Made by a program: the position numbers and the translations under genes
Shown here: in pieces, positions 1 through 57,665 of the stretch
How the letters are laid out: the number at the start of each line of letters is the position of its first letter
How positions within the stretch are numbered: the first letter of the stretch is position 1
Source: Candidatus Parcubacteria bacterium
GTDB taxonomy: Bacteria; Patescibacteriota; Minisyncoccia; Phycocordibacterales; Zambryskibacteraceae
Direction of reading: 5' to 3'
NCBI GenBank assembly: GCA_019661865.1
Contig: JAIFWJ010000004.1
Coordinates: forward strand, 1 to 57,665
DNA length: 57,665 bases
The notes under the pieces: model-generated
The model's database searches: none
What the model saw: the letters and a program-made list of their open reading frames with translations, nothing else
Told to the model about the DNA's origin: nothing

Positions 1-870
1 GTATTCGATACCGTCACCGTCACATTGGTTGCAGTGGTGGTATTTCCTGCAGCATCACGAGCTATAGCAGTGATGACGTGAGAACCGTTAGTGGCGGTCG
101 TTGTGTCCCAGTTAATACCGTAAGCTGCAGTTTGATCTTCGGAACCGAAGTTAACACCGTCTAGTCTAAACTGCACTCCCGCTACTCCTACGTTATCCGA
201 GGCATTAGCTGTGATGTTAATTGAACCACTAACTGTGGAGAGGTTGGTAGGAGAAGTGATAGAGACTGTGGGTGAAGTAGTGTCTGGAGTGGAGTTAGAG
301 ACTGTAACTGTGACCGATGTTGAAGTGGTGGTGTTGCCTGAGGTATCTCTAGCTGTAGCAGTTAAAGTGTGAGTACCGTTAGTAAGAGAGTTAGTGATAA
401 GAGAGATACCGTATGCTGCTGTAGTGTCTTCCACTCCTTGAGTAATGTTATCTACTTTAAAGGTTACTCCTGCGATACCTGCGTTATCCGAGGCTGAAGC
501 GGTGAAGTTAATAGTGCCAGAGACAGTACCACCTGTAGGGGAAGTGATAGAGACCGTTGGAGGTGTAGTGTCTGTTACTACATTAGAGATAGTTACAGTT
601 ATTGATGAAGTATTTACATTATTAGAAGAGTCTCTAGCTGTAGCTGAGAGAGTGTGAGTACCGTTAGAGTAGCCTGTGGTATCTAGACTTACTCCGTAAG
701 TAGGAACAGTATCTTCTGAATCTATAGTGGCACTGTCTAATTTAAAGGTTACTCCGGCTACAGAGACATTATCCGAGGCTGAAGCTGTAATATTGATTAT
801 TCCACTTATTGTTCCTCCTGTAGGTGAAAGGAAAGAGACTGTGGGAAGAGTGGTATCTGTTACAGGTGGT
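1..870 (-). repeat. Three tandem ~286-290-nt coding repeats (Ig-like domain units)
   Basis: Related plus-strand blocks beginning ttatccgaggc... recur near 193, 484 and 770, each followed by ...gatagagac(t/c)gt(g/t)gg.... The translated units are clearly homologous. Confidence 0.75.
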
Positions 871-1109
871 GTACTTCCACCCCCTCCACCTCCGCCTCCG
901 CCACCACCTCCTCCACCAGAGTTACCTGGAGGAGTAATAGAGACTCCACGACCTTGAAGGATGGCAATGATCTGTCTTTGAAGCTCAGCTATGAGAGCCT
1001 TCAGGATAACAATGATCTGGTTGGTTAACTGTTGGACTAGAACTTGCTTATCTGCTTCTGAGAGAGCTGCGGATTGATTAGTGTTTGATGGAGAAATGTG
1101 GAAACCTAA
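1..1109 (-). CDS. Ig-like-repeat surface protein, partial (continues beyond position 1); start codon unresolved
   Basis: Own translation of the minus strand, with codons in register with 1104-1106. It reads ..SEADKQVLVQQLTNQIIVILKALIAELQRQIIAILQGRGVSITPPGNS-G(14)-STPPVTDTTLPTVSFLSPTGGTISGIINITASASDNVSVAGVTFKLD..GTHTLSATARDSSNNVNTSSITVTISN. Two more ~95-aa copies follow with the pattern PTVSITSP..G.IN.TA.ASDN.G.AGV.F..D...GTH.LTA.ARD..GN.T.S..VTVTVSN. The frame is open from the TAA at 1110-1112 to the window edge. It is absent from the ORF track because it has no stop inside the window. Confidence 0.75.
876..917 (-). repeat. (GGN)14 tract encoding a 14-residue poly-glycine linker
   Basis: The plus strand reads tccaccccctccacctccgcctccgccaccacctcctccacc. 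In the minus coding frame this is 14 consecutive Gly codons. Confidence 0.9.
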
Positions 1110-1456
1110 TTATTTACATCATTTATAGATAGAGTTCCAACCGCAATGATCCTCTTTTCACTTGGCCTATATAGTATAGCCTGAGCAGTACCAGAGTAGA
1201 ATATGAGTTTATCCCCAACTCTTGAGTCACTAAACAATGAACCCCTAAGCTCTCTAGGATCTACCACGGTTGCTATTGTGGGACTTTCGTCTTCAGGTAA
1301 CAAAATAGTCTTCCCTACCTCACTCAAGATCCCTGAGACGTCTGTGTCAGGAGAAGATTTAAAGAAAAACCTTCCCCCGATAATAGAAAGCCCCCACCCG
1401 AAAAAAACAACAACGAGTAGTATGAGAGCAGATTTTTTCATCAAGGAGTAATTCAT
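1106..1456 (-). CDS. Small N-terminally membrane-anchored protein, unknown function
   Basis: ORF track, 116 aa. It has a hydrophobic N-terminus ALILLVVVFFGWGLSIIGG. Its start is separated by 1 nt from the end of the 1458..7778 gene (co-transcription likely). The stop is TAG at 1106-1108. No family was recognised. Confidence 0.6.
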   Translation of the reverse strand: MNYSLMKKSALILLVVVFFGWGLSIIGGRFFFKSSPDTDVSGILSEVGKTILLPEDESPTIATVVDPRELRGSLFSDSRVGDKLIFYSGTAQAILYRPSEKRIIAVGTLSINDVNN

Positions 1457-1457
1457 A

Positions 1458-4400
1458 TCAGTTTAGAGGAGTTGAAGTAGAGGTAGTGCTTGCGGTCGCG
1501 TCTATTATTGGAGTTGAGGATCCTTCTTCAGTAATCTGTTGAGAAGAATTATCTAATATTGGAGTAGTGGAAGAATTATCTACTGGTGGAGTAATAGTTA
1601 CTTGTCCCCCACTTGTTAGATCTGTAACTGTACTTAATATGGGCTGAGTGGTACTTGCTGAAGTTGCCGTCTTCATATTCTTAATAGCTAGAGCAATCCA
1701 GGAGAACGTTACTTGCTTCTCGGCAGGCTTGTTTAATATTATCGAGAAGCCATTTGTATTCCTATTAGTTACCGCATAGGTATTAGCTTCTGTAATAATT
1801 GCGTCTCTATCCGTATCAGTAGTACTTGCATCGAGTGTGATGGTTGCAGATATTACTGGTGCATTGACGTATGGCTTGTCGAAGGTAACATCAACCTTCC
1901 TTGATCCAGTTTCTATAACTGCAAGACCTCCTGTATCAGAGTTGAAGTAAGGACGACCGACGAATTCTGCATCTGATTCAAGGAGTAAGAGATCTGTTGG
2001 AGAACTGAGACTGTCGATCTTCAATCCACCTTGTACTAGACTGAAGTTTGCCAACGCTTCTGTGGTAGAAGCAGTTAGAGTATCGATTTTATTATTTAGC
2101 TCTTGTATTGCGCCGGCTAGAATTGGAGCGAAGTTGTCATAAAGAACTCCTCTCGGAGTAACTCCATCTTCATCATAGAAGACCAGTCTAGGATCTATCT
2201 GATTTATTTCTTCTGCGATAAAACCAGTCTTTTCGTCAGTATAACCATTGTATACGAATGAGACTGGACGGAACTTCATAACCTCATCCAAGTTAGCGGT
2301 GAGTGTATTTATATCATGCTTGAAACGCAGTGAGGATGTACCGCAAGTAGCACCCGTAGTTACTTCATTATTAGTAGAGAGACAGAGTTGAACATCACTG
2401 GCTCCTGTGGCAGTAAGGCCCTTAAGTGATGCTGTACCAGATACTGAGAAAGTCTTCCAAGGTGATGTCGTCCCCACTCCTAGAGAACCATTCGTGTCCA
2501 CAGTAAGCGCTGAGGCCGAGGAAGTGGCGTAAGTTGAGGCTGATGAAGTAGCTATGTATAGATTGCCTCCTGCATTCCTAAATGACCAATGAGTATCTGC
2601 AGCAATACCATCAGAGAGAGTAAGTTGAGCTCTAGTCGATGAAGCCACCTGAAGAGACCACTTGGGTGTGGTAGTGCCTATACCCACTTGTCCACCAGAT
2701 GTAATAACCATCTTGGAAGAGCTACTGATCTGGAAGTCTGCAATGTAGTTCGTACTTGTGGCAGATACGGAGGTCTGGACTGGGTTCACTCTTAAGGCAG
2801 TGTAGCCTCTAGAGAAGGTATTGACATTAATGGTAGGGTTAACGTCTAGACCAGTAATTGGATATAAAGAGTTTGTATAAAGATCGTTAGAACCTGAACC
2901 AATAGTGGTACTGATACCTAATGCTGTAAGTCTAGAGAGAGAAGACCATGTAGTTAAGGCACCAGCTCCGGTAGACATCGATCCTTCCACTCTTAAGACA
3001 GCGGCCCGAGTGTTAATGGCAGTTGCGGTAGGAGCATAAGCTGGAGCTATACTCAAGTAGTTATTAGTGTAGTCTCCTGACGTAAACCAGTTACCATTTA
3101 CATCAGTGAAATTAAAGTTGTTGTTATCTGAACCTAAGTCGACGCTACGATCATATGTAAATGTACCATTATTTTGAATTACAAATCCCTTATCATTATT
3201 TCTATCGGTGAGGATAAGATGAGTAGCGGCACCACTACTGCCAGCAGTTACAGTAAATCTATTAACTCCTTGAGTTTGGAAGTTAAATAAGTCCCCTGAG
3301 AATCCGTTATCCGAGAGATTCGAACCAATCAAGGTGCCCGCGCTGTTACCGCTAGTAAGAGGGTTAGGACCAAGAGATAGTATGGGGTTCGCAGTTGAGA
3401 AACCAGTACTGGTTGCGATTGAAAGACGAGATTTAGGAGTAGAAGTACCAATGCCTATGTTCCCAGAAGATCCGTCTACTGTTAATGATGTATATGTCGA
3501 TGTAGCAAATGTAGATGGAGATGAAGTAGCAATATATAAATTACCTCCAGCATTTCTAAAGGACCAGTGGTTCGAGGTAAGAGAATTATCCGAGAGAGTG
3601 AGCTGGGCCTTGGTAGATGAGGCTACCTGAAGAGTCCATTGAGGAGTAGATGTGCCAATACCAATCTTTCCGGGAGAAGTAGTAGTTCCCGAGCCCGATA
3701 TACCGCTACCGAAAATGATATTGCCTATGTTTAAGGTATTGGACGCGGTAGAAGTAGGTGCATCTATGTCATAACCTAAGACAATGTTATTTGAACCGGT
3801 TGTTAGATTATCCCCCGCCTGAAGACCCAGGAGAATGTTATTAGCTCCAGAAGTAAGTCCGAACCCTGATCTATATCCAAGAGCAGTGTTACCACTTGCA
3901 CCAGTGATGATGCTAGCAAGTGATTCTGTGCCGACAGCGGTAAGTTGTTGAGCACTGTATGACGCTCCTCCAGAAGCCGCACTGAAACCTATGGCCGTAG
4001 TAGAAGTTGCTGAGCCGTTATTAAAGTTTGCTTGATAGCCCACAGAAACGTTACTCGTGCCTGTAGTGTTGGCAAACATTGAGTTGTAACCGAGGGAGGT
4101 ATTATTACCACCTGTAGTGGTGTTGTACATGGACTGAGATCCAACTCCAGTATTATTGGCCGCAGAACCATTGGCTTGTCCTGATGCATAGCCCACAAAT
4201 GTATTATTGTCTGATGTCGTAACAAGCGTACCAGCCTGATAACCTAAGAAGGTATTAAATGATCCATCGAATGCATTAACATTCCCTGCTAAAAGACCTA
4301 GGATAGTTGTAGAGTTGGTGGATGATGCATCGAGAATCCTTAGCCCACCTTGATAAAGCGACTTATCAGATGCGAAGTTTACATTACCACTTACATCAAG

Positions 4401-7400
4401 TTTAAATGTGGCCGAGGCCAAACCAATACCGACATTACCACTCGAGTTTACTGTTAGAGCATTGAATCCAATCTTCATTGTAGAACCGAAGAGATTCGTA
4501 GAAGATGCAGTAGTTGAGAATATATTTGTGGTTGTAGCATTGGTAGTAGTTGAACGGATAGAATTCAGGTTATCAATTGTATTCTCTCCTGTGAAATGGT
4601 TATTATCTCCTAGAAGTGTGGAGGAAGCTGATCCACTACCACTTACCACTCCACATGTCACCTTTCCCCCTGAGATATTTAGAGCATTAGTTCCACTGCA
4701 TGGTCCTACTGCTATATATAGGTTTGAAGTTGAAGCTGTAGTAGAGAAGAGGTTAGTGGTAGTGGCATTGGTAGTGGTGGAGTTACCAGTAACGATGAGG
4801 TCATTCCCTAGAGTAACTACCCCTGTAGAGTTTATGGTCAGTGCCGCCACGGTCGAAGTTGCAAATGTTGAAGGTGATGAGGTTGCCAAGTAGAAGTTAC
4901 CTCCAGCATTTCTAAAGGACCAGTGGTTCGAAGTGAGAGAGCCGTCAGAAAGTGTCAGCTGTGCTTTGGTGGATGATGCAACTTGTAGAGCCCATTGGGA
5001 TGTGGAAGTACCTATGCCCACGTTTCCACCGGTCGACACAGCAAATTTGGAGACGTTGCTCGAATCATACAGTTCGAAAAGGTTTGTTGGAGCTGCAAGA
5101 TTAGAATACCCAAGTTGCCCACTTGCTGAAATCTGAACTTTATCAGCCAGGAAGAGCAATCGACTGATACTGGTGGCGTTCGCCGCGCTAAATATCACAT
5201 TGTCGTTTGTATCTCCAACCTGGAAGAATCTCGAGTCCACACTATCTACCCAGGCACTTGAACGAATGCCACGAAATACGACATTTGAAGTACTATCTAG
5301 AAGTCTTAACTGGTTTCCAGTCGTAATGAGATCCGTTCCGCTTAGCTGGATACTGCCTCCCACAGTTAGTTTCTGAGAAGAAGGAGAACCACCCACTCCT
5401 ACATTGCCAGAAGAGTTCACTACTAAGGCGTTATTACCCACAGTCAATAATGAGGAGAAGAGGTTTGTTGACGAAGCAGTAGTAGCAAAGAAATTAGTTG
5501 TAGTAGCGTTAGTTGAAGTTGATTGTAGAGCAGTGAAGTTCTGGAGTGTTGATGAACCTGAGAGGAGTAAGTTTGATAATGAGGTCAATCCACCAGTAGC
5601 TGTAAGAGTTCCAGTGAAGTTAGCTGCTGCAGATATTGTCTGGCCGTTTATGAGACCAGTAGTGAGTATTGTGGAGAAAAGATTGGTACTTGATGAAGTT
5701 GTTGAGAATATTGTTGTCGTAGTTGCGTTCGTAGTTGTGTTATTCTGTCCTGTAAAGCTTAGAAGTGTAGATGAACCACTTAGGAGAAGATTAGAGAGAG
5801 AAGTGAGCCCACTAGTTACAGTTAATGTACCAGTGAAGTTAGCAGCAGATGAAATAGTTTGGCTGTTTATAAGACCTGAGGTGATTAACCCAGTAGTAAG
5901 TGCTGTTGAGAAGAGATTGGTAGAGCTTGAGATGGTTGAGAAGTGGGTAGTAGAGGTAGCGTTAGTAGTGGTGTTGTTAAGACCGGTGAAGTTTTGGAGA
6001 GTGCTGGAGCCAGTAACCAATAGATCTCCAGCTATCTTTCCGAAACTAGTATTAGGGTCAAAGTAGAACTTAGCAGATGTGGTGGCTGAAGATCCAATTA
6101 CAACGACATCCGAGCTGTTATTTGGATAATTTATAAACTCTCCCACAACTTGGGATGTTGTGGTGGACCATGTCCCAGCAGCACTTCCTCCTCCCCCTCC
6201 TCCAGCCACAGTATGACAGCCAAAGACACCCCCACTCCATATAAGGGACTCACTCGCACCATTACACATACTTAGACCGAAGCCGTTTACAGTACCTCCA
6301 TATAAAGTAGTAGTAAATAAACTTGTAGAAGATGCAGTAGTAGCAAACAAATTCGTAGTTGTAGCACTAGTACCAGTAGCATTCACGAATGTGAAGTTCT
6401 GAAGAGTAGAAGATCCTGAGAGGAGTAAGTTCGACAAAGATGTAAGTCCACTAGTCACCGTGAGAGTGCCTGTAAAGTTAGCTACTGAGGAGATATTTTG
6501 ACCATTTACAAGCCCAGACGCGACAGCACCAGTTGTAAGTAAGGTTGAGAATAGGTTTGTACTCGAGGAGGTAGTGCTGAAGAAATTTGTCGTTGTTGCA
6601 GCACTTCCTGTAGCATTTATAAACGTGAAATTTTGGAGCGTGGTGGAACTAAGACTTAATATGTTTGAGAAAGTGCCAAGGCCAGTAGAAGTTAGAGAGC
6701 CTCCACTTGCGGCTGTGAAGAATACGTTGGTGGAAGAAGCAGTTGTTGAGAATATATTTGTACTAGTAGCTGAAGTAGTGGTAGAAGTGCCTATATTTAA
6801 TGCAGTAATAGTAGACGAAGAGAAAACCATTATTCCTCCTCCACCATTAGGTGTTATATCTGAGTTAGTAGATGTGGCCCATTTAGAGTTACCTCCACTT
6901 CCTGAACCACCAGTGGGCCAAGTAGTTCTACAGACATCGCCAGTGAGACACAATGTAGTAAATGTGCCCGAGGTCGAGAAGAGCTTGGTCGAGGTGGCCT
7001 GAGACGAAGTGGAATTTATAGAGGTGAAGTTCTGAAGTGTAGATGAACCAGAAAGTAATAGATTAGAGAGTGAGGTAAGACCACCAGTTGCTGTAAGAGT
7101 TCCTGTGAAGTTAGCTGCAGCAGATATTGTCTGGCCATTTACTGTGCCACTGGTAAGGGTTCCACTTAAAGTTACATTACCAGAGCTATCTACTAATAGA
7201 GCCGAGGAACCGTTCCTTTGAACATCGAGGACGTTCCCCGCACCCGTCTGATTAATAGTAAGTATTGTCTCAGCACTGTTAGTACTAATAGTAGAAGTAG
7301 CATCCGTTCTAGCGAACTGCCTTGAATCAAGCCCGTCTAAGGTGTCAGACACTATGGCTGCCGGCACTGCACCTATTATTTTCCTTGGAGTCATCTCTCC

Positions 7401-7778
7401 ATCCCATGTAGGTACTCCAGCAGTACCTCCTATCTCAACTCCAAGATAAAGTGTTTGGTTGAAGTCTAGGCTTGTGAGAGGTGTAGTGGAACCGAGCATC
7501 ACAGAGAAGAGACCGCTTGCTACTGGTACTCTATTTGATCCTGTAAGCGTCTCAGTCCACAGACTTGATCCTCCACTCGAAGTTGTGTAGAGATTAAATC
7601 TCATATTATAAGTACCATCAGCTACAGCTACGTTCGAGTTATCTACAAGACGTCCTTGGTAATTTATTTCTGGGTTAAATGATGCATTGAATGCGGCCTG
7701 TGTAGAAATAGGCAATCCGCCAACTACTAAGGTGGTGAGAATAAGGATTACTGTGAATTTGGCGAATAACTTTTTCAT
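1458..7778 (-). CDS. Giant (2106 aa) secreted S/T/N-rich fibre protein with a phage-tail-fibre-like architecture and an internal Peptidase_S74-type intramolecular chaperone domain
   Basis: ORF track. Signal peptide MKKLFAKFTVILILTTLVVGGLPISTQA. The N-terminal module INYQGRLVD..GTYNMRFNLYTT..LWTETL..GLFSVMLG is typical of tail-fibre-like bacterial proteins. Two internal repeat families are present. SSLRFKHDI..GFIAEEINQIDPRLV matches the S-x-x-R-x-K / GFIAQE signature of S74 autoprocessing chaperone domains (recognised from memory, not searched). Confidence 0.9.
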   Translation of the reverse strand: MKKLFAKFTVILILTTLVVGGLPISTQAAFNASFNPEINYQGRLVDNSNVAVADGTYNMRFNLYTTSSGGSSLWTETLTGSNRVPVASGLFSVMLGSTTPLTSLDFNQTLYLGVEIGGTAGVPTWDGEMTPRKIIGAVPAAIVSDTLDGLDSRQFARTDATSTISTNSAETILTINQTGAGNVLDVQRNGSSALLVDSSGNVTLSGTLTSGTVNGQTISAAANFTGTLTATGGLTSLSNLLLSGSSTLQNFTSINSTSSQATSTKLFSTSGTFTTLCLTGDVCRTTWPTGGSGSGGNSKWATSTNSDITPNGGGGIMVFSSSTITALNIGTSTTTSATSTNIFSTTASSTNVFFTAASGGSLTSTGLGTFSNILSLSSTTLQNFTFINATGSAATTTNFFSTTSSSTNLFSTLLTTGAVASGLVNGQNISSVANFTGTLTVTSGLTSLSNLLLSGSSTLQNFTFVNATGTSATTTNLFATTASSTSLFTTTLYGGTVNGFGLSMCNGASESLIWSGGVFGCHTVAGGGGGGSAAGTWSTTTSQVVGEFINYPNNSSDVVVIGSSATTSAKFYFDPNTSFGKIAGDLLVTGSSTLQNFTGLNNTTTNATSTTHFSTISSSTNLFSTALTTGLITSGLINSQTISSAANFTGTLTVTSGLTSLSNLLLSGSSTLLSFTGQNNTTTNATTTTIFSTTSSSTNLFSTILTTGLINGQTISAAANFTGTLTATGGLTSLSNLLLSGSSTLQNFTALQSTSTNATTTNFFATTASSTNLFSSLLTVGNNALVVNSSGNVGVGGSPSSQKLTVGGSIQLSGTDLITTGNQLRLLDSTSNVVFRGIRSSAWVDSVDSRFFQVGDTNDNVIFSAANATSISRLLFLADKVQISASGQLGYSNLAAPTNLFELYDSSNVSKFAVSTGGNVGIGTSTSQWALQVASSTKAQLTLSDGSLTSNHWSFRNAGGNFYLATSSPSTFATSTVAALTINSTGVVTLGNDLIVTGNSTTTNATTTNLFSTTASTSNLYIAVGPCSGTNALNISGGKVTCGVVSGSGSASSTLLGDNNHFTGENTIDNLNSIRSTTTNATTTNIFSTTASSTNLFGSTMKIGFNALTVNSSGNVGIGLASATFKLDVSGNVNFASDKSLYQGGLRILDASSTNSTTILGLLAGNVNAFDGSFNTFLGYQAGTLVTTSDNNTFVGYASGQANGSAANNTGVGSQSMYNTTTGGNNTSLGYNSMFANTTGTSNVSVGYQANFNNGSATSTTAIGFSAASGGASYSAQQLTAVGTESLASIITGASGNTALGYRSGFGLTSGANNILLGLQAGDNLTTGSNNIVLGYDIDAPTSTASNTLNIGNIIFGSGISGSGTTTSPGKIGIGTSTPQWTLQVASSTKAQLTLSDNSLTSNHWSFRNAGGNLYIATSSPSTFATSTYTSLTVDGSSGNIGIGTSTPKSRLSIATSTGFSTANPILSLGPNPLTSGNSAGTLIGSNLSDNGFSGDLFNFQTQGVNRFTVTAGSSGAATHLILTDRNNDKGFVIQNNGTFTYDRSVDLGSDNNNFNFTDVNGNWFTSGDYTNNYLSIAPAYAPTATAINTRAAVLRVEGSMSTGAGALTTWSSLSRLTALGISTTIGSGSNDLYTNSLYPITGLDVNPTINVNTFSRGYTALRVNPVQTSVSATSTNYIADFQISSSSKMVITSGGQVGIGTTTPKWSLQVASSTRAQLTLSDGIAADTHWSFRNAGGNLYIATSSASTYATSSASALTVDTNGSLGVGTTSPWKTFSVSGTASLKGLTATGASDVQLCLSTNNEVTTGATCGTSSLRFKHDINTLTANLDEVMKFRPVSFVYNGYTDEKTGFIAEEINQIDPRLVFYDEDGVTPRGVLYDNFAPILAGAIQELNNKIDTLTASTTEALANFSLVQGGLKIDSLSSPTDLLLLESDAEFVGRPYFNSDTGGLAVIETGSRKVDVTFDKPYVNAPVISATITLDASTTDTDRDAIITEANTYAVTNRNTNGFSIILNKPAEKQVTFSWIALAIKNMKTATSASTTQPILSTVTDLTSGGQVTITPPVDNSSTTPILDNSSQQITEEGSSTPIIDATASTTSTSTPLN
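2067..2336 (-). other. Peptidase_S74-like intramolecular chaperone / autoproteolysis domain segment within the giant CDS
   Basis: Encodes SSLRFKHDINTLTANLDEVMKFRPVSFVYNGYTDEKTGFIAEEINQIDPRLVFYDEDGVTPRGVLYDNFAPILAGAIQELNNKIDTL. The first Ser codon is at 2334-2336 (plus strand gga). The domain lies 292 residues from the C-terminus, not at the terminus. Confidence 0.6.
2566..5030 (-). repeat. Intragenic repeat family B: three dispersed ~130-nt copies encoding GIGT.TP.W.LQVASST.AQLTLSD....HWSFRNAGGN.Y.ATSS
   Basis: Copies at about 2566-2700, 3543-3670 and 4899-5030. A 33-nt identical block, acctccagcatttctaaaggaccagtggttcga, occurs at 3543-3575 and 4899-4931. Confidence 0.8.
5533..7139 (-). repeat. 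Intragenic repeat family A: ~115-nt cores encoding NGQTIS.AANFTGTLT.T.GLTSLSNLLLSGSSTLQNFT
   Basis: Four near-complete copies on the plus strand at about 5533-5648, 5752-5867, 6391-6506 and 7024-7139. Each starts gt(g/a)aag(t/c)t and ends ..tagc(t/a)gc(t/a)gcaga(t/a)at(t/a)gt.tgg.c. Partial copies lie near 5985 and 6627. Confidence 0.8.
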
Positions 7779-9457
7779 GTTGTTACTGGAACGGGCTGAA
7801 TCTCTTGAACCTTTCTTCTCTTAGATCTCCGTATGACGAGAATGATTATTAAGATACCTACGATTGGGAACCCCACATTCCTAGCAGTTGTCGTTGAGAC
7901 ACCGAAGAAACTTTGACCAACCTTTAGAGCTCCATTTATTTTCTTCATTCCTTGATTTTTATAATCAAGTACAGTGATACTTACCTTATAGTTCTGAGTT
8001 ACGAGAGGCGAGATAGTTGCTTCATATCTAGTCTTGTCTCTATTAACTCTTAATATGAAGCTGAAAGTTTCTGGATTATTACCTAAGGTAGTCAGGGTTA
8101 CAGCAATGGTTTTCAGTACTGGTGGTACTTTGTAATATTTGAGAGCTACAGTTATGTCTTCACTGGCATTCAGATGAATAGTGTCATCGATAACAGGTAG
8201 ACTATCTCCGTGTTGGATAAAAAGAAAGTCTTTAAGTTGAAGAGCAGCTATAGCTGGGTCAACATTTGTGGCTAGGGGGACATTTTCAATTGGAGGTATC
8301 TCAGTAGGAACTTGGGTGGCTGGAACAATCTTCCCCGCCCCTACTACTCCTGAAGAGAAATTACCAGACTGATCTTTAGCGAAGATTGTATAGTAGTAAG
8401 TCACACCTTCTTCCACTTCCCTATCTACAAATTCTTGGGCATTACCTTCGAAGACAATTTCTCCTTCATCTGGTGAAGATCCATAAAAGCTTGTCGAGCG
8501 GACGATTCTCACTCCTATTGCATCAATTGGATTTTTCCATGTGAGATCTAGGGTCTTTTCTTTCTGGGTAACTTTAAAATTGGAGATGTTCGGTGGTGCT
8601 ACGGTTATGGGAAGACTCATGGTTCTAAAGGGTATTTGTTCCATGATCGTCTGCTGACCGTTATCTCCTGTTACCAAGATCCTTAAGAGATAAGGGGTAT
8701 CAGACTTGAGATCTGTAATTAAGAACTGGTGTTGTGTTAAATTGAAATCTTCTCCAGTATTTCCATCTAGATAAGAACTATCAAGTCCCCAGGACAGAAT
8801 GGCTTTAGCCGGCAAAGAAGTACTGAATAAAACAATAGAAGAATTATTGGCTGGGATGACAGATAGACTCACTATCTGAGGAGTCCTCCTAGAACTTGAG
8901 GTGGTTACTGAGCCAGCTGCTAAGGTTCTACCTGTAGTTGTGGCCGACCATAGAGACTCATTGCCATCATCGTCTAAGGCTGAGACGTTGTATAAATAGT
9001 TTGTCTCTGCGGTCAAACCTCCAGAATCAACATAAGTAGTAGGAAATGCAGATGTATCTCCCACTAGAGTGCCATCTCTATATATGCGGTATCGAGCTAC
9101 TCCTAAGGAACCAGTGGAAGCTGTCCAATCAAGTTCTATTCTTTCTCTACTCTGACCAGTAGCAGTTAGACCAGTAGGTTGAGTCGGAGGAGTGGTAGTA
9201 CCAATATTTAGTCTCATTCCTTGATATCCAGCTTCAAAGAGTTTAAAGCTTGTACTGTGAGACCTTCCAGTAGCTACTTCCCCAGCTGTGTCTTCTAGAC
9301 TGTAAGTTGGAGAAGCAGATCTCACTCCAGCAACGTTTATGCTATCGCTCTCCATTTTGTATGTACCAGAGTTCATAACACTCTGAGCTAGTACCGAGTT
9401 GGTAAGTGTCATGCTCAACATGAGAGCGATTAATACTTTATAATTCTTTATTCTCAT
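7775..9457 (-). CDS. Secreted fibronectin-type-III-domain protein with a C-terminal membrane anchor
   Basis: Signal peptide MRIKNYKVLIALMLSMTLTNSVLAQS. FN3 modules are visible in PTGLTATGQSRERIELDWTAS..YRIYRDG..YLYNVSALDDDGNES and PPNISNFKVTQKEKTLDLTWKNP..YYYTIFAKDQSGNFS. The C-terminus is FPIVGILIIILVI followed by RRSKRRK. ATGA overlaps link it to both neighbours. Confidence 0.85.
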   Translation of the reverse strand: MRIKNYKVLIALMLSMTLTNSVLAQSVMNSGTYKMESDSINVAGVRSASPTYSLEDTAGEVATGRSHSTSFKLFEAGYQGMRLNIGTTTPPTQPTGLTATGQSRERIELDWTASTGSLGVARYRIYRDGTLVGDTSAFPTTYVDSGGLTAETNYLYNVSALDDDGNESLWSATTTGRTLAAGSVTTSSSRRTPQIVSLSVIPANNSSIVLFSTSLPAKAILSWGLDSSYLDGNTGEDFNLTQHQFLITDLKSDTPYLLRILVTGDNGQQTIMEQIPFRTMSLPITVAPPNISNFKVTQKEKTLDLTWKNPIDAIGVRIVRSTSFYGSSPDEGEIVFEGNAQEFVDREVEEGVTYYYTIFAKDQSGNFSSGVVGAGKIVPATQVPTEIPPIENVPLATNVDPAIAALQLKDFLFIQHGDSLPVIDDTIHLNASEDITVALKYYKVPPVLKTIAVTLTTLGNNPETFSFILRVNRDKTRYEATISPLVTQNYKVSITVLDYKNQGMKKINGALKVGQSFFGVSTTTARNVGFPIVGILIIILVIRRSKRRKVQEIQPVPVTT

Positions 9458-10287
9458 TTTTGCTTACTACTTATCGGCACCATTACGAATACATAATTCT
9501 TTGTCTCTTCACCAGGACGGAAGATAGGAGTCACAATTCCTGAACTTCCACTCTCGTCGAATGCCACATTTACCTGGTCAGAAAAAGCATTCTTAACTGT
9601 TTCAACAGATTGTTCGGACTGACTAGACTCTGGGAAGATAACTATCCCCTGTGAGTTAACTGCTGGGGTTGTAGCCACCGCAGGACTTTTCTTAAAAAGT
9701 AGGACCACGTTATTCCAGCCATTCTTTACAGTATCCACTACTGAGGCACTTACTGACTGGCTTTGGATTATTTTTGTGTTTAGTAAAACTGAATATCCAA
9801 TGCCGAGGATTAGGAGAACCATAATTACATTTGTGAGCACCCTATGGCGAACATTGTTTACTTTCTTACTATTAACAAGAAAAGCATCATGCTTTTTCAT
9901 TAAAATAGAGACCGGGTTCGGTTTCTTGTATTCATATTTAAATTTCGACTCAAAAACGTGTGATCTCGGCAAGTCGAGAACGAGAGATGTGGCACTGCTA
10001 TTCAAATTGCTACCATATGCATTTACTGAAGTGTCTGGTAACTTTTCGACAGTATTAGAAGTATTAGATTCATGAAGATCTTCTTTCTTTTTACTTTTTC
10101 CAGCCTTATTTATCTGATGATCTCGGAGAGCCGAGAAGTCTAGATACCATGTTCTTCCGACCATTCTAGCTGGAATTTTTTTACCTCGACACAATTGACT
10201 CAAGTAATCAGAAGCATAACCAGTTCTCTCACTAGCGCGGCCAACAGACGTGTACTGCTTTCCGTCTAGGAAAAGATCTTCATTCAT
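9454..10287 (-). CDS. Membrane-tethered protein with an N-terminal MerR/excisionase-type HTH and an extracytoplasmic C-terminal domain
   Basis: YTSVGRASERTGYASDYLSQLCRGKKIPARMVGRTWYLDFSAL resembles HTH_17/MerR-like DNA-binding motifs. There is a single TM helix, VLTNVIMVLLILGIGYSVLL, followed by about 100 aa. It is the first gene of the operon. Confidence 0.8.
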   Translation of the reverse strand: MNEDLFLDGKQYTSVGRASERTGYASDYLSQLCRGKKIPARMVGRTWYLDFSALRDHQINKAGKSKKKEDLHESNTSNTVEKLPDTSVNAYGSNLNSSATSLVLDLPRSHVFESKFKYEYKKPNPVSILMKKHDAFLVNSKKVNNVRHRVLTNVIMVLLILGIGYSVLLNTKIIQSQSVSASVVDTVKNGWNNVVLLFKKSPAVATTPAVNSQGIVIFPESSQSEQSVETVKNAFSDQVNVAFDESGSSGIVTPIFRPGEETKNYVFVMVPISSKQK

Positions 10288-10547
10288 TCATAAAATTATA
10301 AAAGTAGTAACTAATCAAAAACAGCCAAGAATATGGATTTTATGTGGATAGTTAAAAATCAATTTTCAAAGATATTTTGACTTAAATTTCATTTTTATTG
10401 AAAATGGCTACAAGGACTTAGGGCATTTCAACAGGCTGAAAGATGAGCTACCCAAGATATAGTTATTAACATCTGGAGACCTTGATAAAAAGGCTCAACT
10501 TTATATCATAGTGTAGTAAGGTTTATAATTCTTTCAGCCTTAAAACC

Positions 10548-10787
10548 ATGTCTAGAGAAATCTACTTCACTATCAAAGAGGCATCCGAAATCTTAGGAGT
10601 ATCTCCATTAACGCTTAGAAATTGGGATAAAAGCGGAAAGTTTCCTGCACAACGACACCCCATGAACAACTATCGTGTCTATAGGCTATCTCAGCTCGAA
10701 AGGGTTATTGAAGACATAGAAAGTAACACTACCAGAAGTAATGCTGAGAAACGCATCAAGAAACTTCTTATAAGACACGAGGAATAG
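10548..10787 (+). CDS. Small MerR/excisionase-family HTH DNA-binding protein
   Basis: 79 aa. YFTIKEASEILGVSPLTLRNWDKSGKFPAQRHPMNNYRVYRLSQLE is a classic MerR-type HTH-wing signature. It is divergent from the surface operon across a 260-bp AT-rich spacer. A TATAAT box lies at 10524-10529. Confidence 0.8.
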   Translation: MSREIYFTIKEASEILGVSPLTLRNWDKSGKFPAQRHPMNNYRVYRLSQLERVIEDIESNTTRSNAEKRIKKLLIRHEE

Positions 10788-10790
10788 ATT

Positions 10791-12194
10791 CTATTTGTCG
10801 AGTTGTTTTTTTAGTATTTCCTTAACTGCTACAGGATTTGCACCTCTGAAATTTTTCATAGCTTGGCCGATTAAGAATTGCAACGAATTAATATTTCCAG
10901 ATTTGTATTCATTAACTGCTTTTCCATTTTCAGAAATAACTTTCAGAACAACTGACTTCAAAGCATCTCCATCGGATGTCTGGAACAATTTAAGTCTCTC
11001 TGCTATATCTCGGGCTTCACCTCCCTCAGTTATCATAGTCTTCAAAATATCTTTAGTAGCCCGAGATGAAAGTTCTCCCTTATGGGTCATAAGTAAAAGA
11101 TTCTTAAATGATAGCGGTGAAATAGAAATTTTATTTTCACCTTCATTTAAATAGTTTAATAAATCCGAGACAATGTAATTAGAAATTAATTTACCAAATT
11201 CTTTAGATTCTCCATTTGCAGCTTCTTCGAAAAACTTTCCAAGTTTTTGATTTCTTATATACACTTCCGCATCTTCTGATTTAATTCCAATGTCCTTATA
11301 ATACTCGCGCTTTTCTTCTGGTAGTAAGGGCAGGCTTTCCTTAAGCTCCTTAATACTAAACTCGGAAATTTGAGATATATGAAGCTTCGGAAGATCAGGG
11401 TCTGGGAAGTACCTATAGTCATGGGACTCCTCCTTAGACCTTTGGGAGAACGTCACTTCCCTGTTTTCATCCCATCCTCGAGTCTCTTGTTTAATCTCTT
11501 CCCCTTTTTCTAACAATTCACTCTGTCTTTTTATTTCATACTCGATTGCTTTCTCTACAGCCTTAAATGAATTTAGGTTTTTTACTTCAACCTTTGTTCC
11601 TCTCTTACCTTTTTCTGCGAGAGAAATATTTGCTTCCACTCTCATCTCGCCTTTCTCCATGTTCGCATTGCTGGCATTAAGATACTTAAGTATAAGTTGA
11701 AGTTCCTTGGCGAAGGTCACCGCAGTCAGTGTGTCGTGTATGACTGGTTCAGTAACGAGTTCCATGAGTGGTACTCCAGCACGATTAAAATCCAAGAGGC
11801 TTGCACCTTCCATATCGTGAGTTGACTTAGCAGTATCTTCTTCAAGATGTACCCGGGTGATATCTACTCCTCTGAGTTTTCCACCAGAAACCAATGGAAA
11901 TTTATACTGACTGATCTGGTAACCCTTCGGAATATCTGGATAGAAATAATTCTTGCGATCAAACTCCGTATAATCTGCGAGCTTGCCTCCCACTGCTACT
12001 CCAAGGCGCAGCACCTGCCTTACTGCTTCTTTATTTACCACTGGGAGCGTACCCGGATAGCCCATGCACACAGGACATATATTTACATTGGGAGTTTCTT
12101 CTTCCGTGTCATTCGGTGAATCACAGAACATCTTGGTCTTGGTTTTTAACTCTGCATGTATCTCAAGACCTACGGTTAAGATATATTTAGACAT
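10791..12194 (-). CDS. gatB: Asp-tRNA(Asn)/Glu-tRNA(Gln) amidotransferase subunit B
   Basis: 467 aa. VGLEIHAELKTKTKMFC..NICPVCMGYPGTLPVVNKEAV and the C-terminal YqeY-like tail are characteristic of GatB. Confidence 0.95.
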   Translation of the reverse strand: MSKYILTVGLEIHAELKTKTKMFCDSPNDTEEETPNVNICPVCMGYPGTLPVVNKEAVRQVLRLGVAVGGKLADYTEFDRKNYFYPDIPKGYQISQYKFPLVSGGKLRGVDITRVHLEEDTAKSTHDMEGASLLDFNRAGVPLMELVTEPVIHDTLTAVTFAKELQLILKYLNASNANMEKGEMRVEANISLAEKGKRGTKVEVKNLNSFKAVEKAIEYEIKRQSELLEKGEEIKQETRGWDENREVTFSQRSKEESHDYRYFPDPDLPKLHISQISEFSIKELKESLPLLPEEKREYYKDIGIKSEDAEVYIRNQKLGKFFEEAANGESKEFGKLISNYIVSDLLNYLNEGENKISISPLSFKNLLLMTHKGELSSRATKDILKTMITEGGEARDIAERLKLFQTSDGDALKSVVLKVISENGKAVNEYKSGNINSLQFLIGQAMKNFRGANPVAVKEILKKQLDK

Positions 12195-13146
12195 TTGAGG
12201 TAAGAATACGGCTTAAACCTTTTATTAAGTCTTCATCTAATATAGAAACTGGATAAACCGGACTCCCCATACCCTCTAGGACTCTGATTTTCTTCTGTCT
12301 GTCGGCCTCCGTAAGAAGGTCCACCTTGGTAAGAAGGATGATCTCGGGCTTACTCACGATGTCTTTATTATAGAGGTCGAGCTCCTTACGAACAATCTTG
12401 TAGGCCTCCAACGGATCTGTCTCTTCGCTAGAAACACAATGAAGCAGAGCCCTAGTACGCTTTATATGACGGAGGAACTTGTGACCTAGACCCTTACCCT
12501 CTGAGGCACCTCTTATAAGTCCGGGTATGTCTCCCAAGATAAGCCCATATAATTCACCCAAATGGGGTTCGAGAGTGGTAAATGGGAAATCTCCTACACG
12601 AGACTTGGCCCGAGTAAGAGTATTTAATAGAGAGGACTTGCCTGCATTGGGCAAACCGATAAGTGCATAGTCCACTACAAGCTCAAGTTCAATATAGAAG
12701 TCAGCTTCCTCCCCCTCTTCTCCGGGAGTGCTTTCTCTGGGTCGGACGTTCGTAGAGGCCTTAAAATGATCGTTACCGAGTCCTCCTCTGCCTCCACTCA
12801 AGAGCTTTATCTCCTCGCCTTCTTCCTCAAGTTGAAATGTATGCCCGGTGGTCTTATTGAGAATACGGGAGTGTATAGGCAGGTTAAGTATAAAAGAACT
12901 TCCTTCCTTGCCCTGCTTTGTATCACTAGAACCATCTTCTCCATTTTCAGCTTCAAAATTCTTCTCTTGTTTGTAGGAAGATAGTATGGATACGTCTCTG
13001 ACGGCATGAGCTATGACATCTCCACCTTTGCCACCGTTACCACCTGAAGGGCCACCAAACTCCTTGCCCTTCTCATGTCTCCAGCGTACAACACCGCTGC
13101 CGCCTTTCCCTGCCTTTAAATGAAGTGTGACTTCGTCTATAAACAT
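12187..13146 (-). CDS. obg: GTPase Obg/CgtA
   Basis: MFIDEVTLHLKAGKGGSGVVRWRHEKGKEFGGPSGGNGGKGGDV is the Obg fold. The G domain shows GLPNAGKSSLLN, DIPGLI and TKVD. Confidence 0.93.
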   Translation of the reverse strand: MFIDEVTLHLKAGKGGSGVVRWRHEKGKEFGGPSGGNGGKGGDVIAHAVRDVSILSSYKQEKNFEAENGEDGSSDTKQGKEGSSFILNLPIHSRILNKTTGHTFQLEEEGEEIKLLSGGRGGLGNDHFKASTNVRPRESTPGEEGEEADFYIELELVVDYALIGLPNAGKSSLLNTLTRAKSRVGDFPFTTLEPHLGELYGLILGDIPGLIRGASEGKGLGHKFLRHIKRTRALLHCVSSEETDPLEAYKIVRKELDLYNKDIVSKPEIILLTKVDLLTEADRQKKIRVLEGMGSPVYPVSILDEDLIKGLSRILTSNV

Positions 13147-13155
13147 ACCTCCACC

Positions 13156-14028
13156 TTATGCATTTAATGCTTTTTGAGCAAGTTCTAGGGCTCCTTCTTT
13201 AGATCCACTTACTGCAATAAACAAGTCCCTATGCACAAAGAAAGCATCTTTGACTCCCGTGACTTCCTTGAGCCTGTCCCCGGTTTCTCCGGCCCATGAT
13301 GCCGGGAGTGGTTTTTTCACTTCAAATCCTGTCATGGCTTTTCTTACTGCTCTTACTCCCCACTTACCGTCCTTTCTAGGATAAACCACGTACAAGGTTT
13401 CTGGTATTGGAGTTAGAACTTTCTTCCATGCACGTTCCTTGTCTAGTACTATGATTCTCTTGTCTGTTGTAGCTTCAAAAATTTTTCTTACTTCTTGCAT
13501 GTCCTGAAGTTCCAGTCCTGCCGCCTTGATCTTGCGCCCAAGGAGATCTTCGGCTACCTTGACCGCCTGCAAAAATACATCTCTTAAACCTTCTTCACTC
13601 GAATCGCTATAATCTCTGAAAGAACAAATGAAGTCATTTATCGTATACTCATGAACATTTTCAAAAAGCGGTGTAGATACTGCCACTCCGTTATCCATGG
13701 CATCAATTGGAATTACTAGTTGATCCTCAATCAAATCTGCAACTTCTTTTGATCCGCTCACTTTCTCCCCAAATGCTTTCCACACCAAACCGAATGAAGC
13801 GTACGGAATACCATTCGGCCTCTCACCTGCTCCTCCAAGTTGATGATGGTCGAAGTGGCCCAAGACTGGGTCATATTCGAAACCTACGTCTACTATGTAG
13901 TCAGCCCCATTGAAGTCTTCAGGATTCCTACTCCTTACTACGTGAGAACCAGGATAAAGAAGAAGGAGCGTCGCGACTGCGAAAACATCGTCGGCGTGGT
14001 AGTCGCCGTTGTGGGTAACTATTTTCAT
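13156..14028 (-). CDS. MYG1/UPF0160-family metal-dependent hydrolase
   Basis: MKIVTHNGDYHADDVFAVATLLLLYP and GHFDHHQ motifs are typical of the MYG1 family. Confidence 0.85.
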   Translation of the reverse strand: MKIVTHNGDYHADDVFAVATLLLLYPGSHVVRSRNPEDFNGADYIVDVGFEYDPVLGHFDHHQLGGAGERPNGIPYASFGLVWKAFGEKVSGSKEVADLIEDQLVIPIDAMDNGVAVSTPLFENVHEYTINDFICSFRDYSDSSEEGLRDVFLQAVKVAEDLLGRKIKAAGLELQDMQEVRKIFEATTDKRIIVLDKERAWKKVLTPIPETLYVVYPRKDGKWGVRAVRKAMTGFEVKKPLPASWAGETGDRLKEVTGVKDAFFVHRDLFIAVSGSKEGALELAQKALNA

Positions 14029-14034
14029 GTTTAT

Positions 14035-14409
14035 TTAAGACGGAAGCGCGCAGGAACTCTTAGTGGCTAAGGTGTTTAAAGTCTGTTCTCCAGTAAGTCT
14101 TTCTCCATTAGGGAATTCCCAAGTGGGATAACTCTTTACCTTGGCTGTATTACAGGTCTCATTCTGGCTTTGGCCATCGGGGTTAGAACACTCTATATAA
14201 GGAAGGAGTTTAACGGAGGAACCAAATAGAGCTTTCTGGGCCTGGCAATGTGGACACCAGAAGGCTCCATAAAACTTGACTCCTTGAGTCTTAAGGCATG
14301 TGGCGAAAGCGTCTAACTTACCAGGCTTACCAGGAGTAAGGACAAGCCAGGTGACCAACCCTACGAAAATAATCACCAAAATCCAAGAAATTACTGATTT
14401 TTTAGACAT
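14035..14409 (-). CDS. Membrane-anchored thioredoxin-fold thiol:disulfide oxidoreductase (VKOR-associated Trx-like type)
   Basis: N-terminal TM helix. FYGAFWCPHCQAQKALFG carries a CxxC motif, and YPTWEF matches Trx-like domains fused to bacterial VKOR. A TATAAT box lies 6 nt before the ATG. Confidence 0.75.
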   Translation of the reverse strand: MSKKSVISWILVIIFVGLVTWLVLTPGKPGKLDAFATCLKTQGVKFYGAFWCPHCQAQKALFGSSVKLLPYIECSNPDGQSQNETCNTAKVKSYPTWEFPNGERLTGEQTLNTLATKSSCALPS

Positions 14410-14424
14410 GTACGTATTATAACA

Positions 14425-14955
14425 CTACTTAAATATCGAATTACCGAAAACCATTGCTCCACTAAATAAAAGTATCACACGGACAAATATGCCTGAGAAT
14501 GTAAGTAACGTATAAGTGACAACATTCATACGTACGATACCTGCAAGCACAGTGAGGAGGGTGGTAGGCGTAAACGGAAGACATCGCGAGATAAATAAAA
14601 TGACTTCATCGGATTTCCTATGGGACAAGTTCTCTCTTAACTTCTCTACATCATCCCAAGAAAATCCGAACCATTTACTCCACTTAAGAATAGCCTGTTT
14701 TCCTCCGAAGTATGCAAGACAGTATATAACTAGAGAACCCAATGTCGCTCCTCCTGTAATAGGCAGAACTACCACTATCAGTGCTTTAACGATAAGGCCA
14801 ACAGTTATAGTCTTCCCATAAAAAAATGCTACTCCTGCTAGTAAAAGAGGCAGAGGAAGTGGAGCTAGGACCTCTTCACAGAACGCACCTATAAAAAATC
14901 CCAACGCCCCTATGGCACCTGCTTGAACAATAAGATTCTGTATAAACTCAAACAT
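14425..14955 (-). CDS. DedA/VTT-domain membrane protein
   Basis: Polytopic. The FISRCLPFTPTTLLTVLAGIVRMN region resembles DedA/SNARE-associated family re-entrant motifs. Confidence 0.7.
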   Translation of the reverse strand: MFEFIQNLIVQAGAIGALGFFIGAFCEEVLAPLPLPLLLAGVAFFYGKTITVGLIVKALIVVVLPITGGATLGSLVIYCLAYFGGKQAILKWSKWFGFSWDDVEKLRENLSHRKSDEVILFISRCLPFTPTTLLTVLAGIVRMNVVTYTLLTFSGIFVRVILLFSGAMVFGNSIFK

Positions 14956-17427
14956 TTATAAGTTGGCTCCGTGACACTTCTTAAACTTCTTTCCCGAGCC
15001 GCACCAGCACGGATCGTTTCTACCTATAGACTTACCTTCTGGAGTGACAGCTCTTTTAACTTCTGATCTTACCTCCGCAACTCCTCGTGCATCACTTTCT
15101 ATAGCCGTGGCTTCGACTTGAAGTGACACCCCCGGACTAAGAGCTATTACGAATTCTGCCATTTGTGTAGCAATGGATCTTTCTAGATTTCTAAACATCA
15201 TGAGTCCTTCCTTTTTATACTCCACCAGTGGATCTCTCTGGCCATAGGCACGTAAGTTTACACTGGAACGGAGATACTCCATGTTCTCAAGGTGGTCTAC
15301 CCAAAAGGTATCTATAGTCTGGAGCATAATGCGCCTTAAGGATTCTATAGATTCGCTCTTATCTAGAGCCTTAAGTTTCTCCAATGCCTTATCTTTAAGC
15401 TCGGAGTCTAATTGAGCAATCATTTCTATAAAGATGACTTCTACCTTTCCATCTCTGTCTGTAAGAATTGCTCTTCTGCGATTATATATAATTGATCGCT
15501 GATAATTTAAAACATCGTCAAACTCCAAGACGTGCTTTCTAGCATCGAAGTTGAACCCTTCGATGCGCTCTTGGGCCTTTTCGAGTGAGTTAGTGATCAG
15601 TTTATTCTGAATTGGTTCATCTTCAGGGATATTGAAGCGACCCATCATCTTCTTTATGGTATCCGTGGCAAAGATTCTCATGAGGTTATCTTCAAGTGAG
15701 ACGAAGAATTGTGTCTCACCAGGATCCCCCTGACGACCCGAACGACCTCTGAGCTGGTTATCAATCCTCCTGGCATCGTGTCGCTCAGTACCAAGTACAA
15801 ATAGTCCGCCTATAGACTTCACTTCTTCCCTTTCTGCATCGCTTCCTGGATTTCCTCCAAGTTTAATGTCCACTCCACGACCTGCCATGTTGGTAGCAAT
15901 GGTTACTCCTCCGCGCCGTCCAGCTTGAGCAACGATCTCTCCTTCTCTCTCGTGATTTTTAGCATTCAGGACTTCATGCGGGACACTTTCACTCTTAAGA
16001 AAGGCCGAGAGAAGCTCATTATTCTCAATCGACACAGTGCCGATGAGCACTGGCTGACCCTTGTTATGAAGTTCCTTAACTTTCTTAGCCACTGCTTTAT
16101 ATTTACCATTTACTGTTTGGAATATGAGATCATCGTGGTCAATGCGAGCCACGGACTTGTTTGTGGGTATAACATAAGTTTCGAGTCCATAGACCTTATA
16201 GAATTCTTCCTTGGACGTAGCGGCGGTACCTGTCATACCAGAAAGTTTTTTGTACATTCTGAAGTAATTTTGGTATGTGATAGAGGCGAAAGTGCGTGAC
16301 TCTTCCTTGATCCTTACTCCTTCCTTGGCCTCAATAGCTTGGTGGAGTCCTTCTGACCAGCGACGCCCTGGTTGCATTCTACCTGTAAAAGAATCCACGA
16401 TCACAACTTCACCATCTTTAATCACGTAATCCACATCATTTATATATAAGGCCTTGGCCTTAACTGCTGTCTCGAGATGGTGTACATATTTGACTCCTCC
16501 TTCTGTGTAAATATTTTCAATTCCTAATTGTCTCTCTGCCTCGGATATACCTTCTTGGGTAAGAGTAACAGCACGAAGTTTCTCGTCCTTTGTGTAGTGA
16601 GTATCTTCGGACAGTTTCTGCGCGATCTTAGCAAATCTGTCATACATCTCCCCTGCAGCACCGGTGTTTGCCGAGATGATAAGTGGCGTACGTGCTTCAT
16701 CTATAAGGATAGAGTCTACTTCATCGACAATGGCATAGTTAAATGTTCGCTGTGCTACATCGTCCTTTCTGTATACTAGATTATCCCTAAGGTAATCAAA
16801 GCCGAATTCATTGTTCGTCCCATATGTTATATCGGCATTATAAGCTTCTTGCTTATTAACCGGACGTAAAAACTCATGAACAACATGGAATGATCCAGTC
16901 TCATCGCGCTCTTTATCTTTATTTGTATGCTTTGGGTCATAAAGAAACGACTCTTGATGGTTTAAGACTCCTACTGAGAGCCCAAGAGCAGAATAAATTT
17001 GTCCCATCCACACTGCGTCACGTCTGGATAGATAGTCGTTTACCGTTACTACATGCACTCCTTCACCTGTTAAAGCGTTTAGATATGCTGGAAGAGTAGC
17101 TACCAGAGTCTTGCCTTCCCCAGTACGCATTTCTGAAATTCCGCCCTTATGAAGAGCTATACCACCAAGTATCTGCACATCGAAGTGTCTTTGCTCAAGT
17201 GTGCGTTTAGATGCTTCTCTGACAGAGGCGAAGGCTTCTGGGAGAATCTGGTCCAGACTTTCACCATTTTTTAGTCTGTTTTTAAACTCGTTTGTCTTAC
17301 TCCTAAGAACCTCGGGAGTAAGTGAGGAATACGCGTTTTCGTGCGCATTAACTTTCTCGACAATAGTGCGCCAAGAGTCGAGTTGTTTGCCTTCTGCATT
17401 ACCGAATAAACCCTTAAGAAAAGCCAT
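14956..17427 (-). CDS. secA: Preprotein translocase ATPase SecA
   Basis: 823 aa. Motifs MRTGEGKTLVATLPAYLNAL, DEVDSILIDEARTPLIIS and TNMAGRGVDIKLGG are present, along with the C-terminal zinc motif CWCGSGKKFKKCHG. Confidence 0.97.
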   Translation of the reverse strand: MAFLKGLFGNAEGKQLDSWRTIVEKVNAHENAYSSLTPEVLRSKTNEFKNRLKNGESLDQILPEAFASVREASKRTLEQRHFDVQILGGIALHKGGISEMRTGEGKTLVATLPAYLNALTGEGVHVVTVNDYLSRRDAVWMGQIYSALGLSVGVLNHQESFLYDPKHTNKDKERDETGSFHVVHEFLRPVNKQEAYNADITYGTNNEFGFDYLRDNLVYRKDDVAQRTFNYAIVDEVDSILIDEARTPLIISANTGAAGEMYDRFAKIAQKLSEDTHYTKDEKLRAVTLTQEGISEAERQLGIENIYTEGGVKYVHHLETAVKAKALYINDVDYVIKDGEVVIVDSFTGRMQPGRRWSEGLHQAIEAKEGVRIKEESRTFASITYQNYFRMYKKLSGMTGTAATSKEEFYKVYGLETYVIPTNKSVARIDHDDLIFQTVNGKYKAVAKKVKELHNKGQPVLIGTVSIENNELLSAFLKSESVPHEVLNAKNHEREGEIVAQAGRRGGVTIATNMAGRGVDIKLGGNPGSDAEREEVKSIGGLFVLGTERHDARRIDNQLRGRSGRQGDPGETQFFVSLEDNLMRIFATDTIKKMMGRFNIPEDEPIQNKLITNSLEKAQERIEGFNFDARKHVLEFDDVLNYQRSIIYNRRRAILTDRDGKVEVIFIEMIAQLDSELKDKALEKLKALDKSESIESLRRIMLQTIDTFWVDHLENMEYLRSSVNLRAYGQRDPLVEYKKEGLMMFRNLERSIATQMAEFVIALSPGVSLQVEATAIESDARGVAEVRSEVKRAVTPEGKSIGRNDPCWCGSGKKFKKCHGANL

Positions 17428-17473
17428 AAGAGGCCTATTTTAACACATTTTGAGCCTTTCTAGAAGTTTCAGA

Positions 17474-17504
17474 TAAAAGAAAAGACGCTCTTGCGGGAGC
17501 GCCT
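17474..17504 (-). terminator. Rho-independent terminator (minus strand)
   Basis: The minus RNA reads GGCGCUC-ccgcaa-GAGCGUC followed by UUUUCUUUU. The stem has a G-U pair on the minus strand but an A-C mismatch on the plus strand, which favours minus orientation. Confidence 0.6.
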
Positions 17505-17519
17505 TTTCTGAAGTTGCGA

Positions 17520-17591
17520 TTATGCTCGCTTCTTGCGTGAAGACTTTCGCTTTTTTGAAGTCTTCTTTGCTGCCTTTCTCCTTTTTGCCAT
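17520..17591 (-). CDS. Candidate 23-codon polybasic micro-ORF (MAKRRKAAKKTSKKRKSSRKKRA)
   Basis: Own translation. ATG at 17589-17591 (plus strand cat) and TAA at 17520-17522. The terminator at 17474-17504 follows 16 nt downstream. The ORF is below the ORF-track length cutoff. Confidence 0.3.
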   Translation of the reverse strand: MAKRRKAAKKTSKKRKSSRKKRA

Positions 17592-17783
17592 GTGTTTGAC
17601 GATTCGAGTGAACGAAGCGTGATTGACTAATAACTGTGTCGCAGAGAAATATTTCTGAAAAATATTTTTCTACGTGCGACTCATGTTAATTATCTAACTT
17701 ATAAAGTGTTGCGACAAGTATACACACGCAAAATATGTGGATAACTCAAAAAAATATTTTAGAGAATTTTGATAAAAATAAAT

Positions 17784-19949
17784 TTAAATTTTACCTTGTT
17801 TGATTAACTGGATATACGAATCAATTTGATTTTTAGTATCTTTATCAGAAACTTTCTGTTCAACAGTCTGAAGAAGAGTTACCGCTTTAGACGTTTCTCC
17901 ATTTTTATAATATGCAATAGCGAGGTCGACGTAATTCTGGAGCACCGAAGGCGCATACTGAACTCTATTTTCTAATAAGATAACCAGATCTCCATATTTT
18001 TTATTTACATATAGCGCACTAGAGATACGACTATCCTCGACGAGCACATTTGGTGAGATCTCACCGATTAACTTCTGAGATACTTGGGTGTCACCGGTGT
18101 ATATGGCAGCAATTAAATATAGAATTTTAGCCTCGTTATAGTCTTTATCCAGCTCATAAGCCTGCTTGAAATACTCTTGGGCACCCCGGAAATCATTCTG
18201 GTTTAACTTCACTCCACCAAGTTCGAAGTAAACTTGTTGCTTGCCAGGAGTTAGCTTCCGAGCAGTCTCAAGATAAGCATTCGCCAACTCAGGAGAACCA
18301 GTTTTAGAGAAGAATGAGCCTGCGATGAGTTGATATCTAGCATCTTCAGATAATTCTTTGGCCAGAGTCTCGACTGCCTGCTTAGCGAAAGTGAAATAGT
18401 CATTCTTCTCTTGGATAGTAAGAGGACTAGAACTAAGTACACTGTCAGCACTTGTGGCTATCCACTCTACGACCTCTGGTCTACCTAGTCGGGAAGAATT
18501 GTATGCGTTCTCGAAATCTGTAACAACTGCTCCATAGTTTCCATCAGAAGCAGAGTGGAGTGCTTTTATTAGGCTTGTGTTAGCAATTATTGGTTTGATG
18601 TTTATAAAATAGATTACGAGTAGTGTCACAACCACAGCCGGTACGCCAATGATATATATCTTGGTAGTATCAACTGTGGTTACCTTAGGAGATGTCTCCT
18701 GTGGCGTTATCTGAGAATGTACGTACGCTAGCAAAGAAGTAAACAATATGTAACTTATAAGGTGATCGAAGACAAAGAAATTATGGAAAAAGTAGGCAGC
18801 AATGAGCCCAGTTAAAACTGATTTTTCAACATGAGTAATCAGAGGATCTCTCTTCCATATATATATTAGTAATATTACATATAAAGAAAGATAACCAAGT
18901 AAACCTAGGATCCCTCCGGCTATACCCCAATCTAAGAATATATTATGAGCTCTGTCGAACCACGGTTCGAATCTAAACATTTCTGGGTCATAATATTTAT
19001 TGAAGACATAATTAAAGTTCTCTTGTCCCCACCCGAGAAGCGGCCTATCTTTAATACCCTTTAGGGCTATAGGCCAGACGAAGGCCCTGCCCTCACCTTT
19101 AATACTTGAGATAGAGATAGTGGCAAATCTGTCTAATATAGAATTATTCTTTACAAAGCTTGTATTCCTAACTAGGAAAAATCCTCCGACGATAAATACG
19201 ATACCCGCTAACACTCCTATGCTGGCTTTTCTTAACCAAGGGATTTCTCGATTCTTCAGGTTTAGTAGTGCAATTAAGAACAGACCTCCAAGAGTTCCAA
19301 GTATTGCTCCTCTTGTGGCTGATTCATAAATCATATAGGCCTGGAGCACCATAAGAGACCCATAAACCCACCTCATACCCCCTTTCGACTTCAAAAGGTA
19401 ATACAGAGCAATGAAGAAATGGAAGAGCATGTATACGGCCAGGTAAGCTGCATTTCCCAACGATCCATCCACTCTTGCTCCTCCTTGGTGAATCTCGGCC
19501 TTACCACTTAACTGAAAGAAACAATAAAAAACCATGAGAAGTGATGCAGCAAGAGATGTGTTCCACCACCACTTCCACTCTCTTTCTTTAAAGAAAGTGG
19601 AAACAACTAAGAAGAAAGCTCCTAGATGTAAGAGTGATACAAACCCTTCCATACGTTCGAAGTTAGACCAGAAACTTTTAACTGGTGCCACTCCAAAGGC
19701 ATCCGCCAGTCCAATAATAAAAATAAAAATAAATAAAGAATAAAGCAGGAGAGATTTCCTCGGTCTGTATTCAGGTGAAATAATGATAAAAACAATCCAA
19801 GCAGCAAATATTACTTCTACTATAATCCTCCAAGTAAAAGCCTTGGTAGTGATAAATGGAAAGAATAAGGAACTGTTAACAAAGAAAGGTACGAAAGGAA
19901 CAATGAAGAGACCGGTAAAAATTAGGCCCTTAAGAATTTTCTTGAGCAT
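17784..19949 (-). CDS. O-antigen ligase/polymerase-like (Wzy_C-type) polytopic membrane protein with a C-terminal TPR domain
   Basis: The N-terminal ~450 aa has about 12 TM helices, with DGSLGNAAYLAVYML resembling the O-antigen-ligase loop. C-terminal TPR-like repeats include AYLETARKL..QVYFELGGVKLNQNDFRGAQEYFKQAYELDKDYNEA. Confidence 0.8.
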   Translation of the reverse strand: MLKKILKGLIFTGLFIVPFVPFFVNSSLFFPFITTKAFTWRIIVEVIFAAWIVFIIISPEYRPRKSLLLYSLFIFIFIIGLADAFGVAPVKSFWSNFERMEGFVSLLHLGAFFLVVSTFFKEREWKWWWNTSLAASLLMVFYCFFQLSGKAEIHQGGARVDGSLGNAAYLAVYMLFHFFIALYYLLKSKGGMRWVYGSLMVLQAYMIYESATRGAILGTLGGLFLIALLNLKNREIPWLRKASIGVLAGIVFIVGGFFLVRNTSFVKNNSILDRFATISISSIKGEGRAFVWPIALKGIKDRPLLGWGQENFNYVFNKYYDPEMFRFEPWFDRAHNIFLDWGIAGGILGLLGYLSLYVILLIYIWKRDPLITHVEKSVLTGLIAAYFFHNFFVFDHLISYILFTSLLAYVHSQITPQETSPKVTTVDTTKIYIIGVPAVVVTLLVIYFINIKPIIANTSLIKALHSASDGNYGAVVTDFENAYNSSRLGRPEVVEWIATSADSVLSSSPLTIQEKNDYFTFAKQAVETLAKELSEDARYQLIAGSFFSKTGSPELANAYLETARKLTPGKQQVYFELGGVKLNQNDFRGAQEYFKQAYELDKDYNEAKILYLIAAIYTGDTQVSQKLIGEISPNVLVEDSRISSALYVNKKYGDLVILLENRVQYAPSVLQNYVDLAIAYYKNGETSKAVTLLQTVEQKVSDKDTKNQIDSYIQLIKQGKI

Positions 19950-20001
19950 CTAATTATTTTAGCATGTAGCTCAAGCGACAGGAATTGTATAATATAGATG
20001 C

Positions 20002-21267
20002 GTGAAGAGTCTCAGAAATAAGGTTTACCAGCTACTACGCCGAAGTGAGGCGTTTTTTAAGACCGATATGGTCTACCTGGCCAAGGGTGGCTTCTGGCTT
20101 ATCTTCGTGCAACTTATTGGAGCAGTATCTGCATTCGCTCTATCTGTCGCATTCGCTCACCTTTTCCCTAAGGATTCTTATGGTACATATAAGTATGTCA
20201 TAGCACTATCTGGGATTATAGGCACTCTCACCCTTATCGGACTTGGTCCAGCAATTACCCAGTCTGTGGCTAGAGGATTTGACGGTGCATTGTTTAGAGG
20301 ATTCAAAACTGTCTTGAAATGGGGGGTGATCATACTGACCCTCTCTCTTTCTTTGTCTATTTACTATCTTGTCCACCATAACTACGTACTTGCGTTCTCT
20401 CTATTTATAATTGGCATCACCTCACCACTCATAGATGCATCATCTTTCTTCAACTCTTATCTTAATGGCAAGAAAGACTTCAAAACATTATCAATCTTGA
20501 GTTCAATAGGTAGTATCTTCCCTGCTCTGTGCTTGATCCTTACTCTATTCATTACCGAGAATCTTTTTGTAATTATATTTGTTTATTTTATTTCTTATAC
20601 AACCATCCTTTATACTTCTTATCGAATAACAGTCTCGAAATATCATCCTCATGGAGAAGAAGATCCAGAAATGATCCCCTACGCGAAACATCTTACTTTT
20701 ATCTCTATACTGAATACCCTGGCAGATCAGGCAGATAAAATTATCGTTTACCACTACGTTGGAGCAGTAGAGCTGGCGGTCTACTCATTCGCCATAGCAG
20801 TGCCTCTACAGATTAAAGGAATGTTTAAAAGTTTCTTTCCACTTGCTTTACCAAAGTTTGCCATCCGTTCTCTCGAGGAGATAAAAAGCGATGTGCCTAA
20901 TAAAACTATAAAATTTCTATTCGTTCTTGTGCCTGTGGTAATCCTATACATAGTTGTGGCCCCATTTATATATAAGACCTTCTTTCCACAATATATGGAT
21001 GCGGTAAGAATGTCTCAGATATTCTCTCTTTCCCTCCTTGCTTATATAAGTATTATTCCAACAACTATTCTGCAGGCTAAAAAGACTTTAAACAGCCTCT
21101 ACGGTAGCAACATGAGTATCGCAGTTGCTAAACTGGCTCTGTTATTTATTGGTGTAAAGATGTTTGGTCTATGGGGAGTAATATATGCTCGCATTGCTTA
21201 TGAGTTTGTAGCGCTACTTATTGCAATTTTCTTTTTGAAAAGAGCTCGAGAAACTACTTTGATATAA
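20002..21267 (+). CDS. Polysaccharide/oligosaccharide flippase (MOP/Wzx-like)
   Basis: 421 aa with about 12 TM helices. Its position and topology are typical of Wzx. GTG start with a TATAAT box at 19988-19993. Confidence 0.75.
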   Translation: MKSLRNKVYQLLRRSEAFFKTDMVYLAKGGFWLIFVQLIGAVSAFALSVAFAHLFPKDSYGTYKYVIALSGIIGTLTLIGLGPAITQSVARGFDGALFRGFKTVLKWGVIILTLSLSLSIYYLVHHNYVLAFSLFIIGITSPLIDASSFFNSYLNGKKDFKTLSILSSIGSIFPALCLILTLFITENLFVIIFVYFISYTTILYTSYRITVSKYHPHGEEDPEMIPYAKHLTFISILNTLADQADKIIVYHYVGAVELAVYSFAIAVPLQIKGMFKSFFPLALPKFAIRSLEEIKSDVPNKTIKFLFVLVPVVILYIVVAPFIYKTFFPQYMDAVRMSQIFSLSLLAYISIIPTTILQAKKTLNSLYGSNMSIAVAKLALLFIGVKMFGLWGVIYARIAYEFVALLIAIFFLKRARETTLI

Positions 21268-21979
21268 AGACCACGAACCCTGCTGCAAACCAAGAAGGAA
21301 TGAGTTCGTTGAGAAATGGTACTCCCTTATAATACTTAATCTTATATTTTTTAAATCCCAAGCTTTGAAGCCACCAAAGTAGATCTCGCTTGGTCCAAAA
21401 TCGTACATGTTCACTCGGAGAGAGCTTCCATTGCATTGGTACTCTTCCGAATAAGAGTCTCAGTCTATGGGGGAAAAATCCAGTATTAGGAAAGGAGAAA
21501 AAGACTCCTCTCTCTGACTTCTCATAAGCTTTTAATAACAACTCTTCAGAATGAGGAATATGTTCAAGTATCTCGAAAAGGAGAATATAATCGGCGACTG
21601 GAATCTTAGTTAATTGTTTCGTGTCACCAATATCTAGTTTAATTGTCTCAACTCCGAACTTCTCAGCCTGCTCTAGGGCAAACTCAGATATATCTGTACC
21701 TACGAGCTTAACCCCGGGGAACTGTTTGGATATATAATGCAAGATAGATCCATCTCCACAAGCGATGTCACATATTGAGCCAACAGACCGCTCCTTGAGT
21801 TCGTTTATGACGAAGCTGGCTCTCTCAATCTGCCAATCTGAAATAGCACCAATGTTAGATCCACGCTTGGACTTCCAATACTCATCATAATCAACGTTGG
21901 AAAGTGTAAGTGGTGGGTAAACAAACATAATTTTCCACCATTCTTTAAGATTATAAAGAATTTTACGAACTTGTTGCAT
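21254..21979 (-). CDS. Class I SAM-dependent methyltransferase
   Basis: Motif I ICDIACGDGSIL, plus the LFEILEHIP post-II region. Confidence 0.8.
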   Translation of the reverse strand: MQQVRKILYNLKEWWKIMFVYPPLTLSNVDYDEYWKSKRGSNIGAISDWQIERASFVINELKERSVGSICDIACGDGSILHYISKQFPGVKLVGTDISEFALEQAEKFGVETIKLDIGDTKQLTKIPVADYILLFEILEHIPHSEELLLKAYEKSERGVFFSFPNTGFFPHRLRLLFGRVPMQWKLSPSEHVRFWTKRDLLWWLQSLGFKKYKIKYYKGVPFLNELIPSWFAAGFVVFISK

Positions 21980-23432
21980 AGCTTTTAAGTATATCTGACA
22001 GAGTCTTCTCTAGCTTTTTTTCTTCCTTACCGATCAATTTGTCACGTCTTGCCCTTAAGTCATCATTCGAAAGGTTAGTTAAAGCCTTGATAACCTTCTC
22101 CAGATCATCAGTCTTTTTTATAAAGTTGGCTAGACCGTTTTCTACCATACCTTCACCATAGTCAATTGAAGTCTCAATTATAGCAACCGGTCGTTCTTCG
22201 ACAACCATATCATACAGAAAGGTTGAATATGTGCCCAAAGCCACACTGATGTCATAGTGTATATCTCGCATCGAGCGCACCACTATTATCTTATTTAAAA
22301 ATGGAGCCAGACCATATTCATCCAACTGACTCTGCTTATCTTGGTCTGCTCTGATTTTAAATACGACCCTAAAGTGAGGGATCTTTAATAACCTTTCTAT
22401 ATATTCTCTTACCTCAAGCTTCGGAGCATCCTTTTCGTAAGGGATAAGGATAGTTATATGACCATCCTTCTTCCTTGTCGAGACTGGTAAACCCCACCTT
22501 TCTCCGCCAATAAGCAATTCTTCAGGCTTAAAGTAGGTTCCAAGCTTCAACAGCACATCACTCCAATATTTACTCCATACAACTAGTTTCTCTGGTCTCA
22601 TTACTTCTTGTTCCATTTCGGTTTCTCTAAGCCAGCCAGGATGATACTTGGTGAAGTGTCCATGCTGGATAGCGTAGGAGCTAATTCTGGACTCCTTGGC
22701 TGCGGCCATAAGTTCATTGTAGTGACGCACATCATCTATAGAGAAGACAGCTTTTATACCTGTAATACTGAAAAAAAGCTTGAAAAAGTTTAAACGTATC
22801 CGAGTGATGATGGTACTCGATATATACTTCTCAAGCTCAAACTTTATAAACGCAGCTTCTTCTTCGGTAAATTCGGTTGTATCTATAGAATCCACAAGTT
22901 TCTTGATACTCCTTTTCTTTAATTCAACTATTGGCGCAAACAAAAGGTCTAAAGTTTCAAGGAATATTACCGGCCTCTTGCGTACAATAAAATGCTTGAC
23001 CGTCTCTCTATCGCTTAAGGTATGAATAACCTCGATAAATGGGATCTTATAAGAGAAAACCACATCATAAAGGGTTTCTAGTCGGAAGTCGTTTGAATAT
23101 GTACCGTCTACCTTGTCACCAGAAAAGATTAAAATCTTCTTTCTAAAGATAAGGATATAAATTAAAGAAACGAATGAAATAGAAATAACCGCAAGGGACA
23201 AGACAAAGGTTTTTAAAAATAATACGAAACCCTTAGCCGGATACAGGGTTCTTATGTTCTCCTCTTTGGTCCAGATTTTTGAGTCTCCGAAGATGTTAGC
23301 TTGATATGTCTGGAGAAGATTCCAGTTTTTGTATATAAACTTTTCTCTCAAAGCTGGTGTCCTCTCAACCAGAATGTTGAAACGCTTTAGAAGACTGAGG
23401 GCATAAGAGTAATTAATTGAAGTTTCCATCAA
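21963..23432 (-). CDS. Membrane-associated GT-B-like polymer-forming transferase (TagF/KpsS-like?), function uncertain
   Basis: One N-terminal TM helix. The C-terminal ILIPYEKD..GTYSTFLYDMVVEERPVAIIETSIDYGEG loosely resembles the C-terminal motifs of CDP-glycerol glycerophosphotransferase and capsule-synthesis families. Confidence 0.55.
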   Translation of the reverse strand: MMETSINYSYALSLLKRFNILVERTPALREKFIYKNWNLLQTYQANIFGDSKIWTKEENIRTLYPAKGFVLFLKTFVLSLAVISISFVSLIYILIFRKKILIFSGDKVDGTYSNDFRLETLYDVVFSYKIPFIEVIHTLSDRETVKHFIVRKRPVIFLETLDLLFAPIVELKKRSIKKLVDSIDTTEFTEEEAAFIKFELEKYISSTIITRIRLNFFKLFFSITGIKAVFSIDDVRHYNELMAAAKESRISSYAIQHGHFTKYHPGWLRETEMEQEVMRPEKLVVWSKYWSDVLLKLGTYFKPEELLIGGERWGLPVSTRKKDGHITILIPYEKDAPKLEVREYIERLLKIPHFRVVFKIRADQDKQSQLDEYGLAPFLNKIIVVRSMRDIHYDISVALGTYSTFLYDMVVEERPVAIIETSIDYGEGMVENGLANFIKKTDDLEKVIKALTNLSNDDLRARRDKLIGKEEKKLEKTLSDILKSYATSS

Positions 23433-24391
23433 ACGATATTTTCTTCAACAATATCATGGATATGAATTACGCCTTGGGGTTTTAAACTTTTATCTACTAC
23501 AAAGATTGTTGTTATCCTATGATCCTCCATGGTCCTCAGAGCTTCTTTTAAACTCGCACCAGAATTTATAACTTTTGGATTTCGAGTCATGATCTCATGG
23601 GCAGTGCTCCTTATTACATCACCTTTTTTGAGCAGCCACCTTCGTATATCACCATCCGTAATGGCACCAACAATTTTTTTATTCTTGTCTACGACGGCTG
23701 TTACACCCAAGGATTTATCTGACATTTCTTTCAATACCTTCCTTGCATTATCAGTTTCCTTAACTTTAGGTAGAGCATTACCTTTTTTCATTAGAGATTC
23801 CACTTTCTTAAGCTCAAGTCCAAGTCCTCCTCCTGGATGGAACCTGGCGAAATGATCCTTTTTAAAATTATCTCGAGTAAGCATAGAAGCCAACATGTCG
23901 CCAAGAACTAGAGTGGCAGTAGTTGAAGCCATGGGAGCAAGATCCGCCGGACTCCCCTCCTTTCTTACTAAGACTTTAACCACCACGTTTGAAAGTCTTC
24001 CCAGAGTGCTAGATTGAGACCGTGTAAAGGAGATAACTGGTACATTGAATTCTCTTTTAGCATAAGTCGACAGTCTAACTATTTCTTTAGACTCTCCAGA
24101 AAAGGAAAGAGCTAAGAGCACATCTCCTTCTGAGAGAGCTCCAATGTCTCCATGTATAGCATCAACAGGATGTAGATAAAGTGACCTGTGACCTAAGGAA
24201 GTAAGTGTAGAAGCCAACTTCTCAGCTATAGATCCTGATTTACCAATACCTGTAACAATGATGTCTCCTGACCTGGCTTGGATCAAGGTTTCTGCCTTGT
24301 CTAAATCGGTCAAGGAAGATCTTAGAGATTTAAGGCCAATTAGAGCCATATTTAGAGCATTTAGGGCCCTTCTATGCGAGTTTTCTTTCAC
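23429..24391 (-). CDS. kpsF: KpsF/GutQ-family arabinose-5-phosphate isomerase (SIS + 2 CBS domains)
   Basis: IIVTGIGKSGSIAEKLASTLTSLGHRSLYLHPVDAIHGDIG..LSFSGES is the SIS domain. C-terminal tandem CBS modules are present. GTG start. Confidence 0.85.
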   Translation of the reverse strand: MKENSHRRALNALNMALIGLKSLRSSLTDLDKAETLIQARSGDIIVTGIGKSGSIAEKLASTLTSLGHRSLYLHPVDAIHGDIGALSEGDVLLALSFSGESKEIVRLSTYAKREFNVPVISFTRSQSSTLGRLSNVVVKVLVRKEGSPADLAPMASTTATLVLGDMLASMLTRDNFKKDHFARFHPGGGLGLELKKVESLMKKGNALPKVKETDNARKVLKEMSDKSLGVTAVVDKNKKIVGAITDGDIRRWLLKKGDVIRSTAHEIMTRNPKVINSGASLKEALRTMEDHRITTIFVVDKSLKPQGVIHIHDIVEENIV

Positions 24392-24430
24392 TCCACCAAT
24401 GATATACTCTAGGAATTAACTTAGCAAAAC

Positions 24431-25285
24431 ATGCAACAGAAAGTATTTATTCATACAAACAACAAGCAGAGAATCGGAGCCAAACTAGCCAAATTTGCTA
24501 TAGAAAGAAGATTGCCCAAGGGTTCCCCTATAAGAGTAGAGATTCTCAATGTCGATGAGAGACCAGAGTTTAAGCGTTTTGCAGGCAAGAAGTATAGGCG
24601 AGCAGGTAAACAATTAACTTATGATCCAAATGATCTTCAGTCATTTACCCTGTCTCGCTTCATGCCACCGGAATTAATGAACTACCAGGGCAGATCCATT
24701 GTTATTGACCCAGACATCTTTGCCATACGAGACCTGACTCCACTCATGGAATTAGACCTCGGGGACGCTCCCGTGGCCGCATGTGCTAAGAAAGATGCCT
24801 GGGATACCTCGGTCATGGTTATGGACAATGAGAAACTTATTCATTGGAAGATGACCGACTTCTTAAGTGCACTGGAGAAGGAGCAGGTGGATTATTCAGA
24901 GATTATGCAACTGAAAATCGAGCCTGTGGTGAAAGAATTACCTAGAGAGTGGAACAGTTTAGACAAACTTACTCCAGAGACCAAAATGCTTCATACTACC
25001 AACCGCATTACTCAGCCGTGGTCAACTGGACTTCCTATAGATTTCACCATAAATCCTCTACCCAAGTTTTTCGGCATCATTCCTCGTGAACCAATTCATA
25101 AACTTCTCGGTAAATACCCCACTCATTACAAATCTCATCCAGATAAAAACATAGAGATATTCTTCTTCGTCTTAGTGAAGGATGCACTGGCTGCTGGTGC
25201 CATCACTCCTTCGGAAATTGAAGAGGAGATTAAGAATAAGAGAATGCGTTCCGATATTTTCTTAAAGATTGGAGTGAGACCATAG
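24431..25285 (+). CDS. Hypothetical protein, possibly a nucleotide-diphospho-sugar transferase (GT8-like)
   Basis: 284 aa. SIVIDPDIFAIRDLTPL resembles a DxD segment. No firm family was recognised. Confidence 0.55.
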   Translation: MQQKVFIHTNNKQRIGAKLAKFAIERRLPKGSPIRVEILNVDERPEFKRFAGKKYRRAGKQLTYDPNDLQSFTLSRFMPPELMNYQGRSIVIDPDIFAIRDLTPLMELDLGDAPVAACAKKDAWDTSVMVMDNEKLIHWKMTDFLSALEKEQVDYSEIMQLKIEPVVKELPREWNSLDKLTPETKMLHTTNRITQPWSTGLPIDFTINPLPKFFGIIPREPIHKLLGKYPTHYKSHPDKNIEIFFFVLVKDALAAGAITPSEIEEEIKNKRMRSDIFLKIGVRP

Positions 25286-26591
25286 CCAGAATTATAATTA
25301 GACCTTCAACTGGCAAGCGGTAACGCGGTATTGATACTGGACCAGTGAGGACTGCGAAGTAAGCAATCAGAGAGAGTAGTAAGAAGATGTTATAACGATT
25401 TTTCTTTATGAAGATCGTGCCCGTCGCCAGTAAGATGATAACAACCGTAAGTAGTCTATCTAAGGTTATGAGAGCTTGATCCTTCAGAGCTTTCAGAGCT
25501 TCTAGAATGTGCCCGGCCCTCAACTCATGTAAAAGGTCTGGAGAAGATGAGTTCAATCCTAAGAACTTCTGCACTGCTCCGATTTGTATTTGGGTACCTA
25601 AATATCTTATATTCGAGGAGAAGAAAAACTTCAAGGTCTCTACAACATGGAAGACGGCGTAAGAGACTAGGTGAGACTTAAGTACCGGACTATAAATAGG
25701 TATGAGATCTCGAACACCCTCTAGAGTTCTGAGCCTCTCCACCGGGATACTATCTATGGCTTTATTGTAGTTAAGACTCTCAGGCGAACCTGTACCAAAC
25801 TTCTCAGCAAGAAACTCTCGAATATTGTAACGAGCAAGGTTATAAGTAGTTATCGAAGAAATTCCCCAAACTCCTGTTTCCTTATAATTACGAACATAGT
25901 ATGGAAAAATAACTAAAATAAATCCTAAGACCATAAGTAGTAAACGAGAGGCAATAAATTTCTTTCCTAACTTCCAATATTTAAATGTAAGAAAAATAGC
26001 AAAGATAAGTGGTAAGTAGAGACTAATTGGTCTTATAAGGGTGGCAATACCCAGAGCGATACCCCCAAGGAAGATCTCCCTCCTCCTGTCATGAGCAAAG
26101 AAAATTAGGTTAATCGAGAATAGGAAGAAAAATATAAAAGGGATTTCACTCAGGAGCACTACTGAATGAAATATGGCTGATGGAGACAAGCCGAATACAA
26201 GTGCTGCAGCTATTGCCCAGTTTTCAGTAAGGAAGTTTCGTCCAATATTCCAGATCAAGAAAAAGATTCCTCCGGAAAGTATTATTTGTAGAAAGATAGT
26301 AGCCACAGAAGAGCCGAGGGTTTTCTCCATGAAGGCGAGTATTAACGGATATCCAATAGTTCTAAAGGTCTCTGGAGTAGTGCCATCAAGAGTAAACCGG
26401 CCTTCTGTAGCCAAGTTATGCCCTAGCTTCACAAACTCAGGTGAATCCTGCCCCTGAGTTGGAAAGGCGTATGTTTTATCTCCATCTAAGTCCCCTGTCC
26501 TAGAGTCCAGTATTTTAAGTCCGAAAAACGCTACAGACTGCACAAACATTACGATTACAGCTAGAATTATTATTTTTTTATTTAACTTCAT
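25230..26591 (-). CDS. GT-C fold glycosyltransferase (ArnT/PMT, GT39/GT83-like)
   Basis: 453 aa, polytopic. The first external loop DGDKTYAFPTQGQDSPEFVKLGHNLATEGRF..FRTIGYPLILAF resembles ArnT/PMT-family loop 1. Confidence 0.7.
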   Translation of the reverse strand: MKLNKKIIILAVIVMFVQSVAFFGLKILDSRTGDLDGDKTYAFPTQGQDSPEFVKLGHNLATEGRFTLDGTTPETFRTIGYPLILAFMEKTLGSSVATIFLQIILSGGIFFLIWNIGRNFLTENWAIAAALVFGLSPSAIFHSVVLLSEIPFIFFFLFSINLIFFAHDRRREIFLGGIALGIATLIRPISLYLPLIFAIFLTFKYWKLGKKFIASRLLLMVLGFILVIFPYYVRNYKETGVWGISSITTYNLARYNIREFLAEKFGTGSPESLNYNKAIDSIPVERLRTLEGVRDLIPIYSPVLKSHLVSYAVFHVVETLKFFFSSNIRYLGTQIQIGAVQKFLGLNSSSPDLLHELRAGHILEALKALKDQALITLDRLLTVVIILLATGTIFIKKNRYNIFLLLSLIAYFAVLTGPVSIPRYRLPVEGLIIILAMVSLQSLRKYRNAFSYS

Positions 26592-28413
26592 ATAGATTTA
26601 TGCCTTCATTTGAGTATACAAGATTTGCGAAAGATAATTTCGACAAAAGGTTTGGATCTACATCCTTATCTACCACTATATAGTCTATTTTGTATTTCTT
26701 GAGTTCAGTATAGAGATCTGCTTTATAGAATTCTTTGTATTCTTGGGCCAATTCTTTATTAAGATTGTTGAAATGCTCATCAATTGCCTCCCTATCACTT
26801 ATAGAAGCAAGCCAGGAATTATTTGTATGTCTAAATATTTCCTTCCAATCCTGGAAGAAATTAGCTTGAACTTCCAGTGGATGACTGGACAGATACTGAT
26901 CGATTCCACTCGGCTTAATCCCGTCGACCCGTAGATGGATAAATAAGTTATGTTTAATTCTATCCTGAGGAATGCCTACAAACACATACGTGGTGTAATA
27001 AGTATTACAACTTGTAAATGCAGGGATATAGGCTGCCAGACTTTCCGTCTCTTCCTCGGCAAGAACCACACAATCTTCTCTAGCATAAGAGTTCAAATAA
27101 TTGAAGAGTCCTTCATAACGCTGTCTAGATCTTAGATCATTAAGAACATATGAATAGGAGGTAAGTACCCTAATATTAAATACAAATGCTAAACCTATAC
27201 AAAATACAGCAATAGAAACAAATAAAATTTTAAATTTATTAATATTATTAATAAATGCTAAGCAAACAGAAAGTACAATAAAACATAGTGGGATGATGTA
27301 TTGAACAAAGTGTTGCGGCCAGATGTTTCTGCCAGTGACAACCTGCTCGTTGGTGACTATAAGGCTCGCAAGCATTAATACCAGAACGAACCTTTCAGTA
27401 AAACCCATAGAATAATTCTCTTTCCTTCTCCACCACAAGAGCCCAAGCAATATTAAGGAACTCACTATTAGAAATTTATTAAGTAATAAATGATGTGTAA
27501 GGATTAGCCCATTTTTCAAAGCAGAGCCAGTTAAAATCAAGTGTGAAAAAAGAAACGGATAAACTTGGTAAAAAATAATGAGCCCTGATATAAGTAATGT
27601 TCCAAGAAAGTTTTTAGCTTCTAAGCGACGCCTTTCCATAAGACACAGAATTAATAGGAGAACTGAAACTACCAGGCCCAAAGTCAGAGAAAAAATATAT
27701 CCCGTCATGAGTCCGAGAAGGATACCCGCCAGGATAAAAATCCTTTTTCTTCCTATATAAACAAGCCAAGCGCAAATGAGAAAAGCGAAGAGATACAGAG
27801 CACCTGTTATAGGATTAACCAAACGCGTCCAAAGAGAAAGATAGAGAGACTGAGGTCCATGGGCAAGGATCTCTAAAACGCTCTTAAATTGTAACAAGTC
27901 GTACCCTAAAACTGACAAAACAGCTGCGAGCGAAGCATAAAGCTTAGGCCGCTCAACCCTTCCGCGAAGTAGAAGATAAGTAAGAGAATATATGAGCAAA
28001 AAAAGAATAAACGGCAAAATGAATTTACTCAACTCATCTACTAAAGGCAGTGGTATACCCAGAAGCGCTGGCAGAGCATATATGTATTCACCTGTTGGGG
28101 CTAGAGGGGTAGGAGTATTTTTGTACTCATATATCATAGGAGATCCAAGGGTTCTGTGACCATCCAAGATCTCATGAATTCTAGCCATGTATGTACTCTC
28201 ATAATCTTGGTACATAAATGGCACACCTTTGTATAAAACTCCCAAGTCCCTTATGGAAAGAAATGTTGGAAGAGCAAGCAGCACAGCCGCCACGACTCCA
28301 AGGATGAGGGCTCCATTATGGTGCTTAATTCTTTCTAAGTTATTTTTTACGAACGATGACATAAAGAATGGCAGATAGATGTATAGAGAAAGGCAGTCTT
28401 GACCCAATAACAT
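26578..28413 (-). CDS. Large polytopic membrane protein (possible YfhO-like GT-C), function unknown
   Basis: 611 aa with more than 10 TM helices followed by a ~200-aa soluble C-terminal domain. The true start may be the internal Met at 28362. Confidence 0.65.
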   Translation of the reverse strand: MLLGQDCLSLYIYLPFFMSSFVKNNLERIKHHNGALILGVVAAVLLALPTFLSIRDLGVLYKGVPFMYQDYESTYMARIHEILDGHRTLGSPMIYEYKNTPTPLAPTGEYIYALPALLGIPLPLVDELSKFILPFILFLLIYSLTYLLLRGRVERPKLYASLAAVLSVLGYDLLQFKSVLEILAHGPQSLYLSLWTRLVNPITGALYLFAFLICAWLVYIGRKRIFILAGILLGLMTGYIFSLTLGLVVSVLLLILCLMERRRLEAKNFLGTLLISGLIIFYQVYPFLFSHLILTGSALKNGLILTHHLLLNKFLIVSSLILLGLLWWRRKENYSMGFTERFVLVLMLASLIVTNEQVVTGRNIWPQHFVQYIIPLCFIVLSVCLAFINNINKFKILFVSIAVFCIGLAFVFNIRVLTSYSYVLNDLRSRQRYEGLFNYLNSYAREDCVVLAEEETESLAAYIPAFTSCNTYYTTYVFVGIPQDRIKHNLFIHLRVDGIKPSGIDQYLSSHPLEVQANFFQDWKEIFRHTNNSWLASISDREAIDEHFNNLNKELAQEYKEFYKADLYTELKKYKIDYIVVDKDVDPNLLSKLSFANLVYSNEGINLYEVK

Positions 28414-29035
28414 CTAAAATTTTAATAGGAAAGAATATAAACATAAAAAGGTTTACAAGTATCCAGTATACAAACTCCGAATTGAAAGAGAATATTGTGG
28501 CACATATATAACAGAGCCAAGTGGCAAGTAAGGAGAAGGGTCCCGCTCTCACCCCTATCTCTTCAATTTCAAAATTCTTAAACAACTCTCTCACTCCTGC
28601 ATGAGTCCAGCGGGTATAGTCATCTGGGGAGGCATGAAATGGATATAGGAAAGGAACAGTAGTATATGCATAACCACCCGACCTAAGTACTCTATGCATT
28701 TCAGAAACAGCTCCCTCGGGATTCTTAACATGTTCTAAGACTGTATTACATATGGCACTGTCAATTGAATTATCTTCGAACGGAAGTTTAGTGATATCTG
28801 CTACAACTGAGACACTTGGGTATTTATGAGCATCGACATTTATTACTCTTTCATCAATTATTTCTGGACCAGATCCAAGATTAACAATCTTTCCACCTTG
28901 ATGAAGTTTTATAAAATTCTTTTGACTTACTCCACTCCACCATACCGGACTGAAAACTTCACGAACGATAAAATAGAACCTCGGCCATTTCTTGAAATAG
29001 TCTCTAATATTTCCCGGGTCTTTAGTAATTTTCAT
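28340..29035 (-). CDS. SAM-dependent methyltransferase (type 11) with a C-terminal membrane segment
   Basis: VNLGSGPE..DITKLPFEDNSIDSAICNTVLEHVKNPEGAVSEMHRVLRSGG. Confidence 0.8.
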   Translation of the reverse strand: MKITKDPGNIRDYFKKWPRFYFIVREVFSPVWWSGVSQKNFIKLHQGGKIVNLGSGPEIIDERVINVDAHKYPSVSVVADITKLPFEDNSIDSAICNTVLEHVKNPEGAVSEMHRVLRSGGYAYTTVPFLYPFHASPDDYTRWTHAGVRELFKNFEIEEIGVRAGPFSLLATWLCYICATIFSFNSEFVYWILVNLFMFIFFPIKILDVIGSRLPFSIHLSAILYVIVRKK

Positions 29036-29775
29036 ACTTCAGGCTTTTCCGCAATTACGCATAGAGATACACCGAACGGGAAGTCCACCAAGCGGAAAAG
29101 CCAAGATTCAATTTTAAATATCATGTAGAAGATAGAATTTAGAATCCCTGGTGTAGATTCTACTTCATTCTCTGGTTTATATCTCTGAGGGAGTGACTTG
29201 TTAATTTTTCGGACTATAAGAATAGGCAGAAACAGAAATGTATTGAAATACGATGCGCGTAGTATATTTAGTCCTGCTTCCCTCACCTTCTTTTCTAAAT
29301 CTGATTTTGTATATCGTCTAAAGTGATGAGCCACTTCATCGGTCACTCCCCACAGAAACATAAACGCCGGGACAAATATGATTACTACCCCACCTGGTCT
29401 TGCTACCCTCTTGAGCTCTTGGATTGCCCTTACATCGTCTCCTACATGCTCGATAACATCGAGTGCAAGAACTACATCATATAGATTACTAATAGCCGGA
29501 AGATTTTCTGCTCTGCCTGGCCTTACGTCTTGGATCCCTCGTTGTTTACAGAATGTAACCGCTTTGTCAGAGAAGTCTATCCCTGTAGCCTCCCCGTGAC
29601 GTTCTAGTTCTCCCAAGAGGGCTCCCGTACCGCATCCCATATCTAAGATCTTTAGACTCCCATCCATAGGTCCTCCGTACTTCTTAATCAAGAAGTGGGT
29701 CATCCCTCTTCTTACCTTATACCACCAATGATTAGACTCCTCCTCGAACAGGACGTCATAGTATGAGGCCTTCAT
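29032..29775 (-). CDS. Class I SAM-dependent methyltransferase
   Basis: ILDMGCGTGALLGELERHGEATGIDFS..ALDVIEHVGDD..RPGGVVIIFVPA. Confidence 0.85.
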   Translation of the reverse strand: MKASYYDVLFEEESNHWWYKVRRGMTHFLIKKYGGPMDGSLKILDMGCGTGALLGELERHGEATGIDFSDKAVTFCKQRGIQDVRPGRAENLPAISNLYDVVLALDVIEHVGDDVRAIQELKRVARPGGVVIIFVPAFMFLWGVTDEVAHHFRRYTKSDLEKKVREAGLNILRASYFNTFLFLPILIVRKINKSLPQRYKPENEVESTPGILNSIFYMIFKIESWLFRLVDFPFGVSLCVIAEKPEV

Positions 29776-29789
29776 GTATGGGCGATTCT

Positions 29790-29827
29790 AGCAAAAGAAT
29801 AGACCCCTCGCTAGAGACGAGGGGTCT
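29790..29827 (-). terminator. Rho-independent terminator (minus strand)
   Basis: A perfect 10-bp stem, agacccctcg / cgaggggtct (29801-29810 / 29818-29827), followed on the minus RNA by AUUCUUUUGC. Confidence 0.6.
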
Positions 29828-29831
29828 GATA

Positions 29832-30377
29832 CTAATGCAGGTAAATGACGATGGTTACGACCAGGGCAATGGCGATAATCATCCCTTCAACCGGCTTCAG
29901 TTTGATATTATGCCCACCGTTAACCTTTGGTCGCCTATACTCCCATCCGAAGGAGGGTCTCAGGCTTCCGGGCAGAGGCCAGAGATAAGTCGCATCCGTA
30001 TCCTTATACTCAGGAGCAATGTGTGTAAACACATCGACCAGAACATGAAGGAAGATAGCACTCAGAAGGAAACCTCTGACCGACGGAATTGCCCAAGTAC
30101 CGCTCAAGAGAGCCAGGATAACAAGGATAGCCCCTACCACGAATGAATGGGTAGCCTCGATAAACCAGGGCAGCCTACTCCAGTTGGAGAACGGAGGTCT
30201 GCCTTGCATCTTGTCCAGAGCATACTTCACGAAGGTGAAGCCGTCGGGTGCCATCGAGCCCATAATACATGCAATCTGGACAGTAGGTTCGTGAGGAAAG
30301 AATACCGCTCCAGCTAGAGCACCGAGTACTCCATGTGTATAAGTTTGCACTGAAATCTCCTCTGCGATAAGGTGCAA
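29832..30377 (-). CDS. Membrane-bound metal-dependent hydrolase-like protein (YdjM/DUF457-like)
   Basis: The pattern THGVLGALAG..H..HVLVDVFTH is present, with 4 TM helices. An alternative start is the GTG at 30348-30350, preceded by GAGGAG-6 nt. The region looks GC-richer than its flanks. Confidence 0.65.
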   Translation of the reverse strand: MHLIAEEISVQTYTHGVLGALAGAVFFPHEPTVQIACIMGSMAPDGFTFVKYALDKMQGRPPFSNWSRLPWFIEATHSFVVGAILVILALLSGTWAIPSVRGFLLSAIFLHVLVDVFTHIAPEYKDTDATYLWPLPGSLRPSFGWEYRRPKVNGGHNIKLKPVEGMIIAIALVVTIVIYLH

Positions 30378-30388
30378 TTTACTCTATT

Positions 30389-30417
30389 TACAATAGACCA
30401 AATTTGCTATTTTGTCA
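30389..30417 (-). promoter_or_regulatory. Sigma-70-like promoter (TTGACA-17-TATTGT) for the 29832..30377 gene
   Basis: The minus strand has TTGACA (complement of 30412-30417), a 17-nt spacer, and TATTGT (complement of 30389-30394). Confidence 0.4.
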
Positions 30418-30419
30418 AG

Positions 30420-30446
30420 TATAAAAAGTCCCCCGTTAGGGAGACT
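30420..30446 (-). terminator. Rho-independent terminator overlapping the stop codon of the 30436..31317 gene
   Basis: The minus RNA reads AGUCUCCC-UAAC-GGGGGACU followed by UUUUAU. Confidence 0.55.
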
Positions 30447-31317
30447 GGAACAGTCTGCGGATCCCTTCTTCGAGATCCACTTTCGGTTCAAATTGTAGAA
30501 GCTTTTTCATCTTTTCAGTAGAGCCAACGTACCGCATTTGCTCGTCCTTTCTGTACGCCACTCTGCCGAGCTCCGCAAATCCCTTCCTGCCAGAGACATC
30601 CTCCACCAACCTCACTACTTCCTTTACTTTAACCTCTTGGCCAGAGCAGACATTTATGATCTGTCCCCGGCAAGTGGCTATCTTCTTAGCGGCAAGCACC
30701 AGGGCCTCCACTGCATCATCGATGTAGATGAAGTCTCTGGTCTGCTCACCAGGAGGAAGAGAGATTGGCATGTTAGTCTTTAAGGCCGAGAAGAGGGCTC
30801 CCAGGAGAGTGTCCTTTCTCTGACCTTTACCGTAGACCACGGAGAAACGCAACACCGTAGCTGGCCACATGGAGCCAAAGTCTATGATGTGGCTGGTAGC
30901 CCAGGACTTGGTAAGGCCGTACAGGCTTACAGGATCAATAGGTCTCGCTTCTTCATAGGGTACTCTTGCCCTTCCGTATTCAGAGAAGGACCCAGCTGCC
31001 ACCAAGGCCTGGGCTCTTACCTCAAGCGCTGCCGAGATAATATTCATGGCCCCAAAAAGATTTGGGTCCTCTGTTTCTCTTCGAACTTGGCTTTTCTCTC
31101 TTTCTAAATCGGCAGCTAAGTGGAAGATCCACTCAGGTCTCACCTCATTTACAACTTGGAGCAATCTTTTTCTGTCGGTAACATCTCCCTTGTGGAAGTT
31201 TCCTGGACCGTGGCCCGGATGCCTTGAGAATAAGTGCACCTCATGTCCGTCGACGCATAATCTCCTGGCCAGGTATGTGCCCAGAAATCCTGTACCGCCG
31301 GTGATAAAGACCCTCAT
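30436..31317 (-). CDS. NAD-dependent sugar epimerase/dehydratase (extended SDR)
   Basis: MRVFITGGTGFLGTYLARRL and the YGLTK catalytic motif. Confidence 0.85.
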   Translation of the reverse strand: MRVFITGGTGFLGTYLARRLCVDGHEVHLFSRHPGHGPGNFHKGDVTDRKRLLQVVNEVRPEWIFHLAADLEREKSQVRRETEDPNLFGAMNIISAALEVRAQALVAAGSFSEYGRARVPYEEARPIDPVSLYGLTKSWATSHIIDFGSMWPATVLRFSVVYGKGQRKDTLLGALFSALKTNMPISLPPGEQTRDFIYIDDAVEALVLAAKKIATCRGQIINVCSGQEVKVKEVVRLVEDVSGRKGFAELGRVAYRKDEQMRYVGSTEKMKKLLQFEPKVDLEEGIRRLFQSP

Positions 31318-31392
31318 GTCTCACACTCCCATGTTTTAAACTCTGTCTTTCTTAAGACAATCAACAAATGCCTTTGAAGTCAAGCTACTCTA

Positions 31393-31421
31393 TTGCCACG
31401 AATTTACTCCTAAGATATAGT
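31393..31421 (+). promoter_or_regulatory. Sigma-70-like promoter TTGCCA-17-TATAGT, 7 nt upstream of the ATG at 31429
   Basis: TTGCCA at 31393-31398 and TATAGT at 31416-31421. No SD sequence lies between the -10 box and the ATG. Confidence 0.5.
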
Positions 31422-31428
31422 ACGCTCG

Positions 31429-32172
31429 ATGAAAGGTGTCATACTTGCAGGCGGGAAAGGAACTCGTCTATATCCATTAACCCGGGTTACTAATAAACAT
31501 CTCTTGCCGGTTTATGATAAGCCCATTATTTACTACAGTATTGAGAAGTTGGTCAGTGCAGGTATAGACCGCATTATGATTGTCACTGCTCCAGAGCATT
31601 TAGACAATTATGTGCAGCTTCTAGGATCTGGAGAAAACTTTATTTCTCCTGATACTAACAAGCAGATCCAGATAGTTTATGGTATTCAAAACGAGGCGTC
31701 GGGTATAGCTTATGGTCTTTATATAGCCAGAGAGTACGTCGGGCATGATAATTGTGTTCTCTATCTGGGTGACAACATCATCGAAGATAATTTAACTGAA
31801 CACATTAGGAATTTCAGGCACGGAGCTACAGTATTTCTAAAAAAAGTCCCCGACCCAGAAAGATTCGGTGTGGCAACTATAGATAAAAATAATTCTGTTA
31901 AAGAAATCATCGAGAAGCCGAAAAATCCGAAGAGTGACTTAGCAGTCGTCGGCGTATACCTCTATGACAATACAGTATTCGAAAAGATGGTCGGCCAGCC
32001 TGCTTCCAAACGTGGAGAGAAAGAGATCACATATATAAATAATAAATACATTAAGGAAGGAGGCCTGCATGCAGTAACTCTAGAGAAAGAATGGTTCGAC
32101 ATAGGCACCTTCGATAGTCTTGCCGCAGCGACAAACTTTATGATGGACAAATTCAAAAATGAAAAAAAGTAA
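31429..32172 (+). CDS. rmlA: Sugar-1-phosphate nucleotidylyltransferase (glucose-1-phosphate thymidylyltransferase-like, short form)
   Basis: MKGVILAGGKGTRLYPLTRVTNKHLLPVYDKPIIYY is the RmlA/RfbA signature. Confidence 0.85.
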   Translation: MKGVILAGGKGTRLYPLTRVTNKHLLPVYDKPIIYYSIEKLVSAGIDRIMIVTAPEHLDNYVQLLGSGENFISPDTNKQIQIVYGIQNEASGIAYGLYIAREYVGHDNCVLYLGDNIIEDNLTEHIRNFRHGATVFLKKVPDPERFGVATIDKNNSVKEIIEKPKNPKSDLAVVGVYLYDNTVFEKMVGQPASKRGEKEITYINNKYIKEGGLHAVTLEKEWFDIGTFDSLAAATNFMMDKFKNEKK

Positions 32173-33124
32173 AGTTTCTAAAAAGACAATCCTTGTCACC
32201 GGAGTAGCAGGATTTATGGGCAGTGATTTTATAAATTACGCAGTCATAAAATATCCAAGATACAATTTCGTAGGGATAGACTCTCTAACTGGAGTGTCTG
32301 ATAAAAATAATATAGAAGTACGTGATAAGAATAATTTTGTGTTCGTACGTGTAGATATCAGAGATCGCACAGAACTCCAAAAGATTTTCCATGAATATAA
32401 ACCTACAGATGTTATCCACTTCGCGGCGGAAACTCATGTCGACTTAAGTATTAAAAATCCAATTATATTCTCCGAGACTAATGTAAACGGGACAAATAAC
32501 CTCCTATACCTCAGCAAAATGTATAAGATTAGTCGCTTTCACTTTATATCAACCGATGAGGTCTATGGATCTCTTAAACTTGGTGATAAATCCTGGACTG
32601 AAACATCCCCCACATCTCCCAATAATCCTTACAGTGCTTCTAAAGCTGCAGCAGAATTATTTGCTCTTTCATATCACAAGACCTTTGGCATGGATATTGT
32701 CATAACCAGAAGTTCCAACAACTTCGGTCCAAGACAAGACAGAACTAAGATGATTCCACTTTTTATTTCAAAACTTTTAAAGAAAGAAAAAATCCCTCTT
32801 TATGGAAAAGGTTTGCAGATGCGTGATTGGTTATATGTGAGAGATCATTCCATAGCTGTCGATCATGTATTCCACAAGGGTAAACAAGGAGAAATATATA
32901 ATGTCACCGGAGGAAACGAAATGAGAAATATCGATCTAGTTAAAAAACTCCTTAAATTATTTGGACTCAACAGTAAGTACATTGGGCATGTTAAGGACAG
33001 ACTTGGACACGACTTCCGTTACTCTTTGGATGGGAGTAAACTCCATAAACTGGGCTGGTCTCCTGGCACATCTTTCAGAGAAGGACTGGAAAAAACTCTA
33101 AGTTTTTATCGTAGGAATCGGTAA
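32159..33124 (+). CDS. rmlB: dTDP-glucose 4,6-dehydratase
   Basis: ILVTGVAGFMGSDF, STDEVYGS and YSASKAAAE motifs. It overlaps rmlA by 14 nt. Confidence 0.9.
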   Translation: MKKSKVSKKTILVTGVAGFMGSDFINYAVIKYPRYNFVGIDSLTGVSDKNNIEVRDKNNFVFVRVDIRDRTELQKIFHEYKPTDVIHFAAETHVDLSIKNPIIFSETNVNGTNNLLYLSKMYKISRFHFISTDEVYGSLKLGDKSWTETSPTSPNNPYSASKAAAELFALSYHKTFGMDIVITRSSNNFGPRQDRTKMIPLFISKLLKKEKIPLYGKGLQMRDWLYVRDHSIAVDHVFHKGKQGEIYNVTGGNEMRNIDLVKKLLKLFGLNSKYIGHVKDRLGHDFRYSLDGSKLHKLGWSPGTSFREGLEKTLSFYRRNR

Positions 33125-33825
33125 TTCCAAAGATTTTTCAAGAATTCTAGTATCGAAGCAGCGTTTACAAATGAAGTTCTTCTGCTGTTTTTCATAAAAA
33201 CTGTTGGTATTTGAGCAATTTTAAATTTATTCTCGGTTGCTTGAATTATTATTTCTGGATCGATAAACCAGTCGTCGGACTTAAGATCGAGCTTGTTTAA
33301 CGCCTCAAGAGTAAAGATCTTAGGCTTAGAATTAGCATCAAAAACCTTAACCTGTGGAAAAAGGATTCTGAGAAGGATGTTATAAACTTTAGATATAAAA
33401 GTTCTTTTTAAAGGATCATGCCGCTTTGTTCTATAAGTAAGAGCCATATCAGAACCAGTATTGTGGAGCTCTCTATATACTCTTACTACGTCCTCGGCCG
33501 GCATTTGTCCATCACCATCAATATAAGCCACTGTTTTACCTTGAGCGAGAGTGAGCCCTGCTCTAACATCCCAACCGTACATACCTTCTTTAGGCTTGGA
33601 AATTATTTTCAGACGAGGATCGTGTATGGATAACGACTTTGCCACACGTGGAGTATCATCTTGAACACCTGGTTTGTAATTAGCCACAAGGATAATCTCG
33701 AAATTTAAATCATTTTCTTCTAGAGAACTCTTCATTTGAGAAACAAAGTCTTCTATAGACCTACCATCTCTGTAGCAGAGGATGACGACAGATATATCAG
33801 GAATGTTTGAGGTTTCCTTTTTCAA
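33106..33825 (-). CDS. GT2 polyprenol-phosphate glycosyltransferase (GtrB/DPM1-like)
   Basis: ISVVILCYRDGRSI..YIDGDGQMP (DxD) are typical of GT2 dolichol/undecaprenol-phosphate sugar synthases. Confidence 0.8.
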   Translation of the reverse strand: MKKETSNIPDISVVILCYRDGRSIEDFVSQMKSSLEENDLNFEIILVANYKPGVQDDTPRVAKSLSIHDPRLKIISKPKEGMYGWDVRAGLTLAQGKTVAYIDGDGQMPAEDVVRVYRELHNTGSDMALTYRTKRHDPLKRTFISKVYNILLRILFPQVKVFDANSKPKIFTLEALNKLDLKSDDWFIDPEIIIQATENKFKIAQIPTVFMKNSRRTSFVNAASILEFLKNLWNYRFLR

Positions 33826-35257
33826 AATATTCTTTTTCGTTACCTACTTCTTCTATATCATATTTCTTCCCGTCGATAATACTCTTGGCAGCGAGCATAC
33901 CCATTTCCAAAGAGTGATCTTGATTATTGTATCTAAACCTTCCTGGACGGCCAATGTAAAACAAATTATCGAACTTATCTAACGCCATTTTAACTTTGTC
34001 TAAGTAAGTTTTGTAATTTATATCATAGAGAGGATAATTATTTAAATTTCTAATATGATAGACCTCTCTAACTTCTGAAGGCTTGAAGAAACCCAATTTA
34101 TCGAAGTACGGTAAGGAAAGCTTGGTCAGTTCTTCTTTATTCATATTCCAGATCGCATCATCTTCCGAACAGAAAAACTCCACAAAGATAGAGGTCTTCC
34201 CCTTAGGAGACATTTCTTGACTGAAATTTCTCATCTCGCTAATACGGGCAAATGGGATGTCCTTGTCTGGTATATATATCCATTGGTCCCGGGTTATCGA
34301 CTCTTTATTCAGTGTGATAAACAGAAATACCTGACTCCTATGTTTCAGTTTATCATTAGCGTCAAGAACTTCTTTAGAAAGTGGAGGCTCCACAAGATGG
34401 ACAAACTCTGTAAGTGGTATTGACTCTACTAAGTACTTGAATACCACTTCCGCTTCACCTTCAGGCGTTTGAATTATGACTTTATTTATATGATTACCAG
34501 AATGCAAGATCTTAACCGGGTATGAGTTAAGAAGAATCTGGTGACCGGACTCCTCTACACGCCTGGCAATCGTGTCATATATAAGTCCGGTTCCCTTGCT
34601 AGGATAAAAGAAGGTGTCTATCAAGGTCTTCGGTTTATTTTTAAAATTTATTCCAAGAGCTTTCGTCACGGCATCCTTTAAGAGGCTGGTGATACTTAGA
34701 CCTTTGATTCTTTGGCCAGCAAAGTCCTCATGCAGATCTTCCGAAGGGATTCCCCAGATCTTCTCCGCATAATGAATCATATTAAATTCTCCCAGTCCCT
34801 TACCGAAGTGCTTATAAACATAATCCTTAAAATTTCTAACCGGACGTTTGAAAATAGAATATTTTATTCTGGCCCAAACATACTGTACCCCCATGATACT
34901 TGCCCTAAAAAACCCAATATTCCTAAGGGCTTGTGGAGCATTTATCGGATAGTCGTAATACTTGCCTTTAATGAGTTGGCGAGAATGCCTTTCCACTGTT
35001 ATCCAATCTTCATCTATAAGTTCTTCTATAAAATTATAGAGATACTGGTTTTTAGAGTAGAAGCGGTGTGGTCCATTATCGGCCCGAAATACCAGACCAT
35101 CTTTTTCTTTAAAAATATATGTCTTAGAGAGTCCTCCAACTTGAGAATCCTTCTCGACCAGAAGAAAGTCCTTACCAGCCTTAAGGAGTTCCATGGCTGT
35201 GGCCATACCCGCTGGGCCTGCTCCTATTATTAGAGTCTCTGTCTTAATACTTTTCAT
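33797..35257 (-). CDS. FAD-dependent oxidoreductase, UDP-galactopyranose-mutase-like
   Basis: IIGAGPAGMATAMELLKAGKDFLLVEKDSQVGGL is the FAD-binding Rossmann motif. C-terminal GRPGRFRYNNQDHSLEMG resembles the GR.G.Y.Y..MD motif of Glf-type mutases. Confidence 0.75.
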   Translation of the reverse strand: MKSIKTETLIIGAGPAGMATAMELLKAGKDFLLVEKDSQVGGLSKTYIFKEKDGLVFRADNGPHRFYSKNQYLYNFIEELIDEDWITVERHSRQLIKGKYYDYPINAPQALRNIGFFRASIMGVQYVWARIKYSIFKRPVRNFKDYVYKHFGKGLGEFNMIHYAEKIWGIPSEDLHEDFAGQRIKGLSITSLLKDAVTKALGINFKNKPKTLIDTFFYPSKGTGLIYDTIARRVEESGHQILLNSYPVKILHSGNHINKVIIQTPEGEAEVVFKYLVESIPLTEFVHLVEPPLSKEVLDANDKLKHRSQVFLFITLNKESITRDQWIYIPDKDIPFARISEMRNFSQEMSPKGKTSIFVEFFCSEDDAIWNMNKEELTKLSLPYFDKLGFFKPSEVREVYHIRNLNNYPLYDINYKTYLDKVKMALDKFDNLFYIGRPGRFRYNNQDHSLEMGMLAAKSIIDGKKYDIEEVGNEKEYFEKGNLKHS

Positions 35258-35663
35258 CCCGAGTTTTATAAAACACTAAATATTTATATACGAAATAGCT
35301 GTAAATAGCCAAAATCCCATTCACAATAAATTGCGCCCCAAGATATTGAAGATGCATTATATCAACTGACAAGTACATGCCCAAGGTATTCAGACCTAAG
35401 TTAATTAGAGAAACTAAAAGATAAGTTGAGAGTTCTACTGGTATCCTATCTTTTGAGTCTTCCTGAAACGTAAAGTATTTCTGCATAATAAAACTTGCTC
35501 CAAAGGCTACAATAAACCCAACTACAGCTGAGATCAGATACTGTACACGAAGAACATGCACCAAAATATAAAGAACTCCCAAGTCGACTACAGCCGCGGT
35601 TCCACCAGAAATAAGGTAACGGATTATACGACCATATCTTGAATTTAAAATATTTCTAATCAT
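35244..35663 (-). CDS. GtrA-family membrane protein (polyprenol-phosphate-sugar translocation)
   Basis: 139 aa with 4 TM helices. YLISGGTAAVVDLGVLYILV matches the GtrA family. Confidence 0.8.
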   Translation of the reverse strand: MIRNILNSRYGRIIRYLISGGTAAVVDLGVLYILVHVLRVQYLISAVVGFIVAFGASFIMQKYFTFQEDSKDRIPVELSTYLLVSLINLGLNTLGMYLSVDIMHLQYLGAQFIVNGILAIYSYFVYKYLVFYKTRDEKY

Positions 35664-36798
35664 TTTTAACTCTTGAAATAAGTTTCTCTATTACCTCGAT
35701 AACCATTTCCACCGAAACGCTATTTATTTGGCGAAGAGCTTCCTCATAATCAATGAGATGAGCATTCATAGTCATGACTACTGGACCTTTACGGTCCTTA
35801 GGTATTACGACCAAATGGTACTCTCCATCATTTGGAGCTTGTTCATTTTCATCAATATTGCCGGCTATATCAACTGTGGGTATGTCTTGCGCTTCGGCGA
35901 AAAAGACTGGACCGGTATCAACACTCACCATCATATCGAGTCTTGCAACCAGGGCCTTAAGTTCGTCGATGGACAATGTGCTTGTTGTATCTAAGACATT
36001 TTCCTTATGCTGAATAGCTTCTAGCATTTCTTGAGACTCCTTCAGATTATCTTTGCCACCGATAACTATTATCTGAGCATTATGCCTTTCTATAAGATGG
36101 TCAGCCACTTGTGCGAATCTCTCCGGCGGCCACTGCTTTATCTTATTACCCGCACCGGTGACTACGCCGATAATGAAACCCTTGGGATCTTTTAGTTTAT
36201 TTAAAATCTCTTCTGCTTTACGTCGTGCCGACTCTGTATAGTAGACATATTTCTTTGTATTTTTTGTATATATGCCTATTGGCTCAAGAAGTTTTAGATA
36301 TTCTCCGGGTGCATAATATCGCATCCTATGAGTCTTTATATTTACCAGAGGCCTCAATAATTTATATGGTCTTGTCTCATACGGTGACCAACCATTAATG
36401 ACTGTTGGAGCTGCAATCACCTTTACTCCTCCTAGGAAAAGAGCTGCCAGCGCATGAAAGCTTGGAGATGTAACACATCCGAAATCAAATTTATTATTCT
36501 TAAATATTTTTGAAAGTTCTGAAATGTCTTCAGTCCATACAATGTAATCATCAACATCTTTATTACCTTCTAGAACTAGCTTCCCTACAGACTTACCAAC
36601 CACGGTGAGTTTACAGTTTGGATATTGTTTCTTAATTGCTCTAAACATGGGTGTGGTACATACCATATCTCCCAGCTGGGCAGCCTGGATAATTACTATC
36701 TTTTCAGGATTTACAGCTGTACCTCTGGCTGACCCCCTCTTTAGTGCGTAAAAATAGGATTTTATTACGAATAAAAGCTTGGCCCAAGAGTCCTTCAT
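35656..36798 (-). CDS. GT9 glycosyltransferase (ADP-heptose-dependent heptosyltransferase family)
   Basis: IVIIQAAQLGDMVCTTPMFRAIKKQYPNCKLTVVG is the N-terminal GT9 signature. C-terminal VSVDTGPVFFAEA is also present. Confidence 0.82.
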   Translation of the reverse strand: MKDSWAKLLFVIKSYFYALKRGSARGTAVNPEKIVIIQAAQLGDMVCTTPMFRAIKKQYPNCKLTVVGKSVGKLVLEGNKDVDDYIVWTEDISELSKIFKNNKFDFGCVTSPSFHALAALFLGGVKVIAAPTVINGWSPYETRPYKLLRPLVNIKTHRMRYYAPGEYLKLLEPIGIYTKNTKKYVYYTESARRKAEEILNKLKDPKGFIIGVVTGAGNKIKQWPPERFAQVADHLIERHNAQIIVIGGKDNLKESQEMLEAIQHKENVLDTTSTLSIDELKALVARLDMMVSVDTGPVFFAEAQDIPTVDIAGNIDENEQAPNDGEYHLVVIPKDRKGPVVMTMNAHLIDYEEALRQINSVSVEMVIEVIEKLISRVKND

Positions 36799-36804
36799 GC
36801 GTTG

Positions 36805-36813
36805 TAGTATACT
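36805..36813. promoter_or_regulatory. Overlapping face-to-face -10 elements within the 18-nt divergent intergenic spacer
   Basis: The spacer 36799-36816 reads gcgttgtagtatactatc. On the plus strand, TAGTAT (36805-36810) lies 6 nt before the ATG at 36817. On the minus strand, TATACT (complement of 36807-36812) lies 7 nt before the ATG at 36798. Confidence 0.45.
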
Positions 36814-36816
36814 ATC

Positions 36817-37383
36817 ATGGTGATAAAAGGATACTTGGAGAAATCTATTGCCGCTAAGACTTTAGCGTTGGCAGATAAGGCTTTTTTGGAAAATGCGGAG
36901 AGGGCCGGTAAAATACTAAAAGAATCTTTACTCAAGGGTAAGAGAGTTTACATCGCAGGGAATGGCGGCAGTGCTGCTGACTCCCAACACTTCTCAGCCG
37001 AGCTCCTGGGTAAGTACAAGTCTATGAGAAGGGCTTTTCCTGCCGTAGCACTTACTACTGATACTTCCATGCTCACAGCCTGGGCAAATGACACCGCCTT
37101 CGACTTTATATTCTCACGCCAGCTAGAGGGTCTCGGTGAGAAGGGGGATATATTTGTAGCCATCTCCGCCGGAGGGAATTCTCCAAATATTATCGAGGCT
37201 TTAAAGACAGCAAAGTCCAAAGGCATGGTAACAATTTGCCTCCTCGGTAAGGATGGCGGCCAAGCCAAAGGAATGTGTGACATACCTATAGTCGTCCCGT
37301 CTGATGTCACTTCGCACATACAAGAAGTACATATAACTTTAGTTCATTTCTTTTCAGAACTTTTAGAAGACATAAAATCTTGA
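36817..37383 (+). CDS. gmhA: Phosphoheptose (sedoheptulose-7-phosphate) isomerase
   Basis: YIAGNGGSAADSQHFSAELLGKY..ISAGGNSPN..HIQEVH, a SIS-domain GmhA signature. Confidence 0.9.
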   Translation: MVIKGYLEKSIAAKTLALADKAFLENAERAGKILKESLLKGKRVYIAGNGGSAADSQHFSAELLGKYKSMRRAFPAVALTTDTSMLTAWANDTAFDFIFSRQLEGLGEKGDIFVAISAGGNSPNIIEALKTAKSKGMVTICLLGKDGGQAKGMCDIPIVVPSDVTSHIQEVHITLVHFFSELLEDIKS

Positions 37384-38045
37384 TTGAAGCATTGCTTTGG
37401 GATATTGATGGAGTGTTTGTAGACACGGAAGAAATTCACTTCCGTTCTTGGCAATGGTTACTGGAGCAAGAAGGAAAAACTTTAACCCTAGAAGAATATA
37501 TACCTTGTGTAGGTCACACCGGTACAGAAAATATACAAAGGTTAGCATGGCTTAAAGGTATTTCTGGAGATCTAGAGGCTAAGAGACTTCTTCGTAGGCA
37601 AAAGTTTGAAGAGCTCCGTAAAGATGGGGCTCCTATTATAGAAGAAAATATAGAATTCCTTAAAAATTTTAAAAAGGAGTTTCCGAATCTCAAATATACA
37701 ATCGTTTCAGCAGCATCAAAATCAGATATAAAGATAAATCTAGAGACTGCAAAGATTTCAGAATTTTTTCAGGATATTATATCTTTCGAAGAAAATGGTG
37801 GAATGAAAAGAAAACCCTATCCAGACATGTATATCCTGGCTCTAGACCATCTGAATCTTCCAGCTTCTAAGTGTATTGCGTTTGAGGACACAGAAAGCGG
37901 CATAATCTCAGCGGCTGAAGCCGGCATACACACCGTAGCTCTCCCGAACCATCTGACAGAAAGTCAGGATTTCTCCAGGGCCTCTATGGTTATTAGTCTT
38001 GGAGGGATAAAGAGTCCGAAAGGGATTATTGACAACATCAATTAA
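37380..38045 (+). CDS. HAD-IA hydrolase (beta-phosphoglucomutase-like); candidate heptose bisphosphate phosphatase
   Basis: HAD motif I is WDIDGVFVDTE, with FEDTESGIISAAEAG also present. The TTG start overlaps the gmhA stop (TTGA). The GmhB role is inferred from context only. Confidence 0.8.
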   Translation: MIEALLWDIDGVFVDTEEIHFRSWQWLLEQEGKTLTLEEYIPCVGHTGTENIQRLAWLKGISGDLEAKRLLRRQKFEELRKDGAPIIEENIEFLKNFKKEFPNLKYTIVSAASKSDIKINLETAKISEFFQDIISFEENGGMKRKPYPDMYILALDHLNLPASKCIAFEDTESGIISAAEAGIHTVALPNHLTESQDFSRASMVISLGGIKSPKGIIDNIN

Positions 38046-38194
38046 TGAATGTAAGGTCTTTTCAGTCATTGTATAGGACACAACTTTTCGGAGAGTCATA
38101 TGTTCCAAATCCATTTGTGGACGATCGAGGCAATGTATAACTCGATCATTCCTAGAATTCTCGAGGTAGAAGGTAACCGTGCTTTTTCATAAAT

Positions 38195-38224
38195 TCATAA
38201 ATAAAACCACCAGTTAACTGGTGG
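38195..38224 (-). terminator. Rho-independent terminator overlapping the transaldolase stop codon
   Basis: ccaccag-ttaa-ctggtgg (38207-38224). The minus RNA is followed by UUUUAUUUAU. Confidence 0.65.
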
Positions 38225-38930
38225 GTATGGTGTACTCGGCTGCCCGGGCATCATCATAGAACATCTGAACAGTCTCTCTCGAGTATTCAGTCAGATCCTT
38301 GCCCACAAGTGACAGCTTCTTCAGGACGTCGTTTGTGGCTGTGATGATGTGACAGCCGATCGAGTCAGCTTGAATGACATTCAGAAGCTCTCTGGGACTG
38401 GCCCACAGAAGTTCTGCCAAAGGCCTCTCATGGAGAATCCCTAGGGCATCCTGCATCACAGGGACAGGATCCAATCCAGTGTCTGCAATACGACCAGCAA
38501 ACACAGATACGACTGCTCGGGTGTTTGGGTTTAGGTTATCCATCACCCTTAATACCTGTCCGAGAGTGAGGACAGCAGTCACATTCACCTTTACTCCCGC
38601 TCGGGAGAGAATACCCACTGTGAGACCCGAGAAAATTCCTCGAGTGTTCGTTACCGGTATCTTCACATACACATTCTCGCCCCACGAGGCGATCTCCCGT
38701 GCCTGCCTCTCCATTTCCGGGAAGTCGTCAGCGAAAACTTCAAACGAGATCGGCTTACCTCCTACTAGAGCCAGGGCTTCCAGGGCAAAGGCTTTGTAGT
38801 CCTTCACCCCCGCCTTTCTCATCAGAGTCGGGTTCGTGGTGAAGCCCTGAATCCGAGGATCTCGGGCCATTTCCTCAATACCCCTAAGGTCTGCTCCGTC
38901 GGCGAAGAGCTTTATTTTTAAAGTGTGCAT
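38214..38930 (-). CDS. tal: Transaldolase / fructose-6-phosphate aldolase family (short type)
   Basis: IKLFADGADLRGIEEMARDPRIQGFTTNPTLMRKAG..YVKIPVT. A strong SD, AGGAGG, lies 4 nt before the ATG. The gene is visibly GC-rich (33 of 60 G+C in line 38401-38460). Confidence 0.85.
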   Translation of the reverse strand: MHTLKIKLFADGADLRGIEEMARDPRIQGFTTNPTLMRKAGVKDYKAFALEALALVGGKPISFEVFADDFPEMERQAREIASWGENVYVKIPVTNTRGIFSGLTVGILSRAGVKVNVTAVLTLGQVLRVMDNLNPNTRAVVSVFAGRIADTGLDPVPVMQDALGILHERPLAELLWASPRELLNVIQADSIGCHIITATNDVLKKLSLVGKDLTEYSRETVQMFYDDARAAEYTIPTS

Positions 38931-38990
38931 TAATCCTCCTGGTTTTGGATGGAAATTCTATTACACGTATAACAGAGTAGTGACTATAAA

Positions 38991-39947
38991 TCAATCCCGA
39001 AGTAACTTCTTCAAATTAATCATCTTGGGTGGCGTCGTGCCGGGAATAGTTGCTGATAATGCTGCCCAGGCATTAGCAATATAGAGAGTCTCTTCAGGAA
39101 AATCCAAGTCTCCAAGACTAAAGGCAGACATGAAAGCGTCACCTGCCCCGCATGGATCTACCGCCTCAACGTGAATAGCAGGAGTTTTTATAAATTTATT
39201 GTTTATCAAGGCGATAGAGCCATGATCGCCTAATTTAACTATCACATTCTTCAAGTCTAGTTTTTTCTTTATAGCCTCAAGAGAGCCTCCAGCCTTAAGT
39301 GAATTAAATTTTGGATAGACAGCCTTAGCCTCTCCTTCGTTAAGAAACATTGTATGTGCACCTTTATAAAAATGATGATTCGACGGTCTGTGTGAAATCT
39401 GAGTATCAATGTACAAAGGTATATTTTTCTCTTTACTGATTTTTTTCAGATGGTTGATAACTTTCTTTGTCAGTAAACCATGTTGAGGATCCATGGCAAC
39501 AATCGCATCAACTTTATTTATTAATGAATCTATATTTTTTATAACTTTTCTCTCAATAGATGGATCAATATCCCTGTGGTCAACTTTATTAAGATGTAAG
39601 GTCCTCACATCACCTGTAAAGATTCTTCTTTTCACGATAGTTGGTCGAGTCTTGTCAACTATAAAATACTTCTTTAGGCGGGAGTGTGTTAGATTATCAT
39701 AATACCTTGCATCTTCATCATCTCCGACGACTGTAATGAAAAAGACCTTTCCACCGAGTTCAAGTAAATTCTTAGCGATAAGACCATTACCCCCGAAGGA
39801 GGTCTCTACTTTCTTCTCTTCGATTCTAGGAACAGAAGTGCCTAGACCTTGTCCTGCTGCGACACCATAAATATAAACATCCAGTATCGCATCACCCACT
39901 AGAAGTATTCTTTTATCTTTGAAACTTTTAATCAGTTTGTCCTTCAT
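38991..39947 (-). CDS. hldA: PfkB-family sugar kinase, D-glycero-beta-D-manno-heptose-7-phosphate kinase type (HldE domain I equivalent)
   Basis: ILLVGDAILDVYIYG..GGNGLIAKNL..DPCGAGDAFMSAF. It overlaps the adenylyltransferase gene by 4 nt. Confidence 0.8.
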   Translation of the reverse strand: MKDKLIKSFKDKRILLVGDAILDVYIYGVAAGQGLGTSVPRIEEKKVETSFGGNGLIAKNLLELGGKVFFITVVGDDEDARYYDNLTHSRLKKYFIVDKTRPTIVKRRIFTGDVRTLHLNKVDHRDIDPSIERKVIKNIDSLINKVDAIVAMDPQHGLLTKKVINHLKKISKEKNIPLYIDTQISHRPSNHHFYKGAHTMFLNEGEAKAVYPKFNSLKAGGSLEAIKKKLDLKNVIVKLGDHGSIALINNKFIKTPAIHVEAVDPCGAGDAFMSAFSLGDLDFPEETLYIANAWAALSATIPGTTPPKMINLKKLLRD

Positions 39948-40411
39948 CTTTTCTGAATAACTTTCTTTACCGTATTTGTAGTTGAGAAATTTCCGACTTT
40001 GTTGAAACGAATTACTTCTACATGTTTCGGCAGACCGTCAATTCGACGCGTCTCCTCTGGAGTATGCTCACTTTTACTACCCCTGACCACTATGTCAGCT
40101 CTTACCTTGCGGACGACTTTACCCGTACGACTTTCGTTAAAAATTACGACCTTGTCAGCAATACCCAGAGATTCGATAAACAACTTACGATCTTTCTGGT
40201 TATTTATAGGACGATTAGGTCCTTTTAGTCTTCTCACCGCCCTGTCAGAATTTAAACCAACAATTAATTTGTCTCCCAGGGATCGTGCAAATCTTAAAAG
40301 TTTTATATGGCCAGGATGTATGATATCGAAAACCCCGTTTACAAATACAATTTTAGCTTTATTTTTAGCCATAATTCTTTTCACCCTATCATGCACTATG
40401 GGTAAACTCAA
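39944..40411 (-). CDS. hldC: Cytidylyltransferase-fold heptose-1-phosphate adenylyltransferase (HldE domain II equivalent)
   Basis: IVFVNGVFDIIHPGHIKLLRFARSLGDKLIVGLNSDRAVRRLKGPNRPI. The likely true start is Met-14 (ATG at 40370-40372), which removes the overlap with the upstream GT4 gene. Confidence 0.82.
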   Translation of the reverse strand: MSLPIVHDRVKRIMAKNKAKIVFVNGVFDIIHPGHIKLLRFARSLGDKLIVGLNSDRAVRRLKGPNRPINNQKDRKLFIESLGIADKVVIFNESRTGKVVRKVRADIVVRGSKSEHTPEETRRIDGLPKHVEVIRFNKVGNFSTTNTVKKVIQKR

Positions 40412-41504
40412 GAATATTTTGTGCTCGGTTATTCCATGAATACTCCTTTACGATTCGGAGTGCCTCTTTAGCCTTCTTTTCCATATCTTGTGGATCTTTA
40501 AATGCCGATTTAATCTTTTCGGCCAGATTATGAGGATCGTCAGGGTTAAAAAAATATGCTGAAGATTCATCTATGATTTCTCTAAGGGATGGCAAATCCG
40601 AGGCTATTATGGATGTAGAACTGGCCATGTATTCAAAGAGCTTCATTGGAGAAGTGTAGAGCTTGGAGATATCCTCCTCGGCACTGTTTGGAATAGTTAA
40701 AATGTCTGCCGCTCTCATGTATAGAGGCATTTCTTTATGAAGTTTTTTGCCTAAAATTTTAATATTATTTAAGTGTCCAAACCTATTTTTAAAACTTTCT
40801 ATATCATTCTCTGTTCCACCGATAAATACCGCCACTACACCATCTGGGAATTCTCTAGCGGCTTCGGCCAGAATATGAGCTCCTTTCCAAGAATACAAGT
40901 GACCAGTATAAAGAACAATTTTTTCATCTCTCGCTAATCCAAGCTTACGCCTCGCTTCTTCCTTACTCTCACTTATATTGAACTTTTCGAAATCAACTGC
41001 GTCCGGTGCCACGAGAATATTTCTCTCAACTACCCCGAGCCCGACATATAGATTTTTAAGTCCATGACTAATGACGACGATCTTTGCTCGAAGAAAAATT
41101 AGAATCCTTATAAATATATTCCTCTCACCTCTGTGTGCTTCCCATACAGGATTCTTACCAATAAGTTTTAGATAGAATGCTGACATTTCCTCTCGAGTGT
41201 AGTACAACCCTCCATGGAATACTGCATAGAGAGAAACCATCATCGAGAAGGAGAGCGATTCAAGCCAGAATCCTAATTTACCGAACCTCACTGTATCCAA
41301 GCACCAAAGCTTCCTTATTTTAAAGTTTTTCTCAATGTCATAATAAGCAAAAGGATCTTCCTTAATCTCCGTCATCCTATTAGGTACCAAAAGAGTCACA
41401 TCCAAGCCTGTGTCAGCGAAAGCCTTACACATAGAGAAGATCTGTATGCCATGAGCTTTCTCAGTTGGCATTCTAATGTTGGCAATGTAATAAAGCTTTT
41501 TCAT
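40389..41504 (-). CDS. GT4-family glycosyltransferase
   Basis: GT-B fold. C-terminal SPMKLFEYMASSTSIIAS is an E-x7-E-like region. Confidence 0.8.
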   Translation of the reverse strand: MKKLYYIANIRMPTEKAHGIQIFSMCKAFADTGLDVTLLVPNRMTEIKEDPFAYYDIEKNFKIRKLWCLDTVRFGKLGFWLESLSFSMMVSLYAVFHGGLYYTREEMSAFYLKLIGKNPVWEAHRGERNIFIRILIFLRAKIVVISHGLKNLYVGLGVVERNILVAPDAVDFEKFNISESKEEARRKLGLARDEKIVLYTGHLYSWKGAHILAEAAREFPDGVVAVFIGGTENDIESFKNRFGHLNNIKILGKKLHKEMPLYMRAADILTIPNSAEEDISKLYTSPMKLFEYMASSTSIIASDLPSLREIIDESSAYFFNPDDPHNLAEKIKSAFKDPQDMEKKAKEALRIVKEYSWNNRAQNILEFTHSA

Positions 41505-42121
41505 TTTATGAGAAAGAGATTATACCCACTCACTTGTTTACTCTTAGACTTCCCGGTAATTTTATCAAGCCATCCGCCAAATGCTTGGACTAACCTCATC
41601 CTACCTAGTGGAGAGAGCTTTACCCAGGTTTCTATGGCTCCCCTTACGGAGTTAAGTTCATAGTGAGAGAAGGGTTTGCTTAAGTATTTTAAGGAATCTT
41701 CTGTGAAGCGCCAATAATCACCGTAATAACCCTTCTCAGCATGATAATAATAAAGAAATGGCACATATACTAAGCAATACCCACCGGGCTTAAGTACTCG
41801 ATACATTTCCTTAAATGCTTTTATAGGGTTTTCCACATGCTCAAGCACAGCCAGACAAAATATGGCTTCCTGCGAATTGTCTCCGAACGGCAAGTTATGA
41901 ATATCCCCCACAATGTCTGGATGATAATCAGGAACAGGATCAAGGATTTTATAGTCGATATTTTTTAAAAATGGTAACATCCATTCTCGGTTTTTCTCGT
42001 ATCGATTATTTTTATCCTTTTGGATTCTTAATCCTCCACCAATGTCGATGACAGATTTCTTCTCAGTGAGAATTTTCTTTACCTTATCTTTGAAAAAGAT
42101 ATCCCAAGAAGAGTTTTTCAT
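41501..42121 (-). CDS. SAM-dependent methyltransferase (type 11)
   Basis: VIDIGGG..GDIHNLPFGDNSQEAIFCLAVLEHVENPIKAFKEMYRVLKPGG. Confidence 0.8.
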   Translation of the reverse strand: MKNSSWDIFFKDKVKKILTEKKSVIDIGGGLRIQKDKNNRYEKNREWMLPFLKNIDYKILDPVPDYHPDIVGDIHNLPFGDNSQEAIFCLAVLEHVENPIKAFKEMYRVLKPGGYCLVYVPFLYYYHAEKGYYGDYWRFTEDSLKYLSKPFSHYELNSVRGAIETWVKLSPLGRMRLVQAFGGWLDKITGKSKSKQVSGYNLFLIK

Positions 42122-42900
42122 TGTTTCTGCATTAAAACGTAATGAATCTCCCTCATGCCGGGAAATGGAGAAGACAGCAGTCGAAGAAAGGCTCTGAAGT
42201 TTTTCTTTGGGTGAAAACCAGGTTTGAACTTCGAGAGAGCATTTCTGGTATGGCTTTCTCTAACCTCAAACCGGCTTCTTTTAGCCATATACAAAAGCTC
42301 GGACATTGTATACTCACGCCAATGTCCGGTGAAGTTCTCTCCTTCTTCATAGAAACTTTCGATTGGCCAATTAGTTGTCTTTCCTCCAAGAAACCTGAGT
42401 CTTTTTATCAGAGTGGCAATATTCGGTGTAGACAGAAGCAAGAAACCGCCGTTTAGAAGGAGACCTCGACATAATTCCAAGAACTTTTTCGGGTCTTTCA
42501 GGTGTTCAATGGTGGCCTCGGAGATTATTACATCAGCCTTTTTAACTTGAGAAATGTCTGAGGGATTGGTTACATCTACATCGTAAATAGCTAAATTATT
42601 CTTTTCCCAGAGAAGTTTCAGTTTGGAAAAATTATTAATAGCAAATCTCTCGTCATTAAAGTCAGGAAATATATTGTGATCTATTCCTTCTGCTTCGATG
42701 TTGAGGTTCTTCAGAGCCAAGGGAATTAATCCTATGCCAGTGCCAATATCCACCACACGCTTTCTCTCAATATCGGACAAAGAGGTCAAGAGGCTTAAAG
42801 AGAAGAGATAGCGATCAAAATCATTTTTATATTTATCCGAATAAGGCTCAAGATCTTTATAAGCTTTGGTTAGAGCTATCTTTAAATCTTCTTTTCTCAT
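42118..42900 (-). CDS. Class I SAM-dependent methyltransferase
   Basis: VVDIGTGIGLIPLALKNLNIEAEGID..ISEATIEHLKDPKKF. Confidence 0.8.
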   Translation of the reverse strand: MRKEDLKIALTKAYKDLEPYSDKYKNDFDRYLFSLSLLTSLSDIERKRVVDIGTGIGLIPLALKNLNIEAEGIDHNIFPDFNDERFAINNFSKLKLLWEKNNLAIYDVDVTNPSDISQVKKADVIISEATIEHLKDPKKFLELCRGLLLNGGFLLLSTPNIATLIKRLRFLGGKTTNWPIESFYEEGENFTGHWREYTMSELLYMAKRSRFEVRESHTRNALSKFKPGFHPKKNFRAFLRLLSSPFPGMREIHYVLMQKQ

Positions 42901-42912
42901 ATTATTTCCATA

Positions 42913-43806
42913 TCATTTCTTTGCCTTGACGATAAGACCATATCCCCACCTCTTCGCCATCCAGGCTTTCACTTTTTTGGGTAAATATTTGAATACTGGG
43001 AAACTTCTCATGGGCCAATGATCTGGTTCATATCCTATATCCCAAGGAAATACTTCTACTTCAGTAAAGCCAGCTTCCATAAAAATCTTTTTAACCTCTT
43101 TTGGTGTGTAAAACTTGGTCAGTTTGTTTCCTCCAGTACTGGCGCCGTCACTATATCTGGAGGTTAATCTTACAATGGACCCATACCTGAGTAATCCAAA
43201 CATTAGTATCCCTCTCAAGAAAATTATATTAAACCAGAACGGCCAAGAACTTTTATTATACATATACCCTAGTACTCTTCCTCCATGGCCTAATACCCGA
43301 TAAATCTCTTTTACTGCCTTTTCAGTGTTCGGCATATGCATAAGACAACCCCAAGCGTTAACGAAATCATATGAATGATCTCTAAAGGTCATATTCTGAG
43401 CATCCATCTGTATAACTTCTCCAGAAAGAAACCTAGATTTGAAATTGGCCTTAGCTTCTATCGTCGCAAATGCCGTTAGATCTATAGCTGTAACTTCAGC
43501 CCCGTCCTTGGCGAATTGAACAGCGAATATACCAGAGCCAGTTGCAATGTCTAAAACCTTTTTCCCTTTGAGCGAAAATGGAACTAGTTTCGATAAAAGT
43601 GGTTTTCCTAATTCTTGAGCTCCAGTTCCAGAGTGTTTCCTAAAACGTCTTTCTATCTCTTCGAAAAACTTAAGATCCAATTTCATTTCTGGAACCCGTC
43701 CTACAAGGTCTCCAGTTTTATAGTCCCCTGCAGCACCTAGAGTAAAAGGATTCTCATCCCACCAACTTTGAATTTCTTGTGTTTTCTTATCCATTAGGAA
43801 ATTCAA
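42913..43806 (-). CDS. SAM-dependent methyltransferase (type 11)
   Basis: VLDIATGSGIFAVQFAKDGAEVTAIDL..WGCLMHMPNTEKAVKEIYRVLGHGG. Confidence 0.82.
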   Translation of the reverse strand: MNFLMDKKTQEIQSWWDENPFTLGAAGDYKTGDLVGRVPEMKLDLKFFEEIERRFRKHSGTGAQELGKPLLSKLVPFSLKGKKVLDIATGSGIFAVQFAKDGAEVTAIDLTAFATIEAKANFKSRFLSGEVIQMDAQNMTFRDHSYDFVNAWGCLMHMPNTEKAVKEIYRVLGHGGRVLGYMYNKSSWPFWFNIIFLRGILMFGLLRYGSIVRLTSRYSDGASTGGNKLTKFYTPKEVKKIFMEAGFTEVEVFPWDIGYEPDHWPMRSFPVFKYLPKKVKAWMAKRWGYGLIVKAKK

Positions 43807-45616
43807 TCTTATACTTTCTTGCCCAGATCTGGAAGGTAAGAATGGCCCAGAGTATTGTCAGATTGTATTCGCGTTTTTCCACATGGTTTCGGAGCATTTC
43901 TTGGACCTTTAACCAGTCAAATAAGCCCATTGTTGGGCCATAATAGCCTTCTGAAAGCACATTTTTGGCTATAGAGAGAACTTCCGGCCTACGGAGCCAT
44001 TTTGCCCCAGGGCTAAACCATCCCCTCTTAGGCTGCCTGAATAAGGCCTCGGGTAATTCCTCTCTGAAGGCATCTTTAAGGATCTTTTTAGTCTCAAAAG
44101 GAGTGACCTTAAATGCTAAAGGTAAACTCATCCCAAGCTCCACAATCTCTCTATCGAGTAGAGGAACTCTTTCTTCAATAGACCCTTGCATGCTCATTTT
44201 ATCTCCAAGTATTAGAGCCTGATCCGGCAGCCAGGATGTAAGATCAGCCATCATAAGAGCTTCGGTTTTATCTTTTGATATTCCTAAATATTTTCTAAAA
44301 TCTCTTTTAATTTGAGAAACTGGAGTGAAAAACTTTTTATTTAAAACTTTTTCTAGTCTCCAATCTTTTTCAAATTCGAACTGTACTAACCTATCTAAAG
44401 CATCCATTTCTAACGCATTACGAATTTTTTTAGGCAATAAGAATTTAACTCCAGGAATTTTTCCAAGAGTATCTACTCTTCTGTCCATTTTATATCTATC
44501 GTAACCACCGAAGAGTTCATCTCCGCCATTACCATTTAGAACCACCGTCACATCTTTCTTAGCAAACTTAGAAAGATAAAACATCGGTATGGCAGTAGGA
44601 TTCGAGATTGGGTCATCTATGGTGCTGATAATATCTTCAAGATTTTCTGCTACTTCTTTAGTCGAAATGGTAAGAGGATGATGATCCGCTCCGAAATGCT
44701 TAGCGGAAGCTTCTGCTAATTCAAAATCTTTATTGAACTTATCCTTTTCTTCATTATCCTCGAGATCGAAACCAATTGAGAAAGTTTTAATATTATTTTT
44801 AACTTTCGAGACGGAAGACAGAACTGCGCTAGAGTCTATCCCGCCTGACAAATACACGCCTACCGGCACATCTGATACTAGTTGTCTCTGAATTCCTTTT
44901 GTTACAACTTCTCTTACTCTATCCTTGGCCTCAGTATAATTAAAATAATTAAACTTTTCCGCTTTTAACTTCGGTTCATAATATTTTTCTAGTTCGAGCT
45001 TAGTACCTTTTAAATTAATTCTTGCTCCTGGTGGAAGTTTCTTAATCCCCTGGATCATAGTCTCAGGCTCAGGTACATAAAGTACTCTCATGTATTTGTT
45101 AAATGAATCGAGGTTAAGTTTTCTTGGAATGTCATGCTCTAGTATGGCTTTAACCTCTGATGCAAATATAAAACGCTCTCCATCCCAAAAGTAGTAAAGA
45201 GGCTTCACACCCATATGGTCACGAGCTAAGAAAAGATTTTTATTCTCTGTATCCCATATTGCGAGCGCAAATATGCCATTTAAGTAATTCACCACATCAC
45301 TTCCCCACACCTTATAACCAGCTAGGATAACTTCTGTGTCAGACTGGGTAACAAAGTTATATTTATCCTGAAGTTCGATTCTTAACTCTTTGTAATTATA
45401 AATTTCTCCATTGAAGATAATTACAAGCTTTTTCTCTGTATCAAACATTGGCTGGTTGGCTGCCGGAGACAAGTCGATAATGGCAAGCCTCTTATGTACT
45501 AGAGTAACTTCTTCACTAAAAACTCCTTCAGCATCTGGTCCACGATGCTTTATACACTTGCCCATTTTCAGTGCCTTCTCCCTATCTTCCCAATTAAATC
45601 CTGCTATGCCACACAT
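43787..45616 (-). CDS. asnB: Asparagine synthase (glutamine-hydrolysing)-family amidotransferase
   Basis: An N-terminal MCGIAGF nucleophile, plus YLSGGIDSS (PP-loop). It sits in the glycan locus, so a sugar-acid amidation role is possible (inference). Confidence 0.88.
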   Translation of the reverse strand: MCGIAGFNWEDREKALKMGKCIKHRGPDAEGVFSEEVTLVHKRLAIIDLSPAANQPMFDTEKKLVIIFNGEIYNYKELRIELQDKYNFVTQSDTEVILAGYKVWGSDVVNYLNGIFALAIWDTENKNLFLARDHMGVKPLYYFWDGERFIFASEVKAILEHDIPRKLNLDSFNKYMRVLYVPEPETMIQGIKKLPPGARINLKGTKLELEKYYEPKLKAEKFNYFNYTEAKDRVREVVTKGIQRQLVSDVPVGVYLSGGIDSSAVLSSVSKVKNNIKTFSIGFDLEDNEEKDKFNKDFELAEASAKHFGADHHPLTISTKEVAENLEDIISTIDDPISNPTAIPMFYLSKFAKKDVTVVLNGNGGDELFGGYDRYKMDRRVDTLGKIPGVKFLLPKKIRNALEMDALDRLVQFEFEKDWRLEKVLNKKFFTPVSQIKRDFRKYLGISKDKTEALMMADLTSWLPDQALILGDKMSMQGSIEERVPLLDREIVELGMSLPLAFKVTPFETKKILKDAFREELPEALFRQPKRGWFSPGAKWLRRPEVLSIAKNVLSEGYYGPTMGLFDWLKVQEMLRNHVEKREYNLTILWAILTFQIWARKYKIEFPNG

Positions 45617-46656
45617 GATTTTATAAGTTCACTTATCTTCGAAGCTACATTTTCTACATTATGCTTCTCTATCACAAGTGCCCTAGCGATCTTTCTGTAA
45701 GATTCTTTCTTATCCTCTGGCCAACCGAGGACTGTCCTTATCCTATCTGAAAGAGCTAAGACATCATCCTCTGGGAAATATAAATCTCGTCCAAGCTCTA
45801 AGAACTCTGCCTTGTATACAGGAGTGGGAACTATAGCAGGCACACCCACACTCATGGCCTCAAGTTCAGTCTTACCGAACCCTCCTCCTCCTTGAAGTCT
45901 TACAAATATTCTATGGCTACCATAGACGTCTGGAGCTGATTTATTGGCTATCCCGCCCTTCCAATGGATGTCACTCTGAAGTCCATACCTGTCGACCATA
46001 TTCTTAAGATCCTGCATATATTCTCCATCTTCTACCCGAGCAGGATCGCCATAAATATCTACTGTCACTCTTAAGCTCCTGGATTTCAGGTGCCTAATAG
46101 CTTCTATGAGAGTTTCAATCCTCTTCACTTTAGATATACGCGAGAGTACAAGTACATCTGCCACCGGCTCATACTCTCGAGGCGAGAAAGCCTCTGTGTC
46201 TATGCCGTGCCCGGTTGATAAAACTTTGGAAGAATCCAGTTCGAAGCTCTCTTTAGATGGAGTGAGAATCCAATTGACGTGATCAATCGCCCAGCGAGCA
46301 GTGGGACTAACCTTTATATGCGCATACCACATTATGACTGGCTTCTTATAATACTTATTTAGTGGATGAAGAGCTTTGACATATTCTGGTGCCATGTGGA
46401 TGAAGACTCCATCTGCCTTGGGTAAAAGTAATAGTCCATAAATGTAGAAAAATATTCCTTGAACGAGTTTAAGTCTTTTTCTTTCTTTTCCTAAAGAATA
46501 GACATGAACATTGCTTGGAAGATGGTGCTCCCCTTTAGCCAGACAGATAACATCTACTCTATCGAACCGATTTGATAAGGCCCTGAGCCATAGGGTGAAG
46601 AAGCCTAAGATGTCACTGTTTTCATCTACACGTTGTGTTATGACTAGAAGACGCAT
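45604..46656 (-). CDS. GT4-family glycosyltransferase
   Basis: GGGGFGKTELEAMSVGVPAIV. Confidence 0.8.
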   Translation of the reverse strand: MRLLVITQRVDENSDILGFFTLWLRALSNRFDRVDVICLAKGEHHLPSNVHVYSLGKERKRLKLVQGIFFYIYGLLLLPKADGVFIHMAPEYVKALHPLNKYYKKPVIMWYAHIKVSPTARWAIDHVNWILTPSKESFELDSSKVLSTGHGIDTEAFSPREYEPVADVLVLSRISKVKRIETLIEAIRHLKSRSLRVTVDIYGDPARVEDGEYMQDLKNMVDRYGLQSDIHWKGGIANKSAPDVYGSHRIFVRLQGGGGFGKTELEAMSVGVPAIVPTPVYKAEFLELGRDLYFPEDDVLALSDRIRTVLGWPEDKKESYRKIARALVIEKHNVENVASKISELIKSCVA

Positions 46657-47810
46657 TAGAGTATCTTAGTAGCGACATTCTCCCAAGTGCTTTTAAGTTT
46701 ATTCAAATATTCTTCTCTGGACATGATCTTCCCCTTCAAGGCCTCGCTCATATGAGTCTTCAGGTTCTCACGCTTAAAATTGTTTTCCAGAATTGACGCG
46801 ATCGTGGATGCGAAGCATTCCACGTCGTCCGGAGAACAGATACAAATTTCAACTCCATTTTGAAATTCATTGGCCACTCCTACCGGTGTACTTACTACTG
46901 GCATACCAGATAGAGCAGCTTCGATAAGTGCCATACCGTATCCTTCATACTCAGATGTCTGTATAAAGACACTTCCGGTCTTATAGTACGAAGTTAAATC
47001 ATCTTCCCAACCGACGAAAGCCACATTCTTTTCCACCCCAAGTTCTTTAGCAAGCTTTTTCAGATTATTCTCTTCTCCGCCAGACCCCACAATAACTAAA
47101 CCCATACTTTCAAACGTTTCCTTAAGTCTAGCTAAAACTCTTAAGGCCAGGCCGAAGTTCTTCTCAGGAGCAAGACGACCAACACTTAGTAAAATATGCC
47201 TCCAACTATACTTAGAATGCAGATCGAACTTGATTTGAGCCTTTTGGATTTTCTCTTTATCTATAAAGATAGGCAAGACTCTAACCTTACTCTGGTCAAT
47301 TCCAAAATTCTTTACCACTTTTGCCTTTAAGTCTTCATTTACTACTCTAACTCCATCCACATGTTGAAAGACCCTATCCGCAATTTTAAGTCTGATTTGG
47401 TTAAGTCTGCCTGAGAATAATGGTGAGAACGGGTCGGTGTGGAGTTGGACCTCAAGTGGTAGGCGCCACTTTTCTTTAACCCTTACTCCAGCTAAGCCTG
47501 CCTCGAATGGATCCTGGGTGGTAATAACTGACTTCCCTCTCACAAACTTCTTCTCATAAACTATTTTCTTCCCTACCTTGGCGGCATTATATGGTCTCAA
47601 GAACTTGAAGAATGAACTAGTAGGGTAAACCCATACATTTCGACCAAGTTGGCTTGGCCTGAGGCCATGCCTCATATCAGAAAGAAGGACTATATGCAGC
47701 TCTTCGACCAGAGTGCCATAACTTAGCATTCTTTCAGAAACAGCGCTCCCAGGCACGGCGATATTGCGGTCGCTTGAGATCATAAGCACCTTGAGCCCTC
47801 CTAAGTTCAT
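46656..47810 (-). CDS. GT4-family glycosyltransferase
   Basis: SEYEGYGMALIEAALSGMPVVST. A TATAAT box lies 6 nt upstream of the ATG. Confidence 0.82.
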   Translation of the reverse strand: MNLGGLKVLMISSDRNIAVPGSAVSERMLSYGTLVEELHIVLLSDMRHGLRPSQLGRNVWVYPTSSFFKFLRPYNAAKVGKKIVYEKKFVRGKSVITTQDPFEAGLAGVRVKEKWRLPLEVQLHTDPFSPLFSGRLNQIRLKIADRVFQHVDGVRVVNEDLKAKVVKNFGIDQSKVRVLPIFIDKEKIQKAQIKFDLHSKYSWRHILLSVGRLAPEKNFGLALRVLARLKETFESMGLVIVGSGGEENNLKKLAKELGVEKNVAFVGWEDDLTSYYKTGSVFIQTSEYEGYGMALIEAALSGMPVVSTPVGVANEFQNGVEICICSPDDVECFASTIASILENNFKRENLKTHMSEALKGKIMSREEYLNKLKSTWENVATKIL

Positions 47811-47830
47811 TGACTCATTATATGCTTATT

Positions 47831-48949
47831 TTAGGCCTTAAGAAACGCAGAAATTTCTCCGAGCATTCTCTCTTCTCCGAAGAATTCTAGCTTCTTTTTA
47901 CCGTTTGAAACGAACTTCTCTCTAAGATCTGAGTCAGAAAGTACTGAGATAATTGCCTCCTTTATTGCCTCTCTGTCGTTGTAGCCTAAGAGGATTCCAG
48001 ACTTCTGGTCATCCACCGTCTCGGTATTGCCACCAGCTCGAGTTGTCACAATTGGAGTTTCAAGGGCCATTACCTCAAGAAGCTGGTGAGACAGCCCTTC
48101 ATAAGACGTATTTAGTACGAATAAATCGGAAGCTTTGATTTGTTTAAATAATTCCTCTTGCTTCACTCTGCCAAGAAGTGTTACGTATTTAGAAGTTTTA
48201 GTTTCTTTAACCTTACTTTCAAGGTAGTTCTTGTCTGGTCCATCACCAGCAATGTAAAGATGAGCATCGGGAATCTTCTCAGCAATTTCATGCATAAGAG
48301 AAATAAGAGTATCGAATCCTTTCCAAGGTACTAACCTACCGGCAGAAATTATAATGGTGCCCTTCCAGCCAAGTTCCTTCCGATACTCTTCCTTGGTACC
48401 GTTAATATGCGGAGCATGGAATGCATTATAAATAACTGTTATTTTCTGAGGATTGACTCCCCAATTAGAGATAATCATCTTTAAGTACTTCGACGGTACT
48501 ATGACCTTGTCTGCATGACTAGCTACGAAGAACTGAACTCTCTTCAAGATCCGGACTAGAGGAGGATACTTATTAAACTCAGTTGAGAACTGATCTAGAA
48601 GATCTGTTACTCCTGCTCTCTGACTCCCTTGCTCCCATGCATAGTCTCCGACAATCTTTATATAAAATTTCTTTCGTAAGATTTTGGCTGCAATTAGAGC
48701 TGGCAAACCCACAGACACAGGATCCTGAGCGTATATGATGTCGGCAGTTATCCCAGAGAAAAAAACTTTGAAAAAATAGACCACGTGCCGGATAATTTTC
48801 GGAAATCCTAAGACCCAACCGAAACTCTGAATCTTAATTTCAAATCCTCTTTCTGGAAGCTTCTCCAAAAGTAATTTCGAATATGTAGCTGGTCCTCCAA
48901 CTTGTGGTGGGAAAAGTCCTGTAGCAATAAGTATTCTAATCTTTTTCAT
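47831..48949 (-). CDS. GT4-family glycosyltransferase
   Basis: SYEGLSHQLLEVMALETPIVTT and an N-terminal GGPATY motif. Confidence 0.82.
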   Translation of the reverse strand: MKKIRILIATGLFPPQVGGPATYSKLLLEKLPERGFEIKIQSFGWVLGFPKIIRHVVYFFKVFFSGITADIIYAQDPVSVGLPALIAAKILRKKFYIKIVGDYAWEQGSQRAGVTDLLDQFSTEFNKYPPLVRILKRVQFFVASHADKVIVPSKYLKMIISNWGVNPQKITVIYNAFHAPHINGTKEEYRKELGWKGTIIISAGRLVPWKGFDTLISLMHEIAEKIPDAHLYIAGDGPDKNYLESKVKETKTSKYVTLLGRVKQEELFKQIKASDLFVLNTSYEGLSHQLLEVMALETPIVTTRAGGNTETVDDQKSGILLGYNDREAIKEAIISVLSDSDLREKFVSNGKKKLEFFGEERMLGEISAFLKA

Positions 48950-49893
48950 TTGTGTTTGTGTATTTTTTCTTTATACCACTCGACCTGCTTTTTTAATCCT
49001 TCCTGTAGAGGTACCTTAGGATTGTATCCGAAGAATTTTCTCATTTTAGAGATATTTGCACCTGTCTCGATCTGGTCTCCGGGCCGGCGGGGCATTACAT
49101 TGAACTTAGCCTTACGACCTAATAAGGACTCAATGATCTCGATCCCATCCTTGGTGGTCATAGTCTTATCAGTACCTAGATTAAAAATCTCTCCTACAGC
49201 CTTATCTACATTCTCTGTTACTAAGACACATCCGTCCACTATGTCACTTATAAATGTATAGCTTCTGACATGATGTTCTGATCCTTCATGAAGAGGCATG
49301 GGCTTATCCTCTAAGATAGATTTTATGAGCTTGTGGTAGAGCTTCTCCGGACGCTCTCTGGGTCCGTATACTGAGAAAAACCGAAGTACTATTACTGGCA
49401 AACCTGACTCTCGATAGTAGGACATGGCCAACTGTTCAGAAGCAAGTTTGGTTACTCCATAGTTAGAAGTAGGTTTCGGTTCTGCAGTTTCTTCTTCTGT
49501 GGCACGAGCACCGTAGACAGAAGAGGTGGAGGCATGGATAAAGGCCTTAAGAGTAGGAACTTTCTTGGCTACTTCAAGAAGTCTGTGAGTAGCAATTATG
49601 TTGTCATCAAGATAGGTTTGGAATGGAGTGGTGGCCGAGATCCCAGGTTGTGCAGCACAGTGGAAAATTATATCTACATCTTTCAATAGGCTGTCGAACT
49701 CATCTGTAGTTAGATCGATATAATGCATTTCAACTCCGATCTTCTCTAGATCAGTGGCATTAATCTTTTTAATATTTGGATCGTAGTAAGGTTTAAGTGC
49801 ATCTATACCTACTACGGTGTGTCCAAGTTCTACGAAGCGCTCTGCCAAATGTGACCCTATAGCGCCAGCTGCTCCAGTAACAACTATTTTCAT
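48946..49893 (-). CDS. NAD-dependent nucleotide-sugar epimerase/dehydratase (extended SDR)
   Basis: MKIVVTGAAGAIGSHLAERF and YGVTK. ATGA-type overlaps with both neighbours. Confidence 0.85.
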   Translation of the reverse strand: MKIVVTGAAGAIGSHLAERFVELGHTVVGIDALKPYYDPNIKKINATDLEKIGVEMHYIDLTTDEFDSLLKDVDIIFHCAAQPGISATTPFQTYLDDNIIATHRLLEVAKKVPTLKAFIHASTSSVYGARATEEETAEPKPTSNYGVTKLASEQLAMSYYRESGLPVIVLRFFSVYGPRERPEKLYHKLIKSILEDKPMPLHEGSEHHVRSYTFISDIVDGCVLVTENVDKAVGEIFNLGTDKTMTTKDGIEIIESLLGRKAKFNVMPRRPGDQIETGANISKMRKFFGYNPKVPLQEGLKKQVEWYKEKIHKHK

Positions 49894-51077
49894 ATGGTAT
49901 CAAATACTTTACTCTTCATATCTCTAGCAATCAAATTCCAGTCATACTTCTCTATAGCAAGTTTCCGACCATTCTCGATAAGTTTATTTCGGAGGTTTTC
50001 GTCAGAGATAAGTCTCTTCACTTCTGTGGCAATACTTTCTGGATCCTCTACCTTTGCAAACAAACCTGTCTCCTCGTTTTTAATGAAATCAACTATACCA
50101 CCAACAGGTGTAGCGATAACTGGGATACCCGCTGCCATGGCTTCTATAAATGAGTTTCCAAACCCCTCGCTCAAAGAAGGACGGACGAAAATATCTGAGA
50201 TCTTAAGATACTTCGGCATTTCCTTATGCGGAATATAGCCTAAGAATTTCACTCTTCTTTCTAATCCTAGATTTCTAGCTTTGAGTTTTAACTCTTCTTC
50301 CTGGTAGCCTTGTCCTAATATTAAAAACTTCACATTATTCGGTAAGTGTCTTAGAGACTCCACCACATCTCCCACGGCATTCTTCACCACAAGCCGAGAA
50401 GTGGTGATAAGAAATACGTCTGCATTTTGTTTCCCTAACTTTTTCTTGAGCTCATTTAATTCATCTTGAGAATATTCTTTAGTGAAAAGTGTTGTGTCCA
50501 CTCCATTAGGCACCACCTCAATAGGATTCTTCTGCCCCATATCTCGAGCCCAATCCGCCAAGTAGTTCGAAATGGTTTGAATTTTATTTGCGCGAGTAAA
50601 AATATTTTTGAACATAGGGTAGAAGACTCCCACTCGCTTTTTTATATAATCGATGGGATCCCCTTCCTGAAGAGTTAAAATAAACGGCACTTTAGAGAAC
50701 CTCGACTTGAAAAATAATGCCGCGAAGCTGTTATATGTGGCCATCATAGACCAGATAGCATCATACTTATACTGTTTGTGGAGCCTCACCGCCTCCCAGT
50801 AACCAGAGAAAGCAATAAGATATTTATTTAAGTGAAGTGGGAACCTCAATGAATCTGAAGAGTCCCTAGTAACACCTGCGAACCCCACTCTATGTACAAG
50901 GACATTCCCAATCTTCTCTATCTTAGGTAAGTTCTTATCTAGCCTGAGGGTCACCATATGGAATTCGAACTCACTCGGGTTAAGTCTGTCGGTAATCTCT
51001 TTTATAGCCACTTCAGCACCTCCAATGAAGCGCGGGTAGTATACGAGACTGAATATTAGAATCTTTTTAGGAGACAT
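49890..51077 (-). CDS. GT4-family glycosyltransferase
   Basis: SLSEGFGNSFIEAMAAGIPVIATPVGG. Confidence 0.85.
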   Translation of the reverse strand: MSPKKILIFSLVYYPRFIGGAEVAIKEITDRLNPSEFEFHMVTLRLDKNLPKIEKIGNVLVHRVGFAGVTRDSSDSLRFPLHLNKYLIAFSGYWEAVRLHKQYKYDAIWSMMATYNSFAALFFKSRFSKVPFILTLQEGDPIDYIKKRVGVFYPMFKNIFTRANKIQTISNYLADWARDMGQKNPIEVVPNGVDTTLFTKEYSQDELNELKKKLGKQNADVFLITTSRLVVKNAVGDVVESLRHLPNNVKFLILGQGYQEEELKLKARNLGLERRVKFLGYIPHKEMPKYLKISDIFVRPSLSEGFGNSFIEAMAAGIPVIATPVGGIVDFIKNEETGLFAKVEDPESIATEVKRLISDENLRNKLIENGRKLAIEKYDWNLIARDMKSKVFDTI

Positions 51078-52815
51078 CTAGGAGTTCTCTCAGTTTATCT
51101 TCTGGAATTTCTTTTGGGCTTTCTGGTTTTCTATTTTCTACTTTGGGCTCTGGTCTTGACTCAGGCTTAGTCTCTATTTTAGGAGAGGGCTTTATTATAG
51201 AGGAAAGAGCAGAACGAAGCTCGTTCATATGCTCCTTGGTAGGAGGACGCTGATTACTACTTTTATTCTCTAAATTCTTTAAAGATATAGCCGAGAGAGG
51301 TTTAAAGCCCGCCTCGACTAGCGGAGAGTCGACGCGAGGCGGGTCGTCCTTCGGAAGTTCCCTTACAGTCTCGACTTTCACCCTGTCTTCCTTAAAGTCC
51401 CGCCTTTCCTGTCTGAAGTTCTCCCTTCTTTCACCTTCTCTTCTGTCTGATGGCCGCCTGTCTCGCTTGTCAACGCGATTTTCGAACTCTCGCCTGGGTG
51501 GTCTCACTTCTGTTTGCCTGCCTTCCTCATGCCATTTCTGAATTGCATTTTCCACTACGGCTCTCGGCTCGGCGAATGTTCCTCTAGAGTAATCCATGAT
51601 GTCATTGACTAGAGAGGATGGAGGTTTCTCTATAGGGGCAAGCGTCCTAGCAGAGAAGGGTTGGCTTCCTATGCCATTTATCATAAGCTTTAGATATATC
51701 TGATACGATCCTAGATTAACTAGATCTTCTGCTGTAAAGACTGGCGCAAACTCTTTTTCAAGCACTTCTGCATCATATGCACCCACACGAAAGGTGATCA
51801 TGGTCCCTACGTTACCGAAGACCGCTGCGCGCACCTCCTCAGACATCTGCTCTATGTACTGGTGGGCAATAGTTAGGTTCAATTTATACTTACGAGCTTC
51901 GGATAGAATGTCTGCAAACGATTCATTGGCAAATGACTGAAACTCGTCCACATAAAGATAGAAGTTAGGAAGTTTATTCAACTCTGCTTCACTCTTATCA
52001 GCACGACTCATAGCAGCTAAGTAGATCTTGGTAATGAGCATCGAACCCAAGAGGTTGGCATTGGTCTCACCTACGCGACCCTTGGAGAGATTTACAATCA
52101 TGATCTTACCCTCGTCCATAAGTTTTCTGATGTCGAAGGAGGACTTGGACTGGCCAATTATATTTCTTACAAGTGGGTTAGCAGTGAACTGTCCAATCTT
52201 ATTCTGAATGGCGGCGCCAGCTTCTTGCATATACTGCTGACCATACTTGGCGAATTCATCTACCCAGAAGGACTTCACTGACGGGTCAGAAATATTTTCA
52301 ACTACCTTGTTGCGATACTCCTTGTCGCTAAGCATTCTGTTTACTCCCAAGAGTGATGACTCAGGATATTCAAGAAGAGCGAGGATGGTGTTGGTTAAGA
52401 TATATTCCATCCTGGCAGACCATGCATCAACCCAGATTTTCTTAAAAGCGGCCATCAAGCCGTTTGCCACTAAGTGACGCTTATCTACACCTACATCTTC
52501 CATGACATTAAATGAGATTGGATACTCTATGTCGAATGGAGCAAAGAAGAGAACATCTTTCACTCTCTCGGGTGGTACATACTCGAGGAGAAGATCTGCT
52601 GTCTTACCGTGTGGATCTATAAAGCACATTCCTTCTCCACTTTTAATATCTTGGACAGCCATGTTCTCAAGAAGAGTAGACTTACCCATGCCGGTCTTGC
52701 CTATGACGTATACGTGCTTAAGACGGTCCTTAGCCTTAATGCCGAATGAGACTCGCTTGTTCCTGGAGTCTGTCTCACCAAAGTATGTAATTTTCTCAGG
52801 ATCGTAGATGTACAT
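51067..52815 (-). CDS. Soluble VirD4/TraG/TraD-like (T4SS coupling-protein-type) P-loop ATPase with a ~150-aa charged low-complexity tail
   Basis: Walker A is IGKTGMGKST and Walker B is LYVDEFQSF. EARKYKLNLTIAHQYIEQM resembles the TraG/TraD C-terminal core. There is no N-terminal TM helix. The tail includes RPPRREFENRVDKRDRRPSDRREGERRENFRQERRDFKEDR. A TATAAT box lies 7 nt before the ATG. Confidence 0.75.
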   Translation of the reverse strand: MYIYDPEKITYFGETDSRNKRVSFGIKAKDRLKHVYVIGKTGMGKSTLLENMAVQDIKSGEGMCFIDPHGKTADLLLEYVPPERVKDVLFFAPFDIEYPISFNVMEDVGVDKRHLVANGLMAAFKKIWVDAWSARMEYILTNTILALLEYPESSLLGVNRMLSDKEYRNKVVENISDPSVKSFWVDEFAKYGQQYMQEAGAAIQNKIGQFTANPLVRNIIGQSKSSFDIRKLMDEGKIMIVNLSKGRVGETNANLLGSMLITKIYLAAMSRADKSEAELNKLPNFYLYVDEFQSFANESFADILSEARKYKLNLTIAHQYIEQMSEEVRAAVFGNVGTMITFRVGAYDAEVLEKEFAPVFTAEDLVNLGSYQIYLKLMINGIGSQPFSARTLAPIEKPPSSLVNDIMDYSRGTFAEPRAVVENAIQKWHEEGRQTEVRPPRREFENRVDKRDRRPSDRREGERRENFRQERRDFKEDRVKVETVRELPKDDPPRVDSPLVEAGFKPLSAISLKNLENKSSNQRPPTKEHMNELRSALSSIIKPSPKIETKPESRPEPKVENRKPESPKEIPEDKLRELLDVS

Positions 52816-52853
52816 TTTTTTAATTATAACATTTTGGTATTAAAAAGGTCCGG

Positions 52854-53087
52854 CTACATACGCCGAACCAGAAACGGAAGACTGATCGCCGCAGCGACAA
52901 TGACGAGACCGAGGAGGAAGAAACCGATGAACCTGAATTGTGCGTCAGGTTCAATCCCTGAGCGAAGTTCTGCATCCGCTCTCTGCTCTCGAAGCTGGCG
53001 CACACCAATAGTGGCGGATACCATCACCCCAAGACCGATGGCAACCATAATAGTGACTGCGATAGCGTTGAAAATGATGCTTCGCAT
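52854..53087 (-). CDS. Small two-TM membrane protein (77 aa)
   Basis: This shortens the 118-aa track ORF to the Met preceded by AAGGAGGT-aggt-ATG (ATG at 53085-53087). The product is MRSIIFNAIAVTIMVAIGLGVMV..FIGFFLLGLVIVAAAISLPFLV. It has its own promoter at 53128-53155. Confidence 0.6.
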   Translation of the reverse strand: MRSIIFNAIAVTIMVAIGLGVMVSATIGVRQLREQRADAELRSGIEPDAQFRFIGFFLLGLVIVAAAISLPFLVRRM

Positions 53088-53127
53088 ACCTACCTCCTTG
53101 TGGTTAATGGAACATTCATCTATTGGC

Positions 53128-53155
53128 ACTATACTGTATATAAAAAATTTGTCAA
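53128..53155 (-). promoter_or_regulatory. Sigma-70-like promoter TTGACA-16-TATAGT
   Basis: The minus strand has TTGACA (complement of 53150-53155) and TATAGT (complement of 53128-53133). A ~40-nt leader carries AAGGAGGT. Confidence 0.5.
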
Positions 53156-53182
53156 ATGAAAAAGCCGCCTTACTTAGGCGGC
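53156..53182 (-). terminator. Rho-independent terminator overlapping the stop of the 53170..53976 gene
   Basis: gccgcc-ttactta-ggcggc (53164-53182). The minus RNA is followed by UUUUUCAUUU. Confidence 0.6.
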
Positions 53183-53976
53183 CTGGGCTTGAGTATTTTC
53201 TTGAGATCAATACCTCGCTTCTGACTCTCTGTGAGAATCTTCAGAGCCTGATCTGTAGAAAGCGGCTCAGCAAGATTGTAAGCCTCGATGAGATAATCAT
53301 AGGCCACATTCTCTGGATCATCGAAGATGTAATTCTTCTCGCCGCGAATAGCATCGATGTGATCAAAGAACCACAGTCCAGTAGAAGTAGCGACACGAAT
53401 CCATTGACGCATGGCCATGGGTTCATCTTTCTCTTTCAAAATCTTCGGCCGTAGTGCTATAGCATCCATATACAGACTAGCAATTCCTACGAGAGGAAGT
53501 TCTCCAATCTCCTCTTCTATCTCCGCTTGAGTAACGAGGAGAAGAGCTCTCGTGTGATACGGAATCTCGTCCATCGGCTCATTTAGAGGTGTCCGGAAGA
53601 GAGCGTCAGTGACGATGACATGAGCAAGATTGATATCACCACCAAGGTACTCAGGAGCCTTGAAGAAAGTGCGAGAAACGACATCAATTTGGTCGAAGTT
53701 GTTGAGCCCAAGATGGTACGCGACCCAAGCGTGCACTACTGCTCGCCTAAGATGCCAGACTGCAAGTGGTAACTTCCACCAGGGTGACATATAACGCTTC
53801 ACAAGCGAGTAGTGCACGCTCGCCAGCTTTACATGCGCTCCGACTGGGTCAGAGTATTTCTTCAGCTTGAAAGCGACACGTGCTTCTTTCATGATCTTGC
53901 GCGCATTACCGCGCTGCCAGATCTGCTCTCCGAGTTCGTTCACAGTTATCTCCGCATTCGAGTTTGAGTGTGACAA
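53170..53976 (-). CDS. Hypothetical soluble, probably all-alpha protein (268 aa)
   Basis: ORF track. TTG start with a TAGAAT box 7 nt upstream. No family was recognised. It looks GC-richer than the glycan locus. Confidence 0.6.
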   Translation of the reverse strand: MSHSNSNAEITVNELGEQIWQRGNARKIMKEARVAFKLKKYSDPVGAHVKLASVHYSLVKRYMSPWWKLPLAVWHLRRAVVHAWVAYHLGLNNFDQIDVVSRTFFKAPEYLGGDINLAHVIVTDALFRTPLNEPMDEIPYHTRALLLVTQAEIEEEIGELPLVGIASLYMDAIALRPKILKEKDEPMAMRQWIRVATSTGLWFFDHIDAIRGEKNYIFDDPENVAYDYLIEAYNLAEPLSTDQALKILTESQKRGIDLKKILKPRPPK

Positions 53977-54000
53977 TCTTTCTATTCTATTTCTACATTC

Positions 54001-55188
54001 TTACTGCTGCTTTGTCAAGTGAGTCTCTTCTGGTAGATATGCCTCTTGAGTATAAATATTTCCAGCATCCCAGACGAGCCATGAGGGAAGACTAGCGTCA
54101 TTCGTTGCTTTTATTTGTGCTTTCACTTCTGGAGATCCGTAGTTAGCACCCAGGTCGAAGTCTTGTAACCATGGACGGAGTTTACTCTCGGTCGATGTAC
54201 TTATACCTGTATTTATATAAAGTAACAATTCTCTTATACGAGCGGTCGCCATCGAGCGGACAACTATGTCGTAAGGGTGCTCTGCAGGGTTGGCGAACCC
54301 TTGTGTCCCATCTGCATAGTGCGAAGGGTATACCATCGGATCTACGAAATCGAAGTATGGAAGTGCTTTCTCCAGAACTTGTCCGATACCCAAGTCGTCG
54401 TATGAAAGTGTGGTGAGACCGAAGACATCTGCAGAGGTTTTCACTCCGGTGTTCTTAAGATTGTCATGAAGGTAGGAGAAAAACTTTTCTAAATTAGATG
54501 CTTTAGTCGAAGATGCTGTACTCCATGTGAAGTTCATATCTTTGAGATCTCCATCTGAGGGGTAGCGAATGTAGTCGAAATTTATCTCATCGAATCCAAT
54601 GTTGTACGAATCTTTAGCGAGAGTGACAACATGATCCCAGTAAGGCTTAGCAGAGACATCTATAAATGAGAGACCTTTATAATCTTTCCACACATCGCCA
54701 GTAGACTTAGACTTCACAGCCCACTCAGGATGAAGCTTTGTTTCAAGCGGGTCTTGGAAGACTGCAATGCGACCAATGACATATATATCTCTGTCATGAA
54801 GTTTCTGAATAAAACTTTTCATGTCAGTAACTTGGCAGCCATTTCCCTTACTCTCTTGTGCAGAGGATCCAGGGAAGGAAATAGTTCCAGAATAGTCTTT
54901 AATATCTATCACCACCGAGTTCAATTCTGTTGTATCTATAAAGTTGGTTAACTTCTCGCGCCAAGACGGAGTGCCAGCCACACAAGAGGTCATATATATA
55001 CCTTTGGTGGAAGCCGGTGTAGCCACATGTCGAATAAAAGAAGGCGTGGTGGTAGAGATAGAAGTATAAACATTGGACGGTGAAGCGTACTTAGTCTCTG
55101 TAAAGTATGAGAGTCCGAAGTAAACAAGAGGTAAAAAGATAATCCCAACTGTCACGAATAGGATTGTCCTTACTCCTCCTTTCTTCAT
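54001..55188 (-). CDS. Membrane-anchored putative glycoside hydrolase (DUF4015 / TIM-barrel GHL type)
   Basis: N-terminal TM helix. NSVVIDIKDYSGTISF and FDEINFDYIRYP resemble the putative glycosyl hydrolase domain family PF13200 (from memory). Confidence 0.72.
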   Translation of the reverse strand: MKKGGVRTILFVTVGIIFLPLVYFGLSYFTETKYASPSNVYTSISTTTPSFIRHVATPASTKGIYMTSCVAGTPSWREKLTNFIDTTELNSVVIDIKDYSGTISFPGSSAQESKGNGCQVTDMKSFIQKLHDRDIYVIGRIAVFQDPLETKLHPEWAVKSKSTGDVWKDYKGLSFIDVSAKPYWDHVVTLAKDSYNIGFDEINFDYIRYPSDGDLKDMNFTWSTASSTKASNLEKFFSYLHDNLKNTGVKTSADVFGLTTLSYDDLGIGQVLEKALPYFDFVDPMVYPSHYADGTQGFANPAEHPYDIVVRSMATARIRELLLYINTGISTSTESKLRPWLQDFDLGANYGSPEVKAQIKATNDASLPSWLVWDAGNIYTQEAYLPEETHLTKQQ

Positions 55189-55517
55189 TGTTCGTCGGTA
55201 TTAGTTTCTTCTCTTGAGTCAGTGGCTCGTCTTCCGTATAAGTCACTGCGGTTCTGAGGATTGTCTGTGGCCCGCCTACCGTAGAGCTCTGGGTTGGCAG
55301 CAACTTCTGCATCCACTTGCTCTCGTCTACGCGACTGTCTCTTCTCAGCCTTGGCCTTGAGCATAAGCCTACGATCCACTGTCATAAGTACTGAAAGTAG
55401 AACTATAATAAGCCCTGAAGCAACTTGGAAAAATGATTCCCACGAATGCGGAAAACCCAGAACCGGAAGAAGTGCGATAAAAAACCCCAGCGTGAGTACG
55501 ATTCTACTCTTTGGCAT
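55185..55517 (-). CDS. Small membrane protein with a charged C-terminal tail carrying a duplicated LYGRRATD motif
   Basis: 110 aa with two TM helices. The tail reads ..NPELYGRRATDNPQNRSDLYGRRATDSRE. It overlaps both neighbours. Confidence 0.6.
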   Translation of the reverse strand: MPKSRIVLTLGFFIALLPVLGFPHSWESFFQVASGLIIVLLSVLMTVDRRLMLKAKAEKRQSRRREQVDAEVAANPELYGRRATDNPQNRSDLYGRRATDSREETNTDEQ

Positions 55518-56124
55518 TGCGGATATTATAACGAGTTTTAAGAAAAACTCCGAGAGCAGAAACTATTACGATAGCAACGACAAGAAGAATCAAGTGCTCT
55601 ACAGACTTCATGGTATGTACCACTCGAGTAATCTGGCTTTCAAACTTGTACCCTAGAAGGATGAAGAACGGTCCATATATACACGCAGATATGAAGTTGG
55701 CGAGGAAATACTTCTTCGTCGGCACATTTATATAAGCACCTACTATCGGACTTATAAAACGGAAACCCGTAACGAAACGCATAAGGATTACAGCAAGGAT
55801 AGTGTGGTTATGCATATAATGCATGGCCCACTTAAACATTTTCCTCTCTTTGTACTTATCTGGATGAGGTGCAAAACGAGATCCTACCTTAGATAAATAG
55901 AAGAGTAGTGCATCAGCGACGACAGGGGCCGTGGCTCCTATCACAAGCATGATCCACAAGTTGGCATATCCAAGAGCAGATATATATCCTGCAAAGATAA
56001 GAGAGATGTCTTCTGGTATGGGCACGAAATGTCCGGCAAGGACGACTGCGATGAAAATCCCAAGATATGAGAACTGCTGTAACAGTGAGATGTGCTGGAG
56101 TGCAAGAGCGGGAAGGTTGTTCAT
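55504..56124 (-). CDS. DedA-family membrane protein
   Basis: 206 aa. LGIFIAVVLAGHFVPIPEDISLIFAGY and RFVTGFRFISPIVGA are typical DedA motifs. The start codon lies 7 nt downstream of the tRNA-like element. Confidence 0.78.
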   Translation of the reverse strand: MNNLPALALQHISLLQQFSYLGIFIAVVLAGHFVPIPEDISLIFAGYISALGYANLWIMLVIGATAPVVADALLFYLSKVGSRFAPHPDKYKERKMFKWAMHYMHNHTILAVILMRFVTGFRFISPIVGAYINVPTKKYFLANFISACIYGPFFILLGYKFESQITRVVHTMKSVEHLILLVVAIVIVSALGVFLKTRYNIRNAKE

Positions 56125-56131
56125 AAAGTTG

Positions 56132-56190
56132 TGCGCGCACTAGGGATTGAACCTGAGGCACCTTTCGAGTGAGAAGCGAATACCTGGAGC
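56132..56190 (-). pseudogene. Degenerate tRNA-like element (diverged copy of the 3' half of tRNA-Ile)
   Basis: The minus RNA reads ..GCUCCAGGUAUUCGCUUCUCACUCGAAAGGUGCCUCAGGUUCAAUCCCUAGUGCGCGCA. From ACUCGAAAGGU onward it parallels tRNA-Ile. It lacks the 5' acceptor strand and the 3' D-stem, and the T-stem carries a mismatch. Confidence 0.45.
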
Positions 56191-56240
56191 TTCGCAAGAC
56201 CTTTTGAGATATTTTGTCTCAGATCAAGTACCGAACTCCG

Positions 56241-56313
56241 TGCGCGCACTAGGGGTCGAACCTAGGACCTTTCGAGTATCAGTCGAATGCTCTACCAACT
56301 GAGCTATGCGCGC
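56241..56313 (-). tRNA. tRNA-Ile (anticodon GAU), CCA not encoded
   Basis: Hand fold of the 73-nt minus strand: GCGCGCA-UA-GCUC-AGUUGGUA-GAGC-A-UUCGA-CUGAUAC-UCGAA-AGGUC-CUAGG-UUCGACC-CCUAG-UGCGCGC-A. All stems are Watson-Crick paired, with U33 and A37 present. Confidence 0.9.
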
Positions 56314-56386
56314 ACGGAACCCATTACATCTCCTAATTCAATCATTTAATTTATCGAGAACAAAATATCCAAAAGGTGTACAGCTT

Positions 56387-56519
56387 CTGTAAGAAGTCAG
56401 TCGAATTCCTTACAGGAACTGTCCACTCATTGGATCTTTTCTCCGCATGCGGCCAAAAGCTCTCAATGAGTCTTGCGGCTGGGTCCCACCCAGCCTCACT
56501 CTACCAGCTTATGCGCGCA
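56387..56519 (-). other. Structured spacer segment with three stable hairpins and tRNA-Ile-derived fragments
   Basis: Hairpins at 56477-56495 (GGCUGGG-UGGGA-CCCAGCC), 56425-56471 (ACUCAUUG..CAAUGAGU with inner CUUUU/AAAAG and CCG/CGG stems) and 56387-56415 (CUGUAAGGAA..UUCUUACAG). The block 56499-56519 mimics the tRNA-Ile 5' acceptor and D arm. The third hairpin's loop shares the 10-mer tcagtcgaat with the tRNA-Ile gene. Confidence 0.4.
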
Positions 56520-56548
56520 ATTGTGGCTGAAACTATAGCAAAATTGGA

Positions 56549-56576
56549 TAAAAAAACCAGCTCGACCGAGAACTGG
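56549..56576 (-). terminator. Rho-independent terminator (minus strand)
   Basis: The minus RNA reads CCAGUUC-UCGGUC-GAGCUGG followed by UUUUUUUAUCC. It lies 6 nt downstream of the stop of the 45-codon ORF. Confidence 0.65.
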
Positions 56577-56581
56577 TATAG

Positions 56582-56719
56582 CTAACGACTGGCGAAATAG
56601 GCAATGGCTGCAACTACAAGACATATAAACCAAATCCATACCGTCTCACTTGCAACTGTTCCATCTTCCTCATTCACGCCATCCCACGAAGTGTCGTGGG
56701 TCTCCTCCTCTTCTACCAT
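56582..56719 (-). CDS. Candidate 45-aa tail-anchored micro-protein (MVEEEETHDTSWDGVNEEDGTVASETVWIWFICLVVAAIAYFASR)
   Basis: Own translation. ATG at 56717-56719, preceded by GAGGG-tgtc. TAG at 56582-56584. It has its own TTGCAA-16-TACAGT promoter and its own terminator. It is below the ORF-track cutoff. Confidence 0.4.
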   Translation of the reverse strand: MVEEEETHDTSWDGVNEEDGTVASETVWIWFICLVVAAIAYFASR

Positions 56720-56747
56720 GACACCCTCACGGTTGGTATCTTTCCGT

Positions 56748-56775
56748 ACTGTAACTCACATCGAAATTTTTGCAA
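56748..56775 (-). promoter_or_regulatory. Sigma-70-like promoter TTGCAA-16-TACAGT
   Basis: The minus strand has TTGCAA (56770-56775, palindromic) and TACAGT (complement of 56748-56753). Confidence 0.4.
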
Positions 56776-56777
56776 TA

Positions 56778-56805
56778 GAAAAACCGGGGAATTCCCCGGT
56801 TTTTC
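56778..56805. terminator. Perfectly palindromic bidirectional terminator-like hairpin
   Basis: agaaaaa-CCGGGGAATTCCCCGG-tttttc (palindrome at 56784-56799). A U-tract is available on both strands. It lies about 145 nt downstream of the 16S 3' end. Confidence 0.6.
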
Positions 56806-56947
56806 TTATCGTTCTCTATTTTGTTCCGTTCACGTTGACTGTCTTCCCAGTCTGCCAAGAGATTTTAGGATTCTCTAATCCATCCTGTGGTCAATTGAGC
56901 CACATGATATCGACTCAGTCAGTCTCATCTATCGATGGACATTTTCA

Positions 56948-57665
<718 letters not shown>

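Follow-up and report, generated by a model that had tools for sequence, protein, structure and literature searches.

Organization and chromosomal setting of the locus

The window analyzed here is an entire contig of 57,665 nucleotides from a Candidatus Parcubacteria bacterium. Its first part encodes the five co-directional genes described in the sequence-only reading (g1-g5), all on the minus strand, and a sixth, divergent gene, g0, which that reading had overlooked. g0 (10548..10787, plus strand) encodes a 79-aa MerR/HTH_17-type regulator and is separated from g1 (9454..10287) by a control region (10288..10547). g1 encodes a predicted bitopic membrane protein of 277 aa and is followed by g2 (7775..9457), encoding a predicted type I membrane protein of 560 aa, and by g3 (1458..7778), encoding the 2106-aa precursor of a putative trimeric fibre. 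The last two frames are g4 (1106..1456; 116 aa) and g5 (1..1109), the latter an open frame that reaches the start of the window. The coordinates of the reading frames bear out the previously described overlaps, each of 4 nt (9454-9457 and 7775-7778), and the single-nucleotide gap at 1457. The proposed five-gene unit can be maintained for g1, g2, and g3, which are co-conserved, but not for g4 and g5; the conserved core is g0-g1-g2-g3.

The block is flanked by the housekeeping genes gatB, obg, MYG1, and secA and by a large glycan/glycosylation cluster. Capsid, terminase, tail-tube, or integrase genes were not found among its neighbors in the window, in agreement with the earlier description.

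The regulator g0 matches the Pfam families MerR (E 6.4e-12), MerR_1 (1.8e-9), and HTH_17 (3.8e-9), and its position and orientation are kept in 25 related loci with 49-81% identity. In the control region, a TATAAT box on the minus strand (10295-10300) ends 7 nt before the ATG of g1 and is invariant across eight aligned loci. This alignment contains further conserved boxes, and a generic promoter scan of the region gave no signal above chance.

The giant fibre protein g3

The g3 protein starts with an N-terminal signal-like segment according to hydropathy (residues 1-28), followed by a β-rich N-domain (residues 31-161, nt 7296-7688), a mosaic Ser/Thr-rich shaft (residues 162-1814), an S74 chaperone/protease domain (residues 1815-1905, nt 2064-2336), and an additional C-terminal domain (residues 1921-2060, nt 1599-2018) with a Ser/Thr tail. 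Thr and Ser account for 16.6% and 14.7% of its residues, respectively. The assignment of the S74 domain is supported by Pfam, as Peptidase_S74 (PF13884) matches residues 1815-1866 with 31.9 bits against a Pfam cut-off of 22. The pair Ser1815 (codon 2334-2336) and Lys1820 (codon 2319-2321) is invariant in the g3 family, and an S74 profile built from 21 family members matches the solved chaperone domains 8jov (7e-12), 6f45 (3e-10), and that of the T5 fibre (8hqz, 1.3e-8) as well as MYRF (7dc3, 8e-5). Thus, the description of g3 as a giant Ser/Thr-rich fibre with a signal-like segment and an S74 domain was correct, but the tail-fibre-type N-terminal module ascribed to it was not recovered.

The structure of the N-domain was predicted with pLDDT >90 across residues 35-135, and no fold relative was found in the PDB (best E 0.012). 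The N-domain family comprises 34,028 clusters, and at least 425 homologs of g3 were found, almost throughout in Parcubacteria. Among these proteins the N-domain is 50-73% identical, whereas shaft and tip are highly variable with shuffled modules and lengths from 1200 to more than 5000 aa. One relative (P0006) has modules in common with g3 that are 81-97% identical within a different overall architecture.

Among known systems, the best fit for g3 is the 'mosaic adhesive trimer' (MAT) fibres described for Bdellovibrio (PMC10769870). As judged by comparison with the published description, g3 resembles MATs in several respects: its signal peptide leads straight into a β-rich N-domain without a PDB homolog, its modular shaft repeats the capping-loop motif, and its S74 domain, an intramolecular chaperone/protease, has a Ser-Lys pair. 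The capping-loop motif xVGIGTxxPxxxL, taken from the supplement of the same paper, occurs five times in g3 (at 919, 1115, 1371, 1440, and 1697) compared to 0.002 occurrences expected from shuffled sequences. A weak profile match to the Bd2133 structure (8ond, E 0.0017) points in the same direction. Unlike in a typical MAT or phage fibre, the S74 domain of g3 is followed by about 200 further residues, which contain a conserved domain.

The membrane proteins g1 and g2

g2 had been read as a secreted FN3 protein with a C-terminal anchor, which is confirmed by a match to fn3 (PF00041, E 2.5e-10) and a C-terminal TM helix recognized by hydropathy (residues 522-546, nt 7820-7894), after which a basic tail follows. 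The signal peptide (residues 1-24) precedes a conserved segment with SxxYxL repeats (residues 25-87, nt 9197-9385), and four FN3/Ig-like β-sandwiches make up residues 95-514 (nt 7916-9175). The repeat segment is PamT-like, with a match of residues 8-73 to the NCBIfam model CPR_pilus_PamT that has an E-value of 1.7e-7 and stays far under the model cut-off. In the AF2 model (pLDDT 73.5) residues 18-87 reach only about 30, suggesting that the segment is disordered as a monomer. A structure search with Foldseek led to FN3 tandems, and about 45 full-length orthologs of g2 were found.

g1 consists of a winged-HTH-like domain predicted to be cytoplasmic (residues 9-56, nt 10120-10263), a TM helix according to hydropathy (residues 149-175, nt 9763-9843), and a conserved ectodomain of about 100 aa (g1C, residues 176-277, nt 9457-9762). 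The TM helix of the proposed HTH-TM protein is thus retained, but its HTH domain is below the Pfam threshold (HTH_17, E 0.054) and remains a weak assignment from sequence. A profile-profile comparison with the g0 family by hhalign gave moderate support (81% probability, E 1.2e-5), and a profile match to the PDB led to AM32 (E 7.7e-4). Seven residues of the N-domain are invariant among 23 sequences. Orthologs of g1 were found in 26 loci, and g1C is restricted to those orthologs whose loci also carry the g3 N-domain.

Conservation of gene order and gene fusions

The order obg-gatB-g0-g1-g2-g3 is kept in each of the 23 species loci whose upstream sequence is long enough, and g2 has the g3 N-domain as its immediate downstream neighbor in 27 of 35 species loci. 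In 10 of these 27 loci, g2 and g3 form a single reading frame, as is also the case in P0145, P0038, P0082, P0052, and others. These one-frame proteins retain the g2 TM helix, a basic loop, and the g3 signal peptide. With a signal peptide inside the chain, each may simply end up as two separate proteins, so that such fusions prove co-production of g2 and g3 but not contact. In other lineages the N-module of g1, comprising the HTH-like domain and the TM helix, forms the N-terminus of at least nine giant fibres (including P0008), and loci of this kind lack g2, g1C, and the g3 N-domain. Co-conservation of g1, g2, and g3 is thus borne out by synteny, with fusions in other lineages.

There are also deviating arrangements. 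L002 and L040 carry g0 and a fused fibre in the same genomic place, with g2, g1C, and the g3 N-domain all absent. In L025 an S74 giant adjoins a g2-type gene, and gene order and neighborhood differ. These three loci speak for the interpretation given below. L031 encodes g1-like and g2-type proteins with no giant within 10 kb, which counts against it.

Proposed function and alternative interpretations

On balance, the locus is probably chromosomal and vertically inherited in Paceibacteria (CPR), and its products would assemble a long trimeric adhesive fibre that is held at the cytoplasmic membrane. g3 would be exported by Sec, and three chains would zip together starting at the S74 end. Self-cleavage at Thr1814|Ser1815 would then release a C-terminal piece of 292 aa, leaving a mature fibre of about 1786 aa per chain. 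We propose that the cell retains this fibre through its N-domain, which would bind the ectodomain of g1, the conserved N-terminal segment of g2 (a segment that would be unstructured alone), or both; we infer this docking from synteny and fusions. g1 and g2 are thereby probably the membrane anchor of the fibre, and the four FN3-like domains of g2 could span the wall as a stalk. Shaft and tip, which are variable and have shuffled modules, would attach to structures on the surface of a host or partner cell, and g0 would regulate the divergent promoter. It is plausible that the locus serves in host attachment: a giant, putatively self-cleaving and three-stranded fibre with probable membrane holders, encoded in a block conserved across species, makes a good candidate. 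An ultrasmall CPR bacterium whose fibre resembles those with which Bdellovibrio grabs its prey would have a candidate means of attaching to its hosts.

The combination of genes had not been recognized as a described system. This has to be qualified, as g3 agrees with what has been published on MATs and a 2026 preprint (10.64898/2026.03.03.709456) mentions a 'tail fibre-like protein' next to pam pilus operons of CPR bacteria, but no description of the g0/g1/g2 partnership was found in the literature. One alternative is a reduced Pam-type (donor-strand-exchange) pilus. In this reading g2, with its PamT-like element, would be a PamR-like terminator or anchor, and the fibre would serve the pilus as an accessory or tip component that is not directly anchored. 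PamR is described as having two FnIII domains, a C-terminal TM helix, and an N-terminal donor strand (10.64898/2026.03.03.709456), and the N-segment of g2 matches the model of PamT, the CPR pilus tip protein. In addition, 16 sister loci have three genes ahead of the g2-type gene, encoding a separate PamT-like protein of 252-255 aa (E 1.9e-10 and 4e-8), a 225-aa paralog of it, and a protein of 321 aa that has two domains, a C-terminal TM helix, and a weak match to WxLIP_PGBD (E 1.7e-4). However, the PamT scores are 31-41 bits against a cut-off of 240 and lie in part over the signal peptide, and other Pam components gave no match. Pilin-like or chaperone-like genes are absent from the window, so that the locus cannot build a polymer, and Pam pilins have been reported mainly from Saccharimonadia and Microgenomatia, not from Paceibacteria. 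A Pam-type pilus is therefore regarded as unlikely.

Likewise improbable is a function as a general envelope or S-layer-like coat, or as a matrix or biofilm fibre, without recognition of host cells. Such a function would agree with the conserved core-genome position adjoining the glycosylation cluster, with a Ser/Thr-rich shaft that could be glycosylated, and with the fact that FN3 stalk proteins are common among wall-associated proteins. Nevertheless, the combination of a conserved N-domain with a variable shuffled shaft and tip is the pattern of a receptor-binding fibre, as has been argued for MATs (PMC10769870), and trimers matured by S74 are typically adhesins or depolymerases.

A passive anchor role needs no cytoplasmic DNA-binding fold in g1, which, like the weakness of the HTH assignment, counts against the favored interpretation. 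The block could instead be a transmembrane signalling device, in which g1 is a membrane-tethered transcription factor (ToxR/CadC-like, and MYRF-like in its logic) and the fibre a sensor rather than mainly an adhesin. The N-domain of g1 can be aligned with the HTH core of g0, the neighboring regulator. It is very conserved and always lies cytoplasmic to a TM helix, be it linked or fused to the fibre. The conserved boxes of the control region would fit such a device, as would MYRF, in which S74 drives the release of a transcription factor. However, the HTH domain of g1 is below the Pfam threshold and its DNA binding is putative. The predicted S74 cleavage in g3 is extracellular and distal, so that it cannot free this domain. 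As a partner of the site-2-protease type was not seen in the locus and g2 is left unexplained, we have little confidence in a signalling function.

The question of a phage origin had been answered with a domesticated fibre rather than a prophage. The exclusion of a prophage holds, considering the housekeeping neighbors and the presence of the same genes downstream of obg-gatB in 23 of 23 species loci. The domestication of a phage fibre is overstated, because the phage-like part of g3 is limited to its S74 end (about 230 aa) and one weakly similar stretch. The S74 domain and the approximately 230 aa preceding it resemble phage proteins annotated as tail fibres or tail spikes (phrog_4636, E 2.6e-7; 39 phage records), but this similarity covers about 11% of g3 with 23-37% identity, and no phage matches were obtained outside residues ~1103-1336 and 1682-1915. 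The N-domain gave only weak Ig-like matches to viral models, and 2.9 million viral contigs (IMG/VR) yielded no relative of either g2 or the g3 N-domain. The FN3 region of g2 matches the phage tail families phrog_1696 and phrog_31, but these matches are generic, and S74 domains also occur in cellular proteins such as MATs and MYRF. Together with the lack of phage structural and integrase genes and the conserved chromosomal position, this makes it highly improbable that g3 is the captured receptor-binding protein of a recently domesticated or decaying tail-fibre module with incidental neighbors.

The downstream genes g4 and g5

g5 had been described as an Ig-repeat protein, and three Big_7 Ig-like domains (E 1.5e-42) are indeed encoded after a helical segment and a run of 16 Gly residues. 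An intact gene is not evident: the frame is cut by the contig end, its initial 225 codons contain no ATG, GTG, or TTG in a codon scan, and a signal peptide was not found. Only two loci, L001 and L034, have similar Ig proteins close to the fibre, in the latter on the opposite strand. It is doubtful that g5 belongs to the unit, and the gene is probably unrelated or defective.

The description of g4 as a small anchored protein was right, with an N-terminal TM or signal anchor recognized by hydropathy and an ectodomain of about 80 aa; family profile searches gave no match. Its homologs recur in only four other loci (L001, L003, L012, and L034), in each case downstream of a giant gene, suggesting that g4 is an optional accessory gene following some of the fibre genes.

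Gene content and genomic context

Five co-directional open reading frames are located on the minus strand at the start of the window, as the sequence-only reading had stated, and the 4-nt overlaps at 9454-9457 and 7775-7778 as well as the 1-nt gap at 1457 reported there are correct. They encode g1 (9454..10287, 277 aa), g2 (7775..9457, 560 aa), the giant protein g3 (1458..7778, 2106 aa), g4 (1106..1456, 116 aa) and g5, an incomplete open frame extending from 1109 to the window start. Since the window is a complete contig of 57,665 bp, g5 is cut by the assembly. A sixth gene, g0 (10548..10787, plus strand), had been missed; it is divergent from g1 and encodes a clear MerR/HTH_17 protein of 79 aa. 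Upstream of the block, gatB, obg, a MYG1-family gene, a thioredoxin gene, a gene for a DedA/VTT protein and secA are found, followed by a large glycan-synthesis cluster. Virion, lysis, and integration genes were not found among the neighbours of the block in the window, which bears out the reported absence of adjacent phage genes; the housekeeping and glycan genes present instead constitute a cellular core-genome context. Promoter and terminator scans did not exceed shuffle expectation and were left out of the operon evidence.

The two genes downstream of g3 do not belong to the core of the locus. Neither g1 nor g4 has a family match at E ≤ 0.01 in Pfam and other family searches, but g4 has an N-terminal TM helix by hydropathy, in agreement with its earlier description as a small anchored protein. 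Homologs of g4 occur only in the related loci L001, L003, L012, and L034, each time downstream of the giant gene. The frame of g5 opens right after the g4 stop codon, in a different frame, and encodes three Big_7 domains according to Pfam, as expected for the Ig-repeat protein that had been proposed. A codon scan revealed no ATG, GTG, or TTG in its first 225 codons (the first codon is TTA, and an ATT is present at 1097), and no signal peptide was found in g5. A run of 16 glycine codons in g5 (Gly16, about 860-915) is a possible assembly-error hotspot. The gene is either unconventionally started, or damaged, or mis-assembled around this run. A g5-like Ig protein is found elsewhere only near L001 and L034, in the latter case on the opposite strand. 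Core membership of g4 and g5 was rejected because their homologs are sporadic and g5 lacks a start codon.

Conservation and synteny of the locus

The distribution of the locus was determined with 21 aligned g2 orthologs (alignment A1) and a scan of one genome per GTDB species, which led to 35 loci on which all window genes were run by tblastn. The N-domain of g3 directly follows g2 in 27 of these 35 loci, and the order obg - gatB - g0 (opposite strand) - g1 - (0 to 2.7 kb) - g2 - g3 is found in all 23 of these 27 that have enough upstream sequence. Protein look-ups added three loci, two of which (L003 and L004) have the same order, while the third (L002) harbors a fused fibre at the same position. 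Identities to the window proteins are 49-81% for g0, 50-73% for the g3 N-domain, 34-60% for the g1 N-domain, 28-54% for the g1 ectodomain (residues 176-277), and 36-46% for g2. Embedding of homologous blocks in prophages, which the sequence-only reading had named as an argument against itself, was not encountered: the synteny is that of a core genome, and IMG/VR viral-contig scans contained no relatives of g2 or of the g3 N-domain.

The initial observation was thus largely right. What stands of the proposed dedicated surface apparatus is that it is dedicated and not a prophage, while its gene unit has to be redrawn as g0-g1-g2-g3, with g4 as accessory and g5 as doubtful. Likewise, the co-conservation assumed for five genes applies to g1, g2, and g3 but not to the sporadic g4 and g5, and g0 belongs to the unit instead. 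The giant gene is the end point of most related contigs, presumably because its repeats break assemblies. Many of the loci L005-L038 carry the TPA title 'uncultured Candidatus Saccharibacteria bacterium' despite a clear Paceibacteria-type synteny. This title seems to be a generic and not a taxonomic one, and should not be taken as evidence for the locus in Saccharimonadia.

The giant protein g3 as a predicted adhesive fibre

As had been noted, g3 bears a signal peptide and is rich in serine and threonine: hydropathy reveals a signal-like segment at residues 1-28 with an inferred cleavage site between TQA and AF, and the composition comprises 16.6% Thr and 14.7% Ser. The signal-like segment is followed by an N-domain (residues 31-161, 131 profile positions), which is beta-rich in the structure model with pLDDT >90 over residues 35-135. 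The remaining protein contains six 'STLQNFT' modules (residues 246-743), three 'HWSFRNAGG' modules (residues 952, 1404, and 1730), four closely spaced Cys pairs, and an Asn/Gly-rich stretch at about residues 1150-1370. For the N-domain, Foldseek retrieved nothing significant from the PDB (best E 0.012) and only weak Ig-like neighbours among viral models, so that the tail-fibre-type N-terminus ascribed to the giant is unsupported. The N-terminal profile of g3 has a weak match in the PDB, the Bdellovibrio Bd2133 structure 8ond (E 0.0017). The N-domain belongs to a very large family, whose members occur in proteins as long as about 5000 aa: 34,028 clusters pass E ≤ 1e-3, and 13,818 pass E ≤ 1e-10; the best 150 matches listed are all close relatives. 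Full-length relatives of g3 have 1200-3600 aa, often contain an S74 domain, and stem almost all from Parcubacteria/Paceibacteria MAGs.

The mosaic adhesive trimers (MAT) of Bdellovibrio are characterized by a beta-rich and conserved domain with a length of ~130 aa and without PDB homolog directly after the signal peptide, by a trimeric shaft with a capping-loop motif of the NVGIGTTxPxxKL type, which is also present in MYRF, and by an S74 domain (SDxxxK) or another adhesive tip (PMC10769870). Judging from sequence and structure model, g3 fits each descriptive point of this definition, and the predicted fibre is best compared with MAT fibres. Its signal peptide is immediately followed by a beta-rich domain of ~130 aa without PDB homolog, a likeness in which the N-domains are compared by description only. 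The predicted long, trimer-type shaft contains five capping-loop motifs (xVGIGTxxPxxxL; at 919, 1115, 1371, 1440, and 1697) according to the motif list in the supplement of the MAT paper (PMC10769870), as compared to an average of 0.002 in shuffled sequences, and variants are also present at 791 and ~1775. An S74 domain with Ser-x4-Lys is present, and a mosaic exchange of modules, as in MAT fibres, is also found: the database protein P0006 has individual modules that are 81-97% identical to those of g3 inside a different overall build, which indicates module shuffling. As for the fibres of Bdellovibrio bacteriovorus, which lives on other cells, the genomic context is cellular and not viral. 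In contrast to MAT fibres, g3 is about double the typical length, has ~200 residues including a conserved extra domain after S74, belongs to a monoderm CPR bacterium, and has its gene in a conserved operon beside those of a regulator and of two membrane proteins, with which it is often fused.

The S74 chaperone domain that had been recognized in the giant is supported above threshold by the Pfam family PF13884 (Peptidase_S74, residues 1815-1866, 31.9 bits at a cut-off of 22). A PDB sequence search with the single g3 C-terminus had no match; only a family profile of the S74 region built from 21 homologs succeeded, retrieving the chaperone domains of phage fibres with solved structures, namely 8jov (7e-12), 6f45 (3e-10), and the L-shaped fibre of phage T5 (8hqz, 1.3e-8), and also MYRF (7dc3, 8e-5). 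Ser1815 and Lys1820 (SSLRFK, S-x4-K) are invariant in the 21 aligned homologs and align to the catalytic SDERLK and SDRRIK of solved fibres. By analogy to these, g3 would cleave itself before Ser1815, releasing 292 residues. This C-terminal piece consists of the chaperone domain, a conserved domain (residues 1921-2060) that is common to other giants, and a Ser/Thr tail; in most g3 homologs, 110-440 residues follow S74.

The regulator g0, the membrane protein g1 and their control region

g0 is the most conserved gene in the locus, with up to 81% identity between species, and its product is a MerR-type winged HTH protein according to PF00376 (45.5 bits, cut-off 28.2) and PF13411 (38.0 bits, cut-off 21.6). 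As it has only 79 aa, the usual effector-binding/coiled-coil part of MerR proteins is short, and there is not enough length for a normal MerR effector domain. The description of g1 as an HTH-TM protein holds for the TM helix, which hydropathy places at residues 149-175. Its HTH part is weak when the N-domain is considered alone (HTH_17, E 0.054, 14.2 bits, under the cut-off of 27), and gains support from a profile-profile match of 23 orthologous g1 N-domains to the HTH core of the g0 (MerR) family (81% probability, E 1.2e-5, 34 columns). The same g1 profile also matches one small solved protein, AM32 (E 7.7e-4).

Conserved elements were identified in the control region between both genes (10288-10547) by aligning eight loci (alignment A6). 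An invariant TATAAT (10295-10300, minus strand) ends 7 nt before the g1 start codon, a position from which the g1 mRNA would seem to be leaderless. An invariant T.TCC.CA box, the window copy of which reads TATCCACAT, is located about 42 nt farther upstream, and a conserved TAAACATTAATAA adjoins the g0 start. A search for the box as TRTCCMCAG led to a single match inside g3, which is at chance level and provides no evidence for a regulon.

The membrane protein g2, gene fusions and proposed anchoring of the fibre

g2 had been predicted to be a secreted FN3 protein with a C-terminal anchor, and this is confirmed by an fn3 domain in Pfam and by a TM helix at residues 522-546, identified by hydropathy and followed by a basic tail. 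In the predicted structure, four FN3-like sandwiches stand on this single helix. The part with the highest sequence conservation is the N-segment (residues 25-87), which contains up to three SxxYxL repeats and is unstructured in the monomer model (pLDDT about 30). A Foldseek search with the model retrieved generic FN3 tandems but no RbmA- or pilus-specific match. The model fits a putative role of g2 as stalk plus dock.

Gene fusions connect both membrane proteins to the fibre. In 10 of the 27 loci in which the g3 N-domain follows g2, the two form a single uninterrupted reading frame, and fused g2-g3 proteins are also found in databases (P0145, P0038, P0082, P0052, P0065, P0113, P0033, and P0031). 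The fused proteins retain the succession of g2 TM helix, short basic loop, g3 signal peptide, and N-domain. On this sequence basis they are predicted to be one chain made at one translocon, and signal peptidase may then separate the two parts. At least nine giant S74 fibres, such as P0008, have the N-module of g1, an HTH-like domain with a TM helix, at their N-terminus. Such fused fibres occupy the same genomic position in L002 (Zambryskibacteria) and L040, both with secA...obg-gatB-g0 upstream, and these two loci lack g2 as well as the g1 ectodomain and the g3 N-domain. In L040, two giant S74 fibres of 2452 and >3688 aa are encoded in tandem after gatB-g0 (8001-23359), and both begin with a g1-type HTH-like/TM module of their own.

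The ectodomain of g1 has been found exclusively in g1 orthologs whose loci also possess g2 and the N-domain of g3. The simplest reading of this distribution is that a covalent anchor, as in the fused form, and a non-covalent one, consisting of the g1 ectodomain and/or g2 together with the g3 N-domain, would be interchangeable solutions. The cell-surface partner of the N-domain in Bdellovibrio MAT fibres has been stated to be unknown (Caulton et al. 2024, PMC10769870). The gene order and the repeated fusions nominate g1 and g2 as partners in the case of g3, which has a bearing on this question.

Relation to the Pam pilus

A Pam-type pilus is a rival reading for the wider family. The Pam pilus has recently been described for CPR bacteria, with PamT as its proposed tip protein (Troman et al. 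2026, 10.64898/2026.03.03.709456). In its component PamR, FnIII domains are combined with a TM helix at the C-terminus and a donor strand at the N-terminus, and one line of the preprint mentions that a tail-fibre-like protein co-localizes with pam operons (10.64898/2026.03.03.709456). Beyond this remark, literature searches on S74, endosialidase, tail fibres, or MAT together with CPR yielded no paper in which the locus is described or S74/MAT fibres are linked to CPR bacteria. Like Pam, the locus would encode a CPR-specific surface apparatus, and g2 shares with PamR the FnIII domains, the C-terminal TM helix, and an N-terminal strand. Furthermore, the N-segment of g2 weakly matches the NCBI PamT model (NF058579; 30.9 bits, far under the cut-off of 240).

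Separate PamT-like proteins are encoded in 16 sister loci, which have three extra genes between g1 and a g2-type gene without the PamT-like N-segment. The first encodes a secreted protein of 225 aa, which is a paralog of the third, the second a protein of 321 aa with two beta domains, a C-terminal TM helix, and a weak match to WxLIP_PGBD (E 1.7e-4), and the third a PamT-like protein of 252-255 aa (E 1.9e-10 and 4e-8), which starts with the same segment as g2. Against the PamT model, the latter proteins reach 40.6 and 32.9 bits, also below the cut-off of 240. The four-gene cassette (225-aa, 321-aa, and 255-aa proteins and g2-type FN3 anchor) is located at 8304-12291 in L015 and at 11103-14480 in L004, and is also present in L010-L013, L022, L025, L029-L033, L038, and L039, and is thus widespread in Paceibacteria. 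In L025 (Kaiserbacteria), where the neighbourhood differs, it is located downstream of an S74 giant. For Paceibacteria, the cassette may represent a so far undescribed surface assembly system that resembles Pam or WxL/Csc.

For the window itself, the evidence points elsewhere. When the cassette proteins were compared with the window by tblastn, only the g2 N-segment matched, and the cassette genes are absent, as are genes for pilins (PamA/B/E) and membrane-anchored PapD-like chaperones (PamC/D). Since the window lacks the cassette genes, a Pam-type pilus competes as an explanation for the family and not for the product of the window. In contrast to Pam, the locus in the window also has no ATP synthase neighbourhood and belongs to a different CPR class, and its main predicted product is a trimeric S74 fibre instead of a donor-strand polymer.

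Both systems could be combined in a hybrid apparatus that has not been recognized before, in which a phage-like, trimeric S74 fibre would be plugged into the membrane by pilus-type strand complementation and the HTH-like g1 would couple its base to DNA; we regard this as rather improbable. In such an apparatus, each chain of the trimeric g3 N-domain would receive one strand from the conserved, intrinsically unfolded g2 N-segment with its SxxYxL motifs, alone or jointly with the ectodomain of g1. On the cytoplasmic side, the HTH-like domain of g1 would connect the fibre base either to conserved boxes in the promoter of g1 itself or to the nucleoid. If this were true, the genome would be informed of contact with a host, or the two would be coordinated, and the same anchoring principle could explain how MAT fibres are held on Bdellovibrio and other predators.

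Comparison with MYRF, phage fibres and trimeric autotransporters

MYRF, the eukaryotic myelin regulatory factor, is a membrane protein in which a domain of the DNA-binding type is likewise joined to a TM helix and to an S74 domain for trimerization/self-cleavage, and fused forms such as P0008 carry all three elements. Order and topology differ from MYRF, as the HTH-like domain is cytoplasmic and N-terminal here and S74 is located far outside the cell. As a consequence of this position, cleavage of the fused fibres cannot release the HTH domain. In the window, moreover, the HTH-like/TM part and the S74 part are separate proteins.

With phage tail fibres and tailspikes whose C-terminus is an intramolecular chaperone domain, such as the K1F endosialidase and T5 pb1, g3 shares the S74 domain with its Ser/Lys pair and a collar-type module preceding it. 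When the whole protein was compared with 50,697 phage genomes by tblastn, 39 records, annotated tail fibres among them, had matches, all of them within residues ~1103-1336 or 1682-1915 and at 23-37% identity. Unlike phage fibre genes, the g3 locus has a conserved chromosomal position without virion genes or viral-contig relatives, the N-terminus of g3 consists of a Sec signal and a predicted cell-anchoring domain instead of a baseplate-attachment domain, and S74 is not located at the extreme C-terminus. A freshly domesticated phage fibre is a poorer comparison for g3 than the MAT fibres. A prophage origin was rejected based on the housekeeping neighbours, the negative viral-contig scans, and the confinement of phage matches to the S74 end of g3.

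Some g3 homologs are named trimeric autotransporter adhesin in JGI records, and g3 resembles YadA-family adhesins as a predicted long, trimeric adhesive fibre with Asn/Gly-rich, beta-roll-like repeats (~1150-1370). This reading was rejected because S74 is the only Pfam family found in g3 at E ≤ 0.01, without any YadA-type match; furthermore, g3 differs from the YadA family in having no C-terminal beta-barrel translocator/anchor, in its predicted trimerization by S74, in its predicted anchor at the N-terminal end, and in belonging to an organism without outer membrane.

Significance for Paceibacteria

Paceibacteria (Parcubacteria) are the largest class of CPR bacteria and almost entirely uncultured. 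We know of no account of the way in which they find and hold partner cells; earlier work has mainly dealt with type IV pili and, very recently, with Pam pili in Saccharimonadia. The locus provides a concrete candidate: in at least 27 species-level genomes, a giant, variable, and predicted self-processing fibre is encoded at a fixed position of the core genome, and the N-domain at its head comes from a family with over 34,000 sequence clusters. The pattern of a conserved base and a variable tip, together with the precedent of Bdellovibrio, suggests that this fibre could serve in host attachment. Most assemblies break at these fibre genes, which are therefore under-represented in surveys based on MAGs; the conserved genes g0-g1-g2 and the N-domain of the fibre are well suited as markers in the search for them.

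Further features of the contig

The large surface-glycan/glycosylation cluster is located at 17784-35257. It encodes a Wzy_C protein (O-antigen-ligase/O-OTase-type) with TPR repeats, a flippase, several methyltransferases, a SIS-CBS isomerase, a PMT_2 glycosyltransferase, RmlA/RmlB-like enzymes, and a GLF-like oxidoreductase, as well as two proteins without Pfam match at the thresholds used (21963-23432, 489 aa, and 26578-28413, 611 aa, both on the minus strand). The Wzy_C-secA arrangement is also kept in L002. The proximity of this cluster raises the possibility that the Ser/Thr-rich fibre is O-glycosylated.

On the plus strand, the GC skew has positive values in the fibre block (1-10000) alone and negative values across the remaining window, and the genes on both sides of this change are on the minus strand. 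The shift most likely reflects the codon composition of the Thr/Ser-rich genes and not replication. At the other end of the contig, a tRNA-Ile(GAT) gene and the 3' part of a 16S rRNA gene, covering 786 model positions, are found (56240-57665, minus strand); the contig is broken inside the rRNA operon at one end and inside the repeat-rich Ig protein g5 at the other.

Follow-up and report, generated by a model that had tools for sequence, protein, structure and literature searches.

Predicted heptose activation in a CPR bacterium

Paceibacteria have been reported to encode ADP-heptose biosynthesis (Chiriac et al., 2022) and NDP-heptose synthesis has been demonstrated across kingdoms (Tang et al., 2024), so that the novelty of a heptose pathway in the CPR is smaller than an earlier note on this DNA had assumed. 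Paceibacteria are regarded as monoderm or Gram-positive. The window (the whole 57,665-nucleotide stretch of DNA analysed here) presents a single-membrane CPR bacterium with a gene set for activated heptose and for its attachment, an arrangement that is interesting and partly known before. We consider it likely, as the best overall explanation, that these genes form a functional NDP-heptose module whose sugar is placed by a GT9-family glycosyltransferase onto a lipid-linked surface glycan. In the interpretation offered earlier, an NDP-heptose module with a GT9 enzyme, a host from a lineage not expected to make LPS and a non-LPS acceptor hold up, whereas the nomination of neighbouring SDRs as HldD and of Ser/Thr-rich proteins as acceptors does not.

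The host assignment rests on two kinds of relatives. SecA of the window has its best named matches in Parcubacteria, Minisyncoccia and Zambryskibacteria (71-75% identity), and the GT9 protein has 153 relatives among GTDB species representatives; the best 80 of these 153 loci are titled as Patescibacteria/CPR taxa or as unclassified 'bacterium', with two exceptions (L027 and L036, labelled uncultured Gammaproteobacteria). The GT9 protein belongs to a CPR-specific clade, and both sets of relatives assign the window to Paceibacteria/Parcubacteria (CPR), in keeping with the earlier view that the host comes from a lineage not expected to make LPS.

The heptose module

The six open reading frames previously assigned to the pathway are all present at the positions in Table 1, and their families match.

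Table 1. Features of the heptose module and its surroundings in the window.
Feature	Position	Strand	Basis or remark
TPR-containing Wzy_C protein (O-antigen ligase/polymerase/O-OTase family)	17784-19949	-	
Wzx-type flippase	20002-21267	+	
unk489, CPR-only protein, GT-B fold, N-terminal TM helix	21963-23432	-	overlaps KpsF/GutQ gene
KpsF/GutQ-family arabinose-5-P isomerase	23429-24391	-	TIGR00393
PMT_2 (GT-C) glycosyltransferase	25230-26591	-	
Conserved 611-aa membrane protein, family not recognised	26578-28413	-	
Generic SDR	30436-31317	-	heptose_epim, 57 bits
RmlA	31429-32172	+	224 bits
RmlB	32159-33124	+	363 bits
GT2	33106-33825	-	
PRK07208-type FAD oxidoreductase	33797-35257	-	
GtrA-like membrane protein	35244-35663	-	8-bp overlap with GT9 stop
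GT9-family glycosyltransferase, predicted ADP-heptose-dependent heptosyltransferase	35656-36798	-	PF01075
GmhA, sedoheptulose-7-phosphate isomerase	36817-37383	+	TIGR00441, NF010546, 1tk9
HAD-IA (beta-phosphoglucomutase-family) sugar-phosphate phosphatase	37380-38045	+	PF13419 (HAD_2), TIGR02009
Terminator-like GC-rich hairpin, then T-run	38207-38224	-	consensus match only
Transaldolase, TIGR02134 type	38214-38930	-	last gene of minus-strand operon
PfkB kinase, HldA-type	38991-39947	-	TIGR02198 (rfaE domain I)
HldC-type heptose-1-phosphate nucleotidyl(adenylyl)transferase	39944-40411	-	TIGR02199 (rfaE domain II)
Operon genes upstream of HldC-type gene	40389-51077	-	Pfam matches
Final GT4 before HldC-type gene	40389-41504	-	
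After SDR, in transcription order: three GT4s, AsnB-like amidotransferase, three methyltransferases	within 40389-51077	-	
SDR, second gene in operon	48946-49893	-	
GT4, first gene transcribed in operon	49890-51077	-	

The kinase gene shares 4 bp with that for the nucleotidyltransferase, a sign of translational coupling; the two were described before as split heptose-7-phosphate kinase and heptose-1-phosphate adenylyltransferase genes, a description supported by rfaE domains I and II as their best models. The kinase matches TIGR02198 over its full length (159 bits, as against 62 for ribokinase), has Burkholderia HldA (4e84) as its top PDB match, and is 24% identical to the N-domain of E. coli HldE over 326 aa. 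The HldC-type enzyme scores 125 bits with TIGR02199, as against 44 with glycerol-3-phosphate cytidylyltransferase, and 81 bits with the HldC 5x9q; it is 40% identical to the C-domain of E. coli HldE and carries the HPGH and FSTT motifs, its C-terminal motif reading KVGNFSTT where E. coli has FEDGCSTT. These margins speak against the two proteins being members of unrelated ribokinase and CTP-glycerol families, an outcome that the earlier note had allowed for. The TTG start of the HldC-type gene overlaps the upstream GT4 gene; an alternative start is the ATG at 40372.

GmhA (TIGR00441, 180 bits; NF010546, 189 bits) lies 18 bp from the divergently transcribed GT9 gene, and its stop is overlapped over 4 bp (TTGA) by the HAD phosphatase gene, as expected of the translational coupling proposed for this pair. 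The phosphatase (PF13419, 90 bits; TIGR02009, 87 bits) has TM1254, the MtlD phosphatase, CbbY and beta-PGM among its PDB neighbours and no GmhB; on these HAD-IA/beta-PGM-like matches, its identification as GmhB itself was rejected. The matches of GmhA, HldA, HldC and GT9 all fall under their NCBIfam equivalog cut-offs (209 for TIGR00441, 345 for the kinase, 181 for the nucleotidyltransferase, and 135 or more for every Waa model, where GT9 reaches 70), so that exact substrate specificity is not guaranteed.

The sequences show what the genes are, how the operon is laid out, that the module is conserved in the CPR and that GT9 retains its donor-site residues; the enzymatic activities, nucleotide, anomer, epimer and acceptor are all predictions. 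In the pathway that we propose from these similarities, the transaldolase of the operon would supply sedoheptulose-7-phosphate, GmhA would isomerize this to heptose-7-phosphate, and the HldA-type kinase would form heptose-1,7-bisphosphate. The GmhA-coupled HAD-IA enzyme would then act as a 7-phosphatase, a non-orthologous replacement for GmhB, and the HldC-type enzyme would yield ADP-heptose or possibly another NDP-heptose. Since the window contains no HldD ortholog, this sugar nucleotide would probably be the D,D-isomer: the two nearby SDRs that had been suggested for the epimerase step are not convincing, the generic SDR being rejected on a heptose_epim score of only 57 bits and the SDR of the operon not being an HldD ortholog. 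A true HldD does directly adjoin the same GT9 clade in L011, L027, L029, L052, L055 and L075; all six proteins are 36-45% identical to E. coli HldD, and those of L052 and L075 score 391-395 bits with TIGR02197.

Recurrence across CPR loci

The module recurs in related CPR contigs that are independent of one another. HldA, transaldolase, HldC and GmhA occur together in L006, L012, L087, L089, L090 and L092-94, with GT9 present wherever the contig extends far enough and with a Cof-type HAD-IIB phosphatase between HldA and GT9. A version with the HAD-IA phosphatase is found in the window, L001, L004 and L032, the phosphatase gene lying directly beside GmhA in L001 and L004. A HAD phosphatase is always near the module in these contigs, and the use of two non-GmhB subfamilies in the same clusters argues that the phosphatase step is required. 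More broadly, a heptose gene lies no further than about 10 kb from GT9 in 18 of 84 loci, as compared with some 3% expected under random placement (a rough estimate, for genomes of about 0.7 Mb). Most loci of the clade, about 66 of the 84, have none within 10 kb, which counts against the link.

Such recurrence bears on whether the genes are merely coincidental neighbours, that is, a housekeeping pentose-phosphate transaldolase, a GT9 with another donor, and a kinase and cytidylyltransferase-like protein serving ribokinase, FAD or CDP-glycerol roles. The sub-cut-off scores would be compatible with this, and the nucleotidyltransferase also matches ethanolamine-phosphate and glycerol-3-phosphate cytidylyltransferases. 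However, the full-length rfaE-domain matches exceed the alternatives by wide margins, the gene set is repeated in differently ordered operons of divergent CPR lineages, and a true HldD adjoins GT9; coincidence appears already disfavoured by this conserved synteny, and we give it almost no credence.

The transaldolase deserves separate comment. It is found next to or between the genes for HldA and HldC in L001, L006, L012, L032, L082 and L087-L094, so that its earlier inclusion in the pathway is supported by related contigs that carry it within the kinase/nucleotidyltransferase operon. This core position, between the two genes in several lineages, is unusual for heptose clusters and might instead suggest a route to an octose or higher sugar, in which an LmbR-like transaldolase would join a C3 unit to a pentose-5-phosphate (ribose-5-phosphate, or arabinose-5-phosphate from the KpsF encoded in the window) to give octulose-8-phosphate, which the GmhA-like isomerase, kinase, phosphatase and nucleotidyltransferase would process to an NDP-octose. 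The LmbR/LmbN pair of lincomycin biosynthesis is a precedent for a transaldolase with a GmhA-like isomerase. Against this, GmhA aligns with the bona fide GmhA of C. jejuni (1tk9, 172 bits), the transaldolase exceeds the equivalog cut-off for ordinary transaldolases (TIGR02134, 322 bits against 282), true HldD and GT9 co-occur in the clade, and the kinase and nucleotidyltransferase are of HldA/HldC type and not of the GHMP and GDP types that belong to the lincomycin route. An octose pathway is therefore very improbable.

A glycan cluster as the setting

The heptose genes lie inside a roughly 33-kb Wzx/Wzy_C/GT4/methyltransferase cluster, and this embedding makes a lipid-linked surface glycan the most likely acceptor. 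The minus-strand run from 51077 to 38214 has overlaps or short gaps only, and is closed by the terminator-like hairpin, which begins in the last transaldolase codons and extends beyond the stop. Its GT4a, AsnB and methyltransferase families are the commonest neighbours of CPR GT9 (77 loci), near which Wzy_C and Wzx homologs are found in 10-19 of the 77. The GtrA-like, PRK07208-type and GT2 genes form a module of polyprenyl-phosphate-sugar type, its order repeated in L004, and GtrA adjoins GmhA in L087-L094. The PMT_2 gene and that for the 611-aa membrane protein are kept as a pair in L001 and L004, the latter family being near GT9 in 27 of 77 loci. RmlA, RmlB and the generic SDR make up a dTDP-6-deoxyhexose branch within this glycan cluster. 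The window shows no recognisable initiating phosphoglycosyltransferase (WbaP/WecA type), a point against a lipid-linked glycan.

We suggest that the co-transcribed GT4 enzymes would assemble a lipid-linked oligosaccharide, decorated by the methyltransferases and amidotransferase, onto which the CPR-specific GT9 would move heptose at the cytoplasmic face; Wzx would export the product, and the Wzy_C/TPR protein would pass it to a wall polymer or protein. One possible form of this scheme is that the Wzy_C protein O-glycosylates proteins en bloc.

Kdo-type genes and the question of LPS

Classical LPS is an unlikely acceptor on present sequence, because no lpx or waaA gene was found in the window and because E. 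coli WaaA, LpxK and WaaL, searched against 2.17 Mb of DNA to which related CPR loci contribute about 1.5 Mb, gave no match; the earlier proposal of a non-LPS acceptor is in line with this. Likewise, no lipid A or Kdo transferase gene was found, as had been claimed, among window ORFs of at least 100 aa other than those antisense inside longer ORFs. The picture of a wider absence of LPS-like genes is blurred, as KpsF is present in the window and KdsB and KdsC are in relatives. The KpsF/GutQ-family isomerase, whose reaction is the first Kdo-pathway step, exceeds its cut-off (TIGR00393, 264 bits against 204), and Kdo-type genes form part of this glycan system.

These genes raise the alternative of a glycan that resembles the LPS inner core but has no lipid A, perhaps the repurposed relic of a diderm ancestor, in which the organism would make CMP-Kdo (or a related 3-deoxy-ulosonic acid) as well as ADP-heptose, GT9 would heptosylate Kdo on another lipid or polymer anchor, and unk489 would be the ulosonic-acid transferase. 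To our knowledge, all characterised LPS GT9 enzymes use Kdo-containing acceptors, which would favour it. A kds-type gene occurs in 12 of 84 GT9 loci, with KdsB above cut-off in L066, L062 and L027, KdsC in L066, and a DAHPS/KDO8PS-family gene right after the L066 GT9. The unk489 protein has 52 homologs, not one of which matches Pfam confidently; it is itself confidently modelled with a generic GT-B fold (pLDDT 93.5) and lies between or beside kds-type genes, within 1.2 kb, in 8 of 14 loci. However, its top 50 fold matches show no specific likeness to WaaA, KpsC/S or WbbB, the window has no KdsA, KdsB or KdsC, heptose and kds genes are both within 10 kb in only 3 of 84 loci, and the L066 synthase scores 429 bits as DAHP synthase against 110 as KDO8P synthase. 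KpsF homologs are also found in Gram-positives without Kdo, which further weakens the case. We regard such a glycan as unlikely, although the least so of the alternatives, and a cell-surface sugar polymer other than lipopolysaccharide as the most likely recipient.

Comparison with known heptosyltransferases

The GT9 protein scores 64 bits with PF01075, whose cut-off is 22, and carries an additional helix at its N-terminus (residues 2-21); its donor-site hallmarks G43-D44, K221-x-W223 and D294-T295-G296, which align with D13, K192/W194 and D261-T262-G263 of WaaC, are invariant across 29 of 29 CPR homologs. The GT9 family of CAZy also holds non-heptosyl transferases, which counts against a heptose donor.

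The earlier note had suggested the Ser/Thr-rich proteins encoded at 1-9457 as possible acceptors of the heptose, and direct O-heptosylation of these by a GT9 acting like AAH/TibC would follow a known mechanism, ADP-heptose-dependent protein glycosylation. Both proteins have signal peptides, the 2106-aa one with 31% Ser+Thr and its 560-aa neighbour with an fn3 domain. Yet GatB, Obg, MYG1 and SecA part them from the glycan cluster, neither is among the 30 commonest GT9-companion families (77 loci), which leaves no conserved linkage, and heptosylation by GT9, in the cytoplasm, would need to precede Sec export. GT9 sequence and profile searches gave no TibC match, and the AF2 model (pLDDT 94.4) matches TibC weakly (E about 1e-8, TM about 0.5) as compared with its closest Foldseek hits, 3tov (E 1e-20) and WaaF/WaaC (E 1e-17 to 1e-13). 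TibC-like protein heptosylation is thus not supported and seems to us quite improbable; by its fold, the predicted heptosyltransferase of this CPR glycan cluster stands near WaaF and WaaC of LPS synthesis and far from TibC.

Predicted heptose pathway genes in the window

Every ORF that the earlier note had assembled into a complete-looking ADP-heptose pathway with a GT9 glycosyltransferase was recovered at its given coordinates (table below), and the transaldolase in particular scores above its equivalog cut-off. The isomerase matches GmhA models and Campylobacter jejuni GmhA (1tk9; 172 bits, spanning residues 26–184 of the 188-aa protein), though it falls under the equivalog cut-offs. The kinase and nucleotidyltransferase are not members of unrelated ribokinase or CTP-glycerol families, a finding that the earlier note had said would count against its novelty: both fit the rfaE domains best, although both lie under the strict NCBI equivalog cut-offs. 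Specifically, the kinase reaches only 62.3 bits with the ribokinase model, has Burkholderia HldA (4e84) as its top PDB match and is 24% identical to Escherichia coli HldE across the whole N-domain. The nucleotidyltransferase similarly scores 44 bits with the glycerol-3-phosphate cytidylyltransferase model, has Burkholderia HldC as its top solved-structure match, shares 40% identity with the C-domain of E. coli HldE (residues 337–475) and carries the HPGH (HxGH) and FSTT (STT) motifs. The published commentary defines ambiguously the arginine rule by which STTR5 was linked to promiscuity for CDP- and UDP-heptose; this protein has K at the (F/L) position of the motif, and would make ADP-heptose or another NDP-heptose.

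Features of the window and of related loci, with family assignments (scores in bits)
Feature	Location	Strand	Assignment or content
2106-aa secreted protein	1458–7778	-	31% Ser+Thr; C-terminal Peptidase_S74 (endosialidase-chaperone) domain, tail-fibre-like
560-aa secreted protein	7775–9457	-	fn3; follows the 2106-aa protein
SecA	14956–17427		Best named matches 71–75% identical
Glycan cluster (~33 kb)	17.8–51 kb		Wzy_C (ligase/polymerase/O-oligosaccharyltransferase family) protein with TPR repeats; Wzx flippase; GT-C (PMT_2); 5 GT4; 7 or 8 methyltransferases; AsnB-like amidotransferase; RmlA, RmlB; GtrA/GT2/FAD-oxidoreductase module
unk489	21963–23432	-	CPR-only; overlaps KpsF gene; confident GT-B fold, pLDDT 93.5
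KpsF/GutQ-family arabinose-5-phosphate isomerase	23429–24391	-	TIGR00393 263.6 (cut-off 203.7); SIS and CBS domains (Pfam)
PMT_2 GT-C enzyme	25230–26591	-	Paired with the 611-aa protein
611-aa multi-pass membrane protein	26578–28413	-	No family
SDR	30436–31317		57 on HldD model
RmlA	31429–32172		Partner of RmlB
RmlB	32159–33124		363
PRK07208-type FAD oxidoreductase	33797–35257	-	N-terminus UDP-galactopyranose mutase-like
PRK07208-type FAD oxidoreductase	L004 2434–3918		As in the window
GT9	35656–36798	-	PF01075 (Glyco_transf_9) 64.4 (cut-off 22)
GmhA	36817–37383	+	TIGR00441 180.4 (cut-off 209.45); NF010546 189 (cut-off 276)
HAD_2/HAD-IA hydrolase	37380–38045	+	Top models HAD-IA/beta-PGM: TIGR02009, TIGR01509
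Minus-strand operon	51077–38214	-	In order of transcription: GT4, SDR, 3 GT4s, AsnB-like amidotransferase, 3 methyltransferases, GT4, HldC, HldA, transaldolase
Transaldolase, TIGR02134 type	38214–38930	-	322 (equivalog cut-off 281.95)
HldA-type PfkB kinase	38991–39947	-	TIGR02198 (rfaE domain I) 158.6, full-length (cut-off 345)
HldC-type nucleotidyltransferase	39944–40411	-	TIGR02199 (rfaE domain II) 125.5 (cut-off 181.5)
GT4	40389–41504		Commonest neighbour of the GT9 clade
SDR	48946–49893		TIGR02197 (HldD) 117
HerA/TraG/VirD4-like P-loop ATPase, 582 aa	51067–52815	-	Weak T4SS coupling-protein and DUF87 matches
16S rRNA, partial	56948–57665	-	Bacterial
Cof-type HAD-IIB phosphatase	L089 10365–11123	+	Between HldA and GT9 genes

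A GT9 clade confined largely to CPR

The GT9 protein has hundreds of CPR homologs at 45–55% identity. Its AlphaFold (AF2) model, built from a 29-sequence alignment (pLDDT 94.4), has a GT-B fold with an extra N-terminal helix and finds its closest solved structures (Foldseek) in a Veillonella GT9 (3tov, E 3.5e-20), E. coli WaaF (2e-17) and E. coli WaaC (~1e-13); plant chloroplast NDH-PSI supercomplex subunits (9grx, 7f9o, 7wff) rank between WaaF and WaaC in the same list. None of the residues G43-D44, K221-Q-W223 and D294-T295-G296, which align with WaaC D13, K192/W194 and D261-T262-G263, varies among the 29 CPR homologs. The corresponding WaaC motifs (D13, K192-x-W194, D261-T/S-G) are the catalytic Asp and the ADP-heptose-binding motifs. 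Family score, fold and retained donor-site motifs thus bear out membership of the GT9 heptosyltransferase family, with use of the donor being predicted: ADP-heptose would be the substrate, a prediction that also draws on context (GmhA, HldA and HldC adjacent here, true HldD in six other loci). Passing a Waa equivalog cut-off would imply a Kdo2-lipid A core acceptor, and the protein misses all three (TIGR02195, 69.9 versus 134.6 bits; TIGR02193, 66.2 versus 185.3; TIGR02201, 59.7 versus 170.2). It is a GT9, but the ortholog of no LPS core enzyme.

At the end of the window lie a partial bacterial 16S rRNA gene and a tRNA-Ile, and the named best matches of SecA are Candidatus Parcubacteria, Minisyncoccia/Minisyncoccota and Zambryskibacteria. 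The rRNA gene has 41 nt inserted close to model position 1158, mostly lacks model positions of roughly 1205–1290 and has a 3′ tail (...GCUGCUCGUGGAGUAAUUCAA) without the canonical CCUCC anti-Shine–Dalgarno; upstream of the 51 called starts, GGAG, GAGG and AGGA occur at background frequency. A scan of GTDB with one genome per species, queried with an alignment of GT9 homologs, returned 153 relatives among the species representatives, and the titles of the best 80 of these 153 name Patescibacteria/CPR taxa or an unclassified ‘bacterium’ with two exceptions (L027 and L036), labelled uncultured Gammaproteobacteria. An earlier GTDB scan with the kinase alone had found no relative.

Conservation and layout of the heptose module

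The minus-strand genes that end in the transaldolase are separated by overlaps or short gaps only, with a 4-bp overlap between the kinase and nucleotidyltransferase genes and a terminator-like hairpin across the transaldolase stop codon. GmhA and the HAD hydrolase form a convergent bicistron, and 18 bp from GmhA begins a divergent operon of GT9, GtrA, the FAD oxidoreductase and GT2. Promoter-like sites are no commoner here than in shuffled sequence. The comparative data make a stronger case than layout alone that these genes form a functional unit. In metagenomic contigs (L087–L094) with GmhA 72–80% identical to that of the window, the order is GtrA, GmhA, HldC, transaldolase, HldA, phosphatase, GT9, and two further loci (L006, L012) have the same gene set. 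The transaldolase is a core member of the operon because it is present in the module of all these loci, and in several lineages its gene separates that of the kinase from that of the nucleotidyltransferase. More broadly, at least one heptose gene lies within about 10 kb of GT9 in 18 of 84 GT9 loci, against ~3% if genes were placed at random in a 0.6–1 Mb genome, as we roughly estimate. An apparent GT9 fusion (P0003, 554 aa) was discarded as a spurious ORF call on the strand opposite GmhA in L004.

The identity of the phosphatase needs a correction. The HAD gene is coupled to GmhA by a 4-bp overlap (TTGA), as the earlier note had it, but its product is a beta-phosphoglucomutase-family HAD-IA protein and not GmhB: solved structures relate it to TM1254, the phosphatase domain of MtlD, the bisphosphate phosphatase CbbY and beta-PGM, and it matched no model or structure of GmhB (HAD-IIIA, histidinol-phosphatase-like). 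This HAD-IA version is found in the window, L001, L004 and L032, and adjoins GmhA in the first three. The lineages of L006, L012 and L087–L094 instead have a Cof-type HAD-IIB phosphatase (Pfam Hydrolase_3, 140 bits), which holds the same slot as in L089 in L006, L012, L087, L090 and L092–L094. That two unrelated non-GmhB HAD subfamilies occupy the same pathway cluster strongly suggests that the route requires a bisphosphate phosphatase, as does the canonical one, which runs from kinase to phosphatase to nucleotidyltransferase. The HAD-IA and HAD-IIB proteins are predicted to be two independent non-orthologous replacements of GmhB.

The epimerase and the heptose isomer

Two nearby SDRs had been put forward as the HldD epimerase, and neither qualifies when judged by the TIGR02197 cut-off (274.6 bits) and by K178, the second catalytic base of HldD. 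The dTDP-glucose dehydratase and GalE models fit the SDR at 48946–49893 better than this one does, and the protein shares 27% identity with E. coli HldD, with E or D in the K178 column; the SDR at 30436–31317 scores lower still. As the SDRs of the window are not HldD, its pathway product is probably, judging from gene content, the D-glycero-D-manno isomer. A genuine HldD lies immediately beside the same GT9 clade in six loci (L011, L027, L029, L052, L055 and L075; GT9 at ~10001–11100 in each), 36–45% identical to the E. coli enzyme in all six and scoring 391–395 bits in L052 and L075 (rounded cut-off 275). With HldD beside GT9 in these loci but none in the window, different Paceibacteria probably use either L,D- or D,D-heptose.

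Kdo-type genes and lipid A

The premise that this lineage is not expected to make LPS is sound, because Minisyncoccus archaeiphilus, a cultured species of the Paceibacteria class, is described as Gram-positive. Searches for lpx, waa and kds genes covered the window and flanks of up to 10 kb around related loci, and found no homolog of WaaA, LpxK or WaaL in 2.17 Mb of DNA (~1.5 Mb of it CPR GT9 loci plus the window), nor in the window itself. The earlier statement that no lipid A or Kdo transferase genes are visible stands for these three, but an absence of Kdo-type genes needs qualifying: the window encodes a KpsF/GutQ-family isomerase, KdsB is above cut-off in three GT9 loci (L066, L062, L027), and L066 also has KdsC and a DAHPS/KDO8PS-family synthase directly after GT9.

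Overlapping the KpsF gene is unk489, a CPR-only protein with 52 homologs and no Pfam family, which has kds-type genes as neighbours in 8 of 14 loci. In relatives (L066 11139–14982, L027, L036, L062) its family lies between or beside KdsB, KdsC and the DAHPS/KDO8PS-like synthase, right after GT9. It may be a transferase for a ulosonic acid (Kdo-like) in a lineage that is monoderm; a search for resemblance to known Kdo transferases gave generic GT-B fold matches only. These neighbours raise the idea of a glycan of Kdo (or a Kdo-like sugar) and heptose that is not anchored to lipid A, in which monoderm Paceibacteria would have kept and repurposed LPS inner-core parts as a diderm relic and candidate host-attachment determinant, using the CPR GT9, unk489 as ulosonic-acid transferase, the operon transaldolase and the recruited HAD-IA/HAD-IIB phosphatases. 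The kds-type genes of the window and its relatives, and a confidently modelled GT-B protein so often beside them, are what such a glycan would lead one to expect; however, the window has neither KdsA nor KdsB, and heptose and kds genes come together within 10 kb in just 3 of 84 loci, and we consider it improbable.

The glycan cluster and the likely acceptor

The heptose genes sit inside a cluster with the hallmarks of Wzx/Wzy-type surface glycan synthesis. The commonest neighbours of the GT9 clade across 77 CPR loci are the GT4 adjoining HldC in the window (36 loci), the AsnB-like protein (29), the 611-aa membrane protein (27) and a membrane-anchored GT2 (27), with methyltransferases and Wzx also among them; some CPR GT9 loci have a TagF-like glycerophosphotransferase. 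On the simplest reading, GT9 would add heptose at the cytoplasmic face onto a lipid-linked oligosaccharide, which would then be flipped and passed either to a wall polymer or, as one block, to proteins. The FAD oxidoreductase gene is conserved between GtrA and GT2, downstream of GT9, and its product may modify a nucleotide- or polyprenyl-linked sugar. At the other edge, the P-loop ATPase gene shares 11 bp with the beginning of the glycan operon.

Direct heptosylation of the Ser/Thr-rich proteins encoded at 1–9457, suggested earlier as acceptors, finds no support. These proteins are secreted, and one has the noted 31% Ser+Thr, but GatB, Obg, MYG1 and SecA lie between them and the cluster, and they are absent from the 30 families of genes found most frequently alongside GT9. 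The 2106-aa and 560-aa proteins may be adhesins or episymbiont host-attachment fibres.

Novelty and implications

CPR/Patescibacteria are a huge, mostly uncultured group living attached to other microbes, and to our knowledge their surface chemistry is essentially unknown. In the Paceibacteria class a heptose pathway is conserved, though rewired, and lies with a GT9 clade particular to the class within Wzx/Wzy-type glycan clusters; some members also have Kdo-synthesis genes. This offers concrete surface glycans to look for. For enzymology this is a case of non-orthologous replacement, with two HAD subfamilies for GmhB; for evolution it is a possible trace of a diderm-to-monoderm transition. 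Because NDP-heptoses act as agonists of ALPK1, CPR that make heptose could be relevant where they meet animals, an angle limited by the relatives named or sampled, which look mainly environmental (e.g. groundwater).

A literature search on heptose, heptosyltransferase or Kdo in CPR yielded a single item, a one-sentence statement on ADP-heptose biosynthesis in Paceibacteria in Chiriac et al. (2022). It yielded nothing on a CPR GT9 clade, an operon-embedded transaldolase, HAD-IA/HAD-IIB in place of GmhB or an association with Kdo-type genes. Tang et al. (2024), as summarized in a commentary, showed that NDP-heptose enzymes are functional in bacteria, archaea, eukaryotes and viruses, and also showed non-LPS uses. 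As the pathway is partly known and the CPR features are absent from the literature found, we view the system as a real, conserved variant of a known pathway.

Comparison with known systems

The closest counterpart is the LPS inner-core pathway (GmhA, HldE or HldA plus HldC, GmhB, HldD; WaaC/WaaF/WaaQ), to which the isomerase, PfkB kinase, cytidylyltransferase-fold enzyme and GT9 are homologous; donor-site residues are conserved in the CPR GT9, and the split HldA/HldC arrangement is that of Burkholderia. In contrast, the host here is a monoderm CPR bacterium, the DNA searched contained neither lipid A nor WaaA genes, GmhB is replaced by HAD-IA (HAD-IIB in sister lineages), the transaldolase lies inside the operon, the window has no HldD, and the genes are set among Wzx, Wzy_C, GT4 and methyltransferase genes. 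The CPR GT9s likewise form a clade of their own, under every Waa equivalog cut-off and with the additional N-terminal helix.

Heptose is also used outside LPS, in the Aneurinibacillus thermoaerophilus S-layer glycan and Campylobacter capsules (GDP-heptose) and in septacidin and hygromycin B of actinomycetes (ADP-heptose). These systems, some of them in Gram-positive bacteria, make heptose from sedoheptulose-7-phosphate (S7P), as predicted for the window. In the S-layer and capsule systems the GDP route runs through the alpha-anomer and relies on a GHMP kinase and HddC, whereas the window has the beta, HldA/HldC type; septacidin and hygromycin B come from antibiotic clusters, unlike the cell-surface glycan cluster with GT9 described here. 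The AAH/TibC enzymes (BAHT family) resemble the proposed role of the CPR GT9 in using ADP-heptose to heptosylate an acceptor outside LPS (protein serine) and in having a GT-B fold, but the similarity in fold is only distant: TibC matches the GT9 model at E ~1e-8 and TM ~0.5, no better than generic GT-B enzymes, it was not reached by sequence or profile searches with GT9, and no autotransporter substrates are present.

Finally, the lincomycin octose route (LmbR/LmbN) clusters a transaldolase with a GmhA-like isomerase, kinase, phosphatase and nucleotidyltransferase, as here, which makes octose synthesis with an LmbR/LmbN-like role for the window transaldolase conceivable. That is unlikely given the identities of GmhA, HldA, HldC, HldD and GT9, and the lincomycin route differs in drawing its kinase and nucleotidyltransferase from other families, in its product, GDP-octose, and in belonging to an antibiotic cluster. 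The window transaldolase is more simply read as the predicted supplier of S7P to the heptose pathway.
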